Assembly: GCF_000007145.1 (NCBI RefSeq) | Contig: NC_003902.1 | Coordinates: 370,325 to 402,324, forward strand | Direction of reading: 5' to 3' | Origin: Xanthomonas campestris pv. campestris str. ATCC 33913 | GTDB lineage: Bacteria; Pseudomonadota; Gammaproteobacteria; Xanthomonadales; Xanthomonadaceae | DNA length: 32,000 bases | Shown: positions 1 through 32,000 of the stretch, one piece after another | How the letters are laid out: every line of letters starts with the position of its first letter | Numbering within the stretch: position 1 is the stretch's first letter | The notes under the pieces: generated by a model | Told to the model about the DNA's origin: nothing | Database searches by the model: none | The model's input: only the letters and a program-made list of their open reading frames with translations | Position numbers and translations under genes: made by a program

Positions 1-1118
1 TTGCCCGCACCTTCGGTGTGGATGCGGCCACGGCCTCGTTGCCGTTGTCGCTGGCGACCGGTGCGCTGGCGATTGCGATCTTCTGTGCCGGTGCGGTGTC
101 GGAGAATCTGGGCCGGCGCGGGCTGATGTTTGTCTCCATCGCGCTGGCCGCAGTGCTCAACCTGATCGCCGCCTTCCTGCCGCACTGGGGCGCGCTGGTG
201 GCGGTGCGCACCTTGTCCGGCATCGCGCTGGGCGGGGTGCCGGCGGTGGCCATGGTCTATCTGGCCGAAGAGCTGCCGGCCAGCAAACTGGGCGCGGCCA
301 CCGGGCTGTACGTGGCCGGTAACGCGTTTGGCGGCATGAGCGGGCGCATCGTGATGAGCCTGCTCACCGACCACTACGACTGGCGTACCGCGCTGGCAGT
401 GTTGAGCGTGTTCGACCTGCTGTGCGCGGTGGCGTTCGTGTGGCTGCTGCCGCCCTCGCGTCACTTCGTGCGCCGGCACGGCGTCAACCTGCACTACCAC
501 CTGCGCGCCTGGGGCGGGCATCTGCGTAACCGCCAGTTGTTGTGGCTGTTCTCGATCCCGTTCCTGTTGATGGGCGTGTTCGTCAGCGTCTACAACTACG
601 CCGGGTTCCGCCTGGGCGGCGCGGAATACGGCCTGAGCCAGAGCCAGATCGGCATGATCTTTAGCGCGTACGTGTTCGGCATCGTGTCTTCATCAGTGGC
701 CGGTGCGGCTTCGGACCGCTACGGCCGGGGCCCGGTGGTGCTGGCCGGCACGCTCACCGCCGCGGCCGGTGTGGCGTTGACGCTGGCGCATGCCTTGCCG
801 GTGGTGATTGCCGGGGTAGTGCTGCTGACGATCGGGTTTTTCATTGCGCATTCGTCGGCCAGCGCCTGGGTGGGCCGGCTGGGCGGTGCGGCGCGTAGCC
901 ATGCAGCGTCGTTGTATCTGCTGGCCTACTACAGCGGTGCCAGCCTGGTCGGCGCGGTCAGCGGCTGGTTCTGGCAGCACGGCGGTTGGGGTGCGCTGGT
1001 GGCGTTCTGCGGCAGCTTGCTCGCCCTGGCCTTGCTGGCGGCGCAGGTACTACGCCGCAGTGCGGACGACTCGCGCCCGTATGGGCGCTTTGCGCCACAT
1101 CCACCGCGCGGGGAGTAA
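1..1118 (+). CDS. MFS transporter (YnfM-like), 5' end cut by window edge
   Basis: ORF 18..1118 remains open back to position 3 (ARTFGV precedes the first M). It is hydrophobic multi-helix throughout, with MFS-type loop motifs (ENLGRRGLMF, SDRYGRGPV) and a charged C-terminal tail. Confidence 0.85.
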   Translation, partial: ARTFGVDAATASLPLSLATGALAIAIFCAGAVSENLGRRGLMFVSIALAAVLNLIAAFLPHWGALVAVRTLSGIALGGVPAVAMVYLAEELPASKLGAATGLYVAGNAFGGMSGRIVMSLLTDHYDWRTALAVLSVFDLLCAVAFVWLLPPSRHFVRRHGVNLHYHLRAWGGHLRNRQLLWLFSIPFLLMGVFVSVYNYAGFRLGGAEYGLSQSQIGMIFSAYVFGIVSSSVAGAASDRYGRGPVVLAGTLTAAAGVALTLAHALPVVIAGVVLLTIGFFIAHSSASAWVGRLGGAARSHAASLYLLAYYSGASLVGAVSGWFWQHGGWGALVAFCGSLLALALLAAQVLRRSADDSRPYGRFAPHPPRGE

Positions 1119-1318
1119 GCGCCGCGCTATCTGCGATCGCTGTACGGTTGGTCGGGGTGCTTGCGTGCGCTCTGTCGCAAGGTCGGCACTCAAGTCCTCG
1201 CGGCCTGTGATTGCGCGCGCACCGGTTACGCGCGCCATTGCATCCGCGCGTCGCGCGACGTGCAACAACGGCAACCGTGCGTGCCGCATCACGCGCGCAC
1301 CGCTAGATCGCGCCTGCG

Positions 1319-2347
1319 TTACTGCGTTTGCGTTGAAGGCAATGCTGGTGAGCGCGGCGCAGGCGCGCTGCCGGTGCTGGGGTCGTACTGCGGATGCGCC
1401 GGATCCATGCTGCGCGGCCCGCGCACGGGAACCGGCTGCAGCGCGCTTTCGCGCCAGGCGCGCACCAGCAGATCGCGCAGCATTGCCGCGCCGTCGCCGG
1501 CGGTGAGGTAGACCATCGCGCGGCCGTCGGTGCGGGAGGCATCGTCGAACGCACCGGCTTTTTCCAGGCGATACACCTGCTCGACGCGGCCGGTGCCGAT
1601 GGCGAGAAAACCCAGCAACTGCTCGAACACATCGCCGTCCTGATGCGCCAAGGCCGGCATGCGGGTCAGCAAGTCCTGCGGAGTGAGCGCGATCTTGTCG
1701 ATGTAGTCGCTCTCGAACTTGCCGTGCACCTTCGGGTCGGTGCTGTAGCCGTGGGGATTGGGTCCCTGCCAGCCATCGTGGTGGATGCTGTCGTGCTGCG
1801 GCTGCGCGCCGTCGCCGATGTAGTGCGCAAACCAGCTCACCAGGAACGCGCAGGTGCGCTCCAGTTCGCGCGTGTCCTCACCGGCCGCACGCAACGCGCG
1901 GATCTGGCGCATGGTGGCAACGATGCGTTCGTAGCCTTCGGTGGCTGCATACGGCAAGGTGCCGGCCCAGCGCACATTCATGCGCTCGGCGGCGGCCGGG
2001 TCGCGTTGTGCAAGGCGCCGCTGTTCGTCGTACAAGGCCAGCACGAAGGCATAGCGCGAGCGCGGCGGGTTGGCCATGAATGCGAACTGCTCGCGGAACC
2101 AGCCGTGGTTGGGATCTTCTTCGATCTTGAGGAACGGCTCGCTTTCACTACGCCAGCCATCGGGCAGCACCGCACCATCGGCAATCACCTGCACATGGCG
2201 CTTGAGAAACACCGGCCCGTCATCCGGCAGTGCCTGGAGGGCGGCGCTATCGATCGCCGCGTGAGCGCGTTTTCCCCAGGCCAGCGCAGCCGTGGGGGCG
2301 AAGCAGGCCGTCAGCAGGACGGCCGCAGCAAGCAGGGAAGGCTTCAT
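1319..2347 (-). CDS. secreted S1/P1-nuclease / zinc phospholipase-C superfamily-like protein
   Basis: Internal ATG at 2347, in frame with the 1319..2887 ORF, gives MKPSLLAAAVLLTACFAPTAALA|WGKRAHAAI: a signal peptide followed by the mature N-terminal W typical of S1/P1 nucleases. There is also a HYIGDGAQPQHDSIHHDGW metal-ligand-like motif. The ORF part upstream of 2347 overlaps the receptor C-terminus and is spurious. Confidence 0.6.
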   Translation of the reverse strand: MKPSLLAAAVLLTACFAPTAALAWGKRAHAAIDSAALQALPDDGPVFLKRHVQVIADGAVLPDGWRSESEPFLKIEEDPNHGWFREQFAFMANPPRSRYAFVLALYDEQRRLAQRDPAAAERMNVRWAGTLPYAATEGYERIVATMRQIRALRAAGEDTRELERTCAFLVSWFAHYIGDGAQPQHDSIHHDGWQGPNPHGYSTDPKVHGKFESDYIDKIALTPQDLLTRMPALAHQDGDVFEQLLGFLAIGTGRVEQVYRLEKAGAFDDASRTDGRAMVYLTAGDGAAMLRDLLVRAWRESALQPVPVRGPRSMDPAHPQYDPSTGSAPAPRSPALPSTQTQ

Positions 2348-2415
2348 AAGAATCCTGGTCGGGCGCGCGCCGGGCAGGGCCGCGGCGCACGCGAAAGCGG
2401 CGGTGGCCGGCGTGC

Positions 2416-4956
2416 TCAGAAGTGGTAGGTCACCACCAGCCGGGTGTTGCGCTCGTAGATCGGCCGCCCGTAGATGGGTTCGCGCGTGCCTTGCCCGGAG
2501 ATGGTATCGGTGCGCGGGTTGCCTTCGGTCAGCGCAAAGGCGTTGGTGAGATTGTCCACCGCCAGCTGCACATCCCACGGCCCGTTGCGCACCAGGATGT
2601 TGGCCGCCAGCGTGTGATAGGCGGCCAGTTCGGTGGTGTTTTCCAGGTCGGCGTAGCGCTTGCCCACGTAGGCGTAGCGCAGCGAGGTATCCCAATCGAA
2701 TGCGCCGGTGCTGAACAGCAGCGTGGGCCCGACGTTGCCATAGAGCTTGGGCTGGCGGTTGGGCATGTTGCCGTCCACATCGACCACCGCCACCGCGCCG
2801 TTGGCCACCACTTCGGTCAGGTCGGAGACCTTGGTGTCGTTGTAGGTGACATTGGCATCCAGGCGCAGCCACTGCGCTGGCGTCCACACCGCGGCCACTT
2901 CCACGCCCGGGTTGGTGACGCTGCCACGGTAATCCTTGGACTCGGCCGCACCAGTCAACGGATTCACCGCGCTGGTGCCGATGTTGTACGGGTCGTACTT
3001 GGTGTAGAAGGCCGTGGCGAACACATCCAGCGTGGCGAAGTTGAGCTTGGTGCCCAGCTCGTACTGCTCGGCGGTGGGAATGTTGACGTTGCCTTCGTTG
3101 GCGCCCTCGCTGGGCGCGCGGTGCGCACGCGAGGCGCGGCCGTAGACACCGACAATCGGGGTGAGGTCGTAGTTGAAGCCGGCGGTCCAGTTGGTCACGC
3201 CCACATCCAGCGCGGTCTGCGTGCGGGCACCGGTGAACAGCCGTGCGGCATCGTCGGCCAGGGTGTCTGGCATGCCCAACGTGCCGGTGGTGCGGGCCAT
3301 GGCTCAGGCGCGGTAGCGATAGCGCTCGTGGCGCACGCCGCCTTCCAGGCGCAGCTTGTCGGTCACCTGCCAGGTATCGGCGATGTAGGGCGCCAGCATG
3401 CTGGTGTAGGCCTTGCCCTGGGTGCGGTCGGCGCCGTAGATCACCACGCCGTCCTGGGTGACGCCGCCGACAACCGCACCATTGGCGTCATAGCCGAGCA
3501 GGTCGATGCTGCGCGGGTTCTGGCGCATTTCAAACAGATAGCTCTGGTAGCGCGAATTGTAGGAACGCGCGTAATAGGCGCCATACAGGCCCAGCGTGAT
3601 GTCGTGGGTGTCGCCGCCCCAGTCGAAGCTGCGGTGCAGGCGCAGATCGTCGGCGATGGAATCGGCGCGCACATCCATCGCACGGTACTGGCCCTGGATC
3701 ACCAGCCCGTCGGTGCTGGCCGGATCGAAGCGGCTGCCATCGTCGGTGTACACGTAGCCCAACCGCGACAGGCCCGGAAACGCTGCGCTTGCGGCCGCAC
3801 GGCGGCTGTTTGCATAGGCGGTGGCATCCTGCGGCGCGTTGCTGGAATACAGCGCGTCGAAGGTCATGTCCAGGCGATTGACCACCGCCTTGTTGGACAG
3901 GCTCCAGCCGTTGTCGAAGGCCAGGTCCAGGTTCGCGCCCAGATGGTTGAATTTCATGTGGCGGCCATCGGAGAGATCGCGCGCCTCGCGTTGCGGCTGG
4001 CCATTGGCATCGCTGGAAATGAGCGTGGCGTGCTGCAGTTGCGGCGCGCTCAAGGTGCCGGTGAAGCGGTCGATCAACGGGTCCAGCGACCGCGTGGTGT
4101 CGCGCGGGTCATACAGCGGGATCGGCATGTAGAACGCGTTCTTGTCGTCCAGATGCTTGGCGGTGAAGGTGATCTTGCCGTGGTCCAGCGTGTGCGTGAG
4201 GTTCATGCGGAACTGGCCGCCCTCATCGGCAGGAAAGCCCACATCCCGGTAACCATCGTTGCGGCGCACGAAGCCGCCGGCGGCCAAGTACCAGTCCTGC
4301 GCCAGCTTGCCCGACCAGTAGCCATCGAGCCGGTACAGGCCGGTATCGCCCACGGTGGTGCGCACTGCGCCTTCGGGCGTGTCGCCGCCCTGGCGGGTGA
4401 CGAAGTTGACGATGGCCGCGGCATTGGAGGCGAAGATCGGCGAGGGCCCGCCGCGCACGGTCTCCACCGATTCGACCATCACGTCTGGCCGCACTAGCCC
4501 TTCGGTCTTGTAGAAGTAGCCGTTGTTGTCCGGATACGGGCTGATACCGTCTTCCTGGATCACCGCGAACGAGCCTTCATCGGGGATGCCGCGGATGCGG
4601 TACACGTTCTGCACTTCGCCGCCGGTGGATTCGGCGTAAATGCCCGGCATCGAACCGATCAGGCTGGTGAGGTTGAGCGGCGCCAGTTTGTCGATCTGTT
4701 CGGCGGTCATCGAGGTGATCGCATAGGACGCTTCGAACTGGCTCTGTGCCTGGCCGGCACCGGTGACGATCATGCGGTCGAGCGAAAAGATGCCGTCGTC
4801 GGCCGCACGTGCCGGCGGTGACGCGGTGGTCTGCTGCGCCAGCGCCGGGCCGGCAAGCGTGGAGGCAAGTGCGAGGGACAGGCAAAGACACAGCGGGGCG
4901 CGACGCAGTCCGGAGGCGATCCGGATGTCGGTGGTTGGCATGGCGGGCATGGGCAA
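2416..4956 (-). pseudogene. TonB-dependent outer-membrane receptor interrupted by a single in-frame TGA (3304-3306)
   Basis: ORFs 3304..4956 and 2416..3300 are in the same frame ((4956-3300) is divisible by 3). The minus strand reads ...HERYRYRA-TGA-A-MARTTGT.... The N-terminus has a signal peptide and plug motifs (DRMIVTGAG, ETVRGGPSPIF); the C-terminus ends ...VVTYHF, the canonical terminal aromatic of TBDR barrels. Confidence 0.8.
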
Positions 4957-5559
4957 GCGGGGGAGCGCGTCACTTTCGCGATGTCATATTGCAGATGCGT
5001 TGCGTGTGCGGCAGATCACGCAAAAAAGCCGGTGCAGTGCCTGGAACTGTGACGTATGCAGGCTTTACTTCGCTCTGTCATCGGCGCGTCCTGCGCTGGC
5101 GCTCGCATCGGCTGCGGCGTTGCACTTTGCATCAGTGATGGTGGCGTTCGCCAAGACGGTTGAAACGCAAGATTCAGCGTGCAGGTGGAGGTGAACGCCG
5201 CGCCTAACGCGCGCAGCGTGCAGCCAGGAGACGAGCGCAACCGTGATGCAGGCAGATGCGCCTGTGCTTGGAATCGCACCGCGCACCCCAATTGAAAAGC
5301 CATCTCCCGTGGCGTCTTTGCATCGTGAATCGCTTTGCGTCATCTCCCGTCCCATACACCTCGCCACTGCGCGCGTCCGTGGCAACGTGGGCATGAAGGA
5401 TCGGCCTGCCAGGGTGCGCAACCAGCGCCTGCGCGCCGCGTGTAGCCCACTGCCGCCGCACCGGCCAGCGCTCACCGCAGCGCCTGAACGTGTTGCACCG
5501 CTACAGGCACGCGCGCGGGTGTTGTTGCACAGTGACCACACCATGACCGGAGTTGCACG

Positions 5560-6441
5560 ATGACTGTTGCGATCACGCAGACCGGCCCGGCGCTGCAGGA
5601 GTTCGTCGAGCGCCATCAGCGCTTGTTCGTACTCAGCGGCGCGGGCTGCAGCACCGATTCGGGCATTCCCGATTACCGCGATCTGCAGGGCGGCTGGAAG
5701 CGCCCGCAACCGGTGACCTTCCAGGCGTTCATGGGCGAGCTGTCCACGCGCCAGCGCTATTGGGCGCGCAGCCTGGTGGGCTGGCCGCGCTTCGGCCTGG
5801 CGCGGCCCAACGCCACCCATCACGCCCTGGCCGCGTTGGAGGCGCGCGGGCAACTGGAGTTGCTGCTCACCCAGAACGTGGACCGCCTGCATCAGGCCGC
5901 CGGCAGCCAGGCGGTGATCGATCTGCACGGCCGGCTCGATGTGGTGCGTTGCATGGGCTGCGAACAACGCATGCCGCGCACCGAGTTCCAGTTGCTGCTG
6001 GAGCGCGACAACCCCGGCTGGGCCGACCTGGAGGCCGCCCAGGCGCCCGATGGCGATGCCGATCTGGACAACGTGGCCTTCGACAACTTCGTGGTGCCGG
6101 CCTGCCCGGCGTGCGGCGGCGTGCTCAAGCCGGATGTGGTGTTCTTCGGCGAGAACGTGCCGCGCGAGCGCGTGGAGCGCGCCTTTGCGCATCTGCAGGC
6201 CGCCGATGCGGTGCTGGTGGTGGGGTCTTCGTTGATGGTGTATTCCGGCTTCCGCTTCGTGCAGGCCGCCGCACGTGCAGGCCTGCCGATCGCCGCGCTC
6301 AACTTCGGGCGCACCCGTGCCGACGACCTGCTCAGCCTGAAGGTGGAGCAATCCTGCGCGCAGGCGCTGGCGTTCCTGCAACAGCCGCCGGACCCCCTGC
6401 ACACGGCCACCGCCAGGTACCACAGTGCGCGTTCGGCATGA
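5560..6441 (+). CDS. cobB: NAD-dependent protein deacylase, Sir2 family (class II sirtuin)
   Basis: GAGCSTDSGIPDYRD, TQNVDRLH and HG catalytic motifs; Zn-ribbon CMGC...CPACGG; VVGSSL Rossmann end. GGAG lies 8 nt upstream of the ATG. Confidence 0.9.
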   Translation: MTVAITQTGPALQEFVERHQRLFVLSGAGCSTDSGIPDYRDLQGGWKRPQPVTFQAFMGELSTRQRYWARSLVGWPRFGLARPNATHHALAALEARGQLELLLTQNVDRLHQAAGSQAVIDLHGRLDVVRCMGCEQRMPRTEFQLLLERDNPGWADLEAAQAPDGDADLDNVAFDNFVVPACPACGGVLKPDVVFFGENVPRERVERAFAHLQAADAVLVVGSSLMVYSGFRFVQAAARAGLPIAALNFGRTRADDLLSLKVEQSCAQALAFLQQPPDPLHTATARYHSARSA

Positions 6442-6489
6442 CGCAGTGATCCATCGCAGCGGTTGTGCCCACGCGCGTGGCGCAGTGCA

Positions 6490-7620
6490 ATGGGCATCCC
6501 TACGTCGCGTGTGGATGTCGCCTTGAGCCAGTTGTTCACCCCCATCAATTTTGGTCCGCTTGCGCTCGCCAACCGCATTGTGATCGCGCCGATGTGCCAG
6601 TACTCCGCACAGGACGGCCGCGCCACCGACTGGCATCGCATCCACCTGGGCACGCTGTCGCAATCCGGTGCCGCGCTGTTGATCCTGGAAGCGGCCGCGG
6701 TGCAGCCGCAGGGCCGTATCTCCTACGCCGACCTGGGCCTGTACGACGACGCCACCGAGCAGGCGCTGGGCGAGGTGCTGGCATCGGTACGGCGTTGGTC
6801 GCCGATGCCGATCGGCATCCAGCTGGCACATGCCGGGCGCAAGGCCTCCACCGATCTGCCGTGGAAGGGCGGCGAGGCGATTGCTCCCGACCATGCCAAT
6901 GGTTGGCAGACCGTGTCCGCCTCGGCACTGCCGTTCCGCGATGGCCAACCGCTGCCGCAGGCGCTGGACGCCGCTGGCATCGATGCGGTGGTGGAGGCCT
7001 TCGTGACCGCGGCCAAGCGCGCCGAACGCCTGGAGCTGCAGCTGATCGAACTGCATGCCGCGCACGGGTACCTGATGCATCAGTTCCTGTCGCCGCTGAG
7101 CAACCAGCGCAGCGATGCGTACGGCGGCTCGCTGGACAACCGCATGCGGCTGACGCTGCGCATCTTCGATGCGGTACGCGCGGCGGTGTCTGACCAGATG
7201 GCCATCGGCGTGCGCATCTCGGCCACCGACTGGGTGGATGGCGGCTGGGACCTGCCGCAGAGCATTGCGTTGTCCAAGGCGCTGGATGCGCGCGGCGCGC
7301 ACTACATCCACGTGTCCAGTGGCGGGCTGGACCCGCGCCAGCAGATTCCGGTGCAGGCCAGCTACCAGATACCGTTTGCCGAGGCGATCCGCGCGCAGGT
7401 GGACACGCCGGTGATCGGCGTGGGCCTGATCACCGAACCGCAACAGGCCGAAGCGATCCTGCGCGATGGCCAGGCCGATGCGATCGCGCTGGCGCGCGGC
7501 ATCCTCTACGACCCGCGCTGGCCGTGGCACGCCGCCGCCGCGCTGGGCGCATCGGTCACCCCGGCGCCGCAGTACCAGCGCTGCGAACCGCGCGAAGCGC
7601 GTGGCGTGTTCGCCAGCTGA
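6490..7620 (+). CDS. NADH:flavin oxidoreductase, Old Yellow Enzyme family
   Basis: LFTPINFGPLALANRIVIAPMCQY, QLAHAGRKAS, ELHAAHGYLMHQFLSPLSNQRSDAYGGS and ARGILYDPRWP are OYE signatures. The start is uncertain: TTG 6463, ATG 6490 or GTG 6511. Confidence 0.85.
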   Translation: MGIPTSRVDVALSQLFTPINFGPLALANRIVIAPMCQYSAQDGRATDWHRIHLGTLSQSGAALLILEAAAVQPQGRISYADLGLYDDATEQALGEVLASVRRWSPMPIGIQLAHAGRKASTDLPWKGGEAIAPDHANGWQTVSASALPFRDGQPLPQALDAAGIDAVVEAFVTAAKRAERLELQLIELHAAHGYLMHQFLSPLSNQRSDAYGGSLDNRMRLTLRIFDAVRAAVSDQMAIGVRISATDWVDGGWDLPQSIALSKALDARGAHYIHVSSGGLDPRQQIPVQASYQIPFAEAIRAQVDTPVIGVGLITEPQQAEAILRDGQADAIALARGILYDPRWPWHAAAALGASVTPAPQYQRCEPREARGVFAS

Positions 7621-7672
7621 CGCGCGCACAACCGACCATGGACCGATCATCTCGACCAAGCAGAGGGCATGC

Positions 7673-8548
7673 ATGCCAATAGGATTTCTGGGGCTGGGCA
7701 CGATGGGCCTGCCGATGGCGCACAACCTGCTGCGCGGCGGCTTTGAACTGACCGTATGGAACCGCTCGCCGGCACGTGCGCAGCCGCTGCGTGAGGCCGG
7801 CGCACACGTGGTGGAGCAGCCGCAGCAGGCCGCGCACGGCCCGCTGCTGTTTTCGATGCTGGCCGACGACGCCGCGGTGCGGCAGACGGTGCTCGACGGC
7901 GGCGTGCTGGATGCGCTGCCGGCCGGCAGCGTGCACGTCAACATGGCCACCATCTCGGTGGCGCTGGCGCACGAGTTGACCGCACTGCATGCCGAGCGGG
8001 GTATTGCCTACGTCGCCGCCCCGGTGCTTGGCCGCGTGGAGGTGGCCGAAGCCGGCAAGCTCAACATCCTGGCCGCTGGCGACGATGCCGCGCTTGCCCG
8101 CGTGCAGCCGATGTTCGATGTGCTGGGCCAGCAGACCTGGCAGATTGGCAGCGCGCCCGAGCAGGCCAACGCGGTGAAACTGGCCGCCAACTTCTGCCTG
8201 GCCAGTGCGATCGGCGCGATGGCCGAAGCCAGCGCGCTGGCGCGTGGGCATGGCGTGGATGCCACGCAGTTTTTAGGCATGCTCACCAGCACCTTGTTCG
8301 CTGCGCCCGCGTATCAAGGCTATGGCCGGCTGATCATGCAGCGCCAGTACACGCCTGCCGGCTTCACTGCCACCCTGGGCCGCAAGGATGTGGATCTGGC
8401 AATCCAGGCCGGCGCGGCGCGGCAGGTGCCGATGCCGCTGGGCGAGCTGCTGCGCAGCGGCCTGGACGAGGCAATTGCGCACGGCGATGGCAACGCCGAC
8501 TGGGCGGTGCTGGCCGAGGTCTCCGCACGCCGTGCAGGGCAGGCCTAG
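7673..8548 (+). CDS. NAD(P)-dependent oxidoreductase, 3-hydroxyisobutyrate/6-phosphogluconate dehydrogenase-like
   Basis: Internal ATG 7673 is preceded by AGAGGG. The N-terminus is MPIGFLGLGTMGLPMAHNLL (GxGxxG), with AVKLAANF and a RKDVDL lysine motif. The upstream part of ORF 7466..8548 overlaps the OYE gene. Confidence 0.85.
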   Translation: MPIGFLGLGTMGLPMAHNLLRGGFELTVWNRSPARAQPLREAGAHVVEQPQQAAHGPLLFSMLADDAAVRQTVLDGGVLDALPAGSVHVNMATISVALAHELTALHAERGIAYVAAPVLGRVEVAEAGKLNILAAGDDAALARVQPMFDVLGQQTWQIGSAPEQANAVKLAANFCLASAIGAMAEASALARGHGVDATQFLGMLTSTLFAAPAYQGYGRLIMQRQYTPAGFTATLGRKDVDLAIQAGAARQVPMPLGELLRSGLDEAIAHGDGNADWAVLAEVSARRAGQA

Positions 8549-8554
8549 CACCGC

Positions 8555-8587
8555 CAGCGCGTGCGACTGATGCAGTCGCGCGCGCTG
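8555..8587 (+). terminator. GC-rich hairpin 7 nt after the dehydrogenase stop
   Basis: 8555-8569 pairs with 8573-8587: 15 bp including one G.U, with a 3-nt loop. There is no strong U-tract. Confidence 0.4.
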
Positions 8588-8904
8588 TTCGCAGTGGCAT
8601 CGTGTGCGAGCGGTGCCGTGCAGCACGGTGTGGCTACGATGGCACGCCGCTCAAGCACACGCGCTGCGCCAACCGCCGTCAACGACATGCGCATCAATCG
8701 CCCGCGTTGCGCATCTTGCGGTGTGTCCCGCAGGCATGACGCCTGGTGCGACGTGGCTGGCTTGAGGCCTGGCAGGCAAGCGGCTAAGGTGCCTGCTCGT
8801 AACAGCCGCCGCTCCAGGGAGGATGCGATGCGACACCCCAACATCAGGCCCGGTTCGACCGTGCACGCCACGCGCACATCGGCCCACGCCGGTGGTGGCG
8901 CACG

Positions 8905-9297
8905 ATGACCAGCGCACCGGTCATCCATCAGGGCCCGGTCGGCCCGGACCATCCCGAGCATCCGGACCATCACCTGTTCTCACAGATCCAGGAAGCGGTG
9001 AGCGTGCTCGACACAGAACTAGGCAAGCCTACCGACGAGGCCAGCATGCGCATGGCCGCGCGGCTGCTGCCGCTGGCCAAGCAGCACGGCTTCGACCAGG
9101 TGGATCTGGTGGTGCTCAGCCGCCATCTCGGCGAGGTGGGCGAGAACGTGTTTCTGGTGCGTGGCGCGCTGGACGACCCGGCGCATTTGCGCGCCCACAT
9201 CACCACCCAGGAAGCGATGGAGACCTCGGTCGACGCCTCGCTTGCGCAGCTGGACGAAATCAACCGGCGGCTGATGCTGCGCCTGCCGCCGCGCTGA
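8905..9297 (+). CDS. small XVIPCD-like protein (Xanthomonas VirD4-interacting protein conserved domain only)
   Basis: 130 aa. The pattern HPEHPDHHLFSQIQEAVSVLDTELGKPTDEASMRMAARLLPLAKQHGFDQVDLVVLS...VFLVRGALDDPAHLRAHI matches my recollection of the XVIPCD consensus (HPDH.LY.Q....LD...G...D..S.R.AA.LL..AK..G...D.VVLS...F.V.G...DP). No N-terminal effector domain is present. Confidence 0.5.
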   Translation: MTSAPVIHQGPVGPDHPEHPDHHLFSQIQEAVSVLDTELGKPTDEASMRMAARLLPLAKQHGFDQVDLVVLSRHLGEVGENVFLVRGALDDPAHLRAHITTQEAMETSVDASLAQLDEINRRLMLRLPPR

Positions 9298-9308
9298 TCC
9301 TCATCGTC

Positions 9309-9345
9309 AGTGGCATGCGCACCGCGTCCTGCGATGCATGCCACT
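9309..9345 (+). terminator. hairpin 12 nt after the XVIPCD-like gene stop
   Basis: AGTGGCATGC (9309-9318) and GCATGCCACT (9336-9345) form a perfect 10-bp stem with a 17-nt loop. Confidence 0.35.
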
Positions 9346-9434
9346 AGCGCAACAACTGCGATGCGTTGGTCAGCGGATCTGCATGCACGCCGAGCACAGT
9401 GCCCCGGTGCAGAGCTGCCGTGCGGCTGGCCCAA

Positions 9435-9456
9435 ACGTTGCGCCGCGGCGCAACGT
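9435..9456. promoter_or_regulatory. perfect 22-bp palindrome upstream of purU (candidate operator)
   Basis: ACGTTGCGCCGCGGCGCAACGT is fully self-complementary and lies 60 nt upstream of the purU ATG. It is followed by AAAA rather than a T-run, so it is not terminator-like in the + direction. Confidence 0.3.
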
Positions 9457-9515
9457 AAAAGTTACCGACGCAAGCACTGCGCCAGCGGTGTCATCCATTG
9501 GCTATCATCTCGCCG

Positions 9516-10367
9516 ATGCGCTCTGACTACATCCTCACCCTGTCCTGCCCCGACCGTACCGGCATCGTCTATCGCGTGACCGGTCTGTTGTTCGATCTTG
9601 CCTGCAATATTCTCGACGCCCAGCAATTTGGCGACGACGAGAGCGGGCGGTTTTTCCTGCGCGTGCATTTCGACAAGCCGCCGCGAACTGACATCGCGCA
9701 GCTGGAGCAACAGTTCTCACAGCTGGCCGCCGGTTTTGAAATGACCTGGCAGCTGCACGATGCGCGCCGCCGCGCGCGGCTGCTGGTGCTGGTGAGCAAG
9801 CAGGGCCACTGCCTCAACGATCTGCTGTTCCGCATGCATAGCCGGCAGTTGCCGGTGGATATCGTGGCGGTGGTCTCCAACCACACCGACTTCGCACCGC
9901 TGGCGGCGTCCTACGGCATCGCCTTCCACCACCTGCCGGTGAGCGCAGACACGCGCGCCGAACAGGAAACGCAGCTGCTCGCGCTGGTCGAGCGCCTGCA
10001 GGTGGACCTGGTAGTGCTGGCGCGCTACATGCAGATCCTTTCGCCTGCACTGTGCCGCGCATTGGCCGGGCGTGCGATCAACATCCACCACAGCTTCCTG
10101 CCCAGTTTCAAGGGCGCCCAGCCGTATCACCAGGCGCACGCGCGCGGGGTCAAGATCATCGGCGCCACCGCGCACTACGTCACCGAAGACCTGGACGAAG
10201 GCCCGATCATCGAACAGGACGTCGCCCGCGTGGACCACGCCATGACCCCGCGCGACCTGGTGCGCCTGGGCAGCGACACCGAATCGCTGGTGCTGGCACG
10301 CGCGGTACGCCGCCATGTCGAACACCGCATCGTGCTCAACGGGCACCGTACGGTGGTGTTTCGCTAG
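9516..10367 (+). CDS. purU: formyltetrahydrofolate deformylase
   Basis: N-terminal ACT domain (YILTLSCPDRTGIVYRVTGLLFDLACNILDAQQF) plus a formyltransferase core (NIHHSFLPSFKGAQPYHQA, GATAHYVTEDLDEGPII). ATG 9516 is preferred over TTG 9498. Confidence 0.92.
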   Translation: MRSDYILTLSCPDRTGIVYRVTGLLFDLACNILDAQQFGDDESGRFFLRVHFDKPPRTDIAQLEQQFSQLAAGFEMTWQLHDARRRARLLVLVSKQGHCLNDLLFRMHSRQLPVDIVAVVSNHTDFAPLAASYGIAFHHLPVSADTRAEQETQLLALVERLQVDLVVLARYMQILSPALCRALAGRAINIHHSFLPSFKGAQPYHQAHARGVKIIGATAHYVTEDLDEGPIIEQDVARVDHAMTPRDLVRLGSDTESLVLARAVRRHVEHRIVLNGHRTVVFR

Positions 10368-10388
10368 CGGAGCGCTGCAAGCTCGCAA

Positions 10389-10416
10389 CTGCAGCTGTCT
10401 CTCACCGCAGCTGCAG
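10389..10416. terminator. hairpin between convergent purU and the AraC-family gene
   Basis: CTGCAGCTG (10389-10397) and CAGCTGCAG (10408-10416) form a 9-bp stem with a 10-nt loop. Confidence 0.35.
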
Positions 10417-10457
10417 GCGCGTCACCGCGCGCGCGGGCCTGTCGGCATTGGGTGCCG

Positions 10458-11375
10458 TTACACAGCGTCTAACGAGGTTGCAGTGCGCACGCGGGCGTAC
10501 TGCGATGGTGGGCTGCCAGTGTGGCGAGTGAAGGCAACGCTGAAACTGCTGGCCGAGCCGTACCCCACCCGCTGCGCCGCCTGCGCCACGCCAAGCCCCT
10601 GTTCTGACAGCAGCGTCTTTGCCAGCGCCATGCGCCATGCCAGCAGATACTCCATCGGCGTCACACCCATCGCACGGTTGAAGCGCGCAAAGAACGATGA
10701 CCTCGACAGCGCCGCTTCCTTGGCCAATGCGTCGATCGTCCAGGCATGCGCCGGTGCGCCGTGCATGGCGCGCAGCGCCGCCGCCAGGCGTGCATCGGAT
10801 AACGCCCGCACCAGTCCTGGAGTGGTGTCGCTCGCCGTCAGCGAGCGTAATGCTTCGATCAACAGCACTTCCAACAGTCGTGCAAGCACCACCGCACGGG
10901 CGGGTCGGTTTGTGCGCGCCTCCTCACCAACCAGATTCACCAGCGTGGTGAGCCGCAGCTCACCGCGCACATGCACCAACCGTGGCAGCAGCGACACCAG
11001 CAGCGCCGCATCCGGCGAGCCGAAGCTGCAATGCCCAATCACGATGCGAACATCCGCCGGGCCGTCCTGCGCGCCGATGCGGAAACTGCCATCGTCCGCC
11101 TGGGTCGGCACGGTGTGGGCTTGCCCGGTCGACGCCTGCGCGCTGGAGAGCGTGACAGCAAGCATGGCGGGTGCCAGCACAAAGTCGCCTGCTTCCAGCA
11201 CATGCGCCTGGCCACCTTCAAGCGCCAGCCGGCACTTTCCCTCGATCACCGCGCAGTAAAACGGGCCGGGCGCATCGGAGCGGTACGCCGACCACACACC
11301 AGCGCCAAGGACAAGTTTGGAGAACCCTGGTGCCGGCCTCAGCAGCAGGACGACCTCAGCAAGCGGGTCGAGCAT
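10458..11375 (-). CDS. AraC-family transcriptional regulator (N-terminal cupin, C-terminal HTH)
   Basis: The C-terminus WTIDALAKEAALSRSSFFARFNRAMGVTPMEYLLAWRMALAKTLL...GYGSASSFSVAFTRHTGSPPSQY is a classic AraC double HTH. The N-terminus is cupin-like (GDFVLAP). Confidence 0.9.
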   Translation of the reverse strand: MLDPLAEVVLLLRPAPGFSKLVLGAGVWSAYRSDAPGPFYCAVIEGKCRLALEGGQAHVLEAGDFVLAPAMLAVTLSSAQASTGQAHTVPTQADDGSFRIGAQDGPADVRIVIGHCSFGSPDAALLVSLLPRLVHVRGELRLTTLVNLVGEEARTNRPARAVVLARLLEVLLIEALRSLTASDTTPGLVRALSDARLAAALRAMHGAPAHAWTIDALAKEAALSRSSFFARFNRAMGVTPMEYLLAWRMALAKTLLSEQGLGVAQAAQRVGYGSASSFSVAFTRHTGSPPSQYARVRTATSLDAV

Positions 11376-11471
11376 ATTGGACTCTCGCTAATGGATTAAG
11401 CACTCTGGAATATCGAAAGTGCGACCTGGGCAGCCTAACGTAGATCCTCACACCGTCACCGAGGGCGCTTC

Positions 11472-12230
11472 ATGCAAACCGTACTCATCACCGGCTGTTC
11501 GTCGGGCTTTGGCCTGGCAACCGCACATTACTTTCTCGAACGCGACTGGAACGTGGTTGCCACCATGCGCACTCCACGTGAGGACCTGTTTCCTGTATCG
11601 CCAAGGTTGAAGGTGCTGCAGCTCGACGTCACCGACGCCGCGAGCATCCAGGCCGCGATTGCTGCGGCCGGCACGGTGGACACGCTCGTCAATAACGCAG
11701 GCTTCGGTGCGCCCGCACCGCTGGAACTGACAAGCCTGCAGGCGGTACGCGACCTGTTCGAAACCAACACCTTCGGCACGCTGGCTGTTACGCAGGCGGT
11801 CTTGCCGCAGATGCGCGCGCGCCGCGCCGGGGTCATCGTCAATGTGTCGTCGAGCGCAACGCTCAAGCCACTTCCGCTGATCGGCGCCTACCGTGCGGCG
11901 AAGGCGGCGGTGAATGCGCTGAGCGAATCGCTGGCCGCCGAGCTGGAGGCGTTCGGTATCCGCGTGCGGGTTATCTCGCCAGGCTCCTGCGGTGAGACGG
12001 ACTTTCGTGCCACCGCCCGCGCGGGTCTACGCGGCGCTGATGACGAGATCTATGGTGCGTTTATGCAACAGACGCTGGCGCGCATGAGCGCATCTACCGG
12101 CCCAGGGACGCGGTCGATCGACGTCGCGCAGGCCGTCTGGCGCGCAGCCACCGACCCGGCTGCGCCGATGTTTATTCCTGCAGGCGCAGATGCAGAACTG
12201 TGGGCTGCCGAAGCTGCCGAGCGTGGCTAA
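11472..12230 (+). CDS. short-chain dehydrogenase/reductase (SDR)
   Basis: VLITGCSSGFG (TGxxxGxG), NNAG, and the S...YxxxK triad (SSSA...YRAAKAA). It is divergent from the AraC regulator. Confidence 0.9.
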   Translation: MQTVLITGCSSGFGLATAHYFLERDWNVVATMRTPREDLFPVSPRLKVLQLDVTDAASIQAAIAAAGTVDTLVNNAGFGAPAPLELTSLQAVRDLFETNTFGTLAVTQAVLPQMRARRAGVIVNVSSSATLKPLPLIGAYRAAKAAVNALSESLAAELEAFGIRVRVISPGSCGETDFRATARAGLRGADDEIYGAFMQQTLARMSASTGPGTRSIDVAQAVWRAATDPAAPMFIPAGADAELWAAEAAERG

Positions 12231-12527
12231 TAAATCTCTTGTACGTCATGCGAAAACCAAACGCTGAGTCGGCCTAGCGCGGTGCCTAACTGATCGCGCG
12301 ACACGCCATGAATCCAGCTGTGGAGGCTCGGTGGCGGCATCCATGCAACCACGTGGTCCCGCAAGCGTGAGGGCGCCGCACCAAAAAGGAGTCCGCAGCT
12401 AGGTCACAGCGGGCCATCGCGCTAGTTACATTGGCCTGCCGATGTGCGTCACAACTACACGAGAGCCAGCGAATCAGAAGAACGGCGTGCGCTTCTAGCA
12501 CCATGTGCACCGACACCCTCGACTGGT

Positions 12528-12629
12528 CCTTGCCCGCTCACCGTCGCGGGACCTTACGCGGCATGGATGCCGCGTAAGAGCTTACAAGGACGTACTTGCA
12601 GCGTGTCCCGCGACGGTGAGCGGGCAAGG
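12528..12629. repeat. 102-bp nested palindrome (24-bp perfect outer inverted repeat enclosing two inner hairpins)
   Basis: CCTTGCCCGCTCACCGTCGCGGGA (12528-12551) is the exact reverse complement of 12606-12629. Inside are CTTACGCGGCAT/ATGCCGCGTAAG (12553-12564 / 12567-12578) and CAAG..CTTG (12585-12598). The element sits in an AT-richer 615-bp non-coding gap. Confidence 0.7.
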
Positions 12630-12790
12630 GCCCTCCAGCAAACCCGCAGATCATTCGCTCAAAAAACCAACCAATCCACACCGTTCAATCACCTCTCAAG
12701 GCAATCAAGAGCCGAGAACGCAAGCGTTGTATTAGCAGTGCTTGAGCAAGAGCACTGCCTGCAAGTAAAACGCTAGGTGGTCCCACGCAT

Positions 12791-12824
12791 GCTGCGATGG
12801 CCGACACAAACGCCGGCCATCGCA
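12791..12824 (-). terminator. hairpin 22 nt downstream of the hydrolase gene stop
   Basis: CTGCGATGGCCG (12791-12802) and CGGCCATCGCAG (12813-12824) form a perfect 12-bp stem with a 10-nt loop. Confidence 0.45.
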
Positions 12825-12845
12825 GTGCACACCGCTAAGCCCGCA

Positions 12846-14813
12846 TCACTTCGCCGCGTTGGCGTTCATCACCGCGTTGCGGCTGGCGTCCAGGTATTGC
12901 GCCGGGTCGCGCATGCCGGTGGTGTGGCATTGCCCGGTGGTGTGGCCCCGGTTTACGCCGCCCGGCAGCTGCGCATTGGCCTGCTCCACGGTGCCGTCTT
13001 CGGGGTCGTTCAAGACCAGGTCCGAGGCGGCGTTGCAGTAGTCGTTGGTGTACCAGTTGGTCTTGGCGAACGAGGTCGTGTAGTAGTTGACCTTGGCGCG
13101 CGCATCGGCGGGAATGCCGGCCAGCCAGGCCTTGGCGCCGTCGTAGGTGAGGTCGGTGTTGCTGCCGCACCCAACGCCGAACCACGAACCCACTGCAGCC
13201 AGAATGCCGGACAGGTTGGTGCCCTGGTACGGCGTGCCTACCGACTGCATCACGCGCCCACCGGTGGCGTTATCCAGCCCGCTCCAGTAGTAGGTGTACA
13301 GATGCAGCGCGGCCATGCCGCCCTGGCTGTGCGCCACCGTGGCGAACGAGGACCACTGGCTGGCGAACTGCGCCAAACGCTGTGCGAATTGATCGTTGCT
13401 GCGGTTCTGCTTGGCATCGATAAACGACGAGGCGTTGCTGAACTGCGCTTCCGGCCACACGCCGTTGGAGCAGTACCCATGCACCAGCACCAGCCGCGAT
13501 CCGGCCGCCTGCGGTTGCGCCAGTGCACTGGCAGTGGCCAGCGTGCGTGGGCGCGGCCCCATGCGCATGCTTTCATCGATGCCGGCCGTGGCGCGCGCAA
13601 TACTCGCCCGGCGCAGTGCAGGCAGCTGCAGCTGCAGCGGCAGCGGCAGCGTGTCGGCCTGTGCCAACGGGATGTAATGGTCCGGGTCTTCGATGCGCAG
13701 GCCGCGCAGCGTGAACGGTGCACGCGCACCGGCACGCGCCACCCAGCGCTCGTCCAGGCTCAACGGCAGCTGGCCTTGCTGCGGTGTGAGCATGCCGCCG
13801 ATCCAGGCCACCGGAATCTGCTTGCCCTTGGCGTCGGTGCCCCACACCTGACCGAACACGCGGTAATGCGTGGGCGCCTGCCCGCGTGCGGCGATCGGCA
13901 GCCCGATACTCAGGCGCGTGCCGTCCGCCGCGCGTGCGCTGAGCGCGTTGCCGAGTAGACGCACAGAGGTGTCCAGCACGGGTAATACGTGCTCGCTGGT
14001 ACGCACGAACGGCTGCCCGGCCTGGTCGCGGCCATGCACGATCACCTGTGCGATCCAGGTGCCGGCACTGGTCGGCTGAAAGCTGCCGCCATACACGCCA
14101 TCGCCGGCAGCGCCGTCGTCGTGCTTGCCGTCATCGGCCATCGCAAACGTGCGCGCCGTGCCCTGTGGATCGAGCACGCGCAGGCTGGCCTGATCGATCT
14201 GCCCGGCCTGGCCAGCCAATAAGCCCGCGCCTTGTGCATCGCTGCCGCTGAGCAGCGCATTGAGCGTCAGCGACTGGCCCACCTGCTGGTGGCGATGCCG
14301 TGGATAGGAGGCCAGCTGCGTGCGCGGGTCGCCTTCCATCAACACATAGCCACGTTGCGCCGTGGGCGAGGCCGACTGCAGCGTCAGCGACCACACACCG
14401 TTCTGCGCAGCGTCCACTGCATAGCGCATGCCGCTGGTGCCGCTGTCGGCACTGCCGAGCCGTGTGCGTTGTGCTTGCAGTTGCGGCGCTGCTGCGGCGC
14501 GCGCGCCGGCAACGCGCGGTGCGGCCACGGCCGCGTCCCACTGCTGGTCACCGGCCAGCACCATGAAACGCAGGTGGCCGTTTTCCACCGGCAGGCTGCC
14601 CTGCCAGCGTGCACTGGCACCGGCCGGTGCGAGCTCCACCGGCAGTAATGCGCTTTTCGAAAGGATGGCTGATTCCGCCGGTTCGGGTGCGCGCATCTGC
14701 GCGAACTCTTCTGGCGGGCCGGCCAATTGTTTGGGCTGTAGCTCGGCCGCGCCCAGGGGCGCGGCGATGAGCGAGAGGGCGCACGACAACGACAACAGCG
14801 ACGGCGTATGCAT
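12846..14813 (-). CDS. secreted two-domain protein: N-terminal beta-rich domain plus C-terminal alpha/beta-hydrolase (lipase/esterase-like)
   Basis: Start at ATG 14813 gives MHTPSLLSLSCALSLIAAPLGAAE (signal peptide). The C-terminal part has LVLVHGYCS and the nucleophile elbow AHSQGG (GxSxG type). The middle part has DDGKHDDGAAGDGVYGGSF, a motif I associate with choice-of-anchor/Ig-like surface domains. Confidence 0.7.
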   Translation of the reverse strand: MHTPSLLSLSCALSLIAAPLGAAELQPKQLAGPPEEFAQMRAPEPAESAILSKSALLPVELAPAGASARWQGSLPVENGHLRFMVLAGDQQWDAAVAAPRVAGARAAAAPQLQAQRTRLGSADSGTSGMRYAVDAAQNGVWSLTLQSASPTAQRGYVLMEGDPRTQLASYPRHRHQQVGQSLTLNALLSGSDAQGAGLLAGQAGQIDQASLRVLDPQGTARTFAMADDGKHDDGAAGDGVYGGSFQPTSAGTWIAQVIVHGRDQAGQPFVRTSEHVLPVLDTSVRLLGNALSARAADGTRLSIGLPIAARGQAPTHYRVFGQVWGTDAKGKQIPVAWIGGMLTPQQGQLPLSLDERWVARAGARAPFTLRGLRIEDPDHYIPLAQADTLPLPLQLQLPALRRASIARATAGIDESMRMGPRPRTLATASALAQPQAAGSRLVLVHGYCSNGVWPEAQFSNASSFIDAKQNRSNDQFAQRLAQFASQWSSFATVAHSQGGMAALHLYTYYWSGLDNATGGRVMQSVGTPYQGTNLSGILAAVGSWFGVGCGSNTDLTYDGAKAWLAGIPADARAKVNYYTTSFAKTNWYTNDYCNAASDLVLNDPEDGTVEQANAQLPGGVNRGHTTGQCHTTGMRDPAQYLDASRNAVMNANAAK

Positions 14814-15089
14814 GGCAACAGCGCTCCTTGGAGTTGCAAAGTGATGCACTGCGATCGAACACAGCGGCACCGGATGCAGCGCCCCCTCGCTGCGATTCGC
14901 AGTCGGTTATACCCCGCATGCATGACAGTGCCGCTGTGCGCTGCAACACCTCACGCGCAACAAACAACCCTGCAGAAATAAATAGTACAGAGTGTGATCC
15001 AGGTCGTGGACCTGCCGATTCTTCGCACCTGCAGGCCGCAGAAAACCAGAGGTCTGCGGTTGATGGCGAACCCCGAAACTTGGCGGGTG

Positions 15090-15962
15090 TCAGTCCGCCA
15101 ATGGACGCGCGTGGCGGGAGCGGTACTGCTCAACCCACGCGACAGACTGTGCGATGCCGCCGAATGGATAGAAGTGCAGGCTGACGTCTCCATGCGCTTC
15201 GCTGAGGCCGGCGGTGAGGCGATCCACAAAGCGATCCGGCCCCGCAGTCCCGAACAGCTTGCCGAGCGAGATGCCGTACTTGGAGAGCATCGATGCACAT
15301 GCGCCAACACCGCACCGTGCGGCATAGCGTGCGAGCACTGCGACGCCCGCAGGACCCGGCACGCCCACATGCACGGGATGGGCAATGCCACGCGCGCGCA
15401 GCGCCTCCAACCACGTCAGCACAGTGTCGGCATCGAACGCGAATTGGGTGACGATCAGCGGCGCCATGCCGCGCTCGGCAATGCTGCGGCACTTGCGTTC
15501 AAGCACATCCCACTGCGCGCTTGCAGGCATGCTCGGATGGCCTTCCGGATGTCCGGCCACGCCGATGGCCTTGATGCCCGAGCGCTCAAACACGCCTGTC
15601 TCGATCAGCGACACGCTATCGGAAAACGGCCCAACCGCAGACGGCGCATCACCCGCGATCACCAGGCAACGTTCAACGCCGGCCTCATCGACGGCGCGCC
15701 TGACGAACGCCTGTAGCGCGTAGCGCGAGGCGATGCGCCGCGCAGACAGGTGCGGCATAGGCGCGAAGCCGAGGGCGCGCACCCTCTGTGCGGCGGCCAG
15801 TCGCGCATCGTCGTTCTGGCTGGGCAGGTAGGGAATGAACATGCTTGAGCCGCGCATGATCTGCGGCGCTGCTGCAGTCAGCGCCGGCATGTCGTGTGCG
15901 CCGACCTCCAATGAATAAGCATCGGTGATGGTGGCGGCGCGGCTGGGGGGATCCGGGGACAT
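15090..15962 (-). CDS. methylenetetrahydrofolate reductase family protein (MetF-like paralogue)
   Basis: Start at ATG 15962 (MSPDPPSR...). VGAHD...IPYLP, VIAGD, GVAGHPEGHP and LIVTQFAFD resemble PF02219-type MTHFR motifs. The N-terminal 107 codons of ORF 15090..16283 overlap metR and are spurious. Confidence 0.7.
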   Translation of the reverse strand: MSPDPPSRAATITDAYSLEVGAHDMPALTAAAPQIMRGSSMFIPYLPSQNDDARLAAAQRVRALGFAPMPHLSARRIASRYALQAFVRRAVDEAGVERCLVIAGDAPSAVGPFSDSVSLIETGVFERSGIKAIGVAGHPEGHPSMPASAQWDVLERKCRSIAERGMAPLIVTQFAFDADTVLTWLEALRARGIAHPVHVGVPGPAGVAVLARYAARCGVGACASMLSKYGISLGKLFGTAGPDRFVDRLTAGLSEAHGDVSLHFYPFGGIAQSVAWVEQYRSRHARPLAD

Positions 15963-16077
15963 CAACGGCGGCGCCGTCCTGTGGTGATGAGTGGTTGGCT
16001 CGCGCACATCAGCGTTGATCGTGCGGGAGGGCAGCCATGCAACACGCGCGCCTGTGCGGTGGTGTCCGTCGGTGGAG

Positions 16078-16983
16078 TCACGGCGCAGTGCCGCTGCCAT
16101 TGCCAGGCTGGCGTGCCAGTTCGATAAAGGCGCGCAGGTAGTCGATGGCGATATCTGCCTCGCGCGCCCCCAGAAAAATTTGCTTGGCGATGCCACGTGC
16201 ACCCAGCCGAACCGGCACCACGTCCATCCTGGCGGCATATTCCTCCACCAGCCAGCGCGGCATGGCGGCCACACCGCGGCCACTGGCCACCATCTGCATC
16301 ATGATGTCGGTGGTTTCGATAGCTTTGTGGCGCCTGGGCGTGACACCGGCCGGCAGCAGGAACTGGCTATAGATATCCAACCGCTCCAGGTCCACCGGAT
16401 AGCTGATGAGCACCTCGCGTGTCAGCTGCGGCGGCGTGACGTAGGCGGCCGACGCCAGCGCATGACCGCTGGCCACCACAAGCACCTGCTCGTAGTCGAA
16501 CACCGGCTCGAAGCGCAGCCCGGGCTTGTACAGCGGGTCGGGCGTGACCAGCAGATCGATCTCGTAGCCGAACAGGGCACCAATGCCGCCGAACTGGAAC
16601 TTTTGTTTGACGTCCACATCCACATCCGGCCACGTGGCCAGATAGGGCGCCACCAGTTTGAGCAGCCACTGGTAGCAGGGATGGCATTCCATGCCGATGC
16701 GCAGCGCACCGCGTTCGCCCTGCGCGAACTGCCCCAGGCGCTCTTCGGCCAGATCCAGCTGCGGCAGCACCCGGTTGGCCACCGCCAGCAAATACTGGCC
16801 AGCCTGGGTCAGCCGCAAGCTGCGCCCCTCGCGCAGCCAGACATCGGTGCCCAGCTGCTGCTCCAGCTTTTTCATGCTGTGGCTCAGCGCCGACTGGGTC
16901 AGGTTCAACACGCCTGCGGCGGCCGTCAGCGAGCCCTGCTGCTCGACCTGCTGGACGATGGAAAGATGGATGCGCTCAAGCAT
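16078..16983 (-). CDS. metR: LysR-family activator MetR
   Basis: Colinear similarity to E. coli MetR as I recall it: LTQSALSHSMKKLEQQLG, LRIGMECHPCYQWL, FEPVFDYEQVLVV, RLDIYSQFLLPAGV, IMMQMVASGRGVAAMPRW. Confidence 0.8.
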   Translation of the reverse strand: MLERIHLSIVQQVEQQGSLTAAAGVLNLTQSALSHSMKKLEQQLGTDVWLREGRSLRLTQAGQYLLAVANRVLPQLDLAEERLGQFAQGERGALRIGMECHPCYQWLLKLVAPYLATWPDVDVDVKQKFQFGGIGALFGYEIDLLVTPDPLYKPGLRFEPVFDYEQVLVVASGHALASAAYVTPPQLTREVLISYPVDLERLDIYSQFLLPAGVTPRRHKAIETTDIMMQMVASGRGVAAMPRWLVEEYAARMDVVPVRLGARGIAKQIFLGAREADIAIDYLRAFIELARQPGNGSGTAP

Positions 16984-17080
16984 TCAGATGATCCGAATTC
17001 ATGGATTGTTGAAATAACACCATTTTACTTCATCGAATGCGCGCCCTAGCATCGGGGTTCGTCGTTTTAAGGCCATCTGC
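16984..17080. promoter_or_regulatory. AT-rich divergent promoter region between metR and the FMN reductase, with MetR-box-like dyads
   Basis: The minus strand of 16989-17001 reads TGAATTCGGATCA, one mismatch from TGAA-N5-TTCA. TTCATGGATTGTTGAA (16998-17013) is a TTCA-N8-TGAA dyad. This is the most AT-rich stretch in the neighbourhood. Confidence 0.3.
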
Positions 17081-17674
17081 ATGACTGTCAACGTGCCACA
17101 CCCACTCCGCATCGTTGCGGTGTCCGGCGGGATGCAACGCCCCTCCAAGGCGGCCGCTCTGGCCGAGCACCTGCTGGCATTGATCGCCGCGCAGGTGCCG
17201 TGCGAACAGCATCTGGTGGAACTCGGGGCATTGGCACCGCAGTTCGCGGGTGCGCTCTGGCGCTCCCAGCTGTCCGCAACGGTGGAGCAGGAACTGGTCG
17301 CGGTGGAGCAGGCCGATGTGCTGGTGGTGACCACGCCGGTGTATCGCGGCTCCTTCACCGGGTTGTTCAAGCACTTCTTCGACTTCGTCCATCAAGATGC
17401 CTTGATCGACACGCCCGTCCTGTTGGCGGCCACCGGTGGCAGCGAGCGGCATGCGTTGGTGATCGACCACCAGCTGCGGCCGCTCTTCAGTTTTTTCCAG
17501 GCCCGCACGTTGCCGCTGGGCGTCTATGCAACCGACCGGGATTTTCTGGACTACCGCGTGCACAACGAGGCCCTGGCCGAACGCGCCAGGCTAGCGGTGC
17601 AGCGGGCATTGCCGCTGATCGCAGTGACGCGGCAGGCCAGCGCCATCGCAAAAGAAAACGTGGCCGCGGCTTGA
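17081..17674 (+). CDS. NAD(P)H-dependent FMN reductase (SsuE/MsuE-like)
   Basis: LRIVAVSGGMQRPSK, VVTTPVYRGSFTGLFKHFFD and LAATGGSERHALVIDHQLRPLF are flavodoxin-like FMN_red signatures. Confidence 0.85.
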   Translation: MTVNVPHPLRIVAVSGGMQRPSKAAALAEHLLALIAAQVPCEQHLVELGALAPQFAGALWRSQLSATVEQELVAVEQADVLVVTTPVYRGSFTGLFKHFFDFVHQDALIDTPVLLAATGGSERHALVIDHQLRPLFSFFQARTLPLGVYATDRDFLDYRVHNEALAERARLAVQRALPLIAVTRQASAIAKENVAAA

Positions 17675-17843
17675 GGGCCACTTGCCCACGGGCGCCTGGC
17701 TTGCCACCACGCCGCTGGCGGGCCACCGGGTCCGTTGGCGAATTGCTTGCCGGTCCAGCGTCCCTGCCTCCATCCAGCCAGCATCAACCGCTGCGCTGAA
17801 AACTGCGTTCGTATTGATTTCGAGAACAAGGCGTCAGTGTGCA

Positions 17844-18863
17844 ATGACTCAAGAATTGACCTTCAGCATCAAGAGCCTCCGCTTCGATGAGGACTACCGT
17901 CCCGCGGCCAATACACGCAACACGACGAACTTTGCCAACCTGGCCAGAGGGCAGCGTCGCCAGGAGAATTTGCGCAACACGCTGGCGATGATCAACAACC
18001 GCTTCAACGACCTGGCGCATTGGGATAACCCCAAGCGTGACCGCTACGCTGTCGAACTCGACATCATCTCTGTCGAGATGAAGATCGGTGAGCGCGACAC
18101 AGGCGATGCATTCCCGTTGATCGAGATATTGCAGCCCAGCATCCTCGATCAAACAACCGGCGCGCGTATCGACGGCATTGCAGGGAATAATTTCTCCTCC
18201 TATGTGCGCGACTACGATTTCAGCGTGCTGCTGCCAGCGCACAATCAGGACACATCCAGCTTCAGCCTGCCGGAGGGGTTCGGCAGCCTGCATGGCACGC
18301 TGTTCAAGCAGTTCGTGAACTCGGATACCTACACGGCGCGGTTCGCCAAGCCGCCGGTCATCTGCATCAGCGTCTCCAGCAGCAAGGTCTATCACCGCAC
18401 CGGAAACCGCCACCCCATCCTGGGCGTTGAATACAGGCAGGACGCATTTTCGTTGACGGATCAGTACTTCGAAAAAATGGGCCTGCAGGTGCGTTATTTC
18501 ATGCCGCCGAACAGTGTCGCTCCCTTGGCGTTTTACTTCCTCGGCGACCTGCTGAACGACTACACCAATCTGGAGTTGATCGGCACCATCAGCACCATGG
18601 AGACCTTCCAGAAGATCTACCGGCCGGAAATCTACAACGCCAATTCCGCCGCGGGGACCATCTACCAGCCGAGCCTGAAGCATCAGGATTACTCCGCGAC
18701 CCAGATCGTCTACGACCGGCAAGAGCGCAGTCAGCTCGCGGTGACGCAGGGCAAATTTACCCAGGAGCATTTCATCAAGCCCTACGGGGACATTCTTGAG
18801 CAGTGGGCCTCCAGCCACGCTTTCTCGTCAACACCAACGCAAGACATTGCCCATCATGAATAA
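17844..18863 (+). CDS. DUF1852 family protein (MesD accessory protein)
   Basis: Start at ATG 17844 (MTQELTFSIKSLRFDEDYRP...), 339 aa. I recognise it as the DUF1852 family that co-occurs with short MetE-like synthases. Its stop at 18861-18863 overlaps the next gene by 8 nt. Confidence 0.7.
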   Translation: MTQELTFSIKSLRFDEDYRPAANTRNTTNFANLARGQRRQENLRNTLAMINNRFNDLAHWDNPKRDRYAVELDIISVEMKIGERDTGDAFPLIEILQPSILDQTTGARIDGIAGNNFSSYVRDYDFSVLLPAHNQDTSSFSLPEGFGSLHGTLFKQFVNSDTYTARFAKPPVICISVSSSKVYHRTGNRHPILGVEYRQDAFSLTDQYFEKMGLQVRYFMPPNSVAPLAFYFLGDLLNDYTNLELIGTISTMETFQKIYRPEIYNANSAAGTIYQPSLKHQDYSATQIVYDRQERSQLAVTQGKFTQEHFIKPYGDILEQWASSHAFSSTPTQDIAHHE

Positions 18864-19887
18864 GCTGCTCCCCACCTCCACCGCCGGTAGTTTGCCCAAG
18901 CCGTCCTGGCTCGCGCAGCCCGAGAAACTCTGGTCGCCCTGGAAGCTGCAGGACGAGGAACTGACCGAAGGCAAGCAGGACGCGTTGCGCCTGTCGCTGC
19001 AGGAACAGCAGCACGCCGGTATCGATATCGTCAGCGACGGTGAACAGACCCGCCAGCATTTCGTCACCACCTTCATCGAACACCTCAGCGGCGTCGATTT
19101 CGAAAAGCGTGAGACCGTGCGCATTCGCAATCGCTATGACGCCAGCGTCCCGACCGTTGTTGGCGCGGTGAGCCGGCCCAAGCCCGTCTTCGTGGACGAT
19201 GCCAAGTTCCTCCGCCAGCAAACCCGGCAGCCGATCAAATGGGCGCTGCCCGGCCCGATGACGATGATCGATACCCTTTTTGATGCGCACTACAAAAGCC
19301 GCGAAAAGCTGGCCTGGGAATTTGCGAAGATCCTCAATCAGGAAGCCAAAGAACTCGAAGCTGCTGGCGTGGATATCATCCAGTTCGACGAGCCGGCCTT
19401 CAATGTCTTCTTCGATGAAGTCAACGACTGGGGCGTTGCCACGCTTGAACGCGCGATCGAAGGGCTCAACTGCGAGACCGCCGTCCACATCTGCTATGGC
19501 TACGGCATCAAGGCCAATACCGATTGGAAGCAGACGCTGGGCTCGGAGTGGCGTCAATACGAAGAGTCGTTCCCCAAGCTGCAGGCATCCACTATCGACA
19601 TCGTCTCGCTGGAGTGCCACAACTCGCATGTGCCGATCGATCTGATCGAACTGGTGCGCGGCAAGAAGGTCATGGTCGGCGCCATCGACGTGGCAAGCAA
19701 CACGATCGAAACACCGCAGGAGGTGGCCGACACGCTACGCAAGGCGCTTCGGTTTGTGGATGCCGACAAGCTCTACCCGTCCACCAACTGCGGCATGGCG
19801 CCGCTCGCCCGGCACGTCGCACGCGGCAAACTCAGTGCCCTCAGTGCGGGTGCAGACATCATTCGCGCAGAACTGTCGGCGCAGTAG
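18856..19887 (+). CDS. mesD: core (catalytic-domain-only) cobalamin-independent methionine synthase, MesD-type
   Basis: 343 aa, starting MNKLLPTSTAGSLPKPSWL. It resembles only the MetE C-terminal domain: Zn ligands HIC (VHICYGYG), E (SLECH) and C (STNCGMAP). The N-terminal folate-binding half of MetE is absent. ATG 18856 lies inside the DUF1852 stop region. Confidence 0.8.
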   Translation: MNKLLPTSTAGSLPKPSWLAQPEKLWSPWKLQDEELTEGKQDALRLSLQEQQHAGIDIVSDGEQTRQHFVTTFIEHLSGVDFEKRETVRIRNRYDASVPTVVGAVSRPKPVFVDDAKFLRQQTRQPIKWALPGPMTMIDTLFDAHYKSREKLAWEFAKILNQEAKELEAAGVDIIQFDEPAFNVFFDEVNDWGVATLERAIEGLNCETAVHICYGYGIKANTDWKQTLGSEWRQYEESFPKLQASTIDIVSLECHNSHVPIDLIELVRGKKVMVGAIDVASNTIETPQEVADTLRKALRFVDADKLYPSTNCGMAPLARHVARGKLSALSAGADIIRAELSAQ

Positions 19888-20290
19888 CGCACTGGTGATT
19901 TCGATGGATTGGCTGCCGTCGCATGTGCCGCGCGCTCAGCCTCATGAGGTGGAATCAGGTCGTTTGCGTGTCGAGTGTGCCGCGCGCGTACCTAGGCTGA
20001 GGCATGGTAGCTAACACCGCATGTGATGCTCGGCTGCCATGTGCAACGTCGATCAGGGCCCATGGTTGGCTCCCAGTCCGGGAAGATGGTAGGCCGATAG
20101 TGGGTGTGGCCTGGTTAAACCCTTGCTGCGAGGACTTGCTCGTCAGCGCCATCACTGGCCTTGTTAGGAACTGCACGCGCGGGGCGGCTACGTAACCCCG
20201 CAAGTGAAAAAGCTGCGAATTGAACGCGTTACATGTGGCTAACATTTGGTTGATGTGCGGTACCAAATGGTGCAGAATTTCGCCAACACA

Positions 20291-20343
20291 CCCGCCACGC
20301 CTCTACAGCTTCTGCTGAAAGCGCAATTTGGCGGGTTTTTTTT
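20291..20343 (+). terminator. stem plus T8 tract just upstream of the Abi gene
   Basis: CCCGCCA (20291-20297) pairs with TGGCGGG (20329-20335), followed directly by TTTTTTTT (20336-20343). The loop is long at 31 nt, so this is weak. Confidence 0.3.
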
Positions 20344-20369
20344 GCCTTTGGCACAGGGAGGTGGGGACA

Positions 20370-21290
20370 ATGCAGTACATGAAGGAGGCGTTGGACTACG
20401 CCCAGCAGATTCAGCAGTTGCAGGACCGAGGTCTCGCAATCGCCGATCCCGTCACAGCAGAACTCTATCTGCGGAGGGTTGGTTACTACCGCCTGATGGG
20501 CTATCTGTTTCCTTTGCGAGTTGCAGGCAGCGATACCTATCTGCCGGGCGCGAGCATGGACATCGCGCTCGGACTTTACGAGTTTGATCGTCTTCTGCGC
20601 CATCTTGTAGGCGAAGCCATTGGACATATTGAAGTGGCCACTAGGACGGCAGTGACCTATAAGCTGGCTCACGCCTACGGCAGCTTTGGCCATCGCAACG
20701 CGGCTAATTTCAGGGCAGACGGTGGGGACCGGCGCAGTTTGGGTAATTGGCACGTAATCTGGCTAAGAAAGGTCGACGACGAGGTCAGCCGTGCCCGGGA
20801 GACGTTCATAGAACACTACAGACAGCGATACACCACCCCACCTTTCCCTGAAGTGCCCATTTATATGGCCAGTGAGGTGATATCACTTGGCACGCTGTCC
20901 AAATTGGTGCGTGCCATGCATGGCGTGGATCAAACCGCAATTGCCGCTGAATTTCAGACGGCTGGACCGGTTTTGGTCAGTTGGCTTCATGCCGTCTCCG
21001 TGGTTCGCAACATGGCGGCGCACCATGGTCGGTTGTGGAATCGAGTTCTTGGCGTGTCGCCGATGATTCCCAGGCACGGGATCTGGGCGAGCGCGTCGTC
21101 GGTGGTTCCAGCAAATCGCCTATTTTTTGTGCTGTGCGTGTTGCATCACCTGCTCAAAAGCACTGCGGCCAATGTTACGCACTGGCGGACGACTGTCAGC
21201 AATCACCTGCGCCCTCTTCTGGTCGACGCGTCGCATAGAGCCGGCATGGGAGCCCCGGACAACTGGGAGACGCACGCGCTGTGGAGATGA
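20370..21290 (+). CDS. Abi_2 (AbiD/AbiF-like) abortive-infection family protein
   Basis: Start at ATG 20370 after GGGAGGTGGGG. YLRRVGYYRLMGYLFP and VVRNMAAHHGRLWNR are hallmark Abi_2 motifs. GC is clearly lower than in the flanks. Confidence 0.8.
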   Translation: MQYMKEALDYAQQIQQLQDRGLAIADPVTAELYLRRVGYYRLMGYLFPLRVAGSDTYLPGASMDIALGLYEFDRLLRHLVGEAIGHIEVATRTAVTYKLAHAYGSFGHRNAANFRADGGDRRSLGNWHVIWLRKVDDEVSRARETFIEHYRQRYTTPPFPEVPIYMASEVISLGTLSKLVRAMHGVDQTAIAAEFQTAGPVLVSWLHAVSVVRNMAAHHGRLWNRVLGVSPMIPRHGIWASASSVVPANRLFFVLCVLHHLLKSTAANVTHWRTTVSNHLRPLLVDASHRAGMGAPDNWETHALWR

Positions 21291-21377
21291 GCAATGAGCT
21301 GCCAAGCGGTTGGCGCGCGGGCATGTTGGCAACGGCCGCCCGATAGCGCGTTTGAAGTGTGTGTGTAGCCCCGGTTG

Positions 21378-21412
21378 TCGAGTTGCGCGCTGCGCGCGAC
21401 CGCGCAACTCGA
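21378..21412. terminator. hairpin between convergent Abi and porin genes
   Basis: TCGAGTTGCGCG (21378-21389) and CGCGCAACTCGA (21401-21412) form a perfect 12-bp stem with an 11-nt loop. Confidence 0.45.
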
Positions 21413-21488
21413 TGTCTTACACGCAATGCCACCAAAACAGGGAACTTCCGTAGTACCAGGTTCAGGGTAGTTACATCAGCTCAGTGAA

Positions 21489-22928
21489 TCAGTAATTGAC
21501 CTGCAGCTGCAGCCGCAGCAGATCGCCTTCGACTACCGGATACGGCGCAGTGGTGACGTCGGTGCGCTTCATCTTCGAATAGGCGAAGACCAGTTCCAGC
21601 GCATCCATCGGCTGCCATTCGACGCCGGCTTCCACTTCGTCCAGGCGCATGCGCGGCGCATTGGTATCGAACTTGGAACCGCCACGGTAGGTCTGCCACT
21701 TGAGGTAAGGCAGCAGCGTGCCGTAGTTGAAGTCGTGCTTGAACATCGCCTGCACGTAACCGCCGCTCAACGAACGCGTGCGGATACGCCGCTGCGCCAC
21801 GTCCAGCTCCGGGCCGCGGCCCACGGTCCACTCGGCCTGCAGGCCAAACGGCTGCGGGTAATAGATGATGTGCGCGGCCACGCGTTGATCGGTGTAGCCG
21901 TTCGGCTCGGTGATGGTCGGGGTGAAGCTGCGGCCACCGATGTTCACCGCTGCCGCCGTCGGCACGAACTTGCCGGCGTAGGCATCGGCGCCCACTTCCA
22001 GGTACTGGCCGTTGGCGAGCTTGAACGGGTAGGTGGCGTGCACCACCGCATGCATGCCGTCGTTGCGCTCGGCGCGGTTGGCGCCCTGGCCGTTGTACAC
22101 ACCGGCACCGAGCACGCCGTAGTCGCCCGAGCCCTTCAGGCCGGATTTGACCAGGTCCTGGAAGCGTCCCTTGGCCACCGTGGGGCTGTAGTAGAACACC
22201 GCGCCGATGTCGCGTTCGTCGCGCAGGCCGGAATTGAGCGCGTCGGCTCGGTCCAGCGTCAAGCGGTTCTGGCTGGACTGCAGGTTTTCCCAGCCGTAGG
22301 GCATCTTCGACTGGCCCACGCGCACGCGGTATTCGCGCTTCTTGTCGAAGAAGATGTCGGCGTAGGCATCGCGCAGCTGCGCGAAGTTGGAGGTGGTCGA
22401 ACCTGTCGGGGTGCTGGCGAAATCGGGCTGGAAGTACAGCGACACGTGCTCGTTGAGATCGCCGCTCAGCACCAGGCGTGCACGGCGGATGCCCAGGCTC
22501 TGGTCATTGCCGATGAAGCGGTCGCCGGGCGCACGCAGGTCCTGCGCATCGCCACCGATGCCCTGGTTGTAGCGGATCTGGGTGTAGCCGCGCAGGCTCA
22601 ACTTGTCGTACCACTTCTTGGGCGCGTCGCTGGCGGCGGTCGGCACGGGCGCGGCCGCCGGAGCAGGCGGCGCTGCCTGGGCCACGCCGGTGCTGGGCGC
22701 GGTGGCCGTGACTGGTGCCGCGGGCGCTTCAGGCAAGGCGGATGCCGGCAGCTTGCCGTTCTCGTCCACCTGCACGAACTTGCCCAGCTTGTCGCGCCCG
22801 GGTGCTGGCTCGGCAAAGATCTGCTTGGTCTTGCGGTCGACGTACAGCTCCAGCTCGGCGGCCAGCGTGCTGCCGCTGGCGGTCGCGCTGAGGGCGCACA
22901 GGACGGTGGCGAGATTGCGTTTTTTCAT
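21489..22928 (-). CDS. phosphate-selective porin, OprO/OprP family
   Basis: Signal peptide MKKRNLATVLCALSATASGSTLA, a Pro/Ala-rich linker, then WYDKLSLRGYTQIRYN...RRARLVLSG...FQPDF and a C-terminal ...LQLQVNY barrel terminus. Confidence 0.85.
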   Translation of the reverse strand: MKKRNLATVLCALSATASGSTLAAELELYVDRKTKQIFAEPAPGRDKLGKFVQVDENGKLPASALPEAPAAPVTATAPSTGVAQAAPPAPAAAPVPTAASDAPKKWYDKLSLRGYTQIRYNQGIGGDAQDLRAPGDRFIGNDQSLGIRRARLVLSGDLNEHVSLYFQPDFASTPTGSTTSNFAQLRDAYADIFFDKKREYRVRVGQSKMPYGWENLQSSQNRLTLDRADALNSGLRDERDIGAVFYYSPTVAKGRFQDLVKSGLKGSGDYGVLGAGVYNGQGANRAERNDGMHAVVHATYPFKLANGQYLEVGADAYAGKFVPTAAAVNIGGRSFTPTITEPNGYTDQRVAAHIIYYPQPFGLQAEWTVGRGPELDVAQRRIRTRSLSGGYVQAMFKHDFNYGTLLPYLKWQTYRGGSKFDTNAPRMRLDEVEAGVEWQPMDALELVFAYSKMKRTDVTTAPYPVVEGDLLRLQLQVNY

Positions 22929-23064
22929 GGATCCGGCTCGGCAAGGGGAACTGGGCGGCGGTGGCGTGGCCGGCCCAGGCGCTCCTGCAAGAAGGGCGCG
23001 TGCGGCCAGATGCCGGGCACCGTCATGGCGCTCCGCAGTGCTGCCGTAGCAGCGATGGGGTGCA

Positions 23065-23098
23065 GTTATATTTATGTTTGATGTCAGTTTGGTGACAT
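23065..23098 (-). promoter_or_regulatory. Pho-box-like PhoB site plus -10 element upstream of the porin
   Basis: The minus strand of 23098-23081 reads ATGTCACCAAACTGACAT, 14/18 matches to CTGTCATAWAWCTGTCAY, with TGTCA/TGACA 11 bp apart. TATAAC (23070-23065) starts 10 nt downstream. Confidence 0.4.
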
Positions 23099-23657
23099 CG
23101 GCAGCGCCATCCGACGGATGACTGTGTCAGCTGCATTTCCGGCAGATGTCAGTGCGGCGGCAGGCGCGGCGCAGTGCGCGCCTGCCCAGGCCGGGCGTCT
23201 ACTTCCTTGGCGCGATGGCGCATGCGGCTAGCGCTGCGGGATGCGTGACCACGGCCAGGCGGTGCGGAGATACAGCGCTTTGGTGTCGCCTGTGTGGTCG
23301 GTAGAGCGCGGAGGGCGCAGGGATGCCCGTCCGATACCGCGCGGCTATCGGATGCAGGGCCTTTGTTCTGGGGGATCATCGGGGTTGGCGTTCTGCGTCT
23401 CGGAGCCAAGGATCCCCGCACGACACCATGGCGACCAAGCCTGCACGCCATCGGCAGCGACCGGAGTTGTGTTCCTTGCGCATCGGGCGCAGCAGCGACT
23501 CAAGCCACATTCGCTTTCAGTCGGCGCGACAGGCGCGGCCCAGGCATGCCGTCATGCCGGCAGCTGGGCGCCGCCTGCCTGGCGCCCTTCTGGCCGAGTG
23601 ACCGGCGCGTTCGCTCCGGCTGCGTTGGCGGCAACAGATCTCCGCCGGGCCCACTCA

Positions 23658-23684
23658 CCGTTCGCAGGACCTGCCTGCGAACGG
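23658..23684 (-). terminator. hairpin just downstream of the NmrA-like gene stop
   Basis: CCGTTCGCAGG (23658-23668) and CCTGCGAACGG (23674-23684) form a perfect 11-bp stem with a 5-nt loop, 9 nt from the stop codon. Confidence 0.45.
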
Positions 23685-23692
23685 CGCCGGGA

Positions 23693-24580
23693 TCAGCCCG
23701 CCGGCTGCGCCGCCAACGCAGCGGCAATGGTGGCGCGCAGCGGGGTGGTGGGGCGGCCGATCAGCTTGCTCAAGGTGTGGCTGTCGTCGAACAGGCTGCC
23801 GCCGCCTGCGGACGCCGAGCACTGCGCCAGTACCTGGGCGAAGCCGGCCGGCAGCCCGGCCTGGACCAGGGCCGCGGCATAGTCCGCCTCCGGCATGTCG
23901 TGGTAGGCCACCGGCTTGCCCGCCTGCTGCGCCAGCTCGGCGGCGTAGTCGGCCATGCTGAAGGCTTGATCGCCTGCCAGCTCGTAGATGCGTCCGGCCT
24001 GCGGTTCGGCGGAGGCCAGTACTGCCGCCGCGGCGGCCGCGTAGTCGGCACGGGTTGCCGCGCTGATCCTGCCATCGCCAGAGCTGCCGATTACCGCGCC
24101 GTGCGCCAGTTCCGGGCCGATCGAGCCGGTGTAGTTCTCGGTGTACCAACCGTTACGCAGCAGCACGTGCGGCACGCCGCTGTCGCGCAGCAGTGCTTCG
24201 GTGGTCACGTGCTCGCCGGCCAGCGAGAGCGTGCTGGTGTCCGCACGCAGCACGCTGGTGTAGGCGAGCAGGCCCACGCCGGCACGCTTGGCGGCCTCGA
24301 TCACGTTGCGGTGCTGCTCCACGCGCGCGCCCACCGCGTTGGAGGACACCAGCAGGACCGTGCCGACCCCGGCGAAAGCGGCGTCCAGCGAGGCCGGGTC
24401 GGCGTAATCGGCGCGACGTACGCTGATGTCGCGTTTTGCGAATGCCGACAGTGACGCGGTCTCGCGCGCGGTTGCTACGATGCGGCCGGCAGGCACACGC
24501 TCAAGCAACGCATCGACGATCAGCGCTCCCAGGTGTCCGCTGGCGCCGGTGACAAGAATCAGGGGGGAGGTGTGTGCCAT
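23693..24580 (-). CDS. NmrA/SDR-family NAD(P)H-binding oxidoreductase (quinone oxidoreductase 2-like)
   Basis: ILVTGASGHLGALIVDALL Rossmann motif, about 295 aa with atypical-SDR architecture, divergently paired with an HxlR regulator (a common arrangement). Confidence 0.8.
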   Translation of the reverse strand: MAHTSPLILVTGASGHLGALIVDALLERVPAGRIVATARETASLSAFAKRDISVRRADYADPASLDAAFAGVGTVLLVSSNAVGARVEQHRNVIEAAKRAGVGLLAYTSVLRADTSTLSLAGEHVTTEALLRDSGVPHVLLRNGWYTENYTGSIGPELAHGAVIGSSGDGRISAATRADYAAAAAAVLASAEPQAGRIYELAGDQAFSMADYAAELAQQAGKPVAYHDMPEADYAAALVQAGLPAGFAQVLAQCSASAGGGSLFDDSHTLSKLIGRPTTPLRATIAAALAAQPAG

Positions 24581-24612
24581 GATGCGCTCCGTCAGGTATC
24601 GATAAGAGGTTT

Positions 24613-24629
24613 GGTCTAGTATTTAGACC
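24613..24629. promoter_or_regulatory. inverted repeat in the NmrA/HxlR divergent region (candidate HxlR operator)
   Basis: GGTCTA-gtatt-TAGACC is a perfect 6-bp dyad in a locally AT-rich context. Confidence 0.3.
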
Positions 24630-24716
24630 GGAAGTCCAGCGAGCCTATTGTCGGGGTCGTCCCATCCTCCGCAAGGAGGCAGTTTTTTCTCCCCCTGGTT
24701 ACCGTGAGATGCCCCT

Positions 24717-25145
24717 GTGAATGCGATTGCCCTGTTTCCGCCGCCGCCGTCCCTGGAAGGGCCGTTCGACGCCACCAAGTGCCCGGTGCGCGATGTGCTC
24801 GACCAGATCGGCGACAAGTGGACCTTGTTGATCCTGCTCACGCTGATCCCTGGCCCGTCCCGTTTCAGCGCCATCCAGCGCGCCGTGCCGGATATCTCCA
24901 AACGCATGCTCACCCAGACCCTGCGCAACCTCGAGCGCAACGGCATGATCACCCGCAAGGTCTACGCGACCAAGCCGCCGAGCGTGGAGTATGCGTTGGC
25001 CAAGCTGGGCGTGGCGCTGCTCGGCCCGGTCTCGCAGCTGCTCAACTGGGCCGGCGAACACCACGCCGACATCCGCACCGCACGTGAGCGTTTCGACCGG
25101 GCGCAGACCGCCGGCCTGATGGAAGCCAACGACCCGATCGCCTGA
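24717..25145 (+). CDS. HxlR-family transcriptional regulator
   Basis: [22 protein letters not shown]...[35 protein letters not shown]...[12 protein letters not shown] is a textbook HxlR winged helix. It has a GTG start. Confidence 0.88.
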
Positions 25146-25155
25146 CGCTGCGCGT

Positions 25156-25198
25156 TGCCGCGGTCACGGCGATCGCGGTGACCGCGGTGACCGCGGCA
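25156..25198 (+). terminator. hairpin 11 nt after the HxlR stop, with a tandem GGTGACCGC duplication
   Basis: TGCCGCGGTCAC (25156-25167) pairs with GTGACCGCGGCA (25187-25198). An alternative 10-bp pairing uses the first GTGACCGCGG copy (25178-25187). Confidence 0.4.
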
Positions 25199-25813
25199 GC
25201 GTATGCGCGCGACGCTGGTGCACGCGTCAGGTCGCTCCTGCGATGCACCGGCATGCAAGGCGAACGTTGGACTGGGTGACTTAGGTGTTGGTCCTTCGAT
25301 AGTGGGCTGCTGGGCGTGTATGCCTCAGCGCTCGTTTGGTCGCCTGCGGCAACGCCGCAGTCAGTCGGCTTCGCGCATCGTTCTGCATGCCGCTCATACC
25401 GCTCACACCGCTCTGACCGTGTGATGCCTTGTCGTTGCTGCTGCGCGCCGAGTGCTCGTCCTGGCGCGCAATCCTATGCGGTGGCGTATTGGCGCGGCCG
25501 CGACACCTGAGCGGATGGTTGTTGGCCCACTACAGGCACGGCCCAGGCAATCCAGTCGGGCCCACCACCGTTGCACGCGTCGGCAGCAGCGTTGCCGCAC
25601 GCGCTGCCATCGGCCCGTGAAAACACACTCACAAAGGCGCGCGGCGACTAAACATCATGTTCTGGCTTGCACACCGGCCATCACCACAAACCGTTGCGCT
25701 GCAACGTGCAGCGTCATCCGCTATCGCAGCGATCAGAAATACCAATCGAAGCCGACTCAAGCGTAAGCGCCCAAGTCCGATAAGGCGACACCAGCCCGTC
25801 GGATTCAGCGCAC

Positions 25814-26314
25814 ATGTCCTTAGTCGGTTCCTCCTCACCCGCCGCCCGGCGTACCGCCGGCGTCGCCTTGCTGGCGCTGTGGTGCGGTTGGATCGCCGTT
25901 GCCTGGACCACGCCGCAGGCTGCTGCTGCCGGCGACGCCGCCAGCGCCTGGGCGCGCGTGCAGGCCAGCCTGCCGGCGCTGTCGACCGCACCAATGCTGG
26001 TCGGCGTCGTGGGTGCCTGCACCTGCGACGGCGCCGCCGATGCACGTGCCTGGGCGTTATTGAGCCAGGCGGTTCGCGCGCGCGGCGGGCGCGTCCAGCA
26101 GATCGATGTGCCGGCCCTGCATGGCAGCGGCTATGCGGTGTGGCTGCTCGGCGCCGATGGCCAGCCGCGCTATGCGGGCCCCGCGCAGGGCAGCGCGGTA
26201 TGCGGGCGTGCCGGTGCGGCAGAGTGGCCGCGTTGGCTACCGCAGGTCCTGGCACGCCCGGCGGATGTCGCGCTGGTGGCACCGTGCGCCTGTGCTGCGG
26301 GGGTGTCGGCATGA
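25814..26314 (+). CDS. hypothetical exported/membrane-anchored Cys-rich protein
   Basis: 166 aa. N-terminal anchor [17 protein letters not shown]; two CxC motifs ([15 protein letters not shown]) plus one further Cys. The stop TGA (26312-26314) overlaps the chemoreceptor ATG (26311) as ATGA. No family recognised. Confidence 0.5.
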
Positions 26315-28422
26315 GCAGCACCGCAACGCACGCACCCACCGCGCAGCTGGCCTCGGGCTACGCCAACCGGCTGGCGATCAAGGCCGACCGTCTCTTTCTC
26401 TGGCTCGCCACCTTACAGAGCGCTGGCTCGCTGGCGCTGGCCTGGTATCAGGGGCAGTGGACGCCCTTCCTGGCGGTCACGCTGCCCAGCCTGCTGCTGA
26501 TGCTGTGGCAGGCGCGCTTCAATCCCGGCACGCGGCTGACCAGTGTGACCACCGCGCTGGTGCTGATGGCCTTGGTGGCTGCCACCATCCAGCAGGCACA
26601 CGGGCTGGTGGAAATGCACTTCGGCGTCTTCGTGATCCTGGCGCTGCTGTTGTATTACCGCGACTGGCTGCCGGTGGTGGTAGCCGCCGCTGCGATTGCC
26701 GTGCACCACCTCGCGTTTTACTGGCTGCAGGCGCGTGGTCTGCCGGTGCAGGCCTTCAGTGCCGGCAGCGGGTTCGGCATCGTCGTGCTGCACGCCGGCT
26801 ACGTGATTGTGGAAACCGCCTTCGTCTGCGTCATGGCCGTGCAACTGCGACGCCAGCTGGACGCGCTGGACCACGAAGCAGAGGCGCTGGCGCAGCTTGC
26901 CGACACGCTGGCCAAGGGCGACGCCTTGCCGCCTGCCATCATGCAGCAGCACTTTCGTGCCGGTTCGCTGGCGCAGGCGCTGGTGCGCATGAGCGCGCAG
27001 GTGCAGGAACGCATCACCACGCAACAGCAGCTGCTGCAGGAAAACCGCCGGATTCGCCTGGCACTGGATGCCTCGGCCATGGCTGTGGCCATTGTCGACA
27101 CGCAGGGCGATGCGATCTACCGCAATCACTCCTTCGCACAATTGAGCGCGCGCAGCGATGCACACACCGTGCAGCAGGCGCTTGCCGAGGCCGCACAGCG
27201 GCGTGCTGTCGAAAGTGGCGCAGGTGCGCGCGCGCTGGGCGCACTGCAGCTGCAGGAGAGCGTCACGCCCGTGCACGATCACGACGGCACGCCACTGGGC
27301 GTGGTGGTGGAATGGCAGGACCGCACCCAGTCCTTGTTGCTCGAAGCGCAACTGACCACCGTGATTGCGCAAGCCACCCGCGGCGAGCTCGGCGCGCGGC
27401 TGCATGGGCATGCGCACGACAGCACCTTGGGCCAGCTGGCCGAAGGCATCAATCGCTTTCTCGCGGTTACCGAAGACAGCTTGCAGGACATGCGGCGCAT
27501 GCTGGCGGCACTGGCGCACGGCGACCTGTCGCAACGCATCGATCGCCCCTGCGAGGGCGTGTTCGACCACATGAAGCGCGATGCCAATGCCACGGCCGAT
27601 GCGCTTGCCCGCATCATCGTGCAGATCCGCAGTTCCAGCGGCGCCATCAATGCGGCCACCGGCCACATCCTGCACGGCAACGACGCACTGGAGCAGCAGG
27701 TGCGGCGCCAATCGATCACGCTGGGCGAGGCGGCGCAACAGATGCAGGCCGTGCTTGGCACCATGCAGCAGCACAGTGCGCAGGCAGCCGATGCCGATGT
27801 GCTGGCTGCCGCCGCATCGGAAGCGGCACGTGCAGGCGGCGACACCATGGGCAAGGCGATGGGCACCATGCAACAGATGGAAGCCGCCTCGCGGCGTATC
27901 CAGGACATCATCGCCGTCATCGATGGGTTGGCCTTCCAGACCAACATCCTGGCGCTCAACGCTGCCGTGGAAGCGGCGCGTGCAGGCGACGAAGGTCGTG
28001 GCTTTGCGGTGGTGGCCAGCGAAGTACGCGCGCTGGCACTACGCTCCTCCACCGCCGCCAGCCAGATCAAGGCGTTGATCGGCGAGTCGGTGGCGCACGT
28101 TGAAGCAGGTGTGCAGCAAGTACGCAGCGCTGGTGCCGGCATGCAGCACATCGTGACCACCATTGGCCAGGTGAGCAGCACGCTGAGCACGATTGCGGTC
28201 GCCTCCGAGCAAGAGGCCGGCAGCATCGCGCAGGTGCATCAGACCTTGAGTCGCGTGGATATCGACATGCGCGACGGCGTGCTACGCATGCAGGAGGCCA
28301 GCACCGCCGCGCGTGCCATGGGCGACCATGCCGCACAGCTGGAAGATGCAGTGAGCCTTTTTGTGGAAGACGCAGCGCCCACAGCGCAGAGTGCTGCAAG
28401 ACAGGCACGCCATGCCGCGTGA
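26311..28422 (+). CDS. methyl-accepting chemotaxis protein with 6-TM membrane-embedded N-terminal domain, PAS and HAMP
   Basis: ATG 26311 is in frame with ORF 25657..28422. Six predicted TM helices carry His residues ([32 protein letters not shown]). The PAS-like region is [29 protein letters not shown]...VVEWQDRT. The MA domain is [43 protein letters not shown]. Confidence 0.85.
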
Positions 28423-28441
28423 GCAACGCTGTGGTGGTCTA

Positions 28442-28902
28442 TCACCAACGCGGCGTCACCCGGCAATACGCGGCGTAGGCGGGGCCAAACTGCGCCGCCA
28501 ATGCGCGCTCCTCCGGCAGGACCTGGAGCCGCGTGATTGCCAGCACGTAGGCACCCACCAGAACCAGGGCGGCGTCCTGCTGCAGCGACACGATCCAGCC
28601 GCCCAGCAGCAGCGCATGGCCGAGATACATCGGGTTGCGGGTGTAGCGATGCAGGCCGTGGTTACCAGCTGTGTTGCACGCTGCGGCGCGAGCGGGTTGA
28701 TCGTGGTCCCGGCGCTGGCAAATGTCAGCTTTGGAAGCACATTCAACGCGATGCCCCCGAGCACACAGGTGCCGGCCATCAACATCCGGCCCGGCAGCGG
28801 GAGCGCGATGCCCGGTAACAGCGCTGCCGTGCCGGCGGCGATCACGCCCAGCAGCACTAGCAGCACAGGCGGTGGAACGCGTGTTTCTAGCCGTTGCAGC
28901 AT
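28442..28902 (-). pseudogene. isoprenylcysteine carboxyl methyltransferase (ICMT)-family membrane methyltransferase with a -1 frameshift near 28654-28658
   Basis: The N-terminal 80 codons come from ORF 28456..28902 (...APQRATQLVTT). The C-terminus comes from the frame of ORF 28442..29350 (...GLHRYTRNPMYLGHALLLGGW...VLPEERALAAQFGPAYAAYCRVTPRW). Inserting one G in ACGGCCTGC to give ACG GGC CTG restores LVTTGLHRYTRNPMYLG, the family motif. Confidence 0.7.
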
Positions 28903-28986
28903 CCAGACGCTCTACCGTGCTCAGTGCCGCAGGGAAGCCGGCGGTGACATGCCTGCAATCTTGCGCGTCATCGCTCGGCCGAGGTA

Positions 28987-29364
28987 TCAACTGCCGGAGG
29001 CCGGCGTGCCCTTGCGTAATGCGCGCAGCTTGCCGGTGAACCAGGATTGGCTCGGTACCGCCGCTGCCCCGCCACATCGCACCTCGTACGGCTTGCCCGA
29101 CATGCTGCTCTTGGTCGCAGCAAGTTCGATAAAGGATTCGGTGCTGGTGACCAGGCCCTTCTTCTGCAGGTAGTCGTACTTGCGTTGCAAATGCTCGCTG
29201 GCCTTGGGCGCCGAATACCACGACCCGTTGCGCGAGAACTCGCAGTTGGAGTTCTTCAACGCTGCGAACAGTTGGTTGATCTCCCGTGTCGTGGCAGGAG
29301 CTACGCCCTGCGCAAACGCCGATCCCGACACCAGCAAGCAGATGAGCCACACTTTATTCTTCAT
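28987..29364 (-). CDS. DUF5329-like small secreted protein
   Basis: Start at ATG 29364 gives MKNKVWLICLLVSGSAFA (signal peptide). EINQLFAALKNSNCEFSRNGSWYSAPKASEHLQRKY...FIELAATKSSMSGKPYEV matches my memory of DUF5329. Confidence 0.6.
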   Translation of the reverse strand: MKNKVWLICLLVSGSAFAQGVAPATTREINQLFAALKNSNCEFSRNGSWYSAPKASEHLQRKYDYLQKKGLVTSTESFIELAATKSSMSGKPYEVRCGGAAAVPSQSWFTGKLRALRKGTPASGS

Positions 29365-29598
29365 CGTGAATCCATTCGCCAAGCGTTGTTTCGGAAGATG
29401 CGAAGCATAGGCCAGATCAGCAGTGCCAGTATCGCTTTGCAGCCGCTGCCGTGCAGCGGGATCTGGCGCGTGGACGGCTGAATGATTGCGTGCGCCCAGA
29501 GCCACGGCGTCGCATGGGCGAAGGCTCACAACACCCTGCAGCACTGCGCCTCGGCGCGACCGAAGCTTCGCCGCTCTGATGCGCCGCTCGACCGTTCT

Positions 29599-29985
29599 CT
29601 AGGCAGCGCGTTCGCGCAGCTGGGAGACATTGCCTTCCGGGTCAACGGCATTACAGGCAACGAAGCCAGGGCCGCGCCACTGCGCTGGCAGAATTTCGCC
29701 GCCAAGCGCAGCTGCAAGCTCGACGAGCTGCGCGATGCTCGGGACGGTGAAAAAGAACTTGAGCGCGGTGTTCTCACGCCGGTTGGGCGGATCGGCGATG
29801 GTGATGGAGGCGGCGATTGCCTCAGGTACGGCATGGATGACAAGTTGCAGCGCGGCTGCGTTCAGCACAACCAATTCCTTGCTGGAATGGATCGCCTGCA
29901 TACCCAGCACGCGCTGGTAAAAAGCCGCCACACGCTCAAGATCCTTGGCATAGATAAACAGGCCGGAGCTGGCAGCTTGTGACAT
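29599..29985 (-). CDS. VOC/glyoxalase-family protein
   Basis: 128 aa from ATG 29985. GLFIYAKDLERVAAFYQRVLGM...ALKFFFTV...FVACNAVDPEGNVSQL fits the paired beta-alpha-beta-beta-beta VOC fold pattern. Confidence 0.7.
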   Translation of the reverse strand: MSQAASSGLFIYAKDLERVAAFYQRVLGMQAIHSSKELVVLNAAALQLVIHAVPEAIAASITIADPPNRRENTALKFFFTVPSIAQLVELAAALGGEILPAQWRGPGFVACNAVDPEGNVSQLRERAA

Positions 29986-30052
29986 GGCATGACCTCGGGT
30001 CTGGTTGGCAGCGCCTAGTCTGCCCCAACAATGCTCCAGGCAAGAACTAAGA

Positions 30053-30190
30053 GCGGCTAACAAAACGTAGCGAGCAGCCGTCAGGTGGGTGCGGACGGCG
30101 CGGAGGAACCGCAGTGTACGGGGGTACATGCGGATTCCGAGCGCCGGCCGCGCCCGCCTGACGGCTGCGCAGCAGTTTTGACAGCTGCTC
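30053..30190. repeat. long imperfect palindrome (about 138 bp) in the spacer upstream of the VOC gene
   Basis: The 21-nt arms 30074-30094 and 30148-30168 pair completely if two T.G pairs are allowed. The interior folds further (CGGCGC/GCGCCG, GGAA/TTCC, CCGCA(G)TGTAC-GGGG-GTACATGCGG). The outer flanks GGCTAACAAAAC and GTTTTGACAGCT are partly complementary. Confidence 0.6.
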
Positions 30191-30199
30191 TGATTACCA

Positions 30200-30246
30200 G
30201 GCAAAGCTACGCAAAATTCAAGCCTCAGCCCGCTAATAGCTTTGCC
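30200..30246. repeat. hairpin with attC-right-half-like interior (possible decayed attC)
   Basis: GGCAAAGCTA (30200-30209) and TAGCTTTGCC (30237-30246) are complementary. On the minus strand the element (loop plus 3' stem arm) reads GCGGGctgaGGCTTgAATTttGCGTAGC. This is block-colinear with GCGGGtcGGCTTAATTcagGCGTTAGGC of the attC at 31763-31822. Confidence 0.3.
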
Positions 30247-30282
30247 TACCGCGACAGCAGAGACGCCGTAAGCAGATGCGGC

Positions 30283-31074
30283 TCAGGGATCGGCTGGCGT
30301 ATATCGCAGCAGATCGCTGCCGACAAAGTAGTTGCCGTAGTACTCGTTCTTTCGAAGGCCGGGGTGTGCTGCAAAGTCGATATAGGGCGCAGCGCAGTGT
30401 GGGCAGCGGAACGGATTCATATAGCGATAGGCCGACCCATCCGGTGCCAGCGGAAGCCGTTCTTCCAGTGCATGCAGCTGCTCGGGGTCCGGCTCTGTCA
30501 ATGCGGCCGGACTGCCGGCAATGTGGTCCTCCACCGTGATGGTGTACCTGCCGGATTCCGAGTAGAAATAGCCCGCGTTGCTGAAGCCGGCGTGGTAGGA
30601 ACGGATCAGGAAAGAACGTTTGCAGTGGTCGCATTCACAGGAAAGCAGTACGTTGCCGCCGGTGACTAGTCCACTGAAGTGCAGACCCCTGGCAAAAAGC
30701 CCCTTGCCTGCAAGTGCGGTACTGCTGACGCTGGCGCCCGGCAGGAAGAACGGCTGAAATCTGATCCCGTCTGCGTGCCCATTCGCAAACGCGTCTGGAT
30801 CGAGCTGCTCGGTCTGGGAAATGACACAGTCTGCCTGGCACCCCAGGTTGGGATGTACGCGAATGGAGAAGTGGAACCATCCTGTTGCAGCACCAAGTTC
30901 ATGCCGATGCACACCTCCCGCCGAGTCGGTAAATTCCAGGACGCTATCGGCTTTCAACCATGCGGAAGGCTTGATCTCACACGGGACATCACTCTGGCTA
31001 ATGCGACACAACTCCCGCCCATCGGCACGAACAATCAGTAATGGAGCGGCTTGCTTCTTGAAGATGGAGAACAT
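30283..31074 (-). CDS. hypothetical protein with a putative C-terminal zinc ribbon
   Basis: ATG 31074 is preceded by AAGGAA. 263 aa, with Cys clusters CECDHC and CPHC about 70 aa apart. No recognisable family. Confidence 0.6.
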   Translation of the reverse strand: MFSIFKKQAAPLLIVRADGRELCRISQSDVPCEIKPSAWLKADSVLEFTDSAGGVHRHELGAATGWFHFSIRVHPNLGCQADCVISQTEQLDPDAFANGHADGIRFQPFFLPGASVSSTALAGKGLFARGLHFSGLVTGGNVLLSCECDHCKRSFLIRSYHAGFSNAGYFYSESGRYTITVEDHIAGSPAALTEPDPEQLHALEERLPLAPDGSAYRYMNPFRCPHCAAPYIDFAAHPGLRKNEYYGNYFVGSDLLRYTPADP

Positions 31075-31139
31075 GCGTTCCTTGACGGTAATGCTGGAAT
31101 GACAGATTGGAGCGCTGGCGCGAGCGCAGCAGAACAATT

Positions 31140-31598
31140 TTAGCTCTTCAAAACGTCAGACGCCGCGCTTGCCCTCGACGTTTTCCTCTTGAAGGCCATA
31201 CCTACACTGGCAGGCGCAGTCAACGCAAAACCGAACTGCTGGTAGAGCTTATACGCCGCACCATCCGCAATCAGGCTGACATACGCAGACGCAGGTACTT
31301 CGCGTTCTATGTAGCTTGCGATCTCACCCATGACAGTCTTGCCCAGACCACGGCCCTGATGTGCTGGCAAAACCGCAATGTCCACCACCTGATAAAAACA
31401 GCCGCCATCGCCGATGACGCGCCCCATCGCTACCGGCTCGCCATCGCAAAGCACCTGCACGCTGAACAGCGAGTTGGGCAACCCGCGCTCGGCCGCTTCC
31501 AACGCTTTCGGGCTCAAGCCGCTTGCTTGGCGAAGATGACGATACGCTTCGATAGTCGGCGTTTGATGTACGACACGATACAGGGATGATGAGAGCAT
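31140..31598 (-). CDS. GNAT-family N-acetyltransferase
   Basis: 152 aa. The acetyl-CoA motif A is VLPAHQGRGLGKTVMGEI, followed by YKLYQQFGF (motif B). Confidence 0.85.
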   Translation of the reverse strand: MLSSSLYRVVHQTPTIEAYRHLRQASGLSPKALEAAERGLPNSLFSVQVLCDGEPVAMGRVIGDGGCFYQVVDIAVLPAHQGRGLGKTVMGEIASYIEREVPASAYVSLIADGAAYKLYQQFGFALTAPASVGMAFKRKTSRASAASDVLKS

Positions 31599-31610
31599 GA
31601 CGGGAGTGCT

Positions 31611-31757
31611 TTAGGGATGGTCTGAATTTGATGGTGTTGTTACCAGTTCTTGGAAAAGGCCAATGACCGTAGCAAGCTCTGGATTATTCAAGGGCGCCAT
31701 ATCACGCGCGGATGCGGTGAGTGGCAAGAGCAAAGGAAGTAGTACGAGAAGTCTCAT
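31611..31757 (-). CDS. possible 48-aa signal-peptide-bearing cassette ORF
   Basis: MRLLVLLPLLLPLTASARD.... The ATG lies 5 nt after the attC core site, and no Shine-Dalgarno sequence is visible. Speculative. Confidence 0.25.
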   Translation of the reverse strand: MRLLVLLPLLLPLTASARDMAPLNNPELATVIGLFQELVTTPSNSDHP

Positions 31758-31762
31758 CAGAG

Positions 31763-31822
31763 GCCTAACGCCTGAATTAAGCCGACCCGCGAAGCGGGTT
31801 CGGCTTGAATGAATTGTTAGGC
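31763..31822 (-). mobile_element. integron attC (59-base element) recombination site
   Basis: The minus strand reads GCCTAACAATTCATTCAAGCCGAACCCGCTTCGCGGGTCGGCTTAATTCAGGCGTTAGGC. The inverse core RYYYAAC and the core GTTRRRY sit at the two ends. The internal imperfect dyad has one unpaired A. The length is 60 nt. Confidence 0.8.
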
Positions 31823-32000
31823 ACTGCCGACACCTACAACAACGCCGATTGCCGGTGTGGTTAGGAACCAGACACCTGGCAGCCAGACGAGCTTGCGTGC
31901 CCGAAGCCACAGCGGTTTGAGGTGGGGCGGGATAGTAGACGACGGCTGTGTGATCCAGCTCAGCTCACAAAAATTGTTGTGGTAGCCAGGACCAAGACCA

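Follow-up and report, generated by a model that had tools for sequence, protein, structure and literature searches.

Proposed oxygen-dependent methionine synthesis by a MetR-linked mesX-mesD operon of Xanthomonas campestris and the predicted role of its neighboring type-4 MTHFR paralogue

Results

The locus raises the question of why a gene resembling metF should lie beside a methionine synthase operon whose orthologues work without methyl-folate, and of what the linked flavin reductase contributes. The window analyzed is a stretch of 32,000 nucleotides from Xanthomonas campestris pv. campestris (contig NC_003902.1, positions 370,325 to 402,324), within which all coordinates are given; the locus proteins were identical to the entries of strains ATCC 33913, 8004, and B100. 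Open reading frame and profile checks confirmed the five genes of a first-pass annotation, made from the sequence alone, at their coordinates and in their families. The matches were far beyond chance: 620 bits to PF08908 for MesX (positions 1-323 of 323), 706 bits to NF006589 for MesD (cutoff, 392), and 252 bits to the MsuE-type model TIGR03566 for the FMN reductase (cutoff, 212.5). As annotated, metR is divergent from msuE-mesX-mesD, but the MTHFR-like gene, which had been listed with the other upstream genes, is codirectional with metR on the minus strand. This five-gene arrangement was one among several, being found in 16 of the 80 species-level mesX loci that formed the comparative sample.

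The mesD gene (18856-19887, plus strand; presumably XCC0318) encodes a protein of 343 residues, in which Meth_synt_2 was the sole domain above threshold in a profile search. Its classification as MesD-type, and not as the C terminus of an ordinary full-length MetE, was borne out by a match of 661 bits to the MesD structure PDB 3RPD, compared with at most 89 bits for full-length MetE structures. It was 88% identical to the A. baylyi orthologue (636 bits by tblastn; 693 bits by phmmer), with which it shares its zinc ligands (His211, Cys213, Glu253, and Cys312) and homocysteine-binding residues (Ser12, Glu63, and Asp178). From these sequence features, MesD is predicted to be a core, folate-domain-less, Zn-dependent homocysteine methyltransferase. 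Orthologous MesD depends on MesX and O2 but not on MetF or B12, as the first-pass annotation had correctly stated, and E. coli ΔmetE and ΔmetF strains were rescued by mesD plus mesX only aerobically (Price 2021, PMC7857596).

MesX (DUF1852; 17844-18863, plus strand; 339 residues) is the obligate partner of MesD. Identity among MesX proteins was 71 to 76% across Proteobacteria and Actinobacteria, and the one cysteine, Cys174, was invariant in a 26-sequence alignment. A PDB fold search with MesX returned no match, and its structure model, only moderately confident (pLDDT, 71.5), matched none of the known flavin-monooxygenase folds. The mesD ATG at 18856 sits within the mesX end, CAT CAT GAA TAA, and the 8-bp overlap thus exists as described. 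Its reading as a sign of conserved translational coupling was not sustained, since mesX and mesD overlapped in none of the 80 species loci and were separated by a median spacer of 27 bp. The overlap is present because the ancestral mesX stop codon (TAA/TGA) became TCG at 18825-18827, an X. campestris-specific loss that made the final 12 MesX residues a species-specific read-through tail.

The FMN reductase gene (17081-17674, plus strand; 197 residues), which would be XCC0316 going by consecutive accession numbers, also matched PF03358 (88 bits). The suggestion that reduced flavin and O2 act together in a DUF1852-dependent step is not new; Price 2021 (PMC7857596), in which MesD and MesX were defined, noted the linked reductase and proposed flavin/O2 chemistry, citing ACIAD3522 and Ga0059261_2931. 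Linkage recurred in the survey: mesX was immediately preceded by an MsuE-type gene in 31 of the 80 loci, an unrelated PF01613 reductase lay downstream of mesD in 29 others, and no locus contained both (Fisher P = 6e-9, phylogeny ignored). The order mesX-mesD-PF01613 was also found in a Mycolicibacterium locus, and across about 1.4 Mb of flanking sequence, only one stray reductase match lay outside these positions. B12 represses both the DUF1852 gene of A. baumannii (ABUW_3198) and a flavin reductase gene two locus tags away (ABUW_3196). Counting against a reductase step are the 20 loci of 80 from which a linked reductase was absent and the sufficiency of mesX and mesD in E. coli.

The regulator XCC0315 (16078-16983, minus strand; 301 residues) contains HTH_1 and LysR_substrate domains. 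Its best NCBIfam model was MetR NF011950, at 221 bits, which is under the 382-bit cutoff, with the next family at 98 bits, and the regulators in 29 other msuE-type cassettes share 88 to 96% identity with it. Leyn 2014 (PMC4239095) listed it as MetR, assigned to its regulon both PF08908-metE2 and XCC0314, described as a metF paralogue, and gave a MetR-box consensus of ATGAA-N5-TTCAT. A MetR-box-like site read directly from the sequence, ATGATCCGAATTCAT (16988-17002, no strand assigned), has one mismatch to that consensus and was kept in aligned intergenic regions. Beyond the published box, a 23-bp near-perfect palindrome, TGAAATAACACCATTTTACTTCA (17010-17032, likewise unstranded), forms an additional and better-conserved element, which overlaps a -35-like TTTACT (17024-17029) and is followed by a -10-like TAGCAT (17047-17052). 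It was the single match in the window, with 0 expected from shuffles; in degenerate form, one copy occurred in the equivalent intergenic region of 30 of the 80 mesX loci (Gamma- and Betaproteobacteria) and in 3 further loci. The palindrome is probably the activation site of the MetR-like regulator.

The protein encoded at 15090-15962 (minus strand; 290 residues) was identical to AAM39633 and is XCC0314 in ATCC 33913. The annotation had found a MetF paralogue puzzling in this setting. An MTHFR relative is indeed present (PF02219, 43 bits), but it could not be retained as an ordinary MetF: TIGR00676, whose cutoff is 294 bits, gave just 42, and the protein instead matched S6MTHFR, the type-4 enzyme of Sphingobium lignivorans SYK-6 (PDB 7XG9), over its full length (230 bits, E = 3.8e-67, 39.6% identity). 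The two proteins have in common three motif regions and the catalytic Glu, Asp, and Gln, and XCC0314 keeps E21, L48, P49, R78, D107, Q175, C219, P268, and F269, with F215 replaced by Tyr; the diagnostic residues were conserved in all 16 metR-linked copies. S6MTHFR oxidizes methyl-THF and does not use NADH, and no methylene-THF reduction was seen (Yu 2025, PMC11868366). XCC0314 is predicted by this resemblance to be a type-4 oxidizer of 5-methyl-THF and not a methyl supplier, which would remove most of the folate puzzle.

The type-4 gene was directly downstream of metR in Stenotrophomonas, Achromobacter, and Janthinobacterium (gap of 0 to 120 bp or an 11-bp overlap). This synteny belongs largely to one lineage (Xanthomonas and Stenotrophomonas), plus three betaproteobacterial cases, and type-4 MTHFR is accessory to mesX loci because it was missing from 64 of the 80. 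One of three noncanonical MTHFR relatives was found in 22 of the 80 loci, and 58 had no MTHFR relative nearby. In P. putida and P. syringae, a different relative, a PF02219-PF12225 fusion, and full-length metE are divergently oriented; in P. aeruginosa, such a fusion lies in a metE-queH-mesX-mesD island. Since full-length MetE requires methyl-THF, the placement of this fusion suggests that MTHFR paralogues of MetR-linked loci may act reductively.

Discussion

The locus is an already catalogued operon, encoding O2-dependent, folate- and B12-independent MesD/MesX with a flavin reductase and MetR, and overall it is a typical representative of a system already described; most of its interpretation is previously published (Leyn 2014, PMC4239095; Price 2021, PMC7857596). 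The fresh point is that the neighboring "MetF" appears to be of the methyl-folate-oxidizing type, one of three unusual MetF relatives recurring beside such operons. New from the 80-locus survey are the reductase exclusivity, the 23-bp operator, the MTHFR relatives, the queH recurrence, the origin of the overlap, and the MesX fold null. The closest known systems, MesD/MesX of A. baylyi (ACIAD3523/3524) and Sphingomonas koreensis (Price 2021, PMC7857596), combine the same two families, with mesX likewise preceding mesD, but lack the 12-residue MesX tail. MesX is 71% identical to its A. baylyi type-strain orthologue. A flavin reductase gene is in the operon in both organisms, MsuE-type (PF03358) and upstream in X. 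campestris but PF01613 and downstream in A. baylyi. X. campestris adds the MetR-like regulator and the type-4 MTHFR; A. baylyi ADP1 has no MetR orthologue in the survey of Leyn 2014 (PMC4239095). That survey describes the same Xanthomonadales locus, including XCC0315, XCC0314, PF08908, and the 16988-17002 box, but did not recognize the core MetE as folate independent, treated XCC0314 as an ordinary metF, and described the reductase or the PF08908 gene as a "hypothetical reductase."

We propose, with a probability of about 0.7 for regulation, MesD, MesX, and reductase taken jointly, that the locus is a MetR-controlled divergent operon pair serving methionine synthesis that needs neither vitamin B12 nor methyl-folate. 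The MetR-like regulator would bind the conserved sites at 16988-17032 and drive msuE-mesX-mesD rightward and its own operon, metR-XCC0314, leftward; the conservation of the sites was observed; that the regulator binds them and responds to homocysteine is presumed from E. coli MetR and Leyn 2014. Homocysteine would be activated on the zinc site of MesD, whose residues were observed here and whose activity is taken from orthologues (Price 2021, PMC7857596), and methyl transfer would then yield methionine. MesX would deliver the methyl group in a step that depends on O2; both MesX and O2 were shown to be required in the same study. The MsuE-type reductase would use NAD(P)H to form FMNH2, to be consumed by MesX with O2 after the pattern of two-component flavin monooxygenases; the mutual exclusivity of two unrelated reductase families in the operon points to such a supply, and host enzymes can stand in for the reductase. 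SsuE/SsuD, MsuE/MsuD, and HpaC/HpaB likewise pair an O2-requiring partner with a small NAD(P)H:flavin reductase, from the SsuE/MsuE or HpaC (PF01613) family, that is encoded next to it, but MesX matches no known oxygenase-component fold, and the MesX/MesD output, methyl transfer with no known oxygenated product, is unprecedented in that enzyme class.

Our best guess for XCC0314, much less certain than the other steps and offered tentatively by analogy, is methyl-folate recycling. XCC0314 would not feed MesD but would oxidize 5-methyl-THF back to 5,10-methylene-THF, returning folate committed by the canonical MetF (XCC0739) to a methyl pool that MesD does not draw on and that is closed to MetH without B12. 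X. campestris has this separate metF under SamR, and its metH is split; a full-length MetE, if present, would lessen any methyl-folate trap. We think it unlikely that XCC0314 is instead a second, reductive methylene-THF reductase, induced by MetR at high homocysteine to make methyl-THF for MetH (or a MetE) with no specific tie to MesX/MesD. Such a role would suit the treatment of XCC0314 as a MetR-regulated metF paralogue, metF being a MetR target in several taxa (Leyn 2014, PMC4239095), and the Pseudomonas fusions that adjoin full-length metE. However, XCC0314 keeps Leu48, Cys219, and Pro268-Phe269, the S6MTHFR residues that block NADH and shape the methyl-THF-oxidizing site, S6MTHFR itself showed no methylene-THF reduction, XCC0739 is already available, and the closest sampled homologues (72 to 75% identity) all lie within a mesD-mesX-msuE/metR cassette. 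It is quite doubtful, too, that XCC0314 oxidizes methyl-THF from a THF-dependent demethylase encoded elsewhere, acting for instance on methoxylated plant aromatics, with the metR link only balancing the methyl-THF pool. Xanthomonas is plant associated and type-4 enzymes are known from bacteria that carry LigM-, DesA-, CmuAB-, or Dmt-type demethylases (Yu 2025, PMC11868366), but the conserved partners here are metR, msuE, mesX, and mesD. S6MTHFR is encoded in a ligM-metF-ligH operon with a THF-dependent demethylase, whereas no demethylase-like gene was found among the annotated large open reading frames of the window, in the Pfam-annotated neighborhoods L081 to L083, or in the conserved flanking clusters of the 80 loci.

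Two further readings concern the flavin. That the reductase serves sulfonate or other monooxygenase metabolism, or keeps MesD or its zinc-thiolate site reduced aerobically, seems improbable: the model it fits best is that of the methanesulfonate monooxygenase reductase MsuE, and a quarter of the loci do without a linked reductase, but in 31 loci the gene directly precedes mesX inside the MetR-controlled operon, an unrelated flavin reductase substitutes in 29 more, and no sulfonate monooxygenase gene was found among the annotated open reading frames of the window. We give very little credence to MesX using reduced flavin as a one-carbon carrier that takes methylene from 5,10-methylene-THF in the manner of ThyX or TrmFO, in which case the pathway would be MetF independent without being folate independent and the MTHFR paralogues would feed or balance methylene-THF. 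Such a mechanism would account at once for the MetF independence, for the presence of a flavin reductase, and for the 22 loci of 80 in which an MTHFR relative recurs, but it leaves the O2 requirement (Price 2021, PMC7857596) unexplained, MesX resembles neither ThyX nor TrmFO nor any other solved protein in sequence or fold, and 58 loci have no nearby MTHFR relative. Finally, the B12-independent queH was recruited into the cassette in four gene orders, lying between metR and the type-4 gene in other Xanthomonas species and Hydrogenophaga, a recurrence that fits a B12-scarcity regulon.

Gene content of the locus and its place in the literature

Open reading frame listing and translation recovered all five genes that the first-pass annotation had placed here: an MTHFR-like gene (XCC0314; 15090-15962, minus strand; PF02219, 43 bits; TIGR00676, 42 bits), a LysR-family MetR-like regulator (XCC0315; 16078-16983, minus strand; NF011950, 221 bits), an MsuE-type FMN reductase (17081-17674, plus strand; TIGR03566, 251.8 bits), the DUF1852 protein MesX (17844-18863, plus strand; PF08908, 620 bits) and the 343-residue core MetE, MesD (18856-19887, plus strand; NF006589, 706 bits). 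Pfam and NCBIfam profile searches bore out its family assignments. The MTHFR-like gene is co-directional with metR; the three-gene operon diverges from metR only. All five proteins were identical, letter for letter, to public X. campestris pv. campestris records, an origin that the Xanthomonas small RNA sX9 in the window also fits. The annotations in those records read methylenetetrahydrofolate reductase, LysR/MetR, FMN reductase, DUF1852 protein and methionine synthase; accessions were obtained for three of them (AAM39633, AAM39635 and AAM39636 from ATCC 33913, along with entries from strains 8004 and B100). Since Leyn 2014 (PMC4239095) lists XCC0315 under the name MetR and counts XCC0314 as a paralogue of metF, and since the accession numbers are consecutive, the reductase, MesX and MesD would be XCC0316-0318.

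The system is of a known kind, the locus itself appears in the literature (2014, 2021) and in databases, and no new kind of system is involved. Xanthomonas is not mentioned in the supplements of Price 2021 (PMC7857596), and a literature search found no later paper resolving the MesX/MesD chemistry. The present analysis adds four points: the type-4 identity of XCC0314, a conserved operator, the division of loci between two kinds of reductase, and the recurrence of queH and of MTHFR relatives. MesD/MesX makes methionine aerobically with no need for folate or B12, and the system has ecological weight, as in B12-free growth and N2O tolerance; in two 2026 papers, the A. baumannii DUF1852 gene was repressed about 300-fold by B12 and MesD-dependent strains tolerated N2O. 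Useful for biochemical work is that X. campestris, which is amenable to genetics, has the regulator, its operator, the reductase, MesX, MesD and a type-4 MTHFR all within 4.8 kb. The locus does not make the MesX chemistry more testable than it already is in A. baylyi and S. koreensis.

The core MetE protein is a MesD

The 343-residue protein corresponds to the catalytic half of MetE alone. PF01717 (Meth_synt_2), its sole domain, covers residues 5 to 328, and the folate-binding N-terminal domain is absent: PF08267 scored 21 bits, short of its cutoff, and none of its matching stretches passed the E-value threshold individually. The NF006589 score of 706 bits compares with a cutoff of 392. Against PDB 3RPD, which is cited as a MesD structure (Price 2021, PMC7857596), the score was 661 bits with a near-identical alignment across residues 3 to 342, and full-length MetE structures gave at most 89 bits. 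Alignment to 3RPD placed the Zn ligands at His211, Cys213, Glu253 and Cys312 and the homocysteine-binding residues at Ser12, Glu63 and Asp178. For assignment to MesD, the published minimum score against ACIAD3523 is 390 bits with BLASTP or 560 bits with phmmer (Price 2021, PMC7857596). The orthologue from A. baylyi DSM 14961 (locus L063), standing in for the ADP1 protein, is 88% identical and scored 636 bits with tblastn and 693 bits with phmmer, exceeding both values. On sequence, the protein is a MesD, and the original reading of it as a MesD-type Zn/homocysteine half was right.

MesD requires MesX and O2 and neither MetF nor cobalamin, as determined with S. koreensis genes in E. coli and with mutant data from A. 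baylyi and S. koreensis only (Price 2021, PMC7857596). Among the comparison loci, those of a Comamonadaceae type (L009, L018, L022, L025, L036, L046, L051, L052, L054, L058, L059 and L075) carry a MesD merely 53 to 58% identical to the usual MesD, itself conserved at about 90%, beside normal MesX, MetR and MsuE; this MesD is borderline for the published 390-bit threshold.

MesX and the mesX-mesD junction

The match of MesX to PF08908, a family whose current Pfam name is "Putative oxygenase MesX," is full length (620 bits; residues 1 to 323 on profile positions 1 to 323 of 323). Its single cysteine, Cys174, is invariant together with His150 and His190 in a 26-sequence alignment. An AlphaFold model (pLDDT, 71.5; pTM, 0.77) had no Foldseek match in the PDB (best E = 0.2; TM < 0.15), and profile searches of PDB sequences and of Pfam at E <= 10 were both empty. 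Judged by the predicted structure and these profile searches, MesX matches none of the fold classes known for the oxygenases of two-component flavin monooxygenases (among them the luciferase-like TIM barrel and the acyl-CoA-dehydrogenase-like fold) and would represent a new fold for flavin monooxygenase chemistry.

The mesD start codon lies inside the ...CAT CAT GAA TAA end of mesX, an 8-bp overlap that had been taken to imply coupled translation and partnership. The overlap is real, but it is particular to X. campestris and adds nothing to the case for partnership. At 18825-18827, X. campestris has TCG in place of the TAA or TGA that ends mesX in four other Xanthomonas species, and this loss of the stop codon gave MesX a 12-residue tail reaching into mesD (18825-18863); MesX is 339 residues long in every X. 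campestris entry versus 325 to 328 in other species. In an ORF-based count, overlap was found in 0 of 80 species loci, with a spacer of 20 to 46 bp (median, 27 bp) in 68. Apparent overlaps or fusions in 18 loci were tblastn alignments crossing stop codons and were discarded. What does speak for a close partnership is the constant order and adjacency of the two genes: in 79 of the 80 loci mesX is immediately followed by mesD, and the remaining contig (L070) ends within mesD.

Two unrelated flavin reductases occupy the same slot

A pattern scan with one genome per species yielded at least 593 mesX loci, from which the 80 most similar, all from Proteobacteria, were compared with 10-kb flanks, a sample that carries a selection bias. 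The reductase gene in the window exceeds the curated equivalog cutoff for MsuE (251.8 versus 212.5 bits for TIGR03566). No gene of the type of the methanesulfonate monooxygenase MsuD was found among the window ORFs that were annotated, a subset of those present, and the genomic context points to MesX as the partner of the reductase. An MsuE-type gene lies upstream of mesX in 31/80 loci. In 29/80, the reductase gene is of the kind seen in A. baylyi (PF01613, "Flavin_Reduct") and is placed downstream of mesD. The two kinds never occur together (0/80), and 20/80 loci have neither (Fisher's exact P = 6e-9, kinship among loci ignored). Outside the operon, about 1.4 Mb of flanking sequence held one such reductase gene. 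A Mycolicibacterium locus with the PF01613 form shows that this form reaches Actinobacteria. When a third reductase family was sought in the 20 reductase-less loci, eight flanking ORFs proved to be NYN or deaminase genes or had no Pfam match.

Because two unrelated reductases occupy the same slot, these data provide the strongest comparative argument for reduced flavin as a substrate of the system, and mutually exclusive recruitment of this kind is useful for the biochemistry in that it backs a flavin requirement. The 20 loci without a reductase, together with function in E. coli, indicate that host reductases can substitute. Reduced flavin and O2 chemistry had already been proposed for MesD/MesX (Price 2021, PMC7857596), so the main inference of the first-pass annotation is a restatement of that proposal.

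The MetR-like regulator and its conserved operator

The regulator scored 221 bits against the MetR model NF011950, under the equivalog cutoff of 382, with the runner-up LysR model at 98 bits; a published regulon reconstruction treats it as the MetR orthologue and, for five to seven taxa, assigns "PF08908-metE2" to the regulon of MetR (Leyn 2014, PMC4239095). A MetR-like regulator (>=200 bits) was present within 5 kb in 45/80 loci, including 29 of the 31 with an MsuE-type reductase, and in most msuE-type loci that have such a gene the protein is 88 to 96% identical to that of the window. This range holds between Xanthomonas and Betaproteobacteria (L009, L014, L036, L046 and others), where MesX is 71 to 76% and the reductase 72 to 91% identical. 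Recent horizontal transfer across classes was considered as the source of such identity and was rejected given a nucleotide identity of about 86% and the 71 to 78% identity of the other cassette genes. Rather, with nucleotide identity at just about 86%, the conservation of the regulator reflects purifying selection on the protein, unusually strong for a LysR-family member.

The 97-bp metR-msuE spacer holds two candidate sites. One, ATGATCCGAATTCAT at 16988-17002, has a single mismatch to the published MetR box, ATGAA-N5-TTCAT (Leyn 2014, PMC4239095). The other, the 23-bp palindrome TGAAATAACACCATTTTACTTCA at 17010-17032, is present as a single copy in the window (0 expected by shuffles), and a degenerate form was found exactly once, in the equivalent spacer, in 30/80 loci and in three further loci. 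The right arm of the palindrome overlaps a -35-like TTTACT, with a -10-like TAGCAT 17 bp downstream; a sigma-70 consensus scan of 14800-20400 gave no match, and this putative promoter was read solely from cross-species conservation. Such an overlap of palindrome and -35 element would fit what is usually seen where LysR-type regulators activate transcription. No riboswitch or leader RNA was detected in the 170-bp msuE-mesX spacer or the promoter region (Rfam, empty at the gathering threshold and at E <= 1). Leyn 2014 (PMC4239095) cites the activation of MetR by homocysteine in E. coli, and by analogy we infer that the window regulator is likewise activated by homocysteine. At the Ottowia locus (L025), a second copy of the 23-bp operator was seen at 12284-12306, before a probable full-length metE.

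There is no second operator upstream of XCC0314 in the window. The XCC0314-type gene begins 0 to 40 bp after metR, or overlaps it by 11 bp, in Stenotrophomonas and Janthinobacterium and in a metagenomic relative. XCC0314 is therefore likely to be cotranscribed with metR, and this predicted cotranscription is the sole regulatory link that we propose for it.

XCC0314 is predicted to be a type-4 MTHFR

XCC0314 is not a canonical MetF, scoring 42 bits against TIGR00676 (cutoff, 293.7) and 19 bits against NF006950 (cutoff, 382), with canonical MTHFR structures at no more than 48 bits. Its match was PDB 7XG9, the MTHFR of Sphingobium lignivorans SYK-6 (E = 3.8e-67; 39.6% identity). This type-4 enzyme, S6MTHFR, oxidizes 5-methyl-THF, with no reduction of methylene-THF seen, and its site is blocked by Leu48 so that NADH cannot be used; methyl-THF oxidation without NADH use is known for S6MTHFR and N20MTHFR only (Yu 2025, PMC11868366). 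Type-4 enzymes share three conserved motifs, one each in loop beta2-alpha3, in helix alpha8 and in loop beta8-alpha11, along with a catalytic Glu, Asp and Gln (Yu 2025, PMC11868366). XCC0314 keeps E21, L48, P49, R78, D107, Q175, C219, P268 and F269 (S6 numbering), whereas Phe215 of S6MTHFR is Tyr. All 16 metR-linked copies keep the highlighted S6MTHFR residues except at positions 215 (Tyr, or Cys in one Stenotrophomonas copy) and 49 (Pro to Ala in nine copies). We therefore predict that XCC0314 is of type 4 and do not expect it to make methyl-THF, so that the earlier puzzle of a MetF paralogue beside a folate-independent synthase largely dissolves: the gene is an MTHFR relative, but not an ordinary MetF.

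A type-4 gene is linked to mesX in 16/80 loci (Xanthomonas, 5/5; Stenotrophomonas, 8/8; Achromobacter, 1/6; Janthinobacterium, 1/3; Hydrogenophaga, 1/1), and two more close homologues of XCC0314 show the same five-gene arrangement. Most loci lack the type-4 gene. The type-4 enzymes of Yu 2025 (PMC11868366) couple with a THF-dependent demethylase, whereas no gene for such an enzyme was found among the annotated window ORFs or in the locus neighborhoods of related type-4 copies. Another folate one-carbon enzyme, a PurU-like formyl-THF deformylase (ACT plus Formyl_trans_N; 9498-10367), lies 5 kb from XCC0314, with an AraC regulator, an SDR and a 674-residue secreted protein between them; this closeness is probably coincidental.

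Other MTHFR relatives and queH recur beside mesX-mesD

An MTHFR-superfamily gene was present in 22/80 loci, in three noncanonical kinds. Five Burkholderia and Achromobacter loci (L021, L032, L044, L048 and L060, at about 12.7 to 14.3 kb) encode, behind mesX-mesD-PF01613, a protein in which a remote MTHFR domain is fused to the Cys-rich domain PF12225 (484 to 493 residues; 484 to 513 when the further sampled loci L085 and L088 to L090 are included). The fusion protein had no relative in the PDB, and none of the NCBIfam models reached its cutoff. In Rhizobium tropici (L024, 12685-13581), a type-4-like protein of 37% identity is encoded behind mesX-mesD-PF01613, with catalytic Asp107 replaced by Gly and Leu48-Pro49 by Ile-Gly. 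Six more members of the fusion family were sampled for context. The Collimonas gene is convergent with mesX-mesD-PF01613, the P. aeruginosa gene lies behind a LysR gene and divergent from metE-queH-mesX-mesD, those of P. putida and P. syringae are divergent from full-length metE, and the other two are unlinked. Since the fusion family also accompanies folate-dependent MetE, context alone cannot fix the direction in which these paralogues work.

ACIAD1783 and PP_4638, mentioned in Price 2021 (PMC7857596) merely as a caveat, were considered as type-4 enzymes. The P. putida neighborhood (L088) comprises a FabV-like reductase, thiolase, fusion gene, cobW and cstA. It resembles what we take to be the KT2440 gene order around PP_4638, and on that presumed order the two proteins probably belong to the PF02219-PF12225 fusion family instead.

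The epoxyqueuosine reductase QueH is independent of B12 and is an alternative to QueG. Its gene (PF02677) was found beside mesX-mesD in 12/80 species loci and two extra loci, in at least four gene orders (L001 to L005, L021, L025, L035, L036, L048, L053, L061, L085 and L089). In five other Xanthomonas species it lies between metR and the type-4 MTHFR gene; it is absent from the X. campestris window, where homology to X. pisi breaks at 16047/16055 and X. pisi has 685 extra bases. QueH is also listed among cobalamin-independent enzymes in the literature. Noncanonical MTHFR relatives and queH are thus recurrent passengers of the operon.

A possible response to B12 scarcity

The proposed mechanism starts from two features apparent in the sequence itself, the conserved operator and an intact Zn/homocysteine site in MesD. 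The reductase and MesX are arranged like a two-component flavin monooxygenase, and the comparative data argue fairly strongly that the reductase would supply FMNH2 to MesX, which with O2 would make or carry the methyl donor. In X. campestris, the canonical metF (XCC0739) is under the SAM-related regulator SamR, and metH is split and B12 dependent (Leyn 2014, PMC4239095). When B12 is lacking, homocysteine would rise and MetR would switch on MesX/MesD, which would use no methyl-THF; an oxidizing MTHFR under the same regulator could then keep folate from accumulating in that form. That XCC0314 recycles 5-methyl-THF to methylene-THF is a tentative suggestion and rather doubtful, as the type-4 gene is absent from most loci and its synteny is concentrated in one lineage.

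Taken jointly, the cassette may be a homocysteine-triggered set of genes for B12 scarcity, a reading to which we give roughly one chance in four. MesX would be an FMNH2/O2 enzyme, the first of a new fold class, and would make the methyl donor of MesD; the three kinds of MTHFR relative (22/80 loci) would act as valves returning 5-methyl-THF to the one-carbon pool; and queH would spare B12. The recruitment of queH in four gene orders supports a role in B12 scarcity. The MTHFR valves, if they exist, would be a bacterial countermeasure to the methyl-folate trap when methionine synthesis bypasses folate.

Flanking sequence

The G+C content of the mesX-mesD segment (18001-20000) is 0.58 to 0.60, below the 0.65 to 0.69 of the surrounding chromosome. 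Directly downstream of mesD, an abiF RNA motif within 20291-21290 (34.5 bits, narrowly missing the gathering score, 37) lies right against an Abi_2-like abortive-infection ORF (PF07751, 170 bits); this segment, with a G+C content of 0.56 versus about 0.66 in its flanks, looks like a small inserted defense island. The Xanthomonas small RNA sX9 (RF02228, 95 bits) lies at 30055-30129 on the minus strand.

Follow-up and report, generated by a model that had tools for sequence, protein, structure and literature searches.

A genuine attC, very probably the integrase-distal end of the sedentary integron in Xanthomonas campestris pv. campestris, and the genes beyond it

Sedentary integrons and the attC family of Xanthomonas

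The superintegron of Vibrio cholerae is a sedentary chromosomal integron with a homogeneous, species-typical attC family and many uncharacterised cassettes, as is also the case in Xanthomonas; its VCR attCs are about 120-130 nt long and unrelated in sequence to the Xanthomonas attCs, and arrays in Vibrio are much longer. In Xanthomonas, a sedentary chromosomal integron downstream of ilvD was reportedly described by Gillings et al. in 2005. Genomes of X. campestris carry 3-29 attCs each (Colombi et al. 2025, PMC12444791), and in Table S1 of that study a complete integron with 22 attCs, downstream of ilvD, is recorded for GCA_000012105.1 (strain 8004). For X. cucurbitae, the paper notes genes "without recognizable attCs" that belong to other integrons and lie downstream of ilvD; in the text available, a stretch free of attCs between hxlR and the last attC is not discussed (PMC12444791). 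Moreover, attCs of the Xanthomonadales type are carried by aadA1a, aadA2, catB3 and aadB (PMC8352920). The integron locus and its homogeneous 60-nt attC family are already published, and so is the origin of the aadA/catB3/aadB-type attCs in the Xanthomonadales. The locus analysed in our study is the same one (ilvD, intI and an array of attCs of about 60 nt) and its attC shows no difference from this family; the attC finding is a real, already known and ordinary feature.

The 60-nt attC and the array to its right

The window, which is the whole stretch of 32,000 nt analysed here, was found to correspond to CP000050 (X. campestris pv. campestris 8004) with 100% identity over 10,861 bp. The features of the locus are collected in Table 1.

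Table 1. Features at and to the left of the attC, with window coordinates
Feature	Position	Strand	Basis or remark
attC, very probably terminal and intI-distal	31763..31822	-	core boxes, dyad, covariation, covariance model
Last true cassette ORF, 3' part, 133 aa	31817..32000	-	gene call L002 9381-9782
48-codon ORF, probably not a gene	31611..31757	-	ATG at 31757-31755, 5 nt after GTTAGGC; GC3 0.43
GNAT N-acetyltransferase, 152 aa	31140..31598	-	Pfam PF00583/PF13508
CxxC-rich ("Zn-ribbon") hypothetical protein, 263 aa	30283..31074	-	position kept in many Xanthomonas species
147-bp imperfect palindrome, dispersed Xanthomonas repeat	30047..30193	.	contains Rfam sX9 sRNA
sX9 sRNA	30055-30129	-	RF02228, 95.2 bits, gathering score 44
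VOC/glyoxalase-fold protein, 128 aa	29599..29985	-	Pfam PF18029
DUF5329 secreted protein, 125 aa	28987..29364	-	Pfam PF17263 129 bits; NF007648 291 bits
PEMT/ICMT-family methyltransferase pseudogene	28442..28902	-	1-nt frameshift near 28660, two overlapping frames
Chemoreceptor (MCP) gene, convergent, left bound of the run	26311..28422	+	about 80% identity across species

The element, GCCTAACAATTCATTCAAGCCGAACCCGCTTCGCGGGTCGGCTTAATTCAGGCGTTAGGC (60 nt, spanning 31822..31763 on the minus strand), starts with the R'' box GCCTAAC (31822-31816) and ends with the R' box GTTAGGC (31769-31763), in agreement with RYYYAAC/GTTRRRY and exactly as described in the initial annotation. Between these boxes, an imperfect L''/L' dyad pairs positions 13-29 with 33-47, with spacers of 5 and 6 nt. 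The dyad and the extrahelical A that had been noticed in it (A23) were both present; the count of a single bulge was too low, as C16 is also bulged on the top strand, and the corresponding bulges of the bottom strand (window plus strand) are G and T. Folding of the attC as DNA gave -18.1 kcal/mol on either strand (z about -6). The 60-mer occurs only once in the window when up to 3 mismatches are allowed, and 0 of 100 shuffles matched. A covariance model of its own Xanthomonas family scored the attC at 91.8 bits (E 2.7e-22) and returned no second attC at E < 1 over the whole window; the model is specific to this family, so attCs from a very different family may be missed. Covariation was analysed on 17 family members, which are relatives, with the tested structure taken from one of them: 97.3% of the cells are paired (96.9% for the helix 13-29/33-47 alone) vs 21-45% in slid registers. 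Seven pairs of the stem are changed on both sides, in 30 such cells, and this score was reached by 0 of 500 shuffles. The stem differences, called compensatory in the initial annotation, are confirmed to be so.

At least 19 attCs of the same family and strand were found within the adjoining 10 kb to the right of the window edge (8004 locus, L002 1-9836), in line with the expectation of a chromosomal integron, of Xanthomonas as its host and of further copies on the contig. The attC of the window is the last of the series in this locus and all the others lie to its right. It had been taken as the head of a leftward array; instead, within the sedentary chromosomal integron of X. campestris pv. 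campestris it is very probably the last attC, the one farthest from intI, with the entire array to the right of the window. The ORF of the 133-aa cassette extends past the right window edge, has its TAA stop inside the R'' box (GCC-TAA-C) and encodes a protein with no family match, NCBIfam included. Upstream, this cassette is bounded by one attC in 8004-type strains and by another in B100-type strains, and from strain to strain the cassettes upstream of the window attC change precisely at attC boundaries. In the sister strains, a 327-aa IntI (L006 940-1923, on the strand opposite to the array) lies beside ilvD, 7-9 kb past the window edge; against TIGR02249 "integron integrase" it reaches 514 bits, the cut-off being 265. 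The integrase had been foreseen beside ilvD on this side. The 8004 locus examined reaches about 9.6 kb past the window edge, and hence intI and attI in that strain are placed from the sister strains and the published table.

From these features, the bottom strand of the attC (window plus strand), once single-stranded, is predicted to fold into an R/L-box hairpin with two extrahelical bases, which IntI would recognise and recombine between the G and the TT of the R' box. The attC would close the 133-aa cassette and allow its excision with the attC upstream of the cassette. The active array would then run to the right of the window, with about 20 attCs in 10 kb followed by attI and by intI beside ilvD. 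The DNA to the left would not be mobilisable by IntI, since a second attC is absent there.

Genes to the left of the attC

The last attC and the GNAT gene are separated by 164 nt (31599-31762), in which the 48-codon ORF lies. Its ATG does open 5 nt past the core site as initially noted; the ORF itself is probably not a gene, having no Pfam match, no homologues outside X. campestris and no call in any of 8 genome annotations. Among the proposed gene identities, GNAT, VOC and DUF5329 were borne out by Pfam, the 263-aa protein has no family match, and the ICMT-like gene turned out to be frameshifted. Insertion of one G gives a 153-aa PEMT/ICMT-like protein which matches PF04191 over positions 3-103 of 105 (36 bits), and the frameshift is identical in 8/8 X. 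campestris loci. GNAT is the first gene past the last attC and has no attC of its own; its slot is also filled in X. arboricola pv. populi and pv. corylina. The Zn-ribbon gene (72-86% identity in more than 10 species) is always found just beyond the last attC and is adjoined by DUF5329 across species, and VOC occupies the slot between these two only in X. campestris, being absent there in other species. A GC content of about 58-62% had been given for the run, which holds for GNAT, the Zn-ribbon gene, VOC and DUF5329 (57-61%) and not for the ICMT-like gene (66-69%). GC3 climbs with the distance from the attC, from 0.63 in GNAT to 0.79-0.85 in DUF5329 and the PEMT-like gene, the core genes having 0.80-0.89.

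The 147-bp palindrome folds with a dG of -64.7 kcal/mol (z -12), and copies of it in both orientations were found at unrelated sites in several species. As an attC it has been rejected, scoring only 10 bits against the attC model.

In 28442-31762 no attC was detected by the covariance model with filters off (E < 1), by nhmmer or by a core-site regular expression (RYYYAAC...GTTRRRY). Stop-codon-anchored attC alignments did not surpass shuffles for GNAT, the ICMT-like gene and the three genes between them (z between -1.2 and 0.5); for the 48-codon ORF z was 2.35 (5/200 shuffles). None of the six leftward ORFs has its own recognisable attC and, with no attC bounding them, they are by definition not current cassettes. 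A comparison across strains had been proposed for this interval, which proved to be unchanged: the gene order is invariant in 8/8 X. campestris loci from two clades, at 98.6-100% nucleotide identity. Presence or absence of these ORFs varies only between species.

Two readings of the locus can be set aside on this evidence. The stable hairpin right after a stop codon would suit a REP element, a transcription terminator or a palindrome that arose by chance, but such an origin of the 60-mer is contradicted by the conserved R/L boxes, the fixed bulge positions and the covariation, by dozens of same-strand copies placed one small gene apart near an integron integrase, by the near-identity with clinical cassette attCs and by a hairpin which no T-run follows, and it is practically inconceivable. 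Core boxes, a bulged dyad, compensatory changes and repeated copies in one orientation between single small ORFs were all found, and the element is a genuine attC, an integron recombination site. A live or partly live array headed by this attC and running leftward, with six small genes still mobilisable by IntI, would explain why these genes share the cassette orientation, are small and lower in GC, and why an ATG follows closely on the core site. However, a second attC to the left was not found, the remaining attCs are all rightward, and the same gene order and sequence recur in 8 strains with widely differing true arrays, which makes this reading highly improbable. In strain 8004 the mobilisable array ends distally at the window attC.

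The origin of the leftward genes is less certain, and here it is on balance probable that they are very old cassettes which have lost their attCs and have become fixed chromosomal genes. In a survey of cassette contexts covering VOC, the Zn-ribbon gene and GNAT, attCs flanked the VOC homologues (60-63% identity) on either side in X. vesicatoria, X. arboricola and Pseudoxanthomonas composti (3/3 contexts), a Zn-ribbon homologue with 62% identity lay inside an attC array of Rhodanobacter (1/3 contexts), and a GNAT homologue with 67% identity started 33 nt after the last attC of a Pseudoxanthomonas mexicana array (1/3 contexts). Homologues that are attC-bounded elsewhere are evidence for a cassette origin and not for the current status. 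The competing view, in which the array ends at the window attC and the genes beyond it are a chromosomal flank that was never part of an integron, with a low GC from unrelated horizontal acquisition, is unlikely, though it has several facts on its side. Remnants of attCs are not detectable in 28442-31762, MCP and p166 have the opposite orientation, the GNAT family is common in Stenotrophomonas and Pseudomonas, and an attC was not found near the GNAT homologue of S. humi. Moreover, the Zn-ribbon gene, DUF5329, MCP and p166 form a block conserved in more than 10 species, with an interspecies divergence close to that of core genes nearby (72-86% vs 81-87% for NmrA); such a divergence fits long vertical inheritance, and an ordinary flank would fit as well. 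Against a flank stand the attC-bounded VOC homologues and the Zn-ribbon homologue in an attC array, the GC3 gradient along the tail, and the inter-gene slots of the tail, which differ in length and content among species. The block is also missing in X. prunicola, X. bromi and X. axonopodis, where the array extends to hxlR, and in the integron-free X. maliensis, where the ilvD-hxlR distance is 1.35 kb, and two degenerate attCs lie distal to DUF5329, between it and the MCP gene, in Xanthomonas sp. Leaf148. Hence a slight preference is given to the tail as a fossil distal end of the array, with attCs lost, GC ameliorated towards that of the host in order of age, the genes fixed on the chromosome as lineage-specific ones, a later invasion by an sX9 repeat and decay of one gene by frameshift. 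That the array decayed in part and stops at the chemoreceptor gene, as initially suggested, is plausible from other species only, as nothing of it is visible in the window.

Comparison with clinical attCs

This study provides a precise annotation of where the mobilisable array of strain 8004 ends distally, together with comparative evidence that the stable genes beyond the attC are probably domesticated cassettes. The fossil tail, if true, would be a dated, stepwise case of a plant pathogen domesticating cassettes into its core genome.

The attC of aadA1/aadA2 (the 59-base element of class 1 integrons) is also 60 nt long, has the same R''/L''/L'/R' layout and carries bulges at equal positions, the placing of the bulged A agreeing with what had been stated. 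The aadA1 attC sequence given in the initial annotation was identical at 60/60 positions to the real one (plasmid CP024250.1, L010 2499-2558), and the gap-free comparison with the window attC again gave 50/60 identities, the stem differences being compensatory. Further, the attCs at L002 2624-2683 and 4028-4087 of the 8004 array carry the aadA1 inner stem ACGCCGC/GCGGCGC. Unlike the aadA attC, that of the window belongs to an array on the chromosome of a plant pathogen and follows a 133-aa protein, not a resistance gene. Matches to the 60-mer, present in 3,755 plasmid records, agree with the published occurrence of Xanthomonadales-type attCs on clinical cassettes (PMC8352920), as the initial annotation had maintained. 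The nearest plasmid match, among 72,556 records, is the attC of a YciI-family cassette on pKPN5 of Klebsiella pneumoniae (NC_009651.1), with 58/60 identities; it belongs to a mobile class 1 integron (intI1, aadB, DUF1010, YciI, cmlA5, qacEdelta1, sul1) of a clinical enterobacterium. Such a likeness between a clinical attC and the site of a plant pathogen fits the published view of the Xanthomonadales as a source of clinical cassettes.

The attC site and its fold

The minus strand at window positions 31822-31763 was found to read GCCTAACAATTCATTCAAGCCGAACCCGCTTCGCGGGTCGGCTTAATTCAGGCGTTAGGC, and direct reading bore out the 60-nt element with RYYYAAC and GTTRRRY ends which the initial annotation had placed there. 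The internal dyad it had described was also recovered (nucleotides 13-29 paired with 33-47) together with the extrahelical A at position 23, but this A is not the only such base, as C16 of the top strand is also bulged. With up to three mismatches allowed, the window holds a single copy of the 60-mer and the shuffles hold none, and the DNA fold of the element has an energy of -18.1 kcal/mol on either strand (z about -6).

An alignment of 17 distinct 60-nt members was built from 15 X. campestris array attCs, the aadA1 attC and one attC from plasmid pKPN5. The structure formed by the R''/R' and L''/L' boxes is paired in 97.3% of the cells across these members, as against 21-45% for slid registers. 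Seven pairs have changed on both sides, a covariation reached by 0 of 500 shuffles. The R boxes and both bulges are constant, and the inner stem takes the forms AACCCGC/GCGGGTC, AAGTTGC/GCAACTC, ACGCCGC/GCGGCGC, AACTGGC/GCCAGTC and ATACCGC/GCGGTAC. R1, the covariance model built on this alignment, gave the window site a score of 91.8 bits (E 2.7e-22), and with filters off it returned nothing further at E < 1 in the 32 kb except the same site read in reverse. As judged from its sequence and predicted fold, the element is an attC and belongs to the Xanthomonadales attC family.

Position of the site in the chromosomal integron

Over its last 10,861 bases the window matches CP000050 (X. campestris strain 8004, locus L002) at 100% identity and other strains at 98.6-99.97%. 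In L002, small same-strand ORFs lie in series over the 10 kb past the right edge of the window, and after each comes a sequence closely related to the 60-mer. R1 and a core-site regex combined gave at least 19 same-strand attCs at L002 199-9836, the final one being the window site, and the further attC copies anticipated by the initial annotation thus lie beyond the right edge. In the B100-type loci (L001, L006 and L008) the attC series ends at a divergent 327-aa tyrosine recombinase adjoining ilvD, which matches TIGR02249 'integron integrase' at 514 bits (cut-off 265); the prediction of intI beside ilvD, to the right of the window, was therefore correct in these strains. The intI gene was read in the B100-type sister strains and, for strain 8004, was taken from a published table. 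According to that publication (PMC12444791), nearly all Xanthomonas carry a chromosomal integron downstream of ilvD, and X. campestris has 3-29 attCs with an intI that is usually intact; its supplementary table lists a complete integron with 22 attCs for strain 8004 and 17 attCs for B100. The attC series, intI and this account agree with the earlier proposal of a chromosomal integron in Xanthomonas, and the window attC belongs to this already-published integron.

The site closes a cassette with a 133-aa ORF, which runs off the right edge of the window and has its TAA stop within GCC-TAA-C of the attC. A stop codon inside an attC box is common for cassettes. The attC at the upstream boundary of this cassette differs between 8004-type and B100-type strains, so the cassette behaves as a discrete unit. 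Hence the site does not head an array running leftward, as had been assumed; it is the last attC of the array, the one farthest from intI, and a part of the 133-aa cassette on its right.

Several attCs of the array are preceded by a 24-nt conserved extension, ATCCAACCTTTGCGGCCACTCACT (L006 2412-3152; L002, for example, 1028-1111, 4344-4427 and 7144-7227). The spacing of these attCs, 340-341 nt, suggests that a single, very short cassette is present in several tandem or dispersed copies. The 87-93-aa ORFs which gene callers predict across the extended attCs, on the other strand, may be repeat artefacts.

Left of 31763, no attC was detected in the window by R1 with filters off (E < 1) or by a sequence-only nhmmer profile, and the RYYYAAC...GTTRRRY regex gave no pair there. 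Further, 20 attCs were aligned semi-globally with the 130 nt that follow each stop codon and compared with dinucleotide shuffles; the five genes from GNAT to ICMT-like gave z values of -1.2 to 0.5, against 23.6 at the true cassette, and the 48-codon ORF gave 2.35 (5 of 200 shuffles as high). A decayed attC picked by eye past the VOC stop (GCCTAG...GTTGTGAGCC, about 82 nt, window 29520-29604) occupies the position of the attC in homologous VOC cassettes and was not significant by R1, nhmmer or shuffle alignment. A weak partial nhmmer match at window 20692-20714 (E 0.057) is probably due to chance. The minus-strand run from 31762 to 28442, referred to here as the tail, is identical in make-up in all eight X. 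campestris loci, and everything to the right of the 133-aa cassette varies among them; the variation in cassette presence between strains, for which the initial annotation had proposed a comparison, is thus not seen in the tail. With no attC by four methods and this invariance in eight loci, the ORFs of the tail are by definition not cassettes today. The original observation is therefore confirmed, and its interpretation is supported in part.

Contents and origin of the tail

Features of the tail, in order from the attC leftward (window coordinates)
Feature	Position	Strand	Remarks
48-codon ORF			Unsupported as gene
GNAT	31140-31598		
263-aa CxxC-rich (Zn-ribbon) protein			Family assignment: none found
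147-bp imperfect palindrome	30047-30193		DNA fold -64.7 kcal/mol, z -12
sX9 match within palindrome	30055-30129	minus	Rfam RF02228, about 95 bits
VOC			In tail
DUF5329			In tail
PEMT/ICMT-family methyltransferase gene	28442-28902		1-nt frameshift near 28660

The GNAT protein is found with identical sequence in many X. campestris pv. campestris genomes. The 48-aa ORF was considered as a truncated DUF5329-like gene and rejected, its similarity to DUF5329 N-termini being weak (E about 1-2) and no Pfam match being obtained at E <= 1. The frameshift in the PEMT/ICMT-family gene comes from the loss of one nucleotide within ACCACGG|CCTG and is shared unchanged by 8/8 X. campestris loci; insertion of one G restores a PF04191 match over positions 3-103 of 105, and genome annotations give a 182-aa or a 62-aa product. 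The palindrome was tried as a long attC and discarded, as it scores only 10 bits against R1, is a dispersed repeat and carries the sX9 match. Its copies lie in both orientations at unrelated sites in several Xanthomonas species, including between ilvD and intI in B100-type strains (L001 789-925), and owing to this dispersal sX9, listed as an 'sRNA' family, may be a mobile palindrome of the MITE or REP kind.

The locus was compared across the genus using one genome per species, anchored on the NmrA-like gene (window 23693-24580), on which the X. campestris proteins and then attCs were mapped. The order ilvD, intI, array, hxlR, nmrA and porin gene is syntenic. In X. maliensis 1.35 kb without an integron separates ilvD from hxlR, and in X. 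prunicola, X. bromi and X. axonopodis the attCs reach within about 150-200 nt of hxlR. In X. arboricola, hortorum, pisi, dyei, cannabis, euroxanthea and vesicatoria and in two Leaf isolates, the last attC is separated from hxlR by a block of the Zn-ribbon gene (72-86% identity), DUF5329, the chemoreceptor gene MCP (about 80%) and p166, the spacers among its first three genes ranging between about 30 nt and 2.1 kb across species. Outside X. campestris, GNAT occurs in this locus only in some X. arboricola strains, and VOC occupies the tail slot in X. campestris only. Xanthomonas sp. Leaf148 has two degenerate Xanthomonas-family attCs between DUF5329 and MCP (L022 4883-4941 and 5236-5298), with two small ORFs (140 and 141 aa) after them. 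Of the two attCs, one has kept CAAGCCGAA...CGGC..TTCAG and reaches 21.9 bits, the other is the half-site GTCTAACAACGCATTCAAGCCGA, and they are the only direct trace found of an array once reaching past the Zn-ribbon and DUF5329 genes.

Separately, window 17500-21500 has a low GC content (56-60%, about 65% overall), and on its far side (locus positions above 20,200) an Abi_2 gene is present in 8004-type and metE in B100-type strains. It appears to be another variable island, with no relation to the integron.

Homologues of the tail genes are found in arrays elsewhere. Those of VOC (60-63% identity) have attCs on both sides in all three contexts (X. vesicatoria, X. arboricola and Pseudoxanthomonas composti), and a Zn-ribbon homologue (62%) lies within a Rhodanobacter attC array; the Zn-ribbon contexts in Ralstonia and Idiomarina gave no attC with R1, a model specific to the Xanthomonas attC family. 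A GNAT homologue (67%) in Pseudoxanthomonas mexicana (CP157201.1, L103 4911-5438) begins 33 nt past the last attC of the array, whose R' box has decayed to CCAAGGC from GTTAGGC, a position which parallels that of GNAT in X. campestris. Moreover, GC3 rises with distance from the last attC, from 0.43 in the 48-codon ORF through 0.63 in GNAT, 0.65 in Zn-ribbon and 0.69 in VOC to 0.79 in DUF5329 and 0.75-0.85 in the PEMT-like gene, the flanking core genes having 0.80-0.89. This order is the one expected if older cassettes lie farther from attI and have ameliorated for longer.

The tail could also be an ordinary chromosomal flank; no attC trace is left in it in X. campestris, and the Zn-ribbon, DUF5329 and MCP block shows core-like divergence between species. 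We consider this less likely, since the locus comparison, the Leaf148 attCs, the cassette-borne homologues and the GC3 gradient taken together favour, on balance and with modest confidence, an origin of the tail from fossil cassettes. This comparative case for stable genes past the last attC being domesticated cassettes is the only new point of the study, and a modest one.

Proposed mechanism and kinship with clinical cassettes

The mechanism is that established for integrons, applied to the window attC. The bottom strand of the attC (window plus strand) would fold during replication or conjugation, one IntI monomer would bind each R and L box with the extrahelical G and T setting the strand choice, and the R' box would be cut between its G and TT. 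By recombining with the upstream attC, the window attC would release the 133-aa cassette as a circle, which could re-enter through attI at the head of the array. Left of 31763 nothing would be excisable, as no partner site is present there. The structural steps of this scheme come from the present analysis, and recombination by IntI is putative.

The aadA1 attC quoted in the initial annotation proved exact, the same 60-mer being present in the real aadA1 cassette of plasmid CP024250.1 (dfrA1-aadA1-qacEdelta1-sul1), and the count of 50/60 gap-free identities with the window attC was reproduced. The best match in a plasmid search with the window 60-mer (58/60) was the attC after a YciI-family cassette in plasmid pKPN5 of Klebsiella pneumoniae MGH 78578 (NC_009651.1, L009 3501-3560), in a clinical class 1 integron with intI1, aadB, DUF1010, YciI, cmlA5, qacEdelta1 and sul1. 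It is nearer to the window attC than any resistance-cassette attC, and this closeness suggests that the YciI-family cassette has a very recent Xanthomonas-like source. The search gave 3,755 matching records, under catB3, aadA16, aadB and aadA1 cassettes, in agreement with the published relation of the attCs of aadA1a, aadA2, catB3, aadB and other resistance cassettes to the Xanthomonadales family (PMC8352920).
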